Shown here: one piece after another, positions 1 to 42,667 of the stretch
Layout of the letters: every line of letters starts with the position of its first letter
Position numbering within the stretch: position 1 is the first letter of the stretch
Assembly: GCA_027073795.1 (NCBI GenBank)
Contig: JALTEW010000453.1
Span: 1 to 42,667 of the forward strand
From: a bacterium
GTDB taxonomy: Bacteria > Desulfobacterota > S145-22
DNA: 42,667 nt
Direction: 5' to 3'
Notes under the pieces: generated by a model
Database searches by the model: none
The model's input: only the letters and a program-made list of their open reading frames with translations
Told to the model about the DNA's origin: nothing
Translations under genes and position numbers: made by a program

Positions 1-652
1 CCTTATTCATCATGGTGGCGGAATCCACCGTAATCTTCGCGCCCATCTCCCAGTTGGGATGATGAAGCGCATCGGTGGGAGTAATGGCCGCCATTTTCTT
101 TTTAGGCCACGTGCGAAAAGGCCCACCAGATGCCGTCAGGATAAGCCTTCTGATTTCCTTTTTTGAATGACCCAGGAGGGATTGAAAGATCGCGCTGTGT
201 TCACTGTCCACAGGTATCAAACGAACCCCTGACGCAAAAACCGCCGGCAAAATAATCTCTCCCCCCACTACCAATGTTTCTTTATTGGCCAGAGCGATGT
301 CCTTACCCGCCTGAATGGCTGCGAGGGTTGGTCTAAGGCCAGCAGCACCTACCATGGCTGAAACGACCATGTCAACATCTTCATGCGTGGCCAGGGCAAT
401 AGCTCCTTCCTCACCCGGTAGGATCTTCAAGCGATGCCCCACCAGTTTTGATGCCTCCTGAAAGGCTGTTTCATCCGTTACAGCAACAATCTCGGGATGA
501 AATTTTTCTATCTGCTCGACAAGCTGAGAGACGTTTTTATGGGCACTCAAACCTGTAACATGAAACCTGTCTGGATATCGGCTGATAACCTCAAGGGCAT
601 TTCTGCCAATTGAACCCGTGGATCCCAAAATGACGAGCGACTTCTTTCCCAC
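1..652 (-). CDS. dxr: 1-deoxy-D-xylulose 5-phosphate reductoisomerase, N-terminal part (C-terminus lies outside the window)
   Basis: The minus-strand frame runs open to the window edge. It starts with GTG at 650-652 and reads [16 protein letters not shown] (NADPH-binding N-terminus), LTASGGPFR and [21 protein letters not shown], all typical DXR motifs. It is absent from the ORF track because it is truncated. Confidence 0.9.
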   Translation of the reverse strand, partial: [217 protein letters not shown]

Positions 653-653
653 C

Positions 654-1457
654 TTAAGACCTCAGAAGGAGATAAAAATAAAAGAAAGGTATCGCAAAAA
701 GGAAGCTGTCTATGCGATCCAAGATACCGCCATGTCCTCCCAACAACCATCCAGAATCCTTGACACCCGCCCCGCGCTTCAACATGGATTCCGAAAAATC
801 CCCTAATTGTCCCAGGAGCAACAAAACTAATGGCAAAATGACAATTTCAAGAATCCGAAAATCTGTACGGATAAACAAGCTTACGATGACACCGACAAAA
901 ACGGCGGATAGCATACCACCTATCACACCTTCAACGCTCTTCTTAGGGCTTACCCTTGGATATAATTTATGCTTTCCAAAAAGCGTCCCCAGATAAAAAG
1001 CCCCCGTATCCCCTCCCCAGACCACCAAGACCAGCCACAATACCCATCCACGCCCATAGGGGCTTGCCGTGATGATGGGAATTGAAATGGACAGAGGAAG
1101 GGCAACAAAGGAGAAACCCAAAATGATGGTGCCTATCCAGGCAAACGCCCCCTCATACCGGGACAGCGTTCTCATTGCAAAAACCATTAGAATGGCCAGG
1201 ACGAAGAGCACCCCCCCTACCATCCACGTCAGGGAACCATAATATCCAAGAATGGGAAAAATCGCACCCATAGCCGCAAACAGTACTCTAAACCCAGTAT
1301 GGAGCCCCCTGGGAGCGAGGGAGAAATATTCATACAGTCCCACACCTGCCACAACCATGACAAGGGCTATAAAAAAATCTACCGGAAGGAAAAAAATAAT
1401 TGCCACGACAATCGGAATCGCAACAATTCCGACTATCATTCTACTAATATTTCGCAT
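654..1457 (-). CDS. cdsA: phosphatidate cytidylyltransferase (CDP-diglyceride synthase)
   Basis: 267-aa polytopic membrane ORF with the GDTGAFYLGTLFGKHKL and SPKKSVEGVIGG signature region. It sits in the conserved uppS-cdsA-dxr order. Confidence 0.9.
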   Translation of the reverse strand: MRNISRMIVGIVAIPIVVAIIFFLPVDFFIALVMVVAGVGLYEYFSLAPRGLHTGFRVLFAAMGAIFPILGYYGSLTWMVGGVLFVLAILMVFAMRTLSRYEGAFAWIGTIILGFSFVALPLSISIPIITASPYGRGWVLWLVLVVWGGDTGAFYLGTLFGKHKLYPRVSPKKSVEGVIGGMLSAVFVGVIVSLFIRTDFRILEIVILPLVLLLLGQLGDFSESMLKRGAGVKDSGWLLGGHGGILDRIDSFLFAIPFFYFYLLLRS

Positions 1458-2235
1458 GTAACTCCGATATCTGATCGCTCGTCATGCCAAATCTTCTTTC
1501 CCGTTTCTGATAATCTTCGATGGCCTGCATAAGCTCTTTTCTGGTAAAATCAGGCCAGAGCGTGGGCGTGATATACAGTTCCGTATAGGCCAGTTGCCAA
1601 AGGAGAAAATTACTCAGCCTCAACTCACCACTCGTACGAATCAGCAGATCCGGATCAGGGAAAGGAGATGTGGTTAAATATGCGGAAAACATCTCAGGCG
1701 TGACATCTTCCTCGCGAATCGCACCCTTTTTCAAGTCATTGGCAATGCGCAAAGCTGCCTTGACGATTTCCCATCGGGCGCCGTAACTCAATGCCAGGAT
1801 AAGAGTCATTTTATCCCCCCCCTCCGTATCCTCTATCACCTGAAAAAGGGTTTCTCTCACATCTTCTGGAAGGCGATCAAGATCACCGATTGCCTTGAGG
1901 CAAATCTCATTTTCTAAAAGATTACCCCGCTCCTTGAGGAGATAATTTTTAAGCAGTCTCATCAAAGCATTGACTTCCGATGCCGGCCGGCGCCAATTCT
2001 CCACGGAAAAGGCGTACAGAGTAAGGTACGCAATCCCCATCTCACGGCATGCCTCTACCACATCACGCACAGCGTCAATCCCCTTTTCATGCCCCTTGAT
2101 GCGCGTCAGAAATTTCTTCTTCGCCCAACGCCCGTTGCCATCCATGATAATAGCAATGTGTCTGGGGAGTTTAGCCGGATCAATTCTATTTTTAAAATTA
2201 TCCATCTTTGTCTTGTTTTTGTCGCTTTCAGGCAT
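1444..2235 (-). CDS. uppS: di-trans,poly-cis-undecaprenyl-diphosphate synthase
   Basis: 263-aa ORF with HIAIIMDGNGRWAKK and RTSGELRLSNFLLWQLAYTELY motifs. It overlaps cdsA by 14 nt. Confidence 0.92.
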   Translation of the reverse strand: MPESDKNKTKMDNFKNRIDPAKLPRHIAIIMDGNGRWAKKKFLTRIKGHEKGIDAVRDVVEACREMGIAYLTLYAFSVENWRRPASEVNALMRLLKNYLLKERGNLLENEICLKAIGDLDRLPEDVRETLFQVIEDTEGGDKMTLILALSYGARWEIVKAALRIANDLKKGAIREEDVTPEMFSAYLTTSPFPDPDLLIRTSGELRLSNFLLWQLAYTELYITPTLWPDFTRKELMQAIEDYQKRERRFGMTSDQISELHAKY

Positions 2236-2271
2236 GACTGTTTATCCTGAACGTTTTTTATCACAAATATC

Positions 2272-2300
2272 TTGACAGATAAAGGGGAATAAGATATAAA
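2272..2300 (+). promoter_or_regulatory. sigma70-type promoter candidate for the initiator tRNA (TTGACA-17 nt-TATAAA)
   Basis: Consensus -35 TTGACA at 2272-2277, a 17-nt spacer, and TATAAA at 2295-2300. The mature tRNA 5' end lies 11 nt downstream. Confidence 0.55.
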
Positions 2301-2311
2301 CATACAAATAG

Positions 2312-2388
<77 letters not shown>

Positions 2389-2398
2389 TAGTAAAATT

Positions 2399-2426
2399 AA
2401 GGGGTTAGGTTGGTTTCTGACCCCTT
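2399..2426 (+). terminator. weak hairpin downstream of the tRNA (AAGGGGT-13 nt loop-ACCCCTT)
   Basis: 7-bp inverted repeat followed by GCTGTTTGAAAGTTTT. The T tract is poor, so this is a low-confidence call. Confidence 0.3.
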
Positions 2427-2834
2427 GCTGTTTGAAAGTTTTAGCTGTTCTCAACTGTCTTCCCAACAAAAGTTGGCGCTTTCGGTCTGAACTTTCTCTT
2501 TCGCCAGGCAATAAAATCATGCCCCCCTATTTGTTCTCAGCATGTCTGAACCCTAGTGTAATATAACAGATAAAAGGTTACTAAATAATTACTTGATCAT
2601 TACAATTCTTTAATGTTTGGGTTATATCATCTCTGTTACGGTGGTAAATTCCTTCTGTTTTTTCCGGGCCTGGGTAGGGTACCCCCCGTCGACTTTTTGG
2701 GAAGGGCGGGGGAGTTGTTATATTCAGGAACGAGACAAAAGCGTTATATTAAGATGCCTAGCAACATAAGAGATAACCCACATACAGTCAGGGCAGCCAA
2801 TTTGGAAAACACATATAACTTTACGTGAAAAGCA

Positions 2835-3200
2835 GCCCTTCCAAGATCACCACGCTTTTTGCGGGCATGTTAACCCATTTTAACCCTCGCTCAAAGTCAA
2901 TGCCTTGCCCCTTCAAGCGAAAAATCCCCCTCGCCTCATCCCGGTATGGAGGGCCATTTTCATGATTACCCCCACCTGTGGGTGGAGATCTTCCTCAATG
3001 GCTTTTAAAAGGCATTTCAACTACTCCAGTCCAAGTCCACGGTCTTTCCATCGTTCACTTTCGGCATTTTGATTTTGAAGCCTAGTGGTTGACACAATCG
3101 CTTTTCTACTCCATAATCAAGCATCCGCCTTAAAAGCTCTAAAACGGTTCCTGGTTATTCCGGACGCTCGTTTTCTGCTTAGGCGGATGTTACACGCGAT
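2835..3200 (-). pseudogene. tyrosine recombinase (phage-type integrase) remnant, frameshifted and truncated
   Basis: Minus-strand translation in shifting frames gives three segments. They are ELLRRMLDYGVEKRLCQPLGFKIKMPKVNDGKTVDLDWSS*, then ELKCLLKAIEEDLHPQVGVIMKMALHTGMRRGGFFA*, then LKGQGIDFERG. These match the core-binding domain and box I (AL.TG.RR.E ... L.W.DIDF..G) of tyrosine integrases. I could not find the catalytic C-terminal half (HxxR...Y). Confidence 0.55.
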
Positions 3201-3255
3201 GTATTAAGGGGTTTTGGTAACGTGGGGGAAAGAGGGGTAAAAGATGTCCCTAGCG

Positions 3256-3301
3256 CTTGTAACCCAAAGGTCGCGAGTTCAAATCTTCACCCCCGCTACC
3301 A
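3256..3301 (+). repeat. degenerate direct copy of the 3' half of the initiator tRNA (anticodon loop to CCA), an att-like scar
   Basis: CTTGTAACCCAAAGGTCGCGAGTTCAAATCTTCACCCCCGCTACCA aligns to tRNA positions 2344-2388 (CTCATAACCCAAAGGTCGCAGGTTCAAATCCTGCCCCCGCTACCA) with about 6 differences. The T-stem no longer pairs and there is no 5' half, so it is not a functional tRNA. Confidence 0.7.
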
Positions 3302-3369
3302 AAAAGCGTAAAGGAGAATGGTTAAACCCGCTCTCCTTCTCTTCTGCTGTCCTTGCAAAAGGGATACAC

Positions 3370-3867
3370 ATGGCGGGAAACAGATTAAAATCATTCCTTT
3401 TCCCAAAACTAACCCCACGCTACCTGATCCGGCTTGCCCTGATTGCCCTGGCCGCCGTGATTTTCTTTTCATGGTTCTGTATCCCTGCAAGGATTGACGG
3501 CATCAGCATGGAACCGACCTATCACAACGGGAGTTTCACCTTCTGCTGCCGGATTCCCTACCTCTTTCATCTTCCCAGGGCAGGGGATGTGGTCATGATC
3601 CGGATGTCTGGCACACGGGTCATGTACCTGAAACGGGTGGTGGCACTGCCAGGGGAGAAGGTAAGCTTTCAAAATGGCTATCTGTATATCAATGGGAAAT
3701 TAAGGCAAGAGGATTACGTCGTGACCCCCTCTGACTGGAACCTCCCCCCGCGAAAAGTTAAACCTGGTCACGTCTATGTCGTGGGAGATAACCGGAATAT
3801 CCCAATCGAAAAGCAGGTCTTTGGGCAAGTCGCCCTTTCACGAGTTGTTGGGAAAGTACTATGGTAA
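3370..3867 (+). CDS. lepB: signal peptidase I
   Basis: N-terminal TM segment followed by GISMEPTY (catalytic Ser box), MYLKRVVALPGE (Lys box) and YVVGDNRNIP. I moved the start to ATG 3370, because the upstream part of ORF 3244..3867 runs through the tRNA-like scar. Confidence 0.85.
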   Translation: MAGNRLKSFLFPKLTPRYLIRLALIALAAVIFFSWFCIPARIDGISMEPTYHNGSFTFCCRIPYLFHLPRAGDVVMIRMSGTRVMYLKRVVALPGEKVSFQNGYLYINGKLRQEDYVVTPSDWNLPPRKVKPGHVYVVGDNRNIPIEKQVFGQVALSRVVGKVLW

Positions 3868-4367
3868 GCCGCAAACCCTTACTTACGTCCTTTTTATGCC
3901 TCGTGCTGATTCTCGGTGCCTTCGCGTTGATCCGCCTCAACAAACGCGACCCAGAACGTATCAGGCACAATCTCGCCCTTCTTGGCAGAATGGTCTCCAA
4001 ATCAGCCAAAGAAACGCCTAAACCTTTCCTGGCAAAGATAAGAGAAGCGAAGATACTACTGGATAAATCATGCCAGATCATCGTGGATGAAGAGGCAATC
4101 TCAGGAACCTACAACCCGCAGCAGGTTGCCGCGCTTGTTGAGCGTTTTCAGGGACAGATTTTAGAAGCCCGCCTGTCCTTTTATGATATAAAAATCAGCT
4201 TTCCCGAAAAGCATGAAGCCATCATTCATTGCACCGCGCGTCTCAAGGGAGCAACACAATCAAATGAAAGATTTGATGAATTCAGGGAACTAAAAATACA
4301 AGCCAATAAAATAAAAGGAAAATGGCGCTTTACCCGGTTTCAAACCATCGAGGCTCTGGAGAAATAG
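3861..4367 (+). CDS. membrane-anchored hypothetical protein (possible NTF2-like fold)
   Basis: 168-aa ORF whose ATG overlaps the lepB stop (ATGGTAA). It has one N-terminal hydrophobic helix. I recognise no diagnostic motif. Confidence 0.55.
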   Translation: MVSRKPLLTSFLCLVLILGAFALIRLNKRDPERIRHNLALLGRMVSKSAKETPKPFLAKIREAKILLDKSCQIIVDEEAISGTYNPQQVAALVERFQGQILEARLSFYDIKISFPEKHEAIIHCTARLKGATQSNERFDEFRELKIQANKIKGKWRFTRFQTIEALEK

Positions 4368-4451
4368 GATAAGGGAACTCAGACAAAACGGCCCATTTCA
4401 ACACCATAAGCACGATAGACAAAGATAAAATATAGACAGGGGGTCTTAAAA

Positions 4452-4883
4452 ATGGAGATTGTTAACCATTTTTGCCAACGTTTTGAGCAAGATGATTCTG
4501 ATGCCTTTGCCGAGCTGTTCACAGATGATGCCATTTATGTGGATTCCCTTTACGGGACTTACAAGGGGCGGAAGGCAATTAAAGATTTTCACGAAAGGTG
4601 TCATAAAGAGGCAAGGGAATACAGGTTTTCACCCATCAGTCATCTGTACCGTAACGACGAAGCGGCTGCATTTGAATGGAAATTTAGTTTCGTTTCCCTT
4701 ATGCCTACCAGCATGGGCAAAAAGATAACCCTAAAAGGAGCAGGTTTTTTGACCCTGAGAAATGGGAAAATAGTCTCCTACAGGGAATACGCTGACAGTA
4801 TTGCCATACCATTAAAGGGCAATATCCCCGATGACAAGATCATGAAGTTTTATCACCACAAATATCAAGCTGACTCAGCATAG
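4452..4883 (+). CDS. SnoaL/NTF2-like (ketosteroid isomerase-like) family protein
   Basis: 143-aa ORF. The pattern FAELFTDDAIYVDSLYGTYKGRKAIKDFH and GKIVSYREYAD is typical of SnoaL-like domains. Confidence 0.7.
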   Translation: MEIVNHFCQRFEQDDSDAFAELFTDDAIYVDSLYGTYKGRKAIKDFHERCHKEAREYRFSPISHLYRNDEAAAFEWKFSFVSLMPTSMGKKITLKGAGFLTLRNGKIVSYREYADSIAIPLKGNIPDDKIMKFYHHKYQADSA

Positions 4884-4987
4884 GTATGAACTCATAACAT
4901 ACCTTTGTGCGAAGACTCCTTTTTTATACCCGTGCTCATCGTGCGCCCAATTCTTCAACTTTTTGCGAGGGCATCAAGTCTTAACCC

Positions 4988-5572
4988 TCATATCTCAAAT
5001 TTCAGGTCTTTAAACAGCGGCCATTGACTTTTCTCTATGGCGGTCTTCATTTTAAGAACGTATTCAGGCCGTATTTCATCCTTCCACCTGGGGTACCCAC
5101 CCCGCCAGACATAACGGAGCAAGGCATGAAACCCGGCAAAGGTAAAACGATACTCTCCTATTGCCACCCTCTCCTTTTTCCCGTCAACCTTAAAGGGAGT
5201 CGCCCTCTCCTCCCCATACCTGGTGACAATCTTTTCAATGACCGGGCGTGTGAGAAACCCGTCAGGATTCTGCTTGAATCCCTCTGGCTGATGTGGGAAG
5301 GCAAAGTTTTCATAGACCTCTCCAATAAACCCGATCAAATGGATTCCTGAAATAGCCCCTTGCAGATCGCCAATATCTCGTACGGGGATATCATAAATTT
5401 CCCACAATTTTTTGTAATACCTCTTCGGCTGTGACACTGCCAATCGAGCGACTCCCCGGCAAAAATCAGACGCGAAGAAGAAATAATGCTCCAGCAACAA
5501 CATGTCCGTTTCGATGTTAAAAAAGCCGAAAGCGATAGGCCCATGACTTTCAGATTCAAAGGCCAATGGCAT
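4988..5572 (-). CDS. hypothetical protein (no family recognised)
   Basis: Start set at the internal ATG 5572 (MPLAFESESHG...), which is preceded by a strong RBS, GAGGGAGGAAAGTATT. The longer ORF to 5683 has no RBS. Confidence 0.6.
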   Translation of the reverse strand: MPLAFESESHGPIAFGFFNIETDMLLLEHYFFFASDFCRGVARLAVSQPKRYYKKLWEIYDIPVRDIGDLQGAISGIHLIGFIGEVYENFAFPHQPEGFKQNPDGFLTRPVIEKIVTRYGEERATPFKVDGKKERVAIGEYRFTFAGFHALLRYVWRGGYPRWKDEIRPEYVLKMKTAIEKSQWPLFKDLKFEI

Positions 5573-5869
5573 AATACTTTCCTCCCTCTTTAGGATACAG
5601 CGTGACACAATCGAGGCCTTTATACAAGCACAAATATATTTTGTGCATTCATAAAAAGAAAATTCCAGGCAGTTAAGTTTCACTTGATAAGTGATTAGAT
5701 GCTAAATAGATACTGGTAATTTAAGACTAAAATCTGATCGGTGGGTAACATACAACAGTTTACTTTAATTTATTACAGCTTTTAAAGTAACAAACATATT
5801 TACCTTGGGTCTTTAACGTTTGAACGCTACAAGGCTATCAAACTTCAGGCAAAAATCATACCTAATCCA

Positions 5870-5898
5870 TTGACTTTGCTCATGGGTTGATATATCTT
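5870..5898 (+). promoter_or_regulatory. sigma70-type promoter candidate (TTGACT-17 nt-TATCTT) upstream of apgM
   Basis: Hexamers at 5870-5875 and 5893-5898 with 17-nt spacing, in a 350-bp AT-rich divergent intergenic region. Confidence 0.35.
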
Positions 5899-5926
5899 TT
5901 TTAGAGGAGGTTATGCACAAAACACA

Positions 5927-7159
5927 ATGAAATATGTTGTACTTGTCGGGGATGGGATGGCAGATGAAACGATTCAGGAACTTGGGGGAAAGACCCCCCT
6001 GGAAACCGCCCATACCCCCAATATTGATATTATCGCGTCATCGGGGGCCGTTGGAGAGGTCAAGACGGTTCCTGATGGCTTTTCACCCGGGAGTGATGTT
6101 GCGAACCTCACCCTGATGGGATACGACCCGAAGAAGTATTATACAGGGCGCGCCCCTCTCGAAGCCGCCAGCATGGGGATTCATCTCAACGATGATGATG
6201 TGGCGTATCGTTGCAACCTTGTTACCTTGGAGGTGTTGGGACTTGCCATCTACATGCGGGATTTCACGGCGGGTCACATCTCATCAGAAGATGCGAGGGT
6301 TCTTATCGAAGGCTTGAACCCCCATTTCCCGCATGAGGGTATTACCTTCTACCCTGGCGTGAGTTATCGCCACCTTATGGTCTGGAAATCAGGCAGTGCC
6401 GATGTCACCCTGACACCACCCCACGACATCATCGGACAAAGTATAGAAAATTACCTGCCTTCTGGTCCAGCATCCCAGAAAATTATTCAATGGACCACAA
6501 CAGCACAAATCTATTTAAAAAGTCACCCTCTCAACCAGGAAAGAATGACCAGGGGGGAAAATCCCGCAAACTCCATCTGGTTGTGGGGACAGGGTAAAAA
6601 ACCTGCGATTCCAACCTTCCGCGAGCTATACAACCTCTCGGGCGGGGTGATCTCCGCCGTGGATCTTGTCAAGGGAATCGGCCTCCTATCAGGCCTTGAA
6701 GCCCCTGATGTCCCCGGCGCGACAGGTTATCTGGATACAAATTACGCCGGAAAGGTTTCTTCCGCGCTGAAGATTCTGAAAACAAAGGACTTTGTTTTCA
6801 TCCACATCGAAGCCCCCGATGAAGCGGGGCACAGTGGGATTCTGAAAGATAAGATACAAGCGATTGAAGACTTCGACAAACATGTGGTGGGACCAATGTT
6901 TGAGGCCCTGCAAGACATGCGGCCCTTCAGCCTCCTTATCCTGCCCGATCATCCAACCCCTCTGTCTATACGCACACATACCAGTAACCCCGTTCCCTTC
7001 CTCGCCTATGATTCCGAAGGAAACTTTAAAGAACAAGCGGGTCACTCTCAACCTTTCACAGAAGCCGGCGCCTCGGCAAGTCCATTAAAGATCTATCAGG
7101 GGCACCTTTTGGTAAAATCATGGCTACAGGGAAATCTTGAGCTCGGAGCTATTCAATGA
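5927..7159 (+). CDS. apgM: cofactor-independent phosphoglycerate mutase, archaeal ApgM type (the same family includes the 'proposed homoserine kinase' clade)
   Basis: 410-aa ORF with [15 protein letters not shown]-terminus, [26 protein letters not shown] and [12 protein letters not shown], which are alkaline-phosphatase-superfamily ApgM motifs. Confidence 0.85.
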
Positions 7160-8802
7160 GAAGTAAGTTTATATTTGTCACAGGCGGGGTTGTCTCATCC
7201 CTGGGGAAGGGGCTGGCCTCCGCCTCTATTGGCGCGTTGATGGAAAGCCGGGGCCTGACCGTTACATTCCTGAAATTTGACCCCTACATCAATGTGGATC
7301 CAGGAACAATGAATCCCTTCCAGCATGGGGAGGTTTACGTAACGGAAGATGGGGCGGAAACTGACCTTGATCTGGGTCACTACGAACGCTATACCCATGT
7401 CACCCTTTCCAGAAATAACAACTGCACTACTGGAAAGATTTATAACTCTGTCATCACAAAGGAGCGCCGAGGGGATTATCTGGGCGGAACTGTTCAGGTT
7501 ATCCCCCATATCACGGAGGAGATAAAGTCAAATATCCGTAAGCTCGCTGATGGAGTGGATATCGTTATCACGGAAACTGGGGGGACAGTCGGTGACATAG
7601 AAAGTCTGCCCTTTCTCGAGGCCATCCGCCAGTTCAAATTAGAGGTTGGAAAGGAAAACGCCCTTTATATTCACCTCACCCTTGTGCCCTACATCCCAAC
7701 GGCGGGCGAACTCAAAACAAAACCGACCCAACACAGCGTCAAGGAATTAAGAAGCATCGGGATACAGCCCGATATCCTTCTGTGCCGCACCGACCGCTTC
7801 CTGCCTAAAGAGGTCAAGGCCAAGATCGCCCTCTTCTGCAATGTGGAAGAAGATGCCGTGATTACGGCTAAGGATGTGGACACGATCTACGAAGTACCTA
7901 TTGTCTTTCACAAAGAAGGCCTCGATGAGATCATCGTTGACAAGCTAAATATCTGGACAAAGGCGCCGGATTTATCCGACTGGGAAAATATTGTTGAAAG
8001 AATCAAATCCCCGAAAGAGAGTGTAACCATTGCCATTGTCGGTAAATATGTTGACCTGACTGAATCGTACAAGAGCCTCAACGAGGCCATCACCCATGGA
8101 GGAATGGCCAACCATTGCCGGGTAAACCCGCTCTTCGTCGACTCTGAAACCATCGAAAGTGACAAAGATGCTGCGAAAAAACTGGCCAGCGCCGACGGGA
8201 TCATTGTCCCCGGGGGATTTGGAAACCGCGGAATAGAAGGCAAGATTCACACCATCCACTATGCCAGAACACAAAAGGTTCCCTTCCTGGGCATTTGCCT
8301 TGGCATGCAACTTTCCGTTATTGAATTTGCGAGGAATGTGGCAGGCCTCAAGGGTGCGCACAGCGAGGAATTCGACCCCAAAACCCCCTATCCCGTTATC
8401 TACTGGATGAGTTACTGGAAAGACCAGAAAAATAAGATACAAAAACGGGAGGGAGATATCCCCATGGGAGGGACCATGAGGCTCGGCGCCTACCCCTGTG
8501 TTTTGGCCAACCCAAGCCTGGCATGGGATGCCTACAAAACGGAAACAATTCAGGAACGACATCGGCATCGATACGAATTCAACAACAAGTTTCTGGACGT
8601 TCTGGCGAAAAACGGCCTGACGGTAACCGGAAAATCACCGGACGGGGAGCTCGTAGAAATCGTAGAATTAAAGGATCATCCCTGGTTTCTTGGATGCCAG
8701 TTTCACCCGGAGTTCAAATCCGTTCCAAGGAATCCCCACCCCCTGTTTGTTTCCTTTATCCGGGCGTCTCTGGAAAATTCAAGGAACATCGAAACCTCAT
8801 GA
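7156..8802 (+). CDS. pyrG: CTP synthase
   Basis: 548 aa with [16 protein letters not shown], the GGTVGDIES region and the glutaminase domain GICLGMQ...HRHRYEFN. It has an ATGA overlap with apgM. Confidence 0.97.
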
Positions 8803-8809
8803 TACTGAA

Positions 8810-9772
8810 ATGATACTGAAACGCGCGAAAGAAATCCTGCTAAAAGAATCCGAAGCTATCCGAGATGTGGCTGGTCACCTCGATCATACCTTCAACCGGG
8901 CCGTGGACCTGATTCTGAGTGGAAAGGGTAAGGTAGTCACCACCGGCATTGGAAAGTCCGGGCTGATCGCCCAGAAGATTGCGTCCACATTCTCAAGCAC
9001 GGGGACGCCTTCGTTTTTTCTCCATCCGGCAGAGGCGTTACACGGCGACCTCGGCATGGTGGAGAACGAAGACATTCTCCTGGCTATTTCAAACAGCGGA
9101 GAGGCTCCAGAAGTTGTTAGAATTGCCTCCTCACTCAAACGCATTGGCGTTAAAATCATCGTTATCACCCAAGATGCAAACTCCTCTCTGGGGCAACTGG
9201 GAGACATCTTCATCAGAGTAAGCGTACCAGAGGCATGCGGTTTCGGATTTATTCCCACCTCTAGCACCACGGCAACCTTGGCCCTTGGGGACGCCCTTGC
9301 GATAACGGTCCTGGAGAAACGGGGCTTTACACAGGAGGATTTTGCCTCCCTTCACCCCGGTGGAGCGCTTGGCAAACGTCTTCTGCTCAAGGTAGAGGAA
9401 CTCATGCATGTGGGAGACAGGCTTCCCATCGTAAATACGGATACACCTATGAAAGACACAATTTACGAGATATCCTCCAAGCGCCTGGGGGTTACCTGCG
9501 TCTGTGACCCGGAGGGTAAAATGGTCGGTGTCATCACAGACGGGGACTTACGGAGAGCGATTGAAAAGGATGGGAATCTTCTTTCCAAAACCGCCAAAGA
9601 CATCATGACCTATAACCCGAAACGAATCAAGAAAGATGCCCTGGCCTCTGAGGCCATCCAAAAAATGGAGGAATTTGCCATTACCTCTCTTTTCGTTGTT
9701 GAAGTGGAAGAACCCCAAATTCCCATTGGTGTCGTCCATATTCATGATCTATTGAAGGCGGGGGTGCATTAG
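8810..9772 (+). CDS. kdsD: arabinose-5-phosphate isomerase (KdsD/GutQ family; SIS plus tandem CBS domains)
   Basis: Start moved to ATG 8810 (MILKRAKEILL...), just after the pyrG stop. It carries the SIS motif VVTTGIGKSGLIAQKIASTFSSTG and a C-terminal CBS pair. The ORF-track start at 8690 lies inside pyrG. Confidence 0.9.
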   Translation: MILKRAKEILLKESEAIRDVAGHLDHTFNRAVDLILSGKGKVVTTGIGKSGLIAQKIASTFSSTGTPSFFLHPAEALHGDLGMVENEDILLAISNSGEAPEVVRIASSLKRIGVKIIVITQDANSSLGQLGDIFIRVSVPEACGFGFIPTSSTTATLALGDALAITVLEKRGFTQEDFASLHPGGALGKRLLLKVEELMHVGDRLPIVNTDTPMKDTIYEISSKRLGVTCVCDPEGKMVGVITDGDLRRAIEKDGNLLSKTAKDIMTYNPKRIKKDALASEAIQKMEEFAITSLFVVEVEEPQIPIGVVHIHDLLKAGVH

Positions 9773-9780
9773 ACACCGTC

Positions 9781-10395
9781 ATGACAGCTCATAAAAAGAT
9801 AAACAGATTGCGGATTTTCATTCTCTGTATCATCGGGGCCTTTGTCATTGCCATTTCAACGGTTATTTACATCAACGTGAAACTGAAAAATCTCGTAAAA
9901 ACCCCCAAAAACCTCGTGAAGCTATCCAGAAATATTCCCGACCTCCGGCTTGAAAACGTTCATTACGAAAAGACTAGAAAGGGCCAAACAGAGTGGTCAA
10001 TCGATGCCCGTGTCGCACACCACTTCGAGGGCAAAGACCTGCTGACCCTGGAAGTTGTAAAAATGCTTTATTACGGGATGCCAAAGAGAACGGTTCTTAT
10101 TGTTGGGAAACAGGGAAGAATCAAACCATCGACAAAGGATGTGGAGCTTCTGGGAGATGTTCACATAAAGAGCAGTGACGGGTACAAGCTCCGGACCAAT
10201 TCCCTCAAATATTCGTCGAAAACTTCACTGATTACCACCAATGACCGGGTCTTTATCAGCGGCAAATCCTTTAATATCTCAGGCGTGGGGATGGAAATGA
10301 ACATCAAAGATGACAGATTGAGCATTTTGCACGCTGTTCAAACGACCTTAAAGAGAAACTTCGTCAAGGGAGGTATCCCAAAGCTGGGGTTTTAA
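9781..10395 (+). CDS. lptC: LPS export system protein LptC
   Basis: 204 aa with a single N-terminal TM anchor and a beta-jellyroll-like body. Its position immediately upstream of lptA-lptB is conserved. Confidence 0.75.
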   Translation: MTAHKKINRLRIFILCIIGAFVIAISTVIYINVKLKNLVKTPKNLVKLSRNIPDLRLENVHYEKTRKGQTEWSIDARVAHHFEGKDLLTLEVVKMLYYGMPKRTVLIVGKQGRIKPSTKDVELLGDVHIKSSDGYKLRTNSLKYSSKTSLITTNDRVFISGKSFNISGVGMEMNIKDDRLSILHAVQTTLKRNFVKGGIPKLGF

Positions 10396-10953
10396 ATGAA
10401 GAAATCTATCATCCTTTTCATAATGATCGGACTGTTAGGAATCTCTCTTCCCCTTTCCGCCTCAAAGCGCAAAGCCACATCTGCGAAAAAAGTTAACAAA
10501 AAGCCGTCTTTATCGAAGCGCATGTTCAATTCTGAGGGGCCGATTCACATCATCTCAAACCGCCTGGATGCCGACAACAAGAAACGGGTGATTACATTTT
10601 CCGGGCATGTGGTTGCGAAGCGTTCCAATCTGACCCTCACATGTAACAAACTGACGGTGCTTTACGTCGCAAAAGGTGGCGAAATCTCTAAAATAACGGC
10701 CAAGGGCAGGGTCGTTATCAAACAACCCCCTCGCCTGGCAACGTGTGAAACAGCCATCTTTTTTCAGAAAAGCAACAAGGTTGTCCTGATGGGAAGCCCT
10801 GTACTCTCAGAAGGCAAGAACAGGGTCAGTGGTGATAAAGTGACTTTCTTTCTAGACAGTGATAAAACCATTATCGAGGGAGGAAAGAAAGGAAGGGTCA
10901 GCACAACGATTGTCCCAAAATCCCAGGCAGTCCCTTTCAAGGCCAAACCATGA
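10396..10953 (+). CDS. lptA: LPS transport periplasmic protein LptA (OstA-like)
   Basis: 185 aa with a signal peptide and an OstA-type repeat pattern (ADNKKRVITFSGHVV ... GDKVTFFLDSDK). Confidence 0.8.
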   Translation: MKKSIILFIMIGLLGISLPLSASKRKATSAKKVNKKPSLSKRMFNSEGPIHIISNRLDADNKKRVITFSGHVVAKRSNLTLTCNKLTVLYVAKGGEISKITAKGRVVIKQPPRLATCETAIFFQKSNKVVLMGSPVLSEGKNRVSGDKVTFFLDSDKTIIEGGKKGRVSTTIVPKSQAVPFKAKP

Positions 10954-11717
10954 GCACACTCAAAGCTCAAAATCTGGTTAAGAGATTCGGGAAGAAAGTG
11001 GTGATTCGTGGGGCTTCTTTAAACGTCCATTCTGGTGAAGTCGTTGGTTTACTAGGCCCGAACGGTGCTGGTAAAACAACCATTTTCTATATGATCGTGG
11101 GACTCATCAAACCTACACAGGGCTACATCATCTTTGACGGGGAAGATATTACCCCCTTCCCCATGTATCTGAGGGCCAGACGGGGGATCAGCTATCTCCC
11201 TCAGGAATCCTCAGCGTTCCGAAAATTAACGGTAGAAGAAAACATCCTTGCCATCCTGGAAACACTCGACCTCCCTAAACCAGAAAAAAAGAGGAAATTA
11301 AACAGTCTCCTGGGTGAGCTTAACCTTCGACCCATTGCGGACCGCAAGGCCTTTCTCCTTTCCGGCGGAGAGAGAAGGCGTGTGGAAATCACTCGTGCCC
11401 TTGTTCTGTCACCAAAATTCATCCTTCTCGATGAACCCTTCGCCGGCATCGATCCCATTGCCGTAGGGGACATTAAAGCCATTGTCCAGCACCTCAAGGA
11501 AAATGGCATCGGAACCATTATTACAGACCATAATGTAAGAGAAACACTTGGGGTTTGCGACCGAGCCTATCTTATCAATCAAGGCAAAATCCTGATGCAT
11601 GGCACACCCCATGAGATAACATCAGATCCCATTGCCAGAAAGATTTATCTTGGGGAAGATTTTTCTCTTCCAGAAAACATGACCAGCCCAACCAGCCAGG
11701 TGGGGGGACAGAGGTAG
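10950..11717 (+). CDS. lptB: LPS export ABC transporter ATP-binding protein LptB
   Basis: Walker A GPNGAGKTT, signature LSGGERRRVEI and Walker B ILLDEPFAGIDP. Confidence 0.92.
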   Translation: MSTLKAQNLVKRFGKKVVIRGASLNVHSGEVVGLLGPNGAGKTTIFYMIVGLIKPTQGYIIFDGEDITPFPMYLRARRGISYLPQESSAFRKLTVEENILAILETLDLPKPEKKRKLNSLLGELNLRPIADRKAFLLSGGERRRVEITRALVLSPKFILLDEPFAGIDPIAVGDIKAIVQHLKENGIGTIITDHNVRETLGVCDRAYLINQGKILMHGTPHEITSDPIARKIYLGEDFSLPENMTSPTSQVGGQR

Positions 11718-11732
11718 AATCGGGAACCACTC

Positions 11733-13160
11733 ATGGCACTTGAAATCAAACAGCAGCTCAAATTAACCCAGCAACTGGTTATGACACCCCAATTACAGCA
11801 GGCATTGAAACTGCTGCAGATGTCACGACTCGAATTGCTGCAAACCATACGCCAAGAGATCCTTGAAAACCCTGTTCTCACGGATGAAGTGGAATCAGCA
11901 GAAATTCCAGAGGAATCCATCCCCGACGTTGAAAAGGAAATCCCGGACGCAGAAATGGAAATGCTGATGGACTTCAATTGGGAAGCCTATATGGACAGCC
12001 ACAGCCTTTCCACCTCCTACCCCAATTCCTATGAAATGTCTGAGCCCTCACCTAATTACGAGAATTTTATCCAGGCCCGGTCCTCACTGTACAAAGATCT
12101 CCTTTGGCAATGGAGGCTGAACTGCCAGGATGACCGAAGCTTTGAAATTGGAAAATATATCATAGGTAACCTTAATGAAAACGGATACCTAAGCGCAGAT
12201 TTTGAAGACGTTTCTAAAGATTTAAAGCCCCTAAATCCCACAAGAGATGAATTTGAGGCAACCCTATCCCTGATTCAACAATTAGACCCACTGGGAATCG
12301 CAGCCCGAGATCTCACTGAATGCCTCCTTATCCAGTTAAACAATAAAACCCCGAAGAATCCCCTGGCCGAAGAAATCGTAAAAAACCATCTGACGCTTCT
12401 GAAACGAAGAGATATTCCCAAACTGGCCAAGAAACTCTCCGAATCACCAGAGAAAATTACGGAAGCCATTCAACTCATCTGCGAACTGGACCCAAAACCG
12501 GGGAGAACCTATACCCAGGACCCCATTTACCATGTCATTCCTGATGTTTATGTTTACAAAGCAGACAATGAATTTCTTATCGTTCTCAACAACGAGGATA
12601 TCCCCACCCTGCAGATCAACCCGCTTTACCGGGCGCTTCTACGCAAAAAAGAAGAGCTTTCTAAAGAGGCCCGTGAGTTCATAGAGAAAAAGATGCGCTC
12701 CGCCATTTGGCTCATAAAAACCATCCAGCAACGGCATAAGACTATTTACAGGGTCACGGAAAGTATTGTACGTTTCCAGCAGGATTTCCTTGAAAAGGGT
12801 GTCCAGTTTCTCAAGCCTATGATTCTCAAGGATGTGGCCAATGACATCGGTATGCATGAATCCACCGTGAGTCGCGTGACTCAGGGTAAATACATCTCCA
12901 CACCCCAGGGATTGTACGAGTTCAAATTCTTCTTCACCAGCGGTGTCAGATCCACGCGTGGGCCGGACATCTCCGCTGAAAGTGTGAAACATATGATTCG
13001 CCAAGTCGTCATGAACGAAGACCCCAAAAATCCACTCAGCGACGAGCAGATCGTCAAGCTTCTGTCCCGGTATCACATAAAAATAGCAAGGAGGACCGTT
13101 GCAAAATACAGGGAAGCCATGAAGATCCTGCCATCCAAGGACCGAAAAAAAAACTTCTAA
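11733..13160 (+). CDS. rpoN: RNA polymerase sigma-54 factor
   Basis: 475 aa with the region I Gln/Leu-rich N-terminus (LKLTQQLVMTPQLQQALKLLQMS), an HTH, and the RpoN box ARRTVAKYRE. Confidence 0.96.
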   Translation: MALEIKQQLKLTQQLVMTPQLQQALKLLQMSRLELLQTIRQEILENPVLTDEVESAEIPEESIPDVEKEIPDAEMEMLMDFNWEAYMDSHSLSTSYPNSYEMSEPSPNYENFIQARSSLYKDLLWQWRLNCQDDRSFEIGKYIIGNLNENGYLSADFEDVSKDLKPLNPTRDEFEATLSLIQQLDPLGIAARDLTECLLIQLNNKTPKNPLAEEIVKNHLTLLKRRDIPKLAKKLSESPEKITEAIQLICELDPKPGRTYTQDPIYHVIPDVYVYKADNEFLIVLNNEDIPTLQINPLYRALLRKKEELSKEAREFIEKKMRSAIWLIKTIQQRHKTIYRVTESIVRFQQDFLEKGVQFLKPMILKDVANDIGMHESTVSRVTQGKYISTPQGLYEFKFFFTSGVRSTRGPDISAESVKHMIRQVVMNEDPKNPLSDEQIVKLLSRYHIKIARRTVAKYREAMKILPSKDRKKNF

Positions 13161-13172
13161 CAGGAGGGCACA

Positions 13173-13703
13173 ATGGACACACATTTAACGTTCCGTCACA
13201 TGGAATCAACCGATGCAATCAAAGATTATACAGAAAACAAGCTTGAAAAAATTAAAAAGTACGTCCAGGAACCTCTGGACATCCATGTGATTTTTTCGAA
13301 AGAAAGGTTTCAATACCTCATAGAAATTAACCTTTCAGGGAACGGGTTAGAACTTCACGCGGAAGACAGGAATGAAGACCTCTATGCTGCCATAGACCTG
13401 GTTATGGATAAGGTGGAAAGACAATTAAGAAGGCTAAGAGATAAGCGAAAAAATAAAAAATCACCCAGCAGCGATCGTTCTTTCAAACCTGCCGTGCTGG
13501 AGCAGGATATGTCACAGAAAACCCCAAAAATAGTAAAATCCAAGGCCTTTGTCGCAACTCCCCTGACTATAACGGAGGCCATAGATGAACTTGAAGGGGA
13601 TTCAAAGACCTTTCTGGTGTTTACCAGCGCGGAAACGTCGCGTATCAATGTTCTGTACAAGCGAGGGGATGGAAACTTTGGGCTGATAGACCCAACAGAA
13701 TAA
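13173..13703 (+). CDS. hpf: ribosome hibernation promoting factor, long form
   Basis: 176 aa with a sigma-54 modulation protein/S30EA N-domain and a C-terminal dimerisation domain (FLVFTSAETSRINVLYKRGDGNFGLI). Confidence 0.9.
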   Translation: MDTHLTFRHMESTDAIKDYTENKLEKIKKYVQEPLDIHVIFSKERFQYLIEINLSGNGLELHAEDRNEDLYAAIDLVMDKVERQLRRLRDKRKNKKSPSSDRSFKPAVLEQDMSQKTPKIVKSKAFVATPLTITEAIDELEGDSKTFLVFTSAETSRINVLYKRGDGNFGLIDPTE

Positions 13704-13714
13704 GAGAGGGAAAC

Positions 13715-14173
13715 ATGAAAATTGTCGATTTTTTAAAACCTGAATTGATTATTGAAGACATTGTAGCCCAGGACAAGCAGGAAATGCTCAAGGAATTCTC
13801 TCAACTCCTTGAGAAAACCATCGGGCTCAAGGCGGACAAGGTTTTTAATGTCTTGACGGAACGGGAGAAACTTGGGAGTACCGGCATTGGTGAAGGTGTG
13901 GCAATTCCTCACGGGAAACTTCGTGATATCACGGAGCTCGTCTGTTGTTTTGGAAGAAGTCAGAAGGGCATAGAATTTGATGCCATCGACGGCAAACCCG
14001 TCCACCTTATATTTCTCCTTCTGGCTCCTGAGAATTCCGCAGGAACCCACTTGAAAGCCCTTGCAAAGATATCCAAGATATTGAAAGACCCCAACTTTCG
14101 AAAGCAACTCCTGGAAACGAAAGGTGCAGAACAACTTTACCAAATTATTAAGGAGGAAGATGACAAATTATAG
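13715..14173 (+). CDS. ptsN: PTS(Ntr) EIIA component
   Basis: 152 aa, EIIA(Fru/Ntr)-type, with the active-site region STGIGEGVAIPHGK. Confidence 0.85.
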   Translation: MKIVDFLKPELIIEDIVAQDKQEMLKEFSQLLEKTIGLKADKVFNVLTEREKLGSTGIGEGVAIPHGKLRDITELVCCFGRSQKGIEFDAIDGKPVHLIFLLLAPENSAGTHLKALAKISKILKDPNFRKQLLETKGAEQLYQIIKEEDDKL

Positions 14174-15128
14174 CGATGCGACCATCGACACCACCATTGA
14201 GGTTAAGGAACTTTTTGAAAACCCGGACAGAAAATTCGAGCTGCAGCTTTTAGCCGGTAAAAAGGGCCTCAATCGGGAAATTAAAGACCCTCATATCCAG
14301 AAACTGGGGTTGGTTCTCGCAGGCGAATTCCACTATCTCAACCCACACCGTATTCAATTATTTGGCAACAAGGAAATCACCTATCTCAATGGCCTGACTG
14401 AAGAAACTCAAAAAGATATCCTCGAAAAGATGGGGGAGAAAAACCCCTGCTGTTTTATTATTTCAAGGGGCATGTCGGCACCTGAAAACCTCATCAATGC
14501 CTGTAACCATCGCAATATTCCCCTTTTTTTAAGCCCCCTAAAAACATCGCAACTCATTGATTACCTTAGCCAGTTCTTGAAAGAACGTATGGCTCCAACC
14601 ACGACAGTTCATGGCGTTCTGCTGGATGTGTTTGGGGTCGGAGTTCTCATCTTGGGGAAAAGCGGCATTGGAAAAAGTGAGTGTGCTTTGGACCTCATCA
14701 CTCGTGGGCATCGCCTGGTCTCAGACGACGTCGTCAAAATCATACAAACAGAACCCACAACCCTTTTCGGAACAAGCTTCAATCTCATCAAAAATCTCAT
14801 GGAAATTAGAGGATTAGGCATCATCAATATCCGGGATCTCTTTGGCGTGGAAGCCATCAGAAAAAGAAAAAAAATAGACCTGGTTGTGGAATTAGTGGAC
14901 TGGCTATCTATTGAAAAACCGGAAAGGCTGGGACTGGATCAAAAAACGTTAAAGATCCTGAATGTAGACATGCCTTTTATTCGCATCCCTGTGACACCAG
15001 GTAGAAACCTGACGACTATTATCGAGGTGGCCGCCAGGAACCATATCCTAAGAATCAGCGGCATCCTGACACCTATGGAGCTAGAAAAGCACCTGTTAAA
15101 AAAAATGCGGGAAGAACCCCATGGCTAA
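14160..15128 (+). CDS. hprK: HPr kinase/phosphorylase
   Basis: Start set at ATG 14160, preceded by AAGGAGGA. It carries the P-loop GKSGIGKSECALDL and the signature LMEIRGLGIINI. Confidence 0.9.
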   Translation: MTNYSDATIDTTIEVKELFENPDRKFELQLLAGKKGLNREIKDPHIQKLGLVLAGEFHYLNPHRIQLFGNKEITYLNGLTEETQKDILEKMGEKNPCCFIISRGMSAPENLINACNHRNIPLFLSPLKTSQLIDYLSQFLKERMAPTTTVHGVLLDVFGVGVLILGKSGIGKSECALDLITRGHRLVSDDVVKIIQTEPTTLFGTSFNLIKNLMEIRGLGIINIRDLFGVEAIRKRKKIDLVVELVDWLSIEKPERLGLDQKTLKILNVDMPFIRIPVTPGRNLTTIIEVAARNHILRISGILTPMELEKHLLKKMREEPHG

Positions 15129-16005
15129 AAAAAACACCCCCTTTCAAATTGTCTGGATTAGTGGGCTTTCAGGATCAGGAAAAACTACCGCGATAAAGGC
15201 GCTAGAGGACATCGGGTATTTCTGTATCGACAACCTTCCCATTATTCTCCTTCCTACCTTTATCAATCTTATAAAGAATTCGAAACTCGACATCAACAAA
15301 ATAGGCCTTGTTGTCGATATCAGGGAAAAGGAATTCTTGAAAGACGCAAAAAAGGTTCTCGCTCAAATAAAAAATTTGAACGCAACACTCAGGATATTTT
15401 TTCTTGAATCGTCTGATGATGCTCTCATTACACGCTTCAAAACGACACGGAGACAGCATCCCCTGGCCCCTACCGGCAAAATTATCGACGGGATTCAGCT
15501 GGAAAGGGAAAACCTCTCTTTTTTAAAAGAAATGTCGGATCAAATTATCGACACCTCAAACCTCTCGATTCATGAATTGAGAAAACGTATCATTAACACA
15601 TTCGCACAGGAAGATTCCCAACCCGCCATGTCGTTAACCTTTCTCTCGTTCGGGTTTAAATACGGGTTGCCTGCAGAGCTCGACCTGCTTTTCGATGTGC
15701 GTTTTCTGCCCAATCCCTTTTTTGTGGAAACCCTCAAAAACTTGACAGGTCTGGATGAATCTGTTAAAAGATTTGTTCTTAACAATAGCGTTGCGAAGGA
15801 ATTCCTGTCCCATGTTGAGGGGTTCTTGAAATTTCTCATCCCTCAATACCATGAGGAAGGAAAGGCCTACTTAACGATAGGGATAGGTTGCACGGGGGGT
15901 GTTCATCGATCCGTAGCGATTGCACGTGAATTAAAAGACCGATTCTTGAAAAATTTAAAGGGTTCATCCATTCTCATCAGGGATGAATTCAGGGATGTTG
16001 GATAG
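15121..16005 (+). CDS. rapZ: RNase adapter protein RapZ (YhbJ)
   Basis: 294 aa with P-loop GLSGSGKT, FDVRFLPNPF and the C-terminal GCTGGVHRSV motif. Confidence 0.9.
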   Translation: MAKKNTPFQIVWISGLSGSGKTTAIKALEDIGYFCIDNLPIILLPTFINLIKNSKLDINKIGLVVDIREKEFLKDAKKVLAQIKNLNATLRIFFLESSDDALITRFKTTRRQHPLAPTGKIIDGIQLERENLSFLKEMSDQIIDTSNLSIHELRKRIINTFAQEDSQPAMSLTFLSFGFKYGLPAELDLLFDVRFLPNPFFVETLKNLTGLDESVKRFVLNNSVAKEFLSHVEGFLKFLIPQYHEEGKAYLTIGIGCTGGVHRSVAIARELKDRFLKNLKGSSILIRDEFRDVG

Positions 16006-16008
16006 GTC

Positions 16009-16434
16009 ATGAAAGGAATTGTCATCGTCTGCCACGGTGATCTCGCCGATGGGTTTGTAAGTGCGGCTAACATGATTCTCGGGGAAAGCGAGAATTTGAA
16101 AACCGTTTCAGTAGATGTTACACAGGAACCTGAAACAATCCAGGAAACCGTGCATAAAGCCATCCAGGCGGTCAACAAAGAAGATGGCGTAATTATCTTG
16201 ACCGATCTGTTTGGCGGGACCCCAACCAATGTATGCCTCCCCTTCCTCGAGCCCGGTGAGATAGAGATTATAACCGGCATCAACCTCTCCGTTGTGGTCA
16301 AACTTTTGAAGGACCGGGACAAATATCCCATCAAAGAGCTCAAGGAAAAACTGGTTCAGAGCGCCATAAAGAATATTCAAGATCCCTCGGATGTCCTTAA
16401 CCTTGGAAAAACAAACCAAACCCCAAAAAATTAA
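16009..16434 (+). CDS. PTS EIIA component, mannose/fructose (ManX) family
   Basis: 141 aa. The N-terminus MKGIVIVCHGDLA carries the phospho-His, and LTDLFGGTP is also present. Confidence 0.8.
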   Translation: MKGIVIVCHGDLADGFVSAANMILGESENLKTVSVDVTQEPETIQETVHKAIQAVNKEDGVIILTDLFGGTPTNVCLPFLEPGEIEIITGINLSVVVKLLKDRDKYPIKELKEKLVQSAIKNIQDPSDVLNLGKTNQTPKN

Positions 16435-16693
16435 GAAAACGCTGACCATACAAAATCAATTAGGGCTTCACGCAAGGGCCGCGGCCGAGTTGGTGAAGGT
16501 CACGAGCGAATTTCGTTCGGAAGTCATCCTAAACAAGAATGGACTTCAGGTGAACGGGAAAAGTATCATGGGAATCATGATGTTAGCGGCTTCAAAGGGA
16601 ACAAAGGTGGTGGTCTCCATTGAAGGGCCTGATGCCGAGGAATGTATGGAAGCGGTGGAAAAAATATTCAACGATAAATTTGGGGAGGACTGA
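16391..16693 (+). CDS. ptsH: phosphocarrier protein HPr/NPr
   Basis: The LTIQNQLGLHARAAAELV region contains the His-15 site, and NGKSIMGIMMLAASKG contains the Ser-46 site targeted by HprK. The start is uncertain: ATG 16391 or TTG 16403. Both overlap the EIIA gene. Confidence 0.85.
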   Translation: MSLTLEKQTKPQKIKKTLTIQNQLGLHARAAAELVKVTSEFRSEVILNKNGLQVNGKSIMGIMMLAASKGTKVVVSIEGPDAEECMEAVEKIFNDKFGED

Positions 16694-16714
16694 TTTTTTC
16701 AACGCTGTTACAGG

Positions 16715-16743
16715 TTGAAAGTTTGTAAATTTAATGTTATACA
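16715..16743 (+). promoter_or_regulatory. sigma70-type promoter candidate (TTGAAA-17 nt-TATACA) upstream of metK
   Basis: Hexamers with 17-nt spacing about 60 nt upstream of the metK RBS AAAGGAGG. They are embedded in a CAGGTTG/CAACCTG inverted repeat. Confidence 0.35.
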
Positions 16744-16801
16744 ACCTGAGTTTAAAAAGCACCGCGCAAGCTAAAACCATCAATTAAAGGAGGATAATTT
16801 A

Positions 16802-17971
16802 ATGTCCATGACCAACTTCTTGTTTACCTCAGAATCCGTTACCGAAGGACATCCCGATAAGGTAGCAGATCAGATATCTGACGCGATTCTCGATGCAATC
16901 CTGAAAGACGACCCGGTTGGAAGGGTTGCATGCGAAACACTCGTGACCACGGGAATGGCACTCATTGCAGGAGAAATCACAACAAGCTGTTATGTCGACA
17001 TACCAGAGGTCGTACGAAGCACGATCAAGGAAATCGGCTACAATGATTCCTCCATGGGATTCGATTGGGAAACCTGTGCTGTGATCACATCCATCGACAA
17101 ACAATCCCCCGATATTTCCATTGGTGTAAGCGAATACGAAGGCCTTTATAAGGAACAGGGCGCGGGAGACCAGGGCCTGATGTTTGGGTTTGCCTGCGAC
17201 GAAACGACAGAACTGATGCCCATGCCCATCGTTTATGCGCACCGCCTTACACAACGCCTCGCAGAGATCAGGAAACAGGGCATCGTGGAATTCCTCCGTC
17301 CGGATGGTAAATCCCAAGTCACTGTCGAATACCAGAACAGCCATCCGGTAAGAATCGATGCTGTCGTTCTTTCCGCACAGCACACACCATATGTAAAATA
17401 CGAAACTATTCGTGAAGCACTTATTGAGGAAGTCATCAAAAAGGTGCTCCCTGCCGATATGCTGGATAAAGACACCAAATACTATGTCAACCCCACGGGG
17501 CGCTTTGTCATGGGAGGCCCCCACGCCGATTGTGGCCTGACGGGCAGGAAAATTATCGTTGACACATACGGTGGCCAGGGGAGCCACGGGGGAGGCGCTT
17601 TTTCCGGAAAGGACCCCTCAAAGGTGGACCGAAGTGCTTCTTACATGGCGCGATATATCGCCAAGAATATCGTCGCTGCGGGCCTCGCGAACAGGTGCGA
17701 AGTGCAAATGGCATATGCCATTGGCGTGGCCGAACCGGTCTCCGTTATGATTAACACCTTTGGCACCTCTAAAACACCCCCGGATACTATCGCAAAAATT
17801 GTCATAGAAGCCTTCCCCTTGAAACCTGCTGCAATTATCAAGTATCTCGATCTTCTGCGACCCATCTACAAAAAAACGGCGTCCTATGGTCATTTTGGCA
17901 GAAACCTTCCCGAGTTTACATGGGAAAAAACAGACAAGGTTGACGAGCTGAAAAGGCTCGCCGGGCTTTAA
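16802..17971 (+). CDS. metK: S-adenosylmethionine synthetase
   Basis: 389 aa with [23 protein letters not shown] and [16 protein letters not shown]. Confidence 0.97.
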
Positions 17972-17987
17972 TCCAGCGAAAGGATAG

Positions 17988-19612
<1,625 letters not shown>

Positions 19613-19653
19613 AAAGACCTATATTTTTCATGGGAAATAGAGGGAGACAAAGA

Positions 19654-21099
19654 ATGGCTGAAACAACGCTGCAAGGCCTCATCCCCCCTCTCGAAAAACG
19701 TGGCGAACTCAAGCGTGTCTCAACCCAGGTTGATCCCATCCTAGAGATAAGCGAAATCAGCCAGCGTGTCTTCCACAAAAAAGGTCCCGCGCTCCTTTTC
19801 GAGCAAGTCAAAGGCTCCAGGTTCCCCGTCTTGACCAACCTCTTTGGAACCCGGAAAAGGGTCAAAATCCTCTTTGGAAATGCCATCGAGGAGTTGGGGG
19901 AAGTTATCTCAGAGATGCTCAACACTGAGTTTCCAACTACCCTGAAGGAAAGCCTTTCCCTCTTTCCAAAGCTGAAGTTCCTCAAGGCCCTGATCCCCAA
20001 AAAAGTCACCTCCCCAGCCTGCCAAGAGGTGGTTCTTCAAAAACCAGACCTTACCTCCCTTCCCATTCTGAAAACATGGCCCAAGGACGCGGGGCATTTT
20101 ATTACCCTTCCCCAAGTCATCACCCAGCACCCTGAAACAGGGACACGCAATGTTGGTATGTACCGCCTTCAGGTTTTTGATGAAGTGACTACCGGCATGC
20201 ACTGGCACCCTCATAAAGGAGGGGCCCGACATTTTGCCCAATACAAGAAACTGGGAAAGAAAATGCCCGTCTCTGTTGCGCTGGGTGGCGATCCCCTCCT
20301 AACCTACCTCGCTACCGCCCCTGTTCCGGAAGGAGTGGATGAATGGAACCTCGCAGGCCTCCTTCGAGGACAACGTATTCCCATTGCTCAGTGTCTCACC
20401 AATGACCTCTACGTTCCGGCGGAGGCCGACATTGTGCTGGAGGGATACATCGACCCGGAAGAACCATTAAGAACAGAGGGACCCTTTGGCGACCACACCG
20501 GTTTCTATTCTCCTCCTGAGCCCTTTCCCGTCTTCCATGTAACATGCATCACCCACAAGCGGCGCGCCATCTATCCAGCGACGGTCGTGGGGAAACCTCC
20601 CCTGGAAGATGCCATCCTTGGAAAGGCAACTGAAAAGTTTTTTCTCCCCATCATCCAAAAACTGCTCCCTGAAGTTGTCGACATGGATCTTCCTGTCCAC
20701 GGATGTTTCCATAACTTTGTACTCGTTTCCATCGACAAGCAATATCCTAAGCATGCGGCGAAGGTCGTTCATGCCCTCTGGGGGCTGGGCCAGATGATGT
20801 TCAGCAAATTCATCATAGTCTTTGATAAGGAAGCCAATATTCACGATTATGGGGAAGCCCTCTGGCGCATCGGAACCCACGTGGATCCGAAACGTGACAC
20901 CTTCCTGTCGGAGGGTCCCACAGACCTCCTCGACCATACCTCTCCACTTTCCTGTATTGGGGGAAAGATGGGGATTGATGCAACACGGAAGTGGCCTGAA
21001 GAAGGCTTTCAACGCCCCTGGCCCGATGAAGTGGAGATGTCGGAGGATATTGTCAGAACCATCACGGAGAAATGGAAGGACTATGGCCTCGATTCCTGA
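19654..21099 (+). CDS. UbiD-family (prenylated-FMN dependent) decarboxylase, likely in menaquinone/quinone biosynthesis
   Basis: Start set at ATG 19654 after AGAGGGAG. It shows UbiD family length and motifs (NVGMYRLQV, HWHPHKGGA, GPFGDHTGFY). Confidence 0.88.
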   Translation: MAETTLQGLIPPLEKRGELKRVSTQVDPILEISEISQRVFHKKGPALLFEQVKGSRFPVLTNLFGTRKRVKILFGNAIEELGEVISEMLNTEFPTTLKESLSLFPKLKFLKALIPKKVTSPACQEVVLQKPDLTSLPILKTWPKDAGHFITLPQVITQHPETGTRNVGMYRLQVFDEVTTGMHWHPHKGGARHFAQYKKLGKKMPVSVALGGDPLLTYLATAPVPEGVDEWNLAGLLRGQRIPIAQCLTNDLYVPAEADIVLEGYIDPEEPLRTEGPFGDHTGFYSPPEPFPVFHVTCITHKRRAIYPATVVGKPPLEDAILGKATEKFFLPIIQKLLPEVVDMDLPVHGCFHNFVLVSIDKQYPKHAAKVVHALWGLGQMMFSKFIIVFDKEANIHDYGEALWRIGTHVDPKRDTFLSEGPTDLLDHTSPLSCIGGKMGIDATRKWPEEGFQRPWPDEVEMSEDIVRTITEKWKDYGLDS

Positions 21100-21967
21100 C
21101 ATCTTACACCAGGCCTACGGGGGATTCGCAGAATTCCTTGAAATGATAAAATTTGAGCACACGATTTTCGCCCTTCCCTTTGCCTTTGTAAGCCTCATCA
21201 TGGCCACGAACGGGCACCTTACAGGCCATCTTGTCTTCTGGGTTCTATGCGCTATGGTGGGGGCACGTACCGGCGCCATGGGTTTCAACCGTGTCATTGA
21301 CGCTGAGATCGACCGTCAGAATCCCAGAACCTCCAACCGTGCCATCCCTGCCGGACGGATTTCCCACAGATTCGCTGTTTACATCAGCGTTGCCGCCTTC
21401 GGGCTTCTCGTCATCTCCGCCGCCATGCTTAACACGGCATGCCTCCTTGCAAGTCCCCTGGCCATCGCCGTTCTTATTGGCTACTCCTATACCAAGCGAT
21501 ACACCTCTTACAGCCATCTCGTTCTTGGTCTTGCCATATCTGGCGCCCCCCTTGGGGCCTGGTTGGCCTCGACGGGCACCCTTTCCCTTTCAGCGGTTTT
21601 TCTGGCCGCGGCCGTCCTCTGGTGGATCGCAGGGTTTGACATCCTTTACAGCCTTCAGGATGTTGAATTCGACAAAAGGCATCATCTGTATTCCATCCCC
21701 GCCGTCTTCGGCATCGGCCCCGCCCTCTGGATTGCCCGTTTTCTTCACCTTCTATGCATCCTCTTTCTCGCAAGCCTCACAGTGAGCCTCCACATGGGTC
21801 TTTTTTATATCCTCGGCCTCATCGCTGTCACACTCCTCCTCGCCTATGAGCACAGGCTGGTTTCCCCAAGAGACCTCTCCCACATTACAACCGCCTTCTT
21901 TACAATCAACGGTCTGATTAGTATGATGTTCCTGGCCTTTGTCGCAGCAGACATCTGGCTGAAATAA
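21083..21967 (+). CDS. UbiA-family aromatic prenyltransferase (4-hydroxybenzoate polyprenyltransferase-like)
   Basis: Start set at the internal ATG 21083 (MASIPDILHQ...), which overlaps the decarboxylase gene by 17 nt. It is polytopic, with GFNRVIDAEIDRQNPRT (NxxxDxxxD) and YSLQDVEFD motifs. Confidence 0.88.
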   Translation: MASIPDILHQAYGGFAEFLEMIKFEHTIFALPFAFVSLIMATNGHLTGHLVFWVLCAMVGARTGAMGFNRVIDAEIDRQNPRTSNRAIPAGRISHRFAVYISVAAFGLLVISAAMLNTACLLASPLAIAVLIGYSYTKRYTSYSHLVLGLAISGAPLGAWLASTGTLSLSAVFLAAAVLWWIAGFDILYSLQDVEFDKRHHLYSIPAVFGIGPALWIARFLHLLCILFLASLTVSLHMGLFYILGLIAVTLLLAYEHRLVSPRDLSHITTAFFTINGLISMMFLAFVAADIWLK

Positions 21968-21987
21968 TAGCGAAAAGGAGTCAGAAA

Positions 21988-22929
21988 ATGAAAAAAGGAA
22001 CTATGCTTCTCCTGTGCCTCACGCTGTGCCTTGCCTTTGGCACAAAAGTTTTTGCAAAGCCCGTCAGGGTTGGCGTCCTTCCCATCGTGGACGCCCTTCC
22101 TCTCTACGTGGCCGAAGAAAGGGGATTTTTCAAAAAATTACCGCGACCCGTCACCCTGATCACCTTTCGAAGCGCTGTTGAAAGGGATGCCGCCTTCCAA
22201 ACAAAAAAACTCGATGCCTACTTAGGGGATCTCATTTCGGCAGCCCTGTTAAAAAGCCGCGGTTTTCCCGCCCGGGCAGTTTCGATTGTCCTTGGTAAAA
22301 AGCCGGAAGAAGGCCTCTTTGCCATCCTGTCTAGCCCAACCTCTCAGATTAGAACGCTTAATGACCTCAAAGGGAAACATGTAGCGATTTCATCCAACAC
22401 CATTATCGAGTTTGTCTTGGACGGACTACTGAAGGCTCACGGAATCCCCCAGAAATCGATTGCGAAGCAGGAGATCAAGAGTATTCCCATTCGCTTCCAG
22501 ATGTTGATGAATAACAAAATCGACGCGGCGCTCCTCCCCGACCCCCTAGCCTCCCTCGCACGGGTTAAAGGGGCTCACTGGATTGCGGATGACGGGCACA
22601 CCAACCTCTCTCAAACCGTCTTGATCTGGAATGACAGTTTTATAAAATCCAACAGACCCTTTTTAATAAAGTTTTACGACGCCTACAACAAGGCCGTCGT
22701 TGTCATCAACCACGACCATAATGCAGTTCGGCCGCTTCTTGTAAAAAAATGCCGGCTGCCCAAACCCATCGCCAACTCCTTTAAATTCGCGGACTTTCCC
22801 CTGACCTCCACGCCTTCAAAAGAGGAAGCGTCAGCCGTTCTGAGCTGGCTAGGGAACAAGAAACTGCTTGCAAATCCCATAAAAATCGATGATTTTATCG
22901 CTCGAGAGAACCTTTTCAAGCAACATTGA
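21988..22929 (+). CDS. ABC transporter substrate-binding protein, NMT1/SsuA/TauA-like
   Basis: 313 aa with a signal peptide (MKKGTMLLLCLTLCLAFGTKVFA) and a type-2 periplasmic binding-protein pattern. It is followed by its cognate ATPase and permease. Confidence 0.8.
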   Translation: MKKGTMLLLCLTLCLAFGTKVFAKPVRVGVLPIVDALPLYVAEERGFFKKLPRPVTLITFRSAVERDAAFQTKKLDAYLGDLISAALLKSRGFPARAVSIVLGKKPEEGLFAILSSPTSQIRTLNDLKGKHVAISSNTIIEFVLDGLLKAHGIPQKSIAKQEIKSIPIRFQMLMNNKIDAALLPDPLASLARVKGAHWIADDGHTNLSQTVLIWNDSFIKSNRPFLIKFYDAYNKAVVVINHDHNAVRPLLVKKCRLPKPIANSFKFADFPLTSTPSKEEASAVLSWLGNKKLLANPIKIDDFIARENLFKQH

Positions 22930-22967
22930 TAAACCCTGTGTAAAAAGTCTGAAAAGCGATACCAAAT

Positions 22968-23714
22968 ATGATTCAAGTCAGCAACCTCACGTTTACCTAT
23001 CCGGAAGGTGTCGAGGTTCTAAATGATGTCAGTTTCTCCGTTAAAAAGGGAGAAAGCTGTGCCATTATCGGTCCGTCAGGATGCGGCAAGACCACCCTTC
23101 TTTATCTCATCGCGGGGCTGCTTTCCATCCAGGGGGGAGAGATCCGGGTCAACGGAACAGTCACTCCCCGCGGGAACATCCCCATGATTCTCCAGGATTA
23201 TGGCCTCTTCCCATGGAAAACCGTGTGGGAAAATGTGGCTATGGGATTGGTTCTTAAACACGCCTCACACCGGGACATCAAACATAGGCTCGAACCCATC
23301 CTTGAAGAACTGGGATTGAGCCCTTTCACTTCCTTCTATCCCTCCCAACTCAGCGGCGGCCAGCGCCAGCGTGTCGCCATCGCGCGTGTTCTGGCGATGG
23401 ATCCCTCCCTTATCCTCATGGATGAACCTTTCTCTTCCCTCGACGCGATGACGCGGGAGCACCTTCAGATACTCTTGGCAAGAATATGGGAAACACATCA
23501 TATTACTTTTATTATCGTTACACACAGCATCGAGGAGGCAACCTTCCTTGGGAAAAAGGTCATCGTCCTTTCAGAAAGGCCCGCCTGGATTCAGGCGGTT
23601 GTGGAAAACACCCGCGCGGGAGACCCCACCTTTCGAAGCTCCAAGGAATTTTTTGACACCTCAACAAAACTGAGAAGCATTCTCTTCTCCACGAATCAGG
23701 GCACGCAGGTATGA
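22968..23714 (+). CDS. ABC transporter ATP-binding protein (nitrate/sulfonate/bicarbonate family)
   Basis: Walker [10 protein letters not shown], signature [12 protein letters not shown] and Walker [12 protein letters not shown]. Confidence 0.9.
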
Positions 23715-24445
23715 AACGTCAGCATTACCTTGTCGGACTCCTTTCCGCCCTCATCCTGCTAATTGTATGGATCGCCATGTCGGTATGTGTTTCCGGGGGA
23801 ATCATCCCCTCCCCGCTTTCCGTCATCAGGGCCTTTTCACTCCCCTCCTTCGTCCCGAATTTCCTCGTGAGCATGGGGCGTGTTATCACAAGCCTCATCA
23901 TTGCCATCCTGACAGCCGTCCCACTGGGGCTTTTCTTGGGTCAAAACCCCCAATGGGACAAATGGATTGCCCCCATGATCTTCCTCACCTACCCCATTCC
24001 CAAGATAGTTTTTCTCCCCATCTTTTTCATCCTCCTTGGCATCGGAAACATCTCAAAGGTGGTGCTCATTTCCCTTGTCGTCTTCTACCAGATTCTGGTA
24101 ACAACACGGGATGGAGCGCGTTCAGTCAAAAAACCCTTCATCGATGCGCTTGTCACCCTGGGAGGAAACACCCTTGATATCTACCGGCATGTGATCATTC
24201 CCGCTTGTCTCCCCGCTATCCTTACGTCTCTGAGAATCAGTATTGGCACGTCCGTAGCCATTCTCTTTTTCGTGGAATCCTTCGCCACCCGGAATGGTCT
24301 TGGGAACCTTATCCTTGACGCTTGGGGTATGGCGGATTACCCTATGATGTTCGTGGGTGTTATCGGGATGAGCGTGCTTGGCATCCTGCTGTACGAGATT
24401 GTGGAAATTCTTGAAAGAAGGTTGTGTAAATGGGCCCAGTTGTGA
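23711..24445 (+). CDS. ABC transporter permease (SsuC/TauC-like)
   Basis: 244-aa protein with about 6 TM segments and a BPD-transporter EAA-like loop (TTRDGARSVKKPFIDALVTLGG). It has a 4-nt overlap with the ATPase gene. Confidence 0.88.
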   Translation: MKRQHYLVGLLSALILLIVWIAMSVCVSGGIIPSPLSVIRAFSLPSFVPNFLVSMGRVITSLIIAILTAVPLGLFLGQNPQWDKWIAPMIFLTYPIPKIVFLPIFFILLGIGNISKVVLISLVVFYQILVTTRDGARSVKKPFIDALVTLGGNTLDIYRHVIIPACLPAILTSLRISIGTSVAILFFVESFATRNGLGNLILDAWGMADYPMMFVGVIGMSVLGILLYEIVEILERRLCKWAQL

Positions 24446-25782
24446 CCCGCCCATCCCATGCCATCGTCGTAGGGGGAGGCTTGGCTGGTTGCGAGGCCTG
24501 CTGGCATCTTGCCCGCCGAAACACTCCCGTCACACTCATTGAGATGAAACCAGAGGTCTATTCTCCCGCGCACCACTCTCCCCTTCTCGCCGAACTCGTC
24601 TGCAGCAACTCCTTGAAATCCCTCCAGATAAACACGGCAACAGGCGTTTTGAAGAAGGAGCTGATAACCCTGGGTTCTCTGATCATGGAATCCGCCATCC
24701 ATCACGCCGTACCTGCCGGAAACGCCCTAAGCGTCGATCGGGAAAGTTTTTCCACCTTCATCACAGAAAGAATTTCCTCCCATCCACGCATTCAGATCGA
24801 TCATGCAATCATCCATAAATTGCGTGACATAAAGAAACGGCCCACCATTCTGGCAACCGGCCCACTAACCCATCCCGACCTCATTGCCGACCTGCAGCGC
24901 CACACGGGAAGCGATGCCCTCTACTTCTATGATGCCACGTCTCCCATTCTGTATGCCGACTCCATCAACACATCCATCGTTTTCAAGGGTTCACGCTACG
25001 GCAAGGGGGGAGACGACTATCTGAATATCCCCCTGACAAGGGAACAATACGATAACTTCGTCTACAACATCCTTCAGGCTGAAAAGGTTCCCCTGCACCC
25101 ATTTGAATCTGAAACCTATTATGAAGGATGCATGCCCATCGAAGTCCTCGCAGAAAGGGGAAAGGACACCCTTGCCTTCGGTCCCATGAAACCCGTGGGA
25201 CTGAGTAATCCCATGACAGGCAAACGCCCGTATGCCGTCATACAACTAAGGCAAGAAAACCTCTCAGGGAATCTCTTCAGCATGGTAGGTTTTCAAACTA
25301 AGATGACCTTTCGCGATCAGGAACGCATTTTCAGGACCCTTCCCGGCTTGGAGCATGCAGAATTTGCACGTCTCGGAACCATCCACAGGAATTTCTACCT
25401 TAACTCACCACAGGTTCTTACCCCAACACTGGAGCTGAAAGGCATACCCGGAATACACATTGCGGGGCAGATAAGCGGCGTAGAGGGATACCTAGAATCG
25501 ACAGCCATCGGGCTTCTGTGTGCGCTGTTTTGCCTATCCAAGGAACACCCTATCCCCCCTCCCCCCCCTACCACCGTTATGGGGGGGCTCTACAGGCACC
25601 TCACCACCCCGCAGAAAAGGTTCTCCCCCATGGGGGCAAACTGGGGCCTGGTCACCCCCTTGAGGGAGCGTGTGAAACGGAAGGAGAAAAAACAGGCTTT
25701 GGCGACACGCGCCCTCCATGATATAAAACAGTGGAAAGAAGAATTAAAAAAGATCCTTGGGGAAGATGATGATAACCTGTGA
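24430..25782 (+). CDS. trmFO: methylenetetrahydrofolate--tRNA-(uracil54-C5)-methyltransferase TrmFO
   Basis: 450 aa with the FAD fold VVGGGLAGCEA, ELVCSNSLK and GQISGVEGYLES. Confidence 0.9.
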   Translation: MGPVVTRPSHAIVVGGGLAGCEACWHLARRNTPVTLIEMKPEVYSPAHHSPLLAELVCSNSLKSLQINTATGVLKKELITLGSLIMESAIHHAVPAGNALSVDRESFSTFITERISSHPRIQIDHAIIHKLRDIKKRPTILATGPLTHPDLIADLQRHTGSDALYFYDATSPILYADSINTSIVFKGSRYGKGGDDYLNIPLTREQYDNFVYNILQAEKVPLHPFESETYYEGCMPIEVLAERGKDTLAFGPMKPVGLSNPMTGKRPYAVIQLRQENLSGNLFSMVGFQTKMTFRDQERIFRTLPGLEHAEFARLGTIHRNFYLNSPQVLTPTLELKGIPGIHIAGQISGVEGYLESTAIGLLCALFCLSKEHPIPPPPPTTVMGGLYRHLTTPQKRFSPMGANWGLVTPLRERVKRKEKKQALATRALHDIKQWKEELKKILGEDDDNL

Positions 25783-26071
25783 CCGCTGTGGTAAGCTGCT
25801 TCCGCCTGGAAGTTCAAAATACCTGATCATCATTCAGGCAACCGCCGATTTTGACGGCTTTTTCGGTATTGAGGATTTCAAGTACAGTTCAGACCTTCAG
25901 CTCGAAAAGCTGATTCAGGACCTAAAAAACGAACCGGAGGACAAAACAATGAAAGATGTGTTTGAAAAAAAGGCATTGATTCTCTGTCCTTCCTGCAAAA
26001 GGGCCTTTATGGAAAATCCCCTGAAACAAGTAGAAAAAGATACCCAACCCAATGGCCGCTTTCTTCATTAG
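25766..26071 (+). CDS. small zinc-ribbon-like hypothetical protein
   Basis: Two CxxC pairs (CDRCGK ... CPSCKR) about 70 aa apart. The start is ambiguous (TTG 25757 or ATG 25766/25769), and it overlaps the trmFO end. Confidence 0.45.
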   Translation: MMITCDRCGKLLPPGSSKYLIIIQATADFDGFFGIEDFKYSSDLQLEKLIQDLKNEPEDKTMKDVFEKKALILCPSCKRAFMENPLKQVEKDTQPNGRFLH

Positions 26072-26098
26072 AAAGGCCCGACAAAAAACAGACGCCCC

Positions 26099-26932
26099 AT
26101 GACCTACCCCATCCTCCTCGTGCATGGCCTCGCCCGATTCGATTTCTTATGGAACAACCTTCTTGGGATTGACCACTCCCGTTCGCCTTTTTTGGACAGG
26201 CTGCACTACTTCAAAGGCATCCGGACCATGCTGATTCAAAAGGGATATTCCACCACTTGCGCCAGCCTTCCATGGGCTGGCGGGGTTGATAAACGTGGAG
26301 AGGCGCTTAAACGAACAGTCGTCCGTATCCTTCAGAACACGGGAGCATCCAAAGTGAACCTTATCGCACACAGCATGGGGGGGCTGGATGCCCGCCACAT
26401 GCTTTTTAATGATCGAAACAAAGACCGAATTCACAGAAAAATAGCTTCGGTAACCACCATCTCCACACCGCACGAAGGTTCCCCTTTTGCAGATAGGTTC
26501 CTGGAACGTTTAGAGCCCCTGATTAAGCTGCTCAAGGCCTCCTCTCTTGACATCAACGGTTTTGAAGATGTGGGAACACACGCCTGCAAGACCTACAACA
26601 CTCGGAGTGACGTTAGGGAATTCGAGACATCCTGCGAAGGCACCATCCTTTTTCAAACCTACGCTGGGCGACATCCTTACCAAGGCATCTCGTTATTCCA
26701 CAAACATTCTTATACCCTCATCCATAAATTAGAGGGAGACAATGACGGCATGGTATCCGTCAAGTCTGCCAAGTGGCGCGAGCACTATTTCAAGGGAATC
26801 TTGGAAAACACCGAACATTTCAACGAGGTGGGCTGGATGAGCCCAGAACAGATCATCAGAGGACAGAATCCCAGAAAGTTTTTAAAAAGAATTCATGAAT
26901 TCTATGCCGAGCTTGCCAGAAATCTGCCTTGA
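26099..26932 (+). CDS. alpha/beta hydrolase, lipase/esterase-like
   Basis: 277 aa with ILLVHGL near the N-terminus and the nucleophile elbow AHSMGG. Confidence 0.75.
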   Translation: MTYPILLVHGLARFDFLWNNLLGIDHSRSPFLDRLHYFKGIRTMLIQKGYSTTCASLPWAGGVDKRGEALKRTVVRILQNTGASKVNLIAHSMGGLDARHMLFNDRNKDRIHRKIASVTTISTPHEGSPFADRFLERLEPLIKLLKASSLDINGFEDVGTHACKTYNTRSDVREFETSCEGTILFQTYAGRHPYQGISLFHKHSYTLIHKLEGDNDGMVSVKSAKWREHYFKGILENTEHFNEVGWMSPEQIIRGQNPRKFLKRIHEFYAELARNLP

Positions 26933-27086
26933 ATGTATAAGATTAAAGCTTACCTTCCGTCATCAAAAACGATACAATCTTCACACTTCACCCTCTGATC
27001 CCGGTTGCTCAAATACCTATAGCACCCCCCTATTGCTTTCTTGTCCACCTTTCTGTGAAACTGGGAATATGTTATAACCTCTGCCG

Positions 27087-28412
27087 ATGAATGCTGCTGA
27101 AAAAAAACCAATTATTGCAATTGTCGGCCGCCCAAATGTGGGTAAATCAAGCCTGTTTAACCGTCTGATGGGTCACAAAAAGGCGGTGGTAGAAGATATT
27201 CCGGGGGTAACGCGCGACCGTAATTATGGGGAAGCCATCCTTCTTGACATCTGGCCTGTAACGCTTATCGATACCGGAGGATTTGAGCCCGACACAAAAG
27301 AGGTGACGCGGAAACAGGTCCAGGAACAATGCCAGATGGCTATTGAAGAGGCGGATATCCTTTTCTTTGTGGTGGATGGGAAATCGGGTATCCTGCCGGA
27401 TGATCAAGACCTCGCGCGCCTTTTGATCAAGACCCAAAAGCCTGTGTACCTCATGGTCAACAAGATCGATCACACGCGCCAGGAAGACCGAATCTTTGAT
27501 TTCTATCGCCTCGGGTTTGAAAAAATCTTCCCTATATCCGCCCTTCACGGCACGGGTATCCAGGATGCCCTGGAAGATGTGGCTTCCCTGCTGGGAGAAA
27601 TCACTTCAGGGGAAAAACAGGACAAAGGACTTCACCTTGCCATCGTGGGGAAGCCCAACGTGGGAAAATCGTCCCTCGTTAACAGCCTCCTCGGCCAAGA
27701 GCGCGTCATTGTGTCCCACGTGGCGGGAACCACACGAGACGCCATCGACACGCCCCTATCTTATAGGGATCATGTTATCACCCTCATCGACACCGCTGGT
27801 ATCCGACGTAAAAGCCGCATCTCTCACAAGGTAGAACGGTATGCCGTCGTTTCCGCCATTTCGAGTATCGACCGGTGCAACATCGCTGTGCTGGTCATGG
27901 ATGCAACCCAGGGTGCTACAGACCAAGACGCCAAGATTGCCGATCTTATTGTTCAGAAAGGGAAAGGGGCACTTATCGCCCTGAACAAATGGGATCTGGT
28001 AGAAAAAGAAACAAACACCCTCAAGGCATATATCCAAGGAATCTACCGCGACCTTTCCTTCTTCTCTTTCGCCCCTGTTGTTTCCGTTTCAGCCCTTACC
28101 GGAAAAAGGACTTCACACATTCTGGACACAGCCATCGAAATAGCGCAACGTGGGGCAGCAAAGATTTCCACCCCCCGTTTTAATCAGTCTCTGAAGAAAA
28201 TCGCGGAAAATCACCCTCCCGGACGCCACAAGGGGAAGAGAATTAAGATTCTCTATGGCACACAAGTCAGGAATTTCCCCCCCACCTTTCTCCTCTTTTC
28301 TAATGCGCCTGAAGCAATCCCCGAGGCCTATCGGCGGTTCCTGTCCGCACGGTTGCGTGAGGATTTCGATCTCACTGGTCTACCTATTCGTCTTGTCTTC
28401 AAACAGAAATAG
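27087..28412 (+). CDS. der: ribosome biogenesis GTPase Der (EngA)
   Basis: Two tandem GTPase domains (GRPNVGKSS...DTGG and GKPNVGKSS...DTAG...NKWD) plus a KH-like C-terminus. Confidence 0.95.
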   Translation: MNAAEKKPIIAIVGRPNVGKSSLFNRLMGHKKAVVEDIPGVTRDRNYGEAILLDIWPVTLIDTGGFEPDTKEVTRKQVQEQCQMAIEEADILFFVVDGKSGILPDDQDLARLLIKTQKPVYLMVNKIDHTRQEDRIFDFYRLGFEKIFPISALHGTGIQDALEDVASLLGEITSGEKQDKGLHLAIVGKPNVGKSSLVNSLLGQERVIVSHVAGTTRDAIDTPLSYRDHVITLIDTAGIRRKSRISHKVERYAVVSAISSIDRCNIAVLVMDATQGATDQDAKIADLIVQKGKGALIALNKWDLVEKETNTLKAYIQGIYRDLSFFSFAPVVSVSALTGKRTSHILDTAIEIAQRGAAKISTPRFNQSLKKIAENHPPGRHKGKRIKILYGTQVRNFPPTFLLFSNAPEAIPEAYRRFLSARLREDFDLTGLPIRLVFKQK

Positions 28413-28436
28413 GCCTACGCCTCCCTCTAATTCGGC

Positions 28437-29309
28437 TTAACCCACCATCACCTTTTCCCACACTTGCCTCATCAGAGGTGCAACCTCTGGAACATCGGCT
28501 TCAACAATTGTCTTGCCAGCTACCATTGCCTCTATCACACCCCGATGAAACGGAATTTCCCCCACGACTTCAATTCCCTTCTGGAGACAATACGCCTCAA
28601 TCTGTCGGGTATTGGCAAGATGGACATCATATTTGTTAATGCAAACCTGCGCGGGGATATTGAAATGCGCCGCCAAACTCAGCACGCGCTCCATGTCATG
28701 AATCCCTGACAAGGTAGGTTCCGTAATTATCAAGACCTTATTCACTCCAGCAAGGGCTGCCGTTACGGGGCAACCGATACCCGGAGGGCCATCAACAATA
28801 ACCCACGACCGTCCCTGCTTCTTGGCAATATCAACGGCCTCTTTTCGCACCACTGTAACCAATTTTCCGGAATTCTCCTCGGCGATACCGAGTTTCGCAT
28901 GAACCATAGGACCGAAACGCGTGTCTGAAACAAACCAATCTCCGGAATGCGCATCCTCCATTTTAATCACATGTTCAGGACAGGCATGGGCACAAAGTGC
29001 ACAGTGGTCGCAGGCAAATAGGTCCACGACACCATCGTGAATGGCATCAAAACGGCACACGTCGGTACAAACTCCACACCTCGTGCAATTTTCAAGATCG
29101 ACAACTGGATTTCTTCCCCCATAGAATGGAGACGACTTTTGAACTGTGGGGGTCAAAATCAGATGCAGATCCGCGGCGTCCACATCGCAATCGGCCATCA
29201 CCTTATTCTCCGTCAGCTGGGCGAAAGCAGCGGTGAATGTCGTCTTACCTGTTCCCCCTTTCCCACTTATGATAGTAAGCTGCTTGGGATCAGTTTTAGT
29301 TTCTGTCAT
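28437..29309 (-). CDS. MinD/ParA-class P-loop ATPase with an inserted 2x[4Fe-4S] ferredoxin module (orp-type, copy B)
   Basis: Start set at ATG 29309 (MTETKTD...). It has the deviant Walker A SGKGGTGKT and an insert CTRCGVCTDVC ... CDHCALCAHACP. It overlaps the upstream paralogue by 14 nt. Confidence 0.85.
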   Translation of the reverse strand: MTETKTDPKQLTIISGKGGTGKTTFTAAFAQLTENKVMADCDVDAADLHLILTPTVQKSSPFYGGRNPVVDLENCTRCGVCTDVCRFDAIHDGVVDLFACDHCALCAHACPEHVIKMEDAHSGDWFVSDTRFGPMVHAKLGIAEENSGKLVTVVRKEAVDIAKKQGRSWVIVDGPPGIGCPVTAALAGVNKVLIITEPTLSGIHDMERVLSLAAHFNIPAQVCINKYDVHLANTRQIEAYCLQKGIEVVGEIPFHRGVIEAMVAGKTIVEADVPEVAPLMRQVWEKVMVG

Positions 29310-30162
29310 GATGCACCTCCTTTTGAACAACCTCAAACATCTCCAGAAACCTGTCCCTGTACTGCGGAAGGATATCAATAAGGGCCTTACCACCCGCATA
29401 TCCCTGGGCTATTTCCTGCATCAAGGGAATCTCCATAAGAATAGACAAGTTCTCCTCTTGGCAATAAGCATGCACGCTATCGTCACCCGCATCCGCGCGA
29501 TTGATAATGACACCCATGGGAACCCTTAACTCCCTACAAACCCCAACTGCCAGTTTCAGGTCATTGAGGCCGAAGGGCGTGGGTTCCGTCACAAGAATCG
29601 TATAATCGCTTCCCTCCACAGTTTCAATAACAGGGCATGAGGTTCCGGGAGGGGCATCCCGAAGTGTAATAGGAACACCAGTCAATGCCTCCTTCTTCAA
29701 CCTCCTGATAATCGGTGTGGCCATGGGTTCACCGATGTTAAGTAACCCCTGTGAAAACACGATTCCATTCCTCGCGGGGCCATTCCTGATAATCCCAATG
29801 GGTTTTTCAATCTCCGTAATCGCGTCGACTGGACAGATATAGCTACAGGCCCCACATCCATGACAAAGTTCATCGAATACCAAAACCTTGCCACCAATGA
29901 CCACAATGGCCTTAAATTCACACACACGATTACACTCGCCACACGCCGTGCAAACCGATTCGTTGACCCTGGGGACCACCAATCCTGTCGGTATTTCGTT
30001 CTCCCACTGAGGGCTTAGAAAGATATGACCGTTGGGCGCCTCTACATCACAATCAAGGTACTGAACACCCTCGGGAAGAGACAGAGCCAAGGATGTTGCC
30101 ACCAACGTTTTCCCTGTTCCACCCTTCCCACTTGCCACCGTTATGGTTAATGATGTTTTCAT
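29296..30162 (-). CDS. MinD/ParA-class P-loop ATPase with an inserted 2x[4Fe-4S] ferredoxin module (orp-type, copy A)
   Basis: 288 aa with the deviant Walker A SGKGGTGKT and an insert CTACGECNRVC ... CHGCGACSYICP. Confidence 0.85.
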   Translation of the reverse strand: MKTSLTITVASGKGGTGKTLVATSLALSLPEGVQYLDCDVEAPNGHIFLSPQWENEIPTGLVVPRVNESVCTACGECNRVCEFKAIVVIGGKVLVFDELCHGCGACSYICPVDAITEIEKPIGIIRNGPARNGIVFSQGLLNIGEPMATPIIRRLKKEALTGVPITLRDAPPGTSCPVIETVEGSDYTILVTEPTPFGLNDLKLAVGVCRELRVPMGVIINRADAGDDSVHAYCQEENLSILMEIPLMQEIAQGYAGGKALIDILPQYRDRFLEMFEVVQKEVHHDRN

Positions 30163-30218
30163 TTACTTCCCCTTTCTATCCCCTTACCTTCTTTTTATTG
30201 TATGCGAAATAAAGACGG

Positions 30219-30256
30219 ATAAAAAATAGGTGGGGAAGGTAGTAACTCCCCCACCC
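30219..30256 (-). terminator. Rho-independent terminator candidate between the DUF5320-like gene and the MinD-ferredoxin genes
   Basis: The minus-strand RNA reads GGUGGGGGAG-UUACUAC-CUUCCCCACC, a 10-bp GC-rich stem with one G-U pair. It is followed directly by UAUUUUUUAU and starts 15 nt after the DUF5320-like stop codon. Confidence 0.6.
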
Positions 30257-30270
30257 AAGCGTTTAAGGGG

Positions 30271-30549
30271 TTACCAGCGCCAGATACGCCCCCGGCCACC
30301 GCCAAACGCGCGACCCCGGCCACCGCCATAGGGAATTCCCCCACGGCCAACGCCATAAACGGGGCGACCATAACCGGCTATTCCATAATAGGGATAGGGA
30401 ACCGCCCACCCCGTACCATAACCATAAGGCGGATACCAACGTCCGGCACCTACATACGAAACATATCCTGCCGGACGGGCACAATATCCCCGCCCACCGC
30501 CGGTCAGGGGGCCTTCACCCCTCGGCCCTGTACCATCAAATCCTGGCAT
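30271..30549 (-). CDS. DUF5320-like Gly/Tyr/Arg-rich low-complexity protein
   Basis: Start set at ATG 30549, 8 nt after AAGGAGG. The N-terminus MPGFDGTGPRGEGPLTGGGRGYC matches my recollection of the DUF5320 N-terminal motif. The remainder is GYG/RGG-type low complexity and ends in GRIWRW. Confidence 0.75.
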   Translation of the reverse strand: MPGFDGTGPRGEGPLTGGGRGYCARPAGYVSYVGAGRWYPPYGYGTGWAVPYPYYGIAGYGRPVYGVGRGGIPYGGGRGRAFGGGRGRIWRW

Positions 30550-30573
30550 GGCACACACCTCCTTTCACCCGTT

Positions 30574-31164
30574 TTAAGATTGGGTTAGTTTTTTCAACAT
30601 TTCCTTCATTTCATTCAGATCCTTCTTCAAATCATTGATCTCTGAACGGAGCTGATCTGTCTCGGGATTGGGCCCCGGCTGCACCTGATAACCCATGCCA
30701 CGCCCCATACCCATGCCACGACCCATACCCATACCACGCCCCATACCCATACCTCTGCCCATGCCGTATGCTGGCGCTGCGCCAGTATCTCCTCCAGCAC
30801 CCACGCCATAGTGCGCATCTACAGAAGGCGCCGAAACGCCTTGAAGGGTCTCCTGCTTGAATGCCTCAATCGCCTGGCGTACCGTACCCGGGGGTGCCAG
30901 GTAAACCCCTACCCCAGCCGCCTGGAGGGTTTGTATAGCATTGGGTCCTACATTTCCCGTAATCACGGCTTCGGCACCCTTGTTCGCAACAAACTGTCCC
31001 GCCTGAATCCCGGCGCCACCACCCGCCATCATGCTCTCATTACCAAGGCTTTCCAGAACCTGCATCGAATCCGTATCCACAAGTAGAAAATACTGACATC
31101 TCCCAAACCTCGGGTCCAGTTCATCATCCAGGCCGGGGCCTGTCGATGTAACAATTACCTTCAT
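30574..31164 (-). CDS. NifX/NifB-C-terminal-like (dinitrogenase FeMo-cofactor-binding fold) protein with a GMGMGR-repeat and coiled-coil tail
   Basis: Residues 1-105 show the NifX-like pattern (DPRFGRCQYFLLVD ... GAEAVITGNVGPNA ... GVGVY). Residues 134-158 are the (GMGMGR)n repeat. Residues 165-196 form a charged heptad-like tail (LRSEINDLKKDLNEMKEMLKKL). Confidence 0.85.
   Translation of the reverse strand: MKVIVTSTGPGLDDELDPRFGRCQYFLLVDTDSMQVLESLGNESMMAGGGAGIQAGQFVANKGAEAVITGNVGPNAIQTLQAAGVGVYLAPPGTVRQAIEAFKQETLQGVSAPSVDAHYGVGAGGDTGAAPAYGMGRGMGMGRGMGMGRGMGMGRGMGYQVQPGPNPETDQLRSEINDLKKDLNEMKEMLKKLTQS
30691..30765 (-). repeat. imperfect 18-nt tandem repeat (about 4 units) encoding GMGMGR
   Basis: Plus-strand units are CCCCATACCCATGCCACG / ACCCATACCCATACCACG / CCCCATACCCATACCTCT and so on. 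They lie in frame inside the NifX-like gene. Confidence 0.8.
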
Positions 31165-31198
31165 TTTATGTCACTCCTTCCGGTCTTTAAAACCGATT

Positions 31199-31555
31199 TT
31201 ATAGTCTTTTTATGACCACTTTTTGGAGCAAGCCGCTCCTATATTTTTGATAGGCCCTTTCCACTGTCATGTCACCCTGAATCCGGTAAACATCAACCCC
31301 CATCTTTTCAAAAACCCCGAAGGCGTTGGGACCAACCGCACCTGAAATGACCCCTGTGGCACCCTCGTTTATCACCTGCTGGGCTGCTTCAGTTCCGGCC
31401 CCCATTGCGGTATCCGCCGCATCGTTTCTTATGGCATACACCTGAGGTGCGCCTAAATCATCTTCGTCAACAAAGATAAAGTATGGTGCGCGCCCAAACC
31501 TCGGGTCAGCCTTTGACGCAAGACTGTCACCCATAGAAGAAATAGCTATTTTCAT
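31199..31555 (-). CDS. NifX/NifB-C-terminal-like small protein (ORP-like paralogue 2)
   Basis: Start set at ATG 31555 after GGAGG (MKIAISSMGD...). Motifs are DPRFGRAPYFIFVD and GATGVISGAVGPNAF. The ORF-track start at 31717 lies inside the upstream gene. Confidence 0.85.
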   Translation of the reverse strand: MKIAISSMGDSLASKADPRFGRAPYFIFVDEDDLGAPQVYAIRNDAADTAMGAGTEAAQQVINEGATGVISGAVGPNAFGVFEKMGVDVYRIQGDMTVERAYQKYRSGLLQKVVIKRL

Positions 31556-31601
31556 TTTGCCTCCATCCTCAATGCATACAGCAGCCCTGATGATGCCAAC
31601 G

Positions 31602-31964
31602 CTAATGTTCGTGCTCCGCGCAACCGCTCGCGCCCTTTGCCTCCCCTCTGAGATAGGCGTCCAAGACATTCCGGACGATCCCCATATAGCCCGTGACCAC
31701 TTCAATTCCGTATCCATTGAAAATATTTATCGCCATGGGTCCCATCCCACCGGCAATCATCACATCCACGTTTTGCGAATGGACAAACGCGGGAACCTTT
31801 CCTGGCTCATGACTATTGTAAAATGGGTTTTCAACCACGGACACATCTTGAATCTTCCCATCTTCCACATCTACCAGTGTGTAGTAGGGACATCGGCCGA
31901 AATGACCACTCATCTGACCCTCCAGCCCCAAGTTATCTTGTGACGCAAGCGCAATTTTTGGCAT
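31602..31964 (-). CDS. NifX/NifB-C-terminal-like small protein (ORP-like paralogue 1) with a Cys/His tail
   Basis: 120 aa with GHFGRCPYYTLVDV, VDVMIAGGMGPMA and the C-terminal GCAEHEH. Confidence 0.85.
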   Translation of the reverse strand: MPKIALASQDNLGLEGQMSGHFGRCPYYTLVDVEDGKIQDVSVVENPFYNSHEPGKVPAFVHSQNVDVMIAGGMGPMAINIFNGYGIEVVTGYMGIVRNVLDAYLRGEAKGASGCAEHEH

Positions 31965-31980
31965 ACCTTAACTTTCCTCC

Positions 31981-32526
31981 TTACGATTTATAGTGATTTT
32001 CATAAACAAAATCTGACAGTTCTTTCCTCTTTGGCCCTTCCGGAACCCTATCAGGAATTCCAATGGGTAACAATGCAACCACGGCGACACCTTCAGGAAC
32101 ACCGAGAATTTCCTCCGCTTTTGAGGCGTCAAACAACCCAACAATCACAGACCCCAGCCCCTGGGCGTGTGCAGCGAGACACGCATTCAATGTTGCCGCC
32201 CCCACGTCAAACATGAACCAGTCGCCTTTATCAGTTGAAACCTCCCCCTTATAAAAACCAGACCGCCCCTTTATTCCACACATCACAAGCACAACGGGCG
32301 CTTGTGTCATGGCCTTAAATGCCGGATTACCCGGCGGCAAGGTCCCAGCCAACTGTTCCTTGACCTTATTATCCTTAACCACTACGACCTCCCAGCACTG
32401 GGTATTGGCCCAAGAGGGAGTCCACTGAATCGCCTCGAGAATCGCTTGCAGTTGTTCGTCCGATATAGGATCAGGCTTCATCTCTCTTGTTGCGCGCCGG
32501 GCCCTGATCGCCTCTAAAACATCCAT
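31981..32526 (-). CDS. nitroreductase-fold (FMN-dependent) family protein
   Basis: The N-terminus [15 protein letters not shown] and [16 protein letters not shown] are typical of the nitroreductase family. The start is probably the second ATG (32526), 6 nt downstream of the one abutting the RBS GGAGGAGGG. Confidence 0.85.
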
Positions 32527-32552
32527 TATCATCCCTCCTCCCCATTCACTGT

Positions 32553-33404
32553 TCAGGCCTGAGAAGCCTCATTAGCCTTGGACTCCTCTACAAACACGCG
32601 CACTTTTTTTACCACCTCTTTAAACGCCAATGCCGCCTTTGAATCAGGATGGGAAATGACAAAAGGGGCACCGCGATCGCTATCCTGAACAATCTCCGGA
32701 TCAATGGGGATACTCCCTAAAAAGGGAACCCCCAACTCCAAGGCCGCTTTCTTCCCGCCTCCTACCTTAAATAAGTCAATTTCCTTTCCACAATAGGGAC
32801 AGATCAACCCGCTCATGTTCTCCACAATCCCGACCACCGGTACCTGAAGCTGGCGGCTAAAGGTAACTGACTTCCTGGAGTCAAGAAGTGCCACATCCTG
32901 CGGGGTCGTTACAATGATACTGCCATCCATCTGGTTGATAACCTGAGCAACACTCAGCGGCTCATCCCCTGTCCCTGGAGGCAGATCGATAATCAGGTAA
33001 TCAAGTTTCCCCCAATTGACATCCTTGACAAACTGCTGGATAAGAGAATGTTTCAGAGGACCCCTCCAGACCACGGGGGTATCCCTGTCCTGCAATAAGA
33101 ATGCCATGGAAACAACCTTGAAATTGGGAAAGAACTCAACGGGATTAATCCCTCCCGCCTCGCTTCCCCCCAAACGGCTGGATTCAATGCCCAACATCTT
33201 TGGGACATTCGGACCGTGGACATCTACATCCATCAATCCTACACTTAAACCTTCCTTTGCAAGGGTCATTGACAAATTAACCGCAACCGTTGTCTTGCCA
33301 ACCCCCCCCTTTCCACTCATAACAGCTATACGGTGGTCAATTGTACTCAATCTCTTCGTAATAAGTTCCTGCTCCTTCTTTCTATCTTCGACTTTTTTTG
33401 CCAT
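32553..33404 (-). CDS. mrp: Mrp/NBP35/ApbC-family Fe-S cluster carrier ATPase
   Basis: 283 aa with the deviant Walker [20 protein letters not shown] and the CPYCG (CxxC) cluster-bridging motif. Confidence 0.92.
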
Positions 33405-33424
33405 CTTTCACTCCCTATTCAACG

Positions 33425-33601
33425 TTAAAAACAGCCTAACTGACAGGCTACAATTTTAAGGTTTAATTTATTAATAAGCTTCCCCACCCTTCTAACAGAC
33501 ACATTAAGCTCTCCTGCAACCTTATGGGCCGCCCGACAGCTTATTTTCCCGTTTTTTGAAGCCTTCTTTATCCGCTCAATAACCTCCTCTTCGGAACTCA
33601 T
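33425..33601 (-). CDS. unlisted 58-aa ORF: small HTH-like protein with 3 Cys (C-terminal CQLGCF)
   Basis: It is below the 60-aa cut-off of the ORF track. The translation is MSSEEEVIERIKKASKNGKISCRAAHKVAGELNVSVRRVGKLINKLNLKIVACQLGCF. Its ATG overlaps the TGA of the upstream MBL gene (ATGA), and its stop lies 20 nt before the mrp start, so it exactly fills an otherwise unexplained 190-nt gap in a tight operon. Confidence 0.6.
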   Translation of the reverse strand: MSSEEEVIERIKKASKNGKISCRAAHKVAGELNVSVRRVGKLINKLNLKIVACQLGCF

Positions 33602-34464
33602 TGAAGTACTACCCCCCCCTTCTCATAAATTGTAATAACGACCCCTGCCATCGCTCGGAAAAACCTCTTTCCGAAGGAACGTTTCATCTCATCCGCCGCT
33701 TCAAGTCCTGTACAGTGGGATACACCAATGGTTTGTATGTTCATCCCTTTAAGGGCTTCGATGGTTTTCTTCGTCTGCCTCGGGTCCACCCTTGATAAGT
33801 GCGTTCCTCCAACCACCGTTAAGATAGGGACGTTCCCCGCCAAAGTCAAGATATGTTCCAAAATATTTACCACCCCCCTGTGAGAGCAACCTAAGATTAC
33901 CACCAACCCCTGGGGTGTCTTAATGTAGAGGGATGCATCATCCATGAACGGATCACGGACAGATAACCCCTTCTCATCCTTAACAACCAGAAGTGGGTCA
34001 CCCTTTTCGAAATCGTTTGCCTGTGGCACTTCACTGACATAGAAGATATCAGGCGCCACTTCATAATGGGGAGTCACAAATTTGAAATTGATCCCCCTGC
34101 TCTCCAGATAGGCCTGTGTATAGGGACACCCAATGTATTTCAGGGAACCATCTTTTTGCTTTTTATAACGCGCCACAAAAACGTCCCTATGAGCAATCAC
34201 CTGCACATTCACGGAAGAACGGGCAAGACTGAGCAACCCACCCGTATGATCATAATGGCCGTGGCTCAACACAACAGTATCAATAGACGAGAGGTCCTTT
34301 CCCATTACATCGGCATTATGCCAGAAAACATCAGACTGACCGGTATCGAAAAGAACCTTTGTGTTTCCCCTCTCAATAAGGATAGAAAACCCATGTTCCG
34401 CGCGAATTCCTTCTTTCATCGCAGCGCTATTGTCACAAAGAACGCTGAGAGTTATTTTATCCAT
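33598..34464 (-). CDS. MBL-fold metallo-hydrolase
   Basis: Start set at ATG 34464 (MDKITLSVLCDN...). It carries the metal-binding motif LSHGHYDHTGG and a later GCSHRG. Confidence 0.85.
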   Translation of the reverse strand: MDKITLSVLCDNSAAMKEGIRAEHGFSILIERGNTKVLFDTGQSDVFWHNADVMGKDLSSIDTVVLSHGHYDHTGGLLSLARSSVNVQVIAHRDVFVARYKKQKDGSLKYIGCPYTQAYLESRGINFKFVTPHYEVAPDIFYVSEVPQANDFEKGDPLLVVKDEKGLSVRDPFMDDASLYIKTPQGLVVILGCSHRGVVNILEHILTLAGNVPILTVVGGTHLSRVDPRQTKKTIEALKGMNIQTIGVSHCTGLEAADEMKRSFGKRFFRAMAGVVITIYEKGGVVLQ

Positions 34465-34777
34465 TCGTTTCACCTTGTTTGAGGCGGCTCTTTCCGTTTC
34501 GTCTGTGATACCGCCCACACTGCTTCCTTCGGCAGTTCCTTACCTTCCAGCATGGCGCAATTTCCATCAATCTCTTAACACCCGTCAGATTGATGCCATC
34601 TTCATGAATAAGCTTGCGGATACACCGAATATACTCCAAATCATCATCAGAATAATACCTGCGCCCGTTCCTTCTCTCCGGTTTAATAAGGTTTTCCTGC
34701 TCATAAATCCTCAGCGTCCGGGGATGGACCTGAAGCAAATCCGCCGCAACCCCTATTGGGTAAACCCCCTTCCCCAT
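34457..34777 (-). CDS. MerR-family transcriptional regulator with a short Cys-rich C-terminal tail
   Basis: 106 aa. The N-terminal HTH is YPIGVAADLLQVHPRTLRIYEQENLIKPERRNGRRYYSDDDL, and the tail is PCWKVRNCRRKQCGRYH (C-x6-C-x4-C). It overlaps the MBL gene by 8 nt. Confidence 0.85.
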   Translation of the reverse strand: MGKGVYPIGVAADLLQVHPRTLRIYEQENLIKPERRNGRRYYSDDDLEYIRCIRKLIHEDGINLTGVKRLMEIAPCWKVRNCRRKQCGRYHRRNGKSRLKQGETNG

Positions 34778-34808
34778 GTCTCCATCTCACCTCTGCCTTG
34801 CTAAAACT

Positions 34809-34837
34809 AATATAATGCTGTAAATATATATTGTCAA
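34809..34837 (-). promoter_or_regulatory. sigma70-type promoter candidate for the merR-led operon (TTGACA-17 nt-TATATT)
   Basis: The minus strand reads cTTGACA-atatatatttacagcat-TATATT, about 30 nt upstream of the merR ATG. The spacer contains a TATTTACAG half-site. Confidence 0.5.
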
Positions 34838-34842
34838 GTTTT

Positions 34843-34862
34843 CTGTAAATAATTATTTACAG
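34843..34862. promoter_or_regulatory. perfect 20-bp AT-rich palindrome CTGTAAATAATTATTTACAG (operator candidate)
   Basis: Perfect dyad centred about 50 nt upstream of the predicted start site. A third copy of the half-site CTGTAAATA lies at 34818-34826, inside the promoter spacer. Confidence 0.5.
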
Positions 34863-34880
34863 CATAAGGGGTACGATGCT

Positions 34881-35252
34881 TTACACATTATCAATGGAAC
34901 ATGTAAAAATTGCGGGAGAAGAGGTATGGTTTTTAAGCGCATGGGGTTCAAAGGTATAGGTATAGATGGTCTCTCCAGGCCCCACTTCCACCGTCTCTTC
35001 CTCCGTTGAAAAAAGGAGCGCCCCTTCCAGCATGAAAACAACTTCCTCATAGGCATGTTCGTGCATGGGTATTTCTCCACCCGGCTCCAGAACAAAATAC
35101 CGGAAAGAAAAATTGTGGTTATACGCTTCCCCTCCCGTTTCAGAATCCACAATCCACCGGATTTTACAACCGGTCACGGGGACCTTTTCCCCATGGCGTA
35201 TCACTTCCTTGACCTCGATCTCGGGAACATCACTCACCTTTCTGACAATCAT
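34881..35252 (-). CDS. cupin-domain protein
   Basis: Start set at ATG 35252, 5 nt after GGAGG. It has the single-domain cupin motifs GGEIPMHEHAYEEVVFMLEG and GETIYTYTFEPHALKN. Confidence 0.8.
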   Translation of the reverse strand: MIVRKVSDVPEIEVKEVIRHGEKVPVTGCKIRWIVDSETGGEAYNHNFSFRYFVLEPGGEIPMHEHAYEEVVFMLEGALLFSTEEETVEVGPGETIYTYTFEPHALKNHTSSPAIFTCSIDNV

Positions 35253-35329
35253 TTGAACCTCCAAAAACTTTTCATTTTAACTTCTACCAGGGCTTTTCAA
35301 ACCACGATATTTAGCATATCCTTTAAGAA

Positions 35330-36541
35330 ATGAAAACCGCCCACAAAGTTGCTTCTTACTCCATTGCCGTCAACGTCATCCTCTTTGCCTTAAAATTGGT
35401 TATAGCACTCATTTCGGGAAGCATCTCACTTCTTGCTGATGCCATCCATTCCTCCACCGACATCATCTCCTCCATTGCCCTTTTAATAGGGATAAAAATC
35501 TCCGGACGCAAATCCAGAAACTTTCCCTTTGGCCTGTACAAGGTGGAAAATCTTGTTTCTCTTGGGATCGCCTTTATCATCTTTCTGACAGGGTATGAAA
35601 TCATCCGTGAGGTTTTCTTTGAACACAGATTTCTCAAATTAACCCGACCTTTCCTCGCTATGACCACGGCAGGGGCTGTTATGTGCATAACCTGGTTCTT
35701 CTCCGCTTACGAAATAAAAATGGGAAAGAAAGAAAACTCTCCCGCTATTACTGCCGACGGCAAACACGTCCGGACAGACGCCATCGTTTCCTTCATCGTC
35801 CTTTTGGGACTTGCCGGCAAGCTTGTTCATATTCCGGCTGAAAAAGCCGCAACTATCATTGTCATCGGGTTTATCATGAAAGCCGGTTGGGGCATTCTTC
35901 TGGAATCCATTCGAGTGCTTTTAGACGCATCTATAAACCCCAAGACCTTGAATCAAATCAGAGAGATTATTACTTCCCATCCCGCTATTACGGACATCCG
36001 GGAAATTATCGGGAGAAACTCGGGGAGTTTTACATTCATCGAAGGAAATCTCGTGGTCAAAGCGAGGGACTTCACACATGCCCATCAGATTATCGAGGAA
36101 ATAACCGAAAAGGTCCGTCGGCAGATCCCGCATATTGACCGTATTGTTCTGCATTATGAACCGGCCAAGAAATCGACATTTCTTATCGCCGCCATGTTAT
36201 CAGACGGTGCACAATGGCGTGTTTCAGAGCATTTCGGAGATGCCCCCTACATCGGTTGGATAGAGATTCACCTCAAGGAAAACCGCATCATCCACACGGA
36301 GGTTGCCGCCAATCCCTACGGCAATATCGAAAAGGGCAAGGGCATTAAGGTCGCTGAACACCTCATCAATCGTGGTGTCGATCTTGTTTTAACCTGCGAG
36401 TCTTTTAGCGGGAAAGGACCTGAATATGTTTTCAGCAGCCGGGATGTCAAGGTGTTTAGAATATCAGAAGAATTCATTTATCCCGATCTTATCGCCAGAA
36501 TCTACAAAGAAGAAACCGGGCAGGAGTTATCGAAATCCTGA
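35330..36541 (+). CDS. cation diffusion facilitator (CDF) transporter fused to a C-terminal NifX/NifB-like domain
   Basis: Residues 1-205 form six TM segments, with HSSTD in TM2 and HVRTD in TM5 (an H-D/H-D site). Residues 206-290 form a CDF cytoplasmic domain. Residues 291-403 read FLIAAMLSDGAQWRVSEHFGDAPYIGWIEI ... GVDLVLTCESFSGKGPEYV ... VKVF, the same pattern as the three NifX-like genes opposite. Confidence 0.85.
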   Translation: MKTAHKVASYSIAVNVILFALKLVIALISGSISLLADAIHSSTDIISSIALLIGIKISGRKSRNFPFGLYKVENLVSLGIAFIIFLTGYEIIREVFFEHRFLKLTRPFLAMTTAGAVMCITWFFSAYEIKMGKKENSPAITADGKHVRTDAIVSFIVLLGLAGKLVHIPAEKAATIIVIGFIMKAGWGILLESIRVLLDASINPKTLNQIREIITSHPAITDIREIIGRNSGSFTFIEGNLVVKARDFTHAHQIIEEITEKVRRQIPHIDRIVLHYEPAKKSTFLIAAMLSDGAQWRVSEHFGDAPYIGWIEIHLKENRIIHTEVAANPYGNIEKGKGIKVAEHLINRGVDLVLTCESFSGKGPEYVFSSRDVKVFRISEEFIYPDLIARIYKEETGQELSKS

Positions 36542-36603
36542 GCTTTGGTGAGGCCCCCCCTTCACGCTACCCAGTCCTCGCGATCAAACATAAGGGGAAA
36601 AAA

Positions 36604-36679
36604 TGGTGCCGAGTCGCGGAATCGAACCACGGACACGGGGATTTTCAGTCCCCTGCTCTACCGACTGAGCTAACTCGGC
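36604..36679 (-). tRNA. tRNA-Phe (anticodon GAA)
   Basis: The reverse complement is GCCGAGTTAGCTCAGTCGGTAGAGCAGGGGACTGAAAATCCCCGTGTCCGTGGTTCGATTCCGCGACTCGGCACCA, a 76-nt canonical cloverleaf with an encoded CCA end. Confidence 0.93.
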
Positions 36680-36689
36680 ACCTGTTTTT

Positions 36690-36718
36690 TATATAAAACA
36701 AAAACGCGAAAACGTCAA
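36690..36718 (-). promoter_or_regulatory. sigma70-type promoter candidate for tRNA-Phe (TTGACG-17 nt-TATATA)
   Basis: The hexamers have 17-nt spacing, and the -10 element lies about 10 nt upstream of the mature tRNA 5' end. Confidence 0.45.
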
Positions 36719-36831
36719 GAGAAATTTCACCCCTAACACCCACAAAAAACCCTTTCCCCGTCTAAACCTTTTTCCTTCCCACGTGTCTAATCTGACAAAG
36801 ACATAAACAAAAAACCTTAGGAGGAAACAAG

Positions 36832-37398
36832 ATGAAACAAATGGGTCATAAGGCAAGACTTGTCACCATCACCGGGATCCTCATTCTCACATTCATGGTC
36901 AGTGTCACCCAAGGTTGGGCAAAACCCCTGCGGAACCGACAACGCATGATGGAAAAAATCGAAACCATCAAGATGTGGAAACTAATGGATGCCCTGGACC
37001 TCGACAGTCAAACCGCTTTGAAGGTCTTCCCCATCATCCGGAAGATCGATAAAAAGCGGCTGGACCTGCGCGCAAAACAGCGGGATCTCCTTGATAAAAT
37101 TGAAAATCTTGTCAAAGAAGGTAAGGGAAACGCCAACAGCCTTGACACCCTTGCCAATCAACTCTTCGATCTAAATGAACAGATCAGCCAACTTCCCCGG
37201 GAAGAATACAGAAGGCTCAAGCCCGTTCTGGCGGAAACACAACTGGCCAGGTACCTCATTTTCCAGAAACGTTTCCGGAAGGAGCTCATCCATCGCTGGA
37301 TGCAGAACAGACGACGCAAACCGGTGCAGGAGCGCTCTGGACCCGGTGTGAGAAGCAGGAACGGACTCATCGTGCAACCTCCACAGCCACAGCCCTGA
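36832..37398 (+). CDS. periplasmic helical protein, Spy/CpxP-like (tentative)
   Basis: 188 aa, with the RBS AGGAGG, a signal peptide and a highly charged helical body with LxxxQ-type repeats. The family assignment is tentative. Confidence 0.5.
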   Translation: MKQMGHKARLVTITGILILTFMVSVTQGWAKPLRNRQRMMEKIETIKMWKLMDALDLDSQTALKVFPIIRKIDKKRLDLRAKQRDLLDKIENLVKEGKGNANSLDTLANQLFDLNEQISQLPREEYRRLKPVLAETQLARYLIFQKRFRKELIHRWMQNRRRKPVQERSGPGVRSRNGLIVQPPQPQP

Positions 37399-37470
37399 TC
37401 CCCTTTTTCGTCTAATCCCCCCACCGCTCCTTCCGCTCGCGCAACTGACAAGCGGGGGACTTTTCCCCAC

Positions 37471-37499
37471 TTGACGATAAATCCTGTATACGCTATATC
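37471..37499 (+). promoter_or_regulatory. sigma70-type promoter candidate (TTGACG-17 nt-TATATC) upstream of the radical SAM gene
   Basis: Hexamers at 37471-37476 and 37494-37499, about 30 nt upstream of the ATG at 37530. Confidence 0.4.
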
Positions 37500-37529
37500 T
37501 CAAACAATAACACAAAGATTCAAATCTTC

Positions 37530-38462
37530 ATGGTAAATAAAAACCGGCAGGTCCAGAACACAATCCCTCCCTCACCTCACCCTTACAAGTTAAGTAACCT
37601 CCGCACCCTCTACCGTCTCACACGGGCATGCGCCATCTGTCCAAGAGAATGCGGCGCGCTGCGGTTATCTGGAAAAACCGGTTTTTGCGGGGTCGGGAGA
37701 CTCCCGGAGGTTTCAAGCCATAATCTCCACTTCGGAGAGGAACCCCCAATCTCAGGCACGCGGGGCTCCGGTACCATCTTTTTTACCCACTGTAACCTCC
37801 GGTGCGTCTTTTGCCAAAACTACCCTATCAGCCATTTAGGACACGGTGAAACCGTCACAGTGAAAAAACTGGCCAACATGATGCTGTCGCTGCAATCACG
37901 GGGGGCTCACAACATCAACCTCGTGACACCCACACCCCATACCGCCCAAATCGCCCACGCCATTGTTATCGCCCGAGGGGAAGGACTCAATATTCCAATC
38001 GTTTACAATACCTCCGGTTATGAACGGGTCGAAACTCTTCGGCTCCTCGAGGGGCTGGTGGATATCTATATGCCGGATATCAAATTTGCCACAAGGGAAA
38101 CAGGACGCGTTTACGCCCAGGCCCCGGACTATTTCGAGGTTGCCCGGAAAGCGGTCAGGGAAATGCACCGCCAGGTGGGAACCCTGACAATAGACCGGCA
38201 CGGAATCGCCTTCCGGGGATTGCTCATACGGCACCTCATCCTTCCCGGCCACCTGAACGAAACGAAAACCATCCTCCACTTCATCGCGGAGGAGTTTCCA
38301 CCCAACACATACATTAGCCTGATGAGCCAGTACTTCCCTGCCTACCGATCACACGAATTTCCCAACCTGTCCAGATACCTCTCAAAACCGGAGTACGAAA
38401 AGGCAAAGGGATATCTGAAAATGTTTCACTTGGAAACGGGGTGGCTCCAGGAAATGAAGTGA
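37530..38462 (+). CDS. radical SAM protein (pyruvate formate-lyase-activase-like, PflX type)
   Basis: 310 aa with the CNLRCVFCQN (CxxxCxxC) motif and an upstream Cys cluster CAICPRECG...FCG. Confidence 0.85.
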   Translation: MVNKNRQVQNTIPPSPHPYKLSNLRTLYRLTRACAICPRECGALRLSGKTGFCGVGRLPEVSSHNLHFGEEPPISGTRGSGTIFFTHCNLRCVFCQNYPISHLGHGETVTVKKLANMMLSLQSRGAHNINLVTPTPHTAQIAHAIVIARGEGLNIPIVYNTSGYERVETLRLLEGLVDIYMPDIKFATRETGRVYAQAPDYFEVARKAVREMHRQVGTLTIDRHGIAFRGLLIRHLILPGHLNETKTILHFIAEEFPPNTYISLMSQYFPAYRSHEFPNLSRYLSKPEYEKAKGYLKMFHLETGWLQEMK

Positions 38463-39229
38463 AGATCCGGCTCAATCTTCACGCTTTCTATAAGCAAATC
38501 CTCAAGGGAAACAACCCGTAACTGCCCGGCAAGAATCGCCTTTTCCTTCCTTGTTATGTATCTGAAAAGGAGACGCACTCCTCTTTTTTCGTTCCCGTTC
38601 CCGTGCACAAGGATAATGGAACCGTTTCGGACACGCTGACCCTTGGCAAGCCAGGCATCCGCTCCAAGGGCGACAAATCCCATCCCTCCCAACTGCTTCA
38701 GGCGGACGGAATTGAAAACCAATCCGGGGAAACGAAAGAAAGGGGTGTTGAAAATCCCGTTCCGCCGCATGCATGCCGCCTGGTTCTCAACCTCTCCGGT
38801 GAAATCAACCCTTGGGTTGACAAGAAATCCCCCCCTTACCGGATGCGTATCGGAGTGATTGACCCACGAAATGGAAAGTTCCCCCTCCTTGTTCCACTGA
38901 ATCATCTGTTTCAAGGCCTTGGGATACCGTTGCATCCACCGCCCGCTCACCGCGACTGCAATGGGAAGGGGGGTATGAAGCATCTTTCCCAGCGCCACGA
39001 GCCTTTCAAAGAGTGGCAGGTTCCAGAGTTTTGTCGAGGGGCAGAGGTCAATACTGATAGCGATGGCCTCGGGGGATAACCTGCGACTCCCATGATTCAA
39101 AATCCCCCGCCCTTCGCGGATCCGCTGAATGACACTCTGAAGTGTGACATCTGGCGACTGCCCCCGGGCCTGCGAGGGGATAAAAACAGCCATTAGAAAC
39201 ATCAGAAACCATCCAGTGAGACCCGTCAT
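38426..39229 (-). CDS. polysaccharide deacetylase (NodB-like) family protein, secreted
   Basis: It has a signal-peptide-like N-terminus (MTGLTGWFLMFLMAVFIPSQARG), DLCPS, WVNHSDTHP and RFPGL motifs. The start is ambiguous: ATG 39229 has a GAGG upstream, and ATG 39271 would add a basic n-region. Confidence 0.65.
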   Translation of the reverse strand: MTGLTGWFLMFLMAVFIPSQARGQSPDVTLQSVIQRIREGRGILNHGSRRLSPEAIAISIDLCPSTKLWNLPLFERLVALGKMLHTPLPIAVAVSGRWMQRYPKALKQMIQWNKEGELSISWVNHSDTHPVRGGFLVNPRVDFTGEVENQAACMRRNGIFNTPFFRFPGLVFNSVRLKQLGGMGFVALGADAWLAKGQRVRNGSIILVHGNGNEKRGVRLLFRYITRKEKAILAGQLRVVSLEDLLIESVKIEPDLHFISWSHPVSK

Positions 39230-39270
39230 AAAATGAATACCTCGCAATTCGGCCCTCCTCTTTCCCCGCA

Positions 39271-39298
39271 TTGACAAGTTAGATTGTTGGTATATTAT
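39271..39298 (+). promoter_or_regulatory. sigma70-type promoter candidate (TTGACA-16 nt-TATTAT) upstream of pmbA
   Basis: The hexamers lie about 30 nt upstream of the GTG start at 39331, which is itself preceded by AAGGAGG. Confidence 0.4.
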
Positions 39299-39330
39299 CT
39301 GACAGTGTACCTTAAAGCAAGGAGGCATCC

Positions 39331-40686
39331 GTGAAAATAGCCGGCGTAAAGGATCCCATAGGGCAGGTGAAGGAAACGATCAAATCCCTCACCCAGGCAC
39401 CGTTCGAAATCTTTTATGTAAGAAAAAATAACGAGATCATTGAATCAAAAAACGAAACCGTTGACGGATACGAAACCGCGGTAACAGAAGGGATTTCAAT
39501 TCGTATCCTCGATACTCGAAGAATAGGGTTTGGCTTCAGCACCCGTCTTGATACCGAGGGAATCCAAAAAATGGTTCGTCAAACGCTAGAAAGCCTCAAG
39601 GTCTCCGCTGAGGACCCGGCCTATGGCTTCCTGGACCCCTCAGTCCCTTACCCCTCACTCTCCCTCCATGACCCGTCCCTTCTCTCCCTGACAGCGGATC
39701 AAAAGAAGGATTCCACTATCACTATTGAACACGCGGCTCGGTCTTTTGACCCCCGGATTAAACAAATAAGAAACGCCCAAGTCACCATCCAGGAAGCTAC
39801 CGTCAGGCTGTATAATTCTCTGGGCCTGGACCGCAGCTATACCGTCACCGGTATCTCGGCAAACATCATGCTGACAGCGGAGGATGGGAATGGCTCGGAG
39901 TATGGGTGGGAATCGGTCAGCAGTCATTTTCTTGATGACATTCCCTTCGGGGAAATCGGAAATCGCGCCGCCGAAAAGGCTATTACCCGACTTGGCGGCA
40001 GACCGGTCCAAAGCGGTCAATACCCTGCCATCCTCGATCAGGAGGTTGTAGCGGAAATTGTTGGACTGCTTGCCCCCTCGTTCACAGGCGAAAATCTCTA
40101 CAAGGGCAAATCGGCCCTCAAAGGTAAGGAGGGACAGACCGCCTTCTCCCGCCACCTTACCCTGTATGACGGGCTTCTCTTCGAGGATGGCATGGCCGCC
40201 GCTCCCTTCGACGGAGAGGGGGAACCCGGCCGGAAAACGCCTCTCATCGACCATGGTATCGTAGCAGGGTTTCTGTTTGATCACTATTACGGTAGGAAAT
40301 CAGGAAAACCCAGCACTGCCAACTGTGTCCGTTCGGGCATCTCCGTCCCGCCCACCTGCGGGACCACCAACCTTGTTGTCTCCCCGGGGACATCCTCGTT
40401 CAGGGAAATAGCGGCGGGACTTTCAAAAGGGTTTTTTATCCAGGAACTGATGGGGGTTCATACGGCCAATCCCATCACGGGGGATTTTTCCCTGGGCGCC
40501 TCCGGACAATGGATAGAAAACGGTGAGCTCTCCTACCCTGTGCGGGGGGTGGCCGTTTCCGGAAACTTATTTGAGATTCTCAAGCGTGTCGAGGCAGTCA
40601 GCCGGGAGGTCAGATGGTTCGGAACAATCGGAACCCCGCATCTCCTGATTGAATCGCTGACGGTCGCTGGGGCTTGGCGGGTTTAA
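39331..40686 (+). CDS. pmbA: TldD/PmbA-family metalloprotease
   Basis: 451 aa with a GTG start. Family-typical length and C-terminal pattern (NPITGDFSLGASGQWIENGEL). Confidence 0.88.
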   Translation: MKIAGVKDPIGQVKETIKSLTQAPFEIFYVRKNNEIIESKNETVDGYETAVTEGISIRILDTRRIGFGFSTRLDTEGIQKMVRQTLESLKVSAEDPAYGFLDPSVPYPSLSLHDPSLLSLTADQKKDSTITIEHAARSFDPRIKQIRNAQVTIQEATVRLYNSLGLDRSYTVTGISANIMLTAEDGNGSEYGWESVSSHFLDDIPFGEIGNRAAEKAITRLGGRPVQSGQYPAILDQEVVAEIVGLLAPSFTGENLYKGKSALKGKEGQTAFSRHLTLYDGLLFEDGMAAAPFDGEGEPGRKTPLIDHGIVAGFLFDHYYGRKSGKPSTANCVRSGISVPPTCGTTNLVVSPGTSSFREIAAGLSKGFFIQELMGVHTANPITGDFSLGASGQWIENGELSYPVRGVAVSGNLFEILKRVEAVSREVRWFGTIGTPHLLIESLTVAGAWRV

Positions 40687-42461
40687 CGTCCAAAAATTTT
40701 CTCAAGATCTTTGAGCGTCAGAAAATATATAAAGGAACGTCCATGTGGACAGCTCAGGGGAACCGATTCACGCGTGATCTGGTCTAGAAGGCTATAAGCC
40801 TCTGGAATGGTCACCTCATCCTGCCCCCGACTTGCGCTGTGACATGCAATCGTTGCCAGGAACTTATCCGCCTTTTCCGATAAGCCCTCCATATCAGAGA
40901 CCTCGGAAAACTCCTGCAGAAGCTCTCTGATGAGAGATTCCGCCTCCTCTTGTCGCACCCACTGGGGGAGAGAAACCACCCGCAGGGTCCCCTCACCAAA
41001 GGGTTCCAAAACGACTCCCATCCTCTTCAGGTAAGGTCCCGTGACCTCAACCATCTGCGCCTCTCCCCTGTCTACGGACAGCACAACGGGAAAAAGACAG
41101 CGCTGGGTGGGAACGTAATCCTTATAGGTACGCTTGAGGCGTTCAAAGATCAACCGTTCATGTGCTGCATGCTTGTCGACAATAAAAATACCATCCGAAA
41201 AGGCACCCACAATGTAGGTATTGGAAACGACACCCAGCACTCGGTATTCACTCGGAATCACGGAAGACCTGGCAGAAAAAGCGGCCGATGGAGGTAACGG
41301 TGGCCCTTCCACTTTGTATGACGGTGCATATGGTTCTGATACTGCAAAGGGAAAACGAAACAACATGCCTTTAACATCACTCCTGAAACCTGATTCTGTC
41401 GGGTCCTGGGCAACTTCACGGTCGACCGGTTCACTCGTAAACATCTGTTCCATGGCCGCCTGCACCGGATTGGGCCGGGTAGAAAGACAAGCCGCTATAG
41501 TTTTCTGTATCCAGCCAAGCATTTCATATTCATCAGAGAGACGAACCTCAAATTTTGAGGGGTGGACGTTAACATCCACTAAATTCGGGGGTAAATCCAG
41601 GCAGAGAACCCCATCCGGGATAAACCCCTTTGGTGCAACGGCATGGTAGGCACTTAAAACGGCCCGGAGTATCTTGCGATCGGTTATCCACCGACGGTTC
41701 AGGAAAAAGAAGATTCCCCGACCGCGCGCGCGGACAAAAGGAGGAATGGCAACCATCCCCCACAGGCGCGCACCATGATGGCGTGCTTCGACCGGGGTCA
41801 TGGGCTGATCCAGAACGTCTTTCCATATGTGGACCATGCGTTCCTCAACCCCGGAAACGGGTGGAATATTCAGGATGCGTCGGCCATCCTGAACAACCTC
41901 CACCTGGACGTTAAGATTAATCAGGCTCAGGGCATAAAGGGTTCTGAAGAGGTGAAACCCCTCCGTCTTGTCCGATTTCATAAAGCGCCGGCGCGCCGGC
42001 GTATTGAAAAAGATATTCCGGACCTGGATCACGGTACCCGGCGCCATGCCGCACTCCTTCACCTGGCGGATCACTCCCCCGTCAAGGGTAACCTCCGTGC
42101 CTGACGCATCTTCCGGACGCTGGGTTCGAATCACCATGCGTGACACGGCGGCGATACTCGGCAGGGCCTCCCCGCGAAAGCCCAGGGTTGTCACGCGAAA
42201 GATATCCTGCTCGTCCCGGATCTTGCTCGTAGCATGCCGTTCGATACACAGCAGCGCATCCGTGCGGGACATCCCCTCCCCGTCATCCTCCACCTCCAAG
42301 AGACGCTTCCCCATTCGCTCCAGGCGAACGACAATCCGGTGTGCCCCAGCGTCCAGGGAGTTTTCGACAAGTTCCTTCAGCACGGAAGCGGGACGCTGCA
42401 CCACCTCGCCCGCCGCGATCTTGTGGATAACAGCATCGTCTAACAGGTGGATGCGTGCCAT
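40683..42461 (-). CDS. mutL: DNA mismatch repair protein MutL
   Basis: 592 aa with the GHKL ATPase N-terminus IAAGEVVQRPASVLKELVENSLDAGA and GFRGEALPSI. The C-terminal dimerisation domain carries a DKHAAHERLIFE-type endonuclease motif. Confidence 0.95.
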   Translation of the reverse strand: MARIHLLDDAVIHKIAAGEVVQRPASVLKELVENSLDAGAHRIVVRLERMGKRLLEVEDDGEGMSRTDALLCIERHATSKIRDEQDIFRVTTLGFRGEALPSIAAVSRMVIRTQRPEDASGTEVTLDGGVIRQVKECGMAPGTVIQVRNIFFNTPARRRFMKSDKTEGFHLFRTLYALSLINLNVQVEVVQDGRRILNIPPVSGVEERMVHIWKDVLDQPMTPVEARHHGARLWGMVAIPPFVRARGRGIFFFLNRRWITDRKILRAVLSAYHAVAPKGFIPDGVLCLDLPPNLVDVNVHPSKFEVRLSDEYEMLGWIQKTIAACLSTRPNPVQAAMEQMFTSEPVDREVAQDPTESGFRSDVKGMLFRFPFAVSEPYAPSYKVEGPPLPPSAAFSARSSVIPSEYRVLGVVSNTYIVGAFSDGIFIVDKHAAHERLIFERLKRTYKDYVPTQRCLFPVVLSVDRGEAQMVEVTGPYLKRMGVVLEPFGEGTLRVVSLPQWVRQEEAESLIRELLQEFSEVSDMEGLSEKADKFLATIACHSASRGQDEVTIPEAYSLLDQITRESVPLSCPHGRSFIYFLTLKDLEKIFGR

Positions 42462-42667
42462 GACAGGTAGGGTATCAAGGGAATATTGAATAGTAAAGGG
42501 TAAAAAAGGTTAAAGGTGAAGGCAAAATGTGAAATGTAAACGCACCAAGATGGGTTGGGCGGAAGATCAGAAAATTGCTGACTTCCAAAACTGACCCCTC
42601 TTTCATCTGGTTCTATCGATTCCATCCGCGCAAACCAGCAAAGATCATCCTCCGGCCCTGACCTTCG

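What the first reader, a model, noticed from the sequence alone, without database searches (positions are those of the whole stretch)
28437..34777. Eleven-gene orp-like (orange protein complex type) metallocluster module with different regulation and extra components
Seen in the sequence: eleven co-directional minus-strand genes run from 34777 to 28437 with overlaps or very short gaps. The MerR and MBL genes overlap by 8 nt. The MBL gene and the 58-aa ORF share an ATGA. There is a 20-nt gap before mrp, and the two MinD-ferredoxin genes overlap by 14 nt.

The gene content, in order, is:
- a MerR regulator with a Cys tail
- an MBL-fold hydrolase (SHGHYDHTGG)
- a 58-aa Cys protein
- an Mrp/NBP35 ATPase ([13 protein letters not shown])
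- a nitroreductase-fold protein
- three paralogous NifX/NifB-C-terminal-like proteins (HFGRxPY-type motif)
- a DUF5320-like Gly/Tyr/Arg-rich protein
- two deviant-Walker-A ATPases, each carrying an inserted pair of CxxCxxCxxxC(P) motifs

Established knowledge: NifX-like small proteins combined with MinD-ferredoxin ATPases and Mrp are the signature of the anaerobe-specific orange protein (ORP) complex locus of Desulfovibrio vulgaris Hildenborough. That locus comprises orp1/orp2, DVU2103-DVU2109. Its ORP subunit binds a Mo/Cu-sulfide cluster, and its cellular role is still unresolved, though a link to cell division has been proposed. It is organised as two divergent sigma54/EBP-controlled operons.

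Inference: this locus is an expanded, unidirectional variant. It has no enhancer-binding protein or sigma54 promoter, even though rpoN is in the same window. It is led instead by a MerR-type regulator. It also adds MBL, nitroreductase, DUF5320 and small-Cys components, with a cupin and a CDF-NifX fusion as neighbours. Together this looks like a self-contained metal or metallocluster acquisition, assembly and delivery system whose substrate and function are not described.
Basis: partly seen in the sequence, partly recalled or inferred. Interest (0 to 1): 0.8.

Follow-up and report, generated by a model that had tools for sequence, protein, structure and literature searches.

The report
Orange-protein-type metal-cluster operon, new variant
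This is a real, conserved eleven-gene operon: a lineage-specific version of the widespread but still unexplained "orange protein" gene cluster of anaerobes, most likely handling iron-sulfur material, here under a small cysteine-bearing MerR-type repressor instead of the sigma-54 activator used in Desulfovibrio.

Summary
Eleven co-directional minus-strand genes (34777-28437) have the stated overlaps and every predicted domain. One exception is a 108-nt gap holding a conserved terminator hairpin before the two ATPase genes.

The orp-like reading is supported. The locus has two paralogous MinD-like ATPases with ferredoxin inserts. It has an Mrp whose best NCBIfam match is MrpORP, and three NifX-fold proteins. 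One of these is about 48% identical to the D. gigas orange protein.

The full order, plus the divergent CDF-NifX gene, recurs in three sister lineages. The cupin gene is missing in one of them. The MinD-Fd pair with NifX genes recurs in 75-77 of 80 loci from many bacterial and archaeal phyla. Mrp (40), DUF5320 (35) and MBL (17) are recurrent accessories there. MerR, DUF7645 and the nitroreductase are absent from those 80 loci.

Recurrent neighbours elsewhere are Fe-S biogenesis genes (IscU, DUF59, Fur), not Mo/Cu genes. One NifX protein and the DUF5320 protein carry IssA-like cationic glycine-rich sequence.

The regulator is a minimal GlnR/TnrA-like MerR with four invariant cysteines and two conserved operators.

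Verdict: new variant of a known, functionally unresolved kind. Interest is moderate.

The parts
35330..36541 (+). [quoted passage not shown]
   Evidence: Pfam finds Cation_efflux, ZT_dimer and Nitro_FeMo-Co. The best NCBIfam equivalog-level similarities are to MamB/MamM (iron) and MntE, all below cut-off. It is kept next to the module in all three sister lineages at 69-78% identity. It is also found inside or beside ORP-like clusters in L058, L147, L164 and L167.
34881..35264 (-). Cupin_2 protein upstream of the operon promoter
   Evidence: Pfam Cupin_2, E 5e-16. It is conserved at 86-87% identity in L086 and L088 and absent in the L083 group.
34809..34861 (-). Sigma-70-type promoter (TTGACA-17-TATATT, 34837-34809) with two operator-like inverted repeats: a perfect palindrome TGTAAATAATTATTTACA (34844-34861) and a second site (34819-34836) overlapping the -35 box and spacer
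   Evidence: It is the best promoter-like site in the region, 11 of 12 matches. The palindrome pattern occurs only here in the window (2 matches, 0.08 expected). The -35 box, spacer length, -10 box and repeats are conserved in four lineages.
34457..34777 (-). Minimal MerR-family regulator (106 aa) with four invariant Cys (C52, C76, C82, C87) and no long dimerisation helix
   Evidence: Pfam MerR_1 at 66 bits. NCBIfam HspR at 78.5 bits is below the 105 cut-off. The AF2 model is a winged HTH with a disordered tail. The best fold matches are GlnR/TnrA. The four Cys are invariant in sister lineages and in homologs of 45-54% identity.
33598..34464 (-). MBL-fold protein (HxHxDH plus conserved Cys-His pairs), COG1237 type
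   Evidence: Pfam Lactamase_B. The best PDB hits are 2P4Z and TM1679 (3H3E), both of unknown function. Invariant residues are H68, H70, D72, H73, C193, H195, H222, H250 and C251. It co-occurs with the cluster in 17 of 80 loci. In MBL-anchored loci of at least 6 kb, 12 of 41 carry Mrp.
33425..33601 (-). 58-aa DUF7645 protein with three invariant Cys (C22, C53, C57; C-terminal CQLGCF)
   Evidence: Pfam DUF7645 at 28 bits, cut-off 27. There are 642 representative clusters at E<=1e-3, mostly tandem two-domain proteins of 125-145 aa. The alignment shows the invariant Cys. It is 64-85% identical in sister lineages.
32553..33404 (-). [quoted passage not shown]
   Evidence: Pfam ParA/NUBPL at 329 bits. 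NCBIfam MrpORP at 370.9 bits covers profile positions 1-257 only (cut-off 450). ApbC scores 240 bits.
31981..32532 (-). Nitroreductase-fold flavoprotein
   Evidence: Pfam Nitroreductase at 99.7 bits. The best PDB hits, 4G8S and 4DN2, are uncharacterised. Close homologs (249-256 bits) follow MBL-Mrp in L094 and L098.
31602..31964 (-). NifX-like 1, of the MrpORP C-terminal (Di-Nase) type
   Evidence: PF02579. It matches MrpORP profile positions 273-364 at 72 bits. The best PDB hits are TM1816 (1T3V/1O13) and PH0822.
31199..31555 (-). NifX-like 2, of the MTH1175 type
   Evidence: PF02579. The best PDB hit is MTH1175 (1EO1) at 68.7 bits.
30574..31164 (-). NifX-like 3: an orange-protein-type acidic globular domain, then a (GMGR)n cationic Gly/Met-rich segment, then a C-terminal helical (coiled-coil-like) segment
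   Evidence: PF02579 plus DUF5320 profile positions 21-99. The best PDB hit is D. gigas ORP 2WFB at 73.6 bits, 49 of about 101 positions identical. The same architecture is found in roughly 25 of 80 loci from many phyla.
30271..30558 (-). DUF5320-like 95-aa protein (pI 10, 32% Gly, 12% Arg, 19% aromatic, 11% Pro). The likely true start is the ATG at 30549
   Evidence: Pfam DUF5320 profile positions 1-51 at 31.5 bits, cut-off 27. It is 74-82% identical from residue 4 onward in sister lineages.
30227..30257 (-). Intrinsic-terminator-like hairpin (12 bp) with a T-run, between DUF5320 and MinD-Fd A
   Evidence: It is the strongest terminator-like site in the region. Folding gives -20.8 kcal/mol, z-score -3.25. 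It is conserved in four lineages, with both-side changes in 7 of 12 pairs.
29296..30162 (-). MinD-like ATPase A with an inserted 2x[4Fe-4S] ferredoxin domain (Orp3/Orp4 type)
   Evidence: Pfam CbiA/ParA plus two Fer4 stretches. The AF2 core resembles MinD/FleN/HypB-ATPase/Cfd1. No structure of this class has been solved. More than 8000 homologs score E<1e-20.
28437..29309 (-). MinD-like ATPase B with an inserted 2x[4Fe-4S] ferredoxin domain, paralog of A
   Evidence: Pfam CbiA plus two Fer4 stretches. It is 30% identical to A. It is paired with A in 77 of 80 loci.

Best explanation
**What it is.** The locus is a lineage-specific version of the ORP-type (orange protein complex type) gene cluster. 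That cluster is conserved across anaerobic bacteria and archaea.

**Shown here.**
- The invariant core is a pair of paralogous MinD-like ATPases, each with a double [4Fe-4S] ferredoxin insert, plus one or more NifX/ORP-fold small proteins.
- Here the core is joined to an Mrp/NBP35 Fe-S carrier, an MBL-fold protein, a 3-Cys DUF7645 protein and a nitroreductase-fold flavoprotein.
- It is also joined to two carriers of cationic glycine-rich sequence: the tail of NifX-like 3 and the separate DUF5320 protein.
- Alongside lie a cupin and a divergent Fe/Mn-type CDF transporter fused to a NifX domain.
- The whole arrangement is under purifying selection as a unit.

**Inferred mechanism.** The module buffers, assembles and hands on inorganic iron-sulfur material.
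- Acidic NifX-fold domains bind labile Fe-S species.
- The Arg/Gly/Met and Arg/Gly/Tyr-rich sequences hold anionic Fe-S polymers or clusters electrostatically, as proposed for IssA.
- The C-terminal helical segment of NifX-like 3 would drive oligomerisation.
- Mrp carries [4Fe-4S] clusters to the two ferredoxin-ATPases, as shown in vitro for MrpORP and Orp3/Orp4.
- The ATPase pair uses ATP to load or unload the NifX proteins, or to deliver to targets.
- The flavoprotein and the MBL protein supply reducing or sulfur-processing steps.
- The CDF-NifX transporter disposes of excess metal.

**Inferred regulation.**
- Transcription starts at one sigma-70 promoter.
- A minimal GlnR/TnrA-like MerR protein represses it by binding two inverted repeats, one of which covers the -35 box.
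- Its four invariant cysteines are the likely Fe-S, redox or metal sensor. This replaces the [4Fe-4S]-PAS sigma-54 activator OrpR of Desulfovibrio.
- A conserved internal terminator lowers expression of the two ATPase genes relative to the nine upstream genes.
For: **Family assignments.**
- The NifX-like 3 domain is about 48% identical to D. gigas ORP.
- The Mrp matches MrpORP best, and NifX-like 1 matches the MrpORP C-terminal domain.
- MinD-Fd A and B are 30% identical. Orp3 and Orp4 are likewise paralogs, at 41% similarity (PMC6345978).

**Conservation.**
- The order is conserved at 60-88% identity in three lineages with different flanks.
- Across 80 loci from many phyla, co-directional and within 6 kb of the anchor gene:

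| Gene family | Loci of 80 |
|---|---|
| MinD-Fd pair | 77 |
| NifX | 75 |
| Mrp | 40 |
| DUF5320 | 35 |
| IscU/NifU_N | 22 |
| MBL | 17 |
| Fur | 11 |
| DUF59 | 8 |

- No recurrent Mo, W or Cu genes were found.
- NifX domains with a GMGR-repeat tail and a helical end recur across phyla.

**IssA-like features.** The DUF5320 composition matches the published IssA tail description (PMC5524996).

**Literature.**
- MrpORP transfers Fe-S clusters to Orp3/Orp4 in vitro (PMC6345978).
- OrpR senses redox through an Fe-S cluster (PMC8359166).

**Regulation.**
- Promoter and operators are conserved.
- The regulator's fold resembles GlnR/TnrA.
- Its Cys are invariant out to 45% identity.
- Homologous Cys-bearing MerR genes sit divergently beside NifX-DUF5320-MinD-Fd clusters in two distant lineages. 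One of those has a palindrome carrying TTGACA on both strands.
- The terminator shows covariation.
- The CDF part is closest to MamB/MamM/MntE.
Against: - No experiment on this locus exists, and the physiological role of the ORP complex itself is unresolved.
- The only cofactor seen in a native orange protein is a Mo-Cu-sulfide cluster.
- Met-rich cationic repeats could equally bind Cu(I) or thiometallates.
- NifX-like 3 fails the published operational criteria for the IssA and IssX clades: whole-protein pI 5.0, and 2 of the last 40 residues are Gly.
- I could not compare directly with the D. vulgaris Orp3/4/5 sequences.
- MBL-Mrp-nitroreductase occurs alone elsewhere. The terminator also splits the locus, so two loosely coupled units remain possible.
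- MerR, DUF7645 and the nitroreductase are absent from all 80 distant loci.
- The roles given to the MBL protein, the flavoprotein, the cupin and DUF7645 are guesses.
Confidence: 0.6

Rival explanations
1. The module handles molybdenum or tungsten with copper as thiometallate. The ORP-like protein and its paralogs would sequester or assemble Mo/W-Cu-sulfide clusters like the [S2MoS2CuS2MoS2] cluster of the D. gigas orange protein. The purpose would be detoxification or cofactor supply. The Met/Arg-rich tails would bind Cu(I) or the anionic cluster, and the CDF transporter would export metal.
For: - The NifX-like 3 domain is about 48% identical to the D. gigas ORP. That protein is the only family member with a native cofactor described, which is Mo-Cu (PMC6345978 introduction).
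- The tail carries 8 Met in 54 residues next to Arg, a composition compatible with Cu(I) or anion binding.
- DUF364/DUF4213 "putative heavy-metal chelation" genes occur in 8 of 80 loci.
Against: - The window has no Mo/W transport or molybdopterin genes and no Moco riboswitch.
- Recurrent neighbours across 160 surveyed loci are Fe-S genes (IscU, DUF59, Mrp, Fur) and not Mo/Cu genes.
- The other ORP-complex proteins studied bind Fe-S clusters (PMC6345978).
- The CDF part is closest to Fe/Mn-type transporters.
Confidence: 0.15
2. There are two or three functionally separate units that are only adjacent. One is an MBL-DUF7645-Mrp-nitroreductase Fe-S maturation or repair unit. Another is a NifX/DUF5320 unit. 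The third is a MinD-Fd ATPase unit. Under this reading the "eleven-gene system" overstates the integration.
For: - The MBL-Mrp-nitroreductase triplet occurs without MinD-Fd genes in L094 and L098.
- Most close relatives of the MBL protein are not next to ORP-like genes: about 29 of 41 loci of at least 6 kb lack Mrp.
- A conserved terminator separates the ATPase pair.
- In D. vulgaris the genes form two operons (PMC8359166).
Against: - The whole order is kept in four lineages while the flanks change.
- Eight junctions are overlaps or gaps of 46 nt or less.
- Only one good promoter was found, and no conserved promoter lies after the terminator.
- Mrp, MBL and CDF-NifX each recur inside MinD-Fd/NifX clusters in unrelated phyla.
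- In D. vulgaris the two operons are co-regulated and their products co-purify (PMC6345978, PMC8359166).
Confidence: 0.15
3. It is a cell-division or spatial-positioning system. The MinD-like ATPases would position the septum or a cellular structure, as first proposed for the ORP complex, and the metal-binding proteins would be accessory.
For: - The ATPase core folds like MinD/FleN/FlhG.
- Cell division was the original proposal for ORP, and MrpORP localises to a cell pole (PMC6345978, PMC4672049).
Against: - The fold search matches the metallochaperone ATPases HypB and Cfd1 nearly as well, with slightly weaker E-values and similar TM-scores.
- No MinC/MinE or division genes are linked in the window or in the surveyed loci.
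- The recurrent partners are Fe-S genes.
- The proposal was never confirmed experimentally (PMC4672049 calls it a hypothesis still to be confirmed).
Confidence: 0.07

Closest known systems
ORP (orange protein) complex and orp operons of Desulfovibrio vulgaris Hildenborough (DVU2103-DVU2109; Fievet 2011; PMC6345978; PMC8359166)
   Same: - Both have two paralogous MinD-like ATPases with two [4Fe-4S] ferredoxin motifs each.
- Both have an Mrp/NBP35 with CXXC.
- Both have several IPR003731/NifX-fold small proteins, one of orange-protein type.
- Both belong to anaerobes, and in both the regulator is (or probably is) a cysteine or Fe-S sensor.
   Different: - This locus runs in one direction from a sigma-70 promoter. 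The D. vulgaris genes form two divergent sigma-54 operons that need OrpR and IHF.
- The Mrp here lacks the fused Di-Nase domain and the N-terminal Cys motif. A stand-alone NifX-like 1 of that type lies two genes downstream.
- The ORP-type protein here carries a (GMGR)n and helical tail.
- Extra genes here are MBL, DUF7645, nitroreductase and DUF5320, with a cupin and CDF-NifX alongside.
- Direct sequence comparison with Orp3, Orp4 and Orp5 was not possible.
IssA iron-sulfur storage protein of Pyrococcus furiosus (PF2025; PMC5524996)
   Same: - Both have an IPR003731 globular domain followed by or accompanied by cationic, glycine-rich, aromatic low-complexity sequence.
- The DUF5320 protein (pI 10, 32% Gly, 19% aromatic, 12% Arg, 11% Pro) closely mirrors the published tail description.
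- The globular domain is acidic, as noted for the IssA clade.
   Different: - The features are split over two adjacent genes.
- NifX-like 3 as a whole has pI 5.0 and ends in a helical, non-glycine segment, so it fails the published IssA and IssX criteria.
- There is no evidence of thioferrate here.
- IssA has not been described with MinD-Fd or Mrp partners.
MrpORP (NCBIfam NF041136; DVU2109 and Dde3202)
   Same: The P-loop domain aligns over profile positions 1-257 at 370.9 bits. It has the deviant Walker A motif and CPYC. It sits in an ORP-type cluster.
   Different: It scores below the 450-bit equivalog cut-off because the Di-Nase domain is a separate gene. It contains only two cysteines, so the N-terminal Cys motif is absent.
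GlnR/TnrA and HspR, the short MerR-family repressors
   Same: - Both have a winged HTH without the long MerR dimerisation helix, followed by a short C-terminal regulatory tail.
- Both bind inverted-repeat operators overlapping a normally spaced (17-nt) promoter.
- Operator 1 has TGTAA/TTACA arms like the TnrA box (from my own knowledge of that consensus).
   Different: - The tail carries three invariant Cys, with a fourth in the DNA-binding domain.
- The arm spacing is N8 rather than N7.
- It scores below the HspR and TnrA NCBIfam cut-offs (78.5 against 105; 30.9 against 140).
- The target is a metallocluster operon.
NifX/NafY/NifB C-terminal domain of nitrogenase cofactor assembly
   Same: It shares the PF02579 fold, which binds complex Fe-S cofactor precursors non-covalently.
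   Different: The window has no nif genes. The best matches are ORP, MTH1175 and TM1816-type stand-alone proteins, not NifX or NafY.

Membership tests
ORP-type gene cluster (orange protein complex) | Two paralogous MinD/ParA-type ATPases, each with two inserted [4Fe-4S] ferredoxin motifs (Orp3/Orp4 type) | tested here: met
   CbiA/ParA plus two Fer4 stretches are found in both proteins. They are 30% identical to each other. The pair is conserved in 77 of 80 related loci.
ORP-type gene cluster (orange protein complex) | A small IPR003731/PF02579 protein orthologous to the orange protein (Orp8 / D. gigas ORP) | tested here: met
   The best PDB hit of NifX-like 3 is 2WFB (D. gigas ORP) at 73.6 bits, E 1e-19, with 49 of about 101 positions identical.
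ORP-type gene cluster (orange protein complex) | Linked Mrp/NBP35 carrier with deviant Walker A and CXXC motifs | tested here: met
   Pfam ParA/NUBPL at 329 bits. GKGGVGKT and CPYC are present.
ORP-type gene cluster (orange protein complex) | Sigma-54 promoters with a cognate EBP (OrpR), in two divergent operons | tested here: not met
   The window has no GAFTGA-type EBP. Neither intergenic region has a -24/-12 match. The genes run in one direction behind a sigma-70-like promoter. This feature describes the Desulfovibrio locus rather than the cluster family: only 18 of 80 loci have an EBP nearby.
ORP-type gene cluster (orange protein complex) | The proteins form a physical complex, and the ORP subunit binds a Mo-Cu-sulfide cluster | not testable with these tools
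   This needs pull-down experiments and metal analysis.
ORP-type gene cluster (orange protein complex) | Direct orthology of the ATPases and the other NifX-like proteins to DVU2103, DVU2104 and DVU2105 | not tested
   The D. vulgaris sequences could not be obtained.
MrpORP (NCBIfam NF041136 equivalog) | Whole-protein score at or above 450 bits, which requires the P-loop domain fused to a C-terminal Di-Nase domain | tested here: not met
   The score is 370.9 bits over profile positions 1-257 only. The Di-Nase part (positions 273-364) is matched by the separate NifX-like 1 at 72.3 bits.
IssA / IssX clades (Vaccaro 2017) | An IPR003731 domain protein with pI >=9 (IssX: >=8), fewer than 5 Cys (IssX: fewer than 10) and >=20% Gly in the last 40 residues (IssX: >=10%) | tested here: not met
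   The criteria come from the paper's supplement. NifX-like 3 has pI 5.02, 1 Cys and 2 Gly in its last 40 residues. Its Gly-rich cationic segment (residues 107-160, pI 9.7) is internal. The neighbouring DUF5320 protein has the required composition (pI 10.0, 2 Cys) but no IPR003731 domain.
IssA / IssX clades (Vaccaro 2017) | [quoted passage not shown] | not testable with these tools
   This needs TEM, EPR or XAS on purified or in-cell protein.
MerR family (canonical metal or redox sensors such as MerR, CueR, SoxR) | N-terminal winged HTH, a long antiparallel coiled-coil dimerisation helix, a C-terminal effector site, and an operator within a 19-20-bp promoter spacer | tested here: not met
   The HTH is present (MerR_1, 66 bits). 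The AF2 model has no long helix after residue 79. The promoter spacer is 17 nt. The best fold matches are the short GlnR/TnrA proteins. It belongs to the MerR superfamily but is not of the canonical sensor type.
HspR (NCBIfam NF047375 equivalog) | Score at or above 105 bits | tested here: not met
   The score is 78.5 bits.
DUF5320 (PF17253) | Pfam gathering score of 27 bits | tested here: met
   The 95-aa protein scores 31.5 bits over profile positions 1-51. The NifX-like 3 tail scores 32.6 bits over profile positions 21-99. The family's two halves therefore sit on two adjacent genes.
Metallo-beta-lactamase fold, COG1237-type | HxHxDH motif with downstream His and Asp ligands, and similarity to 2P4Z and TM1679 | tested here: met
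   SHGHYDHTGG is present, with invariant H195, H222 and H250 and the additional Cys C193 and C251. 2P4Z scores 141 bits and 3H3E scores 135 bits. The catalytic activity is unknown.

The most novel reading that the evidence does not exclude
The locus encodes a bacterial iron-sulfide storage and mobilisation machine driven by ATP.
- It would act as a "split IssA". An orange-protein-type NifX domain with a (GMGR)n/helical tail, together with a free DUF5320 protein, would wrap anionic Fe-S polymer.
- Loading and unloading would be done by the so far structure-less MinD-ferredoxin ATPase pair and by Mrp.
- Expression would be set by a new class of minimal MerR repressor that senses Fe-S status through four cysteines.
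- If so, this would also assign a function to the whole anaerobe-wide ORP cluster family and to DUF5320.
Probability: 0.22. Interest if true: 0.8.

Novelty: new variant of a known kind. Interest (0 to 1): 0.5.

Why it matters
The ORP cluster is among the most widespread anaerobe-specific gene clusters. The MinD-Fd ATPase alone has more than 8000 homologs at E<1e-20. After 15 years it still has no accepted function, and Fe-S biogenesis in anaerobes is poorly understood.

This variant is informative for four reasons.
- It puts ORP-type, IssA-like and Mrp components, together with a CDF transporter, into one compact, conserved unit with a simple sigma-70 promoter. The regulator is small and can be tested.
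- The survey done here shows which partners recur across phyla: DUF5320, an unannotated Gly/Arg-Cys4 mini-protein, IscU, MBL and CDF-NifX.
- The recurrent partners point to iron-sulfur rather than Mo-Cu chemistry.
- It gives concrete handles for experiments: two operators, four cysteines and an internal terminator.

The locus is not a new kind of system, and nothing here establishes its function.

Tried and rejected
- **Chance juxtaposition.** Rejected. The order is conserved in four lineages with different flanks.
- **Sigma-54 control.** Rejected. No -24/-12 site lies in the intergenic regions, matches are below chance (29 found, 36 expected), and the window has no EBP.
- **Riboswitch or other known RNA element** (for example Moco). 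None found; Rfam reports only two tRNAs.
- **Nitrogenase context.** Rejected. There are no nif genes, and the rest of the window is housekeeping.
- **A 132-nt difference between the window and the ENA copy of the contig (L001).** It looked like a DUF5320-ATPase fusion but is a 100-N scaffold gap.
- **First metagenome scan with the single MBL protein.** It found nothing. The alignment-based repeat worked.
- **The listing of cluster members.** It gave no names, so no taxonomy. Placement rests on Der GTPase homologs: about 13 close relatives, then at most 50% identity to Thermodesulfobacteriota or "Deltaproteobacteria" MAGs. One MerR homolog is labelled "Deltaproteobacteria bacterium".
- **The founding ORP paper (Fievet 2011).** Not held. 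Statements about it come from later papers by the same group and from my own knowledge.
- **First operator pattern.** It used the wrong spacing and found nothing. This was corrected.
- **The window's radical-SAM gene (37530-38462).** It is unrelated to the radical-SAM family that recurs next to these clusters.
- **Fold search of the MinD-Fd model.** It could not separate a MinD-like role from a metallochaperone-like role.
- **Distant Cys-MerR homologs.** Three of the five examined (P0419, P0422, P0403) are not next to ORP-like genes. The regulator-cluster link is therefore recurrent but not universal.

Full report
**1. The observation**

The ORF list shows eleven genes on the minus strand between 34777 and 28437.

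| Gene | Coordinates |
|---|---|
| MerR | 34777-34457 |
| MBL | 34464-33598 |
| 58-aa ORF | 33601-33425 |
| Mrp | 33404-32553 |
| nitroreductase | 32532-31981 |
| NifX-like 1 | 31964-31602 |
| NifX-like 2 | 31555-31199 |
| NifX-like 3 | 31164-30574 |
| Gly/Tyr/Arg-rich ORF | 30558-30271 |
| MinD-Fd A | 30162-29296 |
| MinD-Fd B | 29309-28437 |

- The remaining gaps are 15-46 nt, with one exception. A 108-nt gap lies between the Gly-rich ORF and MinD-Fd A.
- Conservation of the Gly/Tyr/Arg-rich ORF starts at its fourth codon, so its true start is probably the ATG at 30549.
It adds two points. The 58-aa protein is DUF7645. NifX-like 3 carries a DUF5320-type tail.
- The neighbours are a cupin (35264-34881) and a divergent CDF+ZT_dimer+NifX fusion (35330-36541).
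- rpoN is in the window at 11733-13160.
- No enhancer-binding protein is present. No -24/-12 element lies in the relevant intergenic regions.
- The rest of the window is housekeeping, with no nif, Mo, W or Cu genes. Rfam finds only two tRNAs.

**2. Source and relatives**

- The window matches a 72.8-kb metagenome scaffold, ENA REYS20-1.
- Its Der GTPase has about 13 close relatives at 70-93% identity. Nothing else exceeds 50%. The nearest named hits are Thermodesulfobacteriota or "Deltaproteobacteria" MAGs.
- The host is therefore an uncultured, deep-branching lineage.
- Three sister lineages have MinD-Fd A at 82-86% identity. In them all eleven genes plus the divergent CDF-NifX gene occur in the same order at 60-88% amino-acid identity.
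- The cupin gene is kept in two of the three and missing in the L083 group.
- In L083 the MerR gene is present but had not been called.
- The gene downstream of the module differs: HisRS in the sister lineages, Der in the window. In two of the groups the upstream genes differ as well.
- The module is therefore inherited as a unit. Chance juxtaposition is excluded.

**3. The wider family**

MinD-Fd A has more than 8000 homologs at E<1e-20. An alignment-based scan of one genome per species returned 80 loci at 47-55% identity.

- Bacterial groups include Chloroflexota, Desulfobacterota, Planctomycetota, Omnitrophota, Acidobacteriota and Bipolaricaulota. Thermotogae, Ignavibacteria, NC10, Clostridia and others are also represented.
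- Archaeal groups include Thermoplasmatota, Methanocellaceae and Bathyarchaeia.

I called ORFs in these loci and searched them with the window proteins. I then searched again with families that recurred among the unassigned ORFs. Counts below are co-directional genes within 6 kb of the anchor, except where noted.

| Family | Loci of 80 |
|---|---|
| second MinD-Fd paralog | 77 |
| NifX-fold gene | 75 |
| small Gly/Arg-rich four-Cys protein, no Pfam family | 43 (50 by clustering) |
| Mrp | 40 |
| DUF5320 | 35 |
| Zn_ribbon_8 | 29 |
| NifU_N/IscU | 22 |
| sigma-54 EBP | 18 |
| MBL | 17 |
| ARMT1 | 17 |
| radical SAM | 17 |
| DUF134 | 13 |
| Fur | 11 |
| CGGC | 11 |
| DUF59 / FeS_assembly_P | 8 |

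- MerR, DUF7645 and nitroreductase were not found in any of the 80 loci.
- The one-directional layout is the rule across phyla. The divergent, sigma-54-controlled Desulfovibrio arrangement is one lineage's solution.
- Regulators differ by lineage: DUF134, Fur, EBP, and MerR here.

**4. The accessory genes**

An MBL-anchored metagenome scan returned 80 loci. Of the 41 loci that are at least 6 kb long:
- 12 also carry Mrp.
- About 10 carry MinD-Fd genes.
- 9 carry NifX.
- 7 carry IscU.

The MBL link is therefore recurrent in both directions but not obligatory. Further points:
- L094 and L098 have an MBL-Mrp-nitroreductase triplet, with the nitroreductase at 249-256 bits. The nitroreductase is thus not unique to this lineage, and a sub-module exists.
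- CDF-NifX fusions lie inside or beside such clusters in L058, L147, L164 and L167.
- The CDF part is most similar to MamB/MamM (iron) and MntE, below the equivalog cut-offs.
- The MBL protein has the HxHxDH motif plus invariant Cys next to His (C193, C251). It resembles only structural-genomics proteins of unknown function, 2P4Z and TM1679.
- The DUF7645 domain has three invariant Cys. It usually occurs as a tandem pair in proteins of 125-145 aa. There are 642 representative clusters.
- The nitroreductase's nearest solved structures are uncharacterised.

**5. Comparison with the ORP system**

According to PMC6345978, the D. vulgaris ORP complex contains five proteins.
- Orp3 and Orp4 are MinD-like, each with two ferredoxin motifs.
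- Orp5 and Orp8 are NifX-fold proteins. Orp8 is homologous to the Mo-Cu orange protein.
- Orp9, also called MrpORP, is an Mrp domain fused to a Di-Nase domain.
- MrpORP transfers its [4Fe-4S] cluster to Orp3 and Orp4 in vitro and localises to a cell pole.

The corresponding findings in the window are as follows.
- The two ATPases match the Orp3/Orp4 description and are 30% identical to each other.
- The NifX-like 3 domain has the D. gigas ORP (2WFB) as its best PDB hit, with 49 of about 101 positions identical.
- NifX-like 2 is closest to MTH1175.
- NifX-like 1 is closest to TM1816 and PH0822. It also matches the C-terminal domain of the MrpORP profile.
- The Mrp scores 370.9 bits against MrpORP and 240 against ApbC. 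This is below the 450-bit cut-off because the Di-Nase domain is missing.
- In effect MrpORP is split here, with the nitroreductase gene between its two parts.
- The Mrp has only the two CPYC cysteines, so the N-terminal Cys motif of MrpORP is absent.
- I could not obtain the D. vulgaris sequences for a direct comparison.

**6.

- IssA of P. furiosus is an IPR003731 domain followed by a cationic, glycine-rich and aromatic tail. [quoted passage not shown]
- The 95-aa DUF5320 protein has pI 10.0, 32% Gly, 12% Arg, 19% aromatic residues and 11% Pro. This is very close to the published tail description.
- NifX-like 3 has three parts. First is an acidic globular domain (pI 4.4). Then comes a cationic GMGRGMGMGR... 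segment (residues 107-160, pI 9.7). Last is a helical, charged C-terminal segment.
- The same three-part architecture recurs in roughly 25 of the 80 loci across phyla.
- By the paper's own operational criteria, NifX-like 3 is not an IssA or IssX member. Its pI is 5.0 and only 2 of its last 40 residues are Gly.
- The resemblance is therefore to how IssA is proposed to work, not to clade membership.
- The Pfam DUF5320 profile is split between the two genes. Positions 1-51 are on the 95-aa protein and positions 21-99 are on the NifX-like 3 tail.
- The Met-rich repeats would also suit Cu(I) or thiometallate binding, so the substrate remains open.

**7. Regulation**

*Promoter and operators*
- The best sigma-70-like promoter in the region is TTGACA-17-TATATT at 34837-34809. 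It lies directly upstream of the MerR gene.
- A perfect palindrome, TGTAAATAATTATTTACA (34844-34861), lies just upstream of the -35 box.
- A second copy with two mismatches (34819-34836) covers the -35 box and spacer.
- The pattern occurs nowhere else in the window: 2 matches against 0.08 expected.
- The promoter hexamers, the spacer length and the repeats are conserved in all four lineages.

*The regulator*
- It is 83-85% identical across the sister lineages, with invariant C52, C76, C82 and C87.
- These four Cys stay invariant in homologs of 45-54% identity from Desulfobacterota and Melainabacteria-type MAGs.
- The AF2 model (mean pLDDT 72) is a winged HTH with no long dimerisation helix and a disordered tail.
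- Its best PDB fold matches are GlnR and TnrA, at 37% identity over 70 residues.
- It scores below the HspR cut-off.
- With a 17-nt spacer and an operator over the -35 box, repression is the likely mode. This step is inference.

*The regulator-cluster link in distant lineages*
- Two of five distant homologs examined (P0413 and P0410) sit divergently next to NifX-DUF5320-MinD-Fd-MinD-Fd-NifX clusters.
- In L172 the intergenic palindrome CTTGACAAT-TTGA-ATTGTCAAG carries TTGACA on both strands.
- The other three are elsewhere.
- A cysteine-based sensor would parallel OrpR, which senses redox through a [4Fe-4S] cluster (PMC8359166).

*The internal terminator*
- Between DUF5320 and MinD-Fd A lies a 12-bp hairpin with a T-run. 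Its folding energy is -20.8 kcal/mol, z-score -3.25.
- It is conserved in four lineages, and 7 of its 12 pairs are kept through changes on both sides.
- No conserved promoter follows it.
- The ATPase genes are therefore probably expressed by read-through at a lower level. This echoes the two-operon split in Desulfovibrio.

**8. Mechanism and rivals**

*Shown*
- Family memberships.
- Conservation of the module.
- Recurrence of the partner genes.
- Conserved promoter, operators and terminator.

*From the literature*
- Mrp-to-MinD-Fd Fe-S transfer.
- Fe-S binding by Di-Nase domains.
- Thioferrate binding by IssA.

*Inferred*
- The module stores or buffers and delivers Fe-S material with the help of ATP.
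- It is repressed by a Cys-sensing minimal MerR protein.

*Why Fe-S is favoured over Mo-Cu.* The genes that recur next to the core in unrelated phyla are IscU, DUF59, Mrp and Fur. They are never Mo, W or Cu genes.

*What could not be resolved.* The ATPase fold matches MinD, FleN, ATPase-type HypB and Cfd1 about equally well. No structure of this ATPase class has been solved. Fold therefore does not decide between positioning and metallochaperone roles.

*Rivals kept*
- Mo/W-Cu thiometallate handling (0.15).
- Two or three adjacent but separable units (0.15).
- Cell-division or positioning role (0.07).

**9. Novelty and verdict**

- The kind of system is known: the ORP cluster was described in 2011. 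Its spread among anaerobes, including Archaeoglobus AF2378-2380 (PMC3949148), is also recognised.
- New here are the gene set and order, the split MrpORP, the ORP-type protein with a (GMGR)n/helical tail and a separate DUF5320 partner, the cysteine-bearing minimal MerR repressor with its operators, the internal terminator, and the linked CDF-NifX gene.
- DUF5320 appears in only two unrelated papers in the searchable literature.
- I rate it a new variant of a known but functionally unresolved kind, with moderate interest of 0.5.
- It would matter more if the IssA-like storage reading proved true.

Noticed in passing
L029:1869-2054 as an example; 43-50 of loci L003-L082, directly upstream of the MinD-Fd A homolog: A small protein of about 60-80 aa recurs here. 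Its N-terminus is Gly/Arg-rich and it has a four-Cys zinc-ribbon-like end (CxCPxCG...CxxC). It has no Pfam family. Apart from NifX, it is the most frequent partner of the MinD-Fd pair. It is absent from the window, where the DUF5320-like gene occupies that position.
   Followed up: partly
L094:4145-7920 and L098:3244-5600: An MBL-Mrp-nitroreductase triplet occurs without MinD-Fd genes. In L094 it is followed by a NUDIX-like gene and by the same radical-SAM family that recurs in 17 of 80 ORP-like loci. This suggests a separable Mrp-centred sub-module.
   Followed up: partly
L172:7900-7960 and L173:7940-7975: Distant Cys-bearing MerR homologs sit divergently from NifX-DUF5320-MinD-Fd operons. 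In L172 the intergenic region holds a perfect palindrome, CTTGACAAT-TTGA-ATTGTCAAG. It carries a TTGACA -35 box on each strand, so one operator could control both divergent promoters.
   Followed up: partly
window 30085-30316; L001:4495-4594; L086 (within the NifX-like 3 tail): The glycine-repeat coding DNA coincides with 100-N scaffold gaps in other assemblies of this region and of a sister lineage. As a result, public gene calls there are truncated (MinD-Fd A called as 227 aa) or missing. The alternative-frame ORFs at 30195-30484 are by-products of the repeat.
   Followed up: yes
P0243, P0246, P0254, P0380 (homologs of window 33425-33601): The DUF7645 domain occurs mostly as a tandem duplication with three invariant Cys per copy. 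It is occasionally fused to larger proteins, for example the 295-aa P0254 and the 212-aa P0380. It looks like a small metal-binding or Fe-S-binding module of unknown function.
   Followed up: partly
window 36604-36679 (-) and 2312-2388 (+): tRNA-Phe (GAA) lies immediately after the CDF-NifX gene. tRNA-Met (CAT) lies near the start of the window. Neither has an evident link to the module.
   Followed up: no
literature: Methanococcus voltae Mvol_0689 and Mvol_0693 (PMC8516115): Two IssA-like NifX-domain proteins are up-regulated on pyrite and are encoded three genes apart. That spacing would fit a NifX-MinD-Fd-MinD-Fd-NifX cluster of the kind surveyed here. The intervening genes could not be checked.
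   Followed up: no
window 36832-40686 compared with L088/L089:1-2916: On the CDF-NifX side, synteny extends further in the P0001 sister group than in the others. It covers a 188-aa protein, a radical-SAM gene, a 242- to 300-aa protein and PmbA/TldD. The window's radical-SAM gene is unrelated to the family linked to ORP-like clusters.
   Followed up: partly

Follow-up and report, generated by a model that had tools for sequence, protein, structure and literature searches.

Does the gene at 35330..36541 (+) encode a cation diffusion facilitator (CDF) transporter that is genuinely fused to a domain of the NifB/NifX family, and what would such a protein do close to an ORP-like gene cluster? CDF transporters are regulated by the transported metal itself via their cytoplasmic domain. 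A cluster-carrier-type domain placed on this regulatory domain suggests another input, namely the state of the metal-sulfur pool. An earlier note on this DNA had proposed the fusion from the sequence and its open reading frames (ORFs). In the following, the window is the whole stretch of DNA that was analysed (42,667 nucleotides, contig JALTEW010000453.1).

Architecture of the fusion gene

The ORF starts with ATG, contains zero internal stops and encodes 403 aa, the stop codon being included in the coordinates. Following annotation with the three models proposed in the earlier note, 3/3 domains scored above their Pfam cutoffs: Cation_efflux (PF01545) at residues 10-198 (125.4 bits, cutoff 26.6), ZT_dimer (PF16916) at residues 204-278 (48.3 bits, cutoff 26.7) and Nitro_FeMo-Co (PF02579) at residues 297-378 (32.5 bits, cutoff 26.3; E 1.1e-7). 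The CDF model TIGR01297 matched with 167.4 bits (cutoff 82.35). In the full-length AlphaFold model, TM helices at residues 3-29, 32-58, 70-97, 107-134, 138-165 and 170-198 were followed by the cytoplasmic domain (CTD) and then by an extra alpha/beta domain; with a monomer pTM of 0.50, the geometry between the domains is not confidently predicted. Analysis of the model by DSSP placed a strand at 271-278 and the following one at 283-292. The resulting features are as follows.

35330..36541, + strand: complete CDF-IPR003731 fusion gene (single ORF; alignments with homologs cover 93-100% of it)
35330..35929, + strand: transmembrane domain, residues 1-200, six helices (Pfam Cation_efflux, AlphaFold helices, YiiP alignment)
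35939..36163, + strand: cytoplasmic ZT_dimer domain, residues 204-278 (Pfam, YiiP alignment, conservation)
36164..36175, + strand: linker of four residues (A279-S282) joining the final CTD strand to the strand that opens the extra domain (DSSP on the model)
36176..36538, + strand: PF02579/IPR003731 domain (MTH1175/IssA-type, NifB/NifX family), residues 283-403 (HMM, sequence-to-PDB, fold, conservation)

The product was confirmed as a genuine three-domain inner-membrane protein, composed of a CDF core, a ZT_dimer domain of the metal-sensing type and an IPR003731 domain. The complete CDF with six TM helices and a cytoplasmic domain that had been claimed was borne out by Pfam, TIGR01297 and AlphaFold, and the reported HSSTD (TM2) and HVRTD (TM5) motifs were found at residues 40-44 and 146-150.

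Occurrence of the fusion

The proposed database search for the CDF-IPR003731 architecture recovered a conserved family. The best 120 hits were drawn from NCBI, JGI, ENA and Logan assemblies; the three-domain architecture was present in 120/120 of them (40-79% identity to the fusion protein), and PF02579 was part of the precomputed annotation of all 120. Named members include EFK08710.1 from the cultured strain NaphS2 and proteins of Desulfatiglans, CSSED10-310 and Ca. Vecturithrix. Judging from these hits, the architecture defines a widely conserved family, 'cation diffusion facilitator family transporter' in the databases, where hundreds of entries carrying only this name would conceal a distinct subfamily. 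No described CDF-NifX or CDF-IPR003731 fusion was found in the literature, which was searched with incomplete coverage.

The fusion is genuine: a sequencing or assembly frameshift joining a CDF gene to the adjacent NifX-like gene, the caveat of the earlier note, was ruled out and has negligible probability, since the identical three domains recur in 120/120 best hits from many independent assemblies, including the genome of the cultured strain NaphS2, the linker has only four residues between two predicted beta-strands, and the subtype of the fused domain is specific to fusions.

A search with this subtype yielded 199 representatives at E<=1e-3, and the short hits were mostly truncated calls of fusion genes, whose starts fall within the 'IHYEP' strand of the CDF or within TM4. 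The Lys-rich EKGKG/GKGP subtype appears essentially confined to CDF fusions. A few short hits (e.g. P0148 and P0131) could be truly stand-alone.

CDF core and metal site

Site A of the fusion protein comprises H40 and D44 (TM2) and H146 and D150 (TM5), which align to D45/D49 and H153/D157 of YiiP. Among 75 fusions these four residues were conserved in 75/75, 75/75, 73/75 and 75/75 cases, and the invariant D37 and D143 lie near the site. In the ZT_dimer domain, H252, H275 and E277 align to the YiiP site-C ligands H248, H283 and D285 and were kept in 71/75, 72/75 and 67/75 of the same fusions.

YiiP/FieF of E. coli and Shewanella oneidensis (PDB 2QFI, 3H90, 5VRF, 8F6E) has the six-TM core and the ZT_dimer domain in common with the fusion protein, to which it aligned end to end (profile E 1e-27 to 1e-29) with a target-normalised TM-score of 0.83-0.85. 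The H/D pair of TM5 and the second Asp of TM2 are identical, and the three site-C ligand positions are conserved. The fusion protein differs in the first TM2 ligand, which is His (H40) instead of the Asp of YiiP, and in about 120 extra C-terminal residues, the IPR003731 domain, found in no solved CDF. In the profile search against structures, YiiP/FieF reached E 1e-29, as against E 1e-6 or weaker for ZnT chains.

The best NCBIfam equivalog models were MamB (134 bits), MntE (132), MamM (128), Cdf31 and FieF (89), with ZitB (39) and DmeF (30) far behind. The equivalog cutoffs were missed for FieF/YiiP (88.9 vs 420 bits and 84.6 vs 447 bits) and for MamB/MamM (134 and 128 vs 350 bits). MamB/MamM and MntE share the Fe/Mn/Zn CDF branch with the fusion protein, all scores being far below the cutoffs (350-500 bits). 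Identity as a magnetosome MamB/MamM was rejected: besides these scores, the window contains no magnetosome genes, its remainder consisting of housekeeping genes. Site A of MntE is N-D/D-D, unlike the H-D/H-D of the fusion protein.

Among CDFs, an H-D/H-D site A is classically Zn/Co/Cd-type, so that the motif by itself gives no preference for Fe(II). The earlier note had read the site as typical of Zn-type members. The motif itself stood; a closest sequence affinity to ZitB, DmeF or ZnT did not, the protein being closer to the MamB/MntE/MamM/FieF models and to YiiP. Neither a His run nor a His-rich cytoplasmic loop occurs in the fusion protein sequence, the TM4-TM5 loop reading KMGKKENSPAITADGKH. 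Because the scores point to MamB, MntE, MamM, FieF and YiiP and a His-rich loop is missing, the motif does not establish Zn specificity. On sequence grounds, the core is YiiP/FieF-like and not ZitB/CzcD/ZnT-like, despite its H-D/H-D site.

The fused PF02579/IPR003731 domain

The C-terminal 124 aa alone matched PDB 1EO1 (MTH1175) with E 2.8e-6. The fold search with the full-length model returned mostly CDFs and was uninformative on the extra domain; a separate model of the latter was therefore needed. This domain-only model had a pLDDT of 94.6 and a pTM of 0.87. Its top 11 PDB matches were all PF02579 proteins (TM 0.62-0.77, E 1e-6 to 2e-3), below which the search dropped to generic RNase-H-like folds (TM <0.4). 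Resemblance of the C-terminal domain to the NifX/NifB fold, on which the earlier proposal depended, was found both with the PF02579 HMM and in the domain-only fold search, and together with the sequence-to-PDB match this backs an extra C-terminal domain of the NifB/NifX family.

With the sequence profile of the fused domain, MTH1175 was reached at E 1.8e-8 and TM1816 at E 1.3e-6; no NifX, NafY, NifB or orange-protein chain appeared at E<=1. NifX was reached by fold only, at rank 9 (9ian_F, NifX with NifEN), and no nif genes lie within the window. The earlier label 'NifX/ORP-like' therefore holds for the NifB/NifX family but not for a true NifX or orange protein, the sequence matches being to MTH1175/TM1816 only. 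By these matches, the domain probably falls in the MTH1175/TM1816 (IssA-type, non-nif) branch, and is not a bona fide NifX or orange protein. MTH1175, TM1816, TM1290 and PH0822 are stand-alone 'NifB/NifX-family' proteins of non-diazotrophs and the closest relatives of the fused domain, with which they share the HFG, NP and glycine-loop motifs; the fused domain differs in being attached to a membrane transporter and in lacking a cationic tail.

The fused domain has the conserved motifs S-E-H-F-G-x-A-P, N-P, E-K-G-K-G and G-K-G-P-x-Y-V. Among the 75 fusions, G303, N328, G338, G361, G363 and P364 were invariant and H301, F302, K337 and Y366 were conserved in >=90%. No Cys is conserved in the domain, which contains zero Cys in 40/75 homologs. 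Its conservation is as strong as that of the CTD (37-43% vs 37-44% identity to distant members). The domain is acidic, with a pI of 5.55 in the fusion protein and a median pI of 5.4 in the homologs, and residues 381-403 form a short helix and an acidic end; a cationic Gly/aromatic-rich tail is absent. A globally cationic domain attracting anionic thioferrate was considered and is unsupported in view of this median pI.

The ligands of IPR003731 domains vary, from a Mo-Cu sulfide cluster in orange protein to FeMo-co or NifB-co in NafY and NifX. MTH1175 has been assigned to the clade of IssA, whose IPR003731 domain uses no Cys ligands in binding inorganic Fe and S and which reconstitutes ferredoxin (PMC5524996). 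IssA (Pyrococcus furiosus PF2025), which serves thioferrate Fe-S storage, would have the same type of IPR003731 domain as the fusion protein, the likeness being drawn via MTH1175, the best solved relative; the fused domain differs from IssA in being acidic and without a cationic tail.

A precedent for a C-terminal IPR003731 (Di-Nase) domain on a metal-handling protein of an orp cluster is MrpORP (Orp9, DVU2109) of the Desulfovibrio ORP complex. Its partner domain is a soluble P-loop ATPase, in contrast to the transporter found here. MrpORP's Di-Nase domain carries the motifs CxHFGHCE and CDH, and a [3Fe-4S] cluster is bound to it (PMC6345978); these Cys/His motifs are missing from the fused domain, which has SEHFG(D/E)AP. 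In Desulfovibrio magneticus RS-1, a NifX/NifB domain is fused to the iron-biomineralisation protein FmpB (DMR_41100) (PMC4287615). FmpB, likened here by description, is another NifX/NifB-domain fusion from the Desulfobacterota, with a magnetochrome/PDZ protein and not a CDF as partner.

Gene neighbourhood and linkage

The genes of the window that bear on the fusion gene are listed below.

28437..30162, - strand: two ATPases of the CbiA/MinD type, Orp3/Orp4-like, into which 2x[4Fe-4S] ferredoxin domains are inserted
30271..30558, - strand: DUF5320 protein, Gly/Arg/aromatic/Pro-rich, pI ~10 (Pfam), in composition resembling the IssA tail (PMC5524996)
30574..31164, - strand: stand-alone PF02579 protein whose tail consists of (GMGRGM)n + DUF5320 (Pfam), the most constant partner of the fusion gene
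31199-31555, - strand: stand-alone PF02579 gene, probable true start 31555 (Pfam)
31602-31964, - strand: stand-alone PF02579 gene, matching the Di-Nase half of the MrpORP model (Pfam, MrpORP model)
32553..33404, - strand: P-loop ATPase of the Mrp/NBP35 type, corresponding in the MrpORP model to the P-loop half (371 bits, positions 1-257; Pfam, model match)
33598-34518, - strand: MBL-fold hydrolase, conserved throughout the window's own clade
34457-34777, - strand: MerR/HspR-like regulator, conserved throughout the window's own clade

As in the ORP cluster (PMC6345978), Orp3/Orp4-like ATPases with 2x[4Fe-4S] motifs are combined with Mrp/NBP35 and several IPR003731 proteins. The Mrp gene and the first NifX-like gene (31602-31964) jointly cover the MrpORP model. 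Three stand-alone NifX-like genes were said to share the pattern of the fused domain; their position (30574-31964, - strand) and family were correct, but the likeness is distant, with 27-29% identity to two of them (E 1e-5 to 1e-6) and the third not detectable by BLAST. They are distant paralogs, and their loops read GGGAG and GNVGPN where the fused domain has conserved lysines (EKGKG, GKGP). That the fused domain arose by recent duplication of one of the nearby NifX-like genes was rejected, given this low identity and a subtype that is specific to fusions.

A scan of genome contigs with the single protein gave 4 close relatives only; wider context was obtained from contigs encoding fusion homologs. 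Linkage was scored at 10 loci representing 8 lineages at <=70% identity, neighbours being counted within 10 kb. An ortholog (45-59% identical) of the Gly/Arg-tailed NifX-like gene was found at 9/10 loci and Orp3/4-like ATPase genes at 7/10, with Orp3/Orp4-like orthologs of 46-59% identity in L009, L010, L012, L013, L015 and L016. In L009 and L012 the fusion gene is embedded in the cluster with the same orientation and directly flanked by stand-alone PF02579 genes; in L016 it comes last in the cluster and overlaps the preceding gene. An MBL gene adjoins it in L012 and L013. In L011 and L014 the tailed NifX-like gene is the only ORP-like partner, and L008 (Desulfatiglans sp.) has zero ORP-like genes within 10 kb. 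Neighbours at other loci include NifU_N, FeoA, FUR and VIT1-rubrerythrin. Among archaea, the CDF C5S33_05750 of ANME-2a appears in a published list next to 4Fe-4S, NifX-like and P-loop genes (PMC12622379).

The linkage is thus kept across lineages with differing gene orders, including same-strand and overlapping arrangements, which supports a functional tie of the fusion gene to the ORP-like cluster, as predicted from conserved context; the co-occurrence proposed earlier was in this way upheld. The broader claim that the whole 28.4-36.5 kb region serves one metal-related function stood as to the orp-like linkage (9/10 and 7/10 loci) and failed as to the cupin as a partner, the latter being absent near the fusion gene in the close relatives L001 and L004 and in every distant lineage examined.

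Proposed function and alternatives

The reading that we favour, though tentatively, is that of an Fe(II) or Zn(II) exporter operating from cytoplasm to periplasm, whose extra domain would have an inorganic metal-sulfur species as ligand and modulate transport. The protein would work, like other CDFs, as a homodimer that moves a divalent cation out of the cytoplasm by proton antiport, with Fe(II) as the most likely substrate and Zn(II) as the chief alternative. The appended domain, which would keep the ligand-pocket loops of the PF02579 family without cysteine ligands, may take up a metal-sulfur species of inorganic and probably anionic nature (Fe-S/thioferrate-like) that is handled by the ORP/IssA-like proteins encoded nearby. 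In this model the domain would be fixed rigidly beside the metal site of the CTD, so that its occupancy could bias closure of the CTD dimer and in this way tune efflux. The protein would then act as an overflow valve, by which metal export is coupled to the cytoplasmic metal-sulfide pool in sulfidic anaerobes.

Counted for the iron/Fe-S flavour of this model were the MamB/MntE/MamM/Cdf31/FieF scores, the iron-related neighbours, the chemistry of IssA and the tail-like composition of DUF5320. Counted against it were that the metal transported, the ligand bound and the direction in which the two are coupled are each deduced, that an acidic fused domain suits an anionic ligand less obviously than does the cationic tail of IssA, that L008 is without an ORP-like gene, and that IPR003731 relatives bind quite different ligands. 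The earlier note had offered 'direct hand-off' and 'cofactor-gated transport'; the present results do not tell these two conjectures apart.

In solved CDFs, substrate reaches site A via a cytoplasmic cavity between the TM helices. This bears on the alternative that the domain is a built-in metallochaperone and not an allosteric sensor, with substrate passing from stand-alone NifX/IssA-like proteins via the domain to the CDF. What the domain receives would be metal or else a metal-sulfur species, which it would take apart. Proteins with IPR003731 usually serve as carriers and deliver clusters to a partner (NifX with NifEN; IssA to ferredoxin, PMC5524996), stand-alone PF02579 genes directly flank the fusion gene in L009 and L012, and the conserved linkage with stand-alone IPR003731 proteins counts equally for hand-off and for the favoured model. 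Such hand-off is nevertheless unlikely: as argued from YiiP structures, the domain would sit below the CTD, far from the entrance to site A, and it has no Cys ligands for controlled disassembly of a cluster.

Rather improbable is a membrane anchor or scaffold, in which the fused domain heteromerises with stand-alone IPR003731 proteins or Orp3/4-like ATPases and has no ligand sensing of its own. An ORP-like complex would thereby be tethered to the membrane beside the transporter. Members of the PF02579 family do oligomerise (the PH0822 crystal has four chains), Orp8 co-purifies with Orp3 and Orp4, MrpORP is found at the cell pole (PMC6345978), and the gene linkage is conserved. Conservation is strongest, however, in the glycine-rich pocket loops (HFG, NP, GKG, GKGP), from which ligand binding is expected rather than a divergent interface, and L008 lacks any nearby partner gene.

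Less probable again is an ordinary Zn/Co/Cd-resistance CDF, the extra domain being a lineage-specific stabiliser and the proximity of ORP-like genes due to shared regulation or chance. Its H-D/H-D site A matches that of ZnT/CzcD-type Zn transporters, and a cupin and an MBL-fold protein, from families that often bind metal, are nearby, as is a MerR-family regulator with weak similarity to ZntR (37 bits). The best model for this MerR gene was however HspR, and the gene is limited to the window's own clade. Linkage moreover holds across lineages at 41-49% identity with rearranged gene orders, including overlapping genes; a His-rich loop is missing; the protein bears little resemblance to ZitB, DmeF and ZnT; and purifying selection on the fused domain is as strong as that on the CTD.

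The favoured model of a tuned exporter can be carried further, to a speculative and doubtful proposal: the fusion protein may be the membrane component of a system dedicated to iron-sulfur (thioferrate-like) homeostasis in sulfidic anaerobes, its fused domain reading, or exchanging directly with, a cytoplasmic pool of inorganic Fe-S that ORP-like/IssA-like proteins would store or traffic. If true, Fe(II) export and Fe-S storage would be physically coupled, and the role of the ORP complex would be metal-sulfide buffering and not cell division. The biochemistry of IssA-type Fe-S storage is, to our knowledge, known from a single archaeon, and what the ORP complex does has been unclear ever since it was described. 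As the fusion gene nearly always adjoins an ORP/IssA-like cluster of anaerobes, it provides a pointer to the function of that cluster; the ORP-like cluster lies beside this putative membrane metal exporter in Thermodesulfobacteriota, Ca. Vecturithrix and CSSED10-310, and a conserved exporter neighbour is a concrete, testable handle.

Regulatory signals in the window

Regulation by sigma54, as in the Desulfovibrio orp operons, gave no signal in the window: the sigma54 consensus was not enriched (29 matches vs 36 expected), with none intergenic, and the window's cluster contains no EBP gene (OrpR-type activator). At two other loci, L010 and L014, sigma54 activators adjoin the tailed NifX-like gene. 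A MerR operator shared with the CDF gene was likewise considered and rejected, no copy of the palindrome upstream of merR being seen by eye in the 65-bp cupin-CDF intergenic region. This palindrome, at 34843-34862, is the sole strong one and lies over a sigma70-like promoter.

Domain composition of the fusion protein

The gene at 35330-36541 (+), here termed CDF-NifX, is a single uninterrupted ORF of 403 aa. Three Pfam domains were assigned to its product:

Residues 10-198, Cation_efflux (PF01545), 125 bits, above the curated cutoff
Residues 204-278, ZT_dimer (PF16916), 48 bits, above the curated cutoff
Residues 297-378, Nitro_FeMo-Co (PF02579), 32.5 bits against a cutoff of 26.3 (E 1.1e-7)

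With the NCBIfam model for the CDF superfamily, the score was 167 bits. The motifs from which an earlier note had recognized a complete CDF transporter were confirmed by alignment to site A of E. coli YiiP, HSSTD (residues 40-44) corresponding to D45/D49 and HVRTD (residues 146-150) to H153/D157. A full-length AlphaFold2 model, built on an alignment of 75 homologs (mean pLDDT 83), contained six TM helices and an alpha-beta-beta-alpha-beta C-terminal domain (CTD), with the extra alpha/beta domain (pLDDT 85-93) starting 4 residues further on. The target-normalised TM-score against YiiP was 0.83-0.85; the pTM of the monomer was only 0.50, which leaves the inter-domain geometry unsettled.

The C-terminal 124 aa alone matched PDB entry 1EO1 (MTH1175; E 2.8e-6) and also TM1816. 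When a model of the domain alone (residues 284-403; pLDDT 94.6, pTM 0.87) was compared with PDB folds, the top 11 matches were all PF02579 proteins (E 1e-6 to 2e-3, TM-scores 0.62-0.77), namely TM1816, PH0822, MTH1175, TM1290, NifX within the NifEN complex and Ta1041m; beyond these, only generic RNase-H-like folds were found (TM <0.4). The proposed NifX/NifB-family C-terminal domain is thus upheld by HMM and fold matches. Using a profile of the fusion family against the PDB, the extra domain matched MTH1175 (1.8e-8), TM1816 (1.3e-6) and TM1290 (6.5e-3), and no NifX, NafY, NifB or orange-protein chain at E<=1. As judged from these profile matches, the domain is of the non-nif, MTH1175-type branch of the NifB/NifX family, and the label 'NifX/ORP-like' is too narrow for it. 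Of the products of the three stand-alone NifX-like genes, in which the note saw the same pattern, two are only 27-29% identical to the extra domain and the third has no BLAST-detectable similarity to it.

Occurrence of the fusion in other genomes

A homolog search with the fusion protein returned 1106 matches at E<=1e-5. The best 120, drawn from NCBI, JGI, ENA and Logan assemblies and 40-79% identical, all carried PF01545, PF16916 and PF02579 (120/120). The fusion is therefore genuine, and a sequencing or assembly join of a CDF gene and a NifX-like gene is extremely improbable. Named members include EFK08710.1 (cultured strain NaphS2), MDY6880795.1 (Desulfatiglans sp.), MFC1851527.1 (candidate division CSSED10-310) and MDY0096306.1 (Ca. 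Vecturithrix), labeled only as 'cation diffusion facilitator family transporter'. When the extra domain alone was searched against 1.84 billion representatives, only 199 matches were obtained at E<=1e-3, and the short and medium-length ones were mostly truncated calls of fusion genes, starting in the CDF 'IHYEP' strand or TM4. Outside CDF fusions, this subtype of the domain is therefore all but absent.

Precedents for IPR003731 fusions are NifB, MrpORP and FmpB of D. magneticus RS-1 (PMC4287615). In an ANME-2a study, a CDF gene lies beside 4Fe-4S, 'FeMo-cofactor biosynthesis' and P-loop genes, a linkage left uncommented (PMC12622379). No published description of a CDF-IPR003731 fusion was found in literature searches. 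The sequences are not new, since the architecture is already visible in precomputed domain annotations; recognition as a distinct ORP-linked CDF subfamily and the mechanistic hypothesis below apparently are. CDFs whose activity is regulated through the C-terminal domain are already known.

Linkage to ORP-like genes

The genes on the minus strand of the window, downstream of the divergent cupin gene (34881-35264), are as follows:

34457-34777 (-), MerR/HspR-like regulator
(-), MBL-fold protein, between the regulator and the 58-aa gene
33425-33601 (-), 58-aa gene, between the MBL and Mrp genes
32553-33404 (-), Mrp/NBP35 ATPase (MrpORP model positions 1-257, 371 bits)
31981-32532 (-), nitroreductase-family gene (best NCBIfam match BluB-like, below cutoff)
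31602-31964 (-), first of three PF02579 genes (MrpORP model positions 273-364)
31199-31717 (-), second NifX-like (PF02579) gene, mechanical ORF
30574-31164 (-), third PF02579 gene, encoding the tailed NifX-like protein (PF02579, (GMGRGM)n and a DUF5320 coiled C-terminus)
30271-30558 (-), DUF5320 protein, 95 aa, pI about 10
28437-30162 (-), two CbiA/MinD-type ATPases (Orp3/4-like), each with 2x[4Fe-4S] inserts

This composition matches the Desulfovibrio ORP complex genes (Orp3, Orp4, Orp5/8 and Orp9 = MrpORP; PMC6345978). MrpORP is seemingly split here into the Mrp gene and the first NifX-like gene, with the nitroreductase-family gene in between. The 58-aa gene, whose product ends in CQLGCF, is conserved in the syntenic loci L005, L006 and L007 (weak DUF7645 match in L007). 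Two ORFs are probably over-extended at their 5′ ends: for the second NifX-like gene, the alignment with homologs begins at the Met at 31555, and the likeliest start of the Orp4-like ATPase (28437-29399) is MTETK at about 29309, which would leave it overlapping the upstream gene only briefly. Downstream of CDF-NifX, 36832-37398 (+) encodes a 188-aa predicted secreted protein with LxxxQ-like motifs that recall periplasmic proteins of the CpxP/Spy/ZraP type; it had no Pfam or NCBIfam match and was not syntenic in relatives.

Seven loci of close relatives (L001-L007, 69-75% identity) were syntenic with the window. The cupin gene is missing from two of them (L001 and L004), and its suggested membership of one metal-related region is not supported. 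The comparison also covered nine more distant loci (41-47% identity).

Surroundings of the fusion gene at the nine further loci
L008 (Desulfatiglans sp.): no ORP-like gene within 10 kb
L009 (Ca. Vecturithrix cluster): inside an ORP-like cluster, same strand, flanked by stand-alone PF02579 genes
L010: Orp3/4-like pair, tailed PF02579 gene and sigma54 activator at 6-8 kb
L011: tailed PF02579 gene alone nearby
L012: inside an ORP-like cluster, same strand, flanked by stand-alone PF02579 genes
L013: downstream of an ORP-like cluster also encoding NifU_N, CooT, MOSC, FeoA and an MBL protein
L014 (NaphS2): tailed PF02579 gene alone nearby
L015 (CSSED10-310): adjoins a PF02579 gene and a fused double Orp3/4-like gene
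L016: last in an ORP-like cluster, overlapping the preceding DUF4213-DUF364 gene (9279-10004)

Counting the clade of the window once, these make 10 loci, representing 8 lineages because L010, L014 and L011 are mutually 78-89% identical and every other pair is at most 70% identical. By tblastn, an ortholog of the tailed NifX-like protein (45-59% identity) was found within 10 kb of the fusion gene at 9/10 loci, Orp3/4-like genes at 7/10 and Mrp at 5/10. PF02579 genes are expected to number no more than a handful in such genomes of several Mb, from which chance proximity to one is put at a few percent, an author's estimate rather than a measurement. The functional link between the fusion gene and the ORP-like cluster, as first proposed, is therefore well supported.

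DUF4213-DUF364 genes, absent from the window, recur beside CDF-NifX (L010 401-1123, L013 11321-12818, L014 2895-3617, L016 9279-10004); DUF364 is described in Pfam as 'putative heavy-metal chelation'. In L010 and L014 (NaphS2-type lineage), the start of CDF-NifX is overlapped by a gene for a diadenylate cyclase (DAC; 9303-10004 in both), and downstream is one for a large guanylate-cyclase/AAA/TPR protein; for this lineage, the arrangement gives a hint of control by nucleotide second messengers.

Residue conservation and metal specificity

Among 75 fusions, site A was nearly invariant (H40, D44 and D150 in 75/75, H146 in 73/75), and D37 and D143 were invariant. In the CTD, H252, H275 and E277, aligned to the YiiP site-C ligands H248, H283 and D285, were each kept in 67-72 of the 75. 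The extra domain has six invariant residues (G303, N328, G338, G361, G363, P364) and ten kept in >=90% (H301, F302, A305, P306, P329, G336, K337, D351, Y366, V367). It has no conserved Cys, and 40/75 have none there at all. Its loops read EKGKG and GKGP, as against GGGAG and GNVGPN in the stand-alone paralogs of the window. Identity to distant members is 37-43% for the extra domain and 37-44% for the CTD, and the two are therefore under comparable purifying selection.

The H-D/H-D site A is that of Zn-type CDFs, as had been noted, but whole-sequence affinity lies elsewhere. NCBIfam equivalog scores, all below cutoffs, were 134 bits for MamB, 132 for MntE, 128 for MamM, 122 for Cdf31, 89 for FieF, 39 for ZitB and 30 for DmeF; profile matches in the PDB were YiiP/FieF (E 1e-27 to 1e-29) and the ZnT family (1e-6 or weaker), and the protein lacks a His-rich loop. 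Iron-related neighbors (FUR and VIT1-rubrerythrin in L012, FeoA and NifU_N in L013, NifU_N in L016) and the Fe-S nature of ORP and IssA proteins favor Fe(II) as the probable substrate; given the H-D/H-D site, Zn(II) (or Co/Cd) is a serious alternative. The window contains no magnetosome genes, its remainder being ordinary chromosomal housekeeping.

Possible relation to IssA and proposed function

P. furiosus IssA consists of an IPR003731 domain and a cationic Gly/aromatic/Pro-rich tail and serves as a store of Fe and S in the form of thioferrate; the globular domain by itself is able to bind inorganic Fe and S, and MTH1175 was assigned to the IssA clade (PMC5524996). Levels of IssA homologs are raised in Methanococcus voltae grown on FeS2 (PMC8516115). 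The 30271-30558 protein (30 Gly, 11 Arg, 18 aromatic, 10 Pro; 95 aa, pI 10) matches the described tail in composition, and the tailed protein (30574-31164), whose ortholog is the most constant neighbor of the fusion gene by tblastn over the 10 loci, also resembles it. The fused domain, in contrast, lacks a tail of this kind and is acidic (median pI 5.4), so that any IssA-type character is limited to its globular part.

CDFs are homodimers exporting cytoplasmic cations, and metal binding to the CTD favors the active dimer conformation, as established for YiiP and MamM. Since the extra domain starts 4 residues after the strand with the CTD ligands H275 and E277, it would have to lie just beneath the CTD dimer. 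Its conserved pocket loops, lack of cysteines and conserved lysines suggest that it may bind inorganic metal-sulfur species non-covalently, like orange protein and IssA. The likeliest reading, and a tentative one, is that occupancy of the extra domain by such a species would modulate CTD closure and in this way link Fe(II) or Zn(II) export to the state of the metal-sulfide pool on which the ORP/IssA-like proteins act. That the domain instead acts as a built-in chaperone in direct hand-off is possible, though rather unlikely. A role as membrane anchor for an ORP complex is less probable again, and a plain Zn-resistance CDF with an incidental appendage is the most doubtful of these.

Regulatory sequences

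At the ORP-like cluster of the window, a search for sigma54 promoters gave no signal, despite the presence of rpoN (sigma54) at 11733-13160 (+) in the usual lptCAB-rpoN-hprK-rapZ arrangement. A strong sigma70-like promoter (TTGACA-17-TATATT, 11/12 match) lies at 34837..34809 (-), just upstream of merR. It is overlapped by a perfect 20-bp palindrome, CTGTAAATAATTATTTACAG (34843-34862; region 34809-34865), a candidate operator, probably that of the MerR/HspR-like regulator itself; no copy was seen by eye in the cupin-CDF intergenic region of just 65 bp. The regulator (34457-34777) has a Cys-rich C-terminus, CWKVRNCRRKQCGRYH, and is a possible metal or redox sensor.
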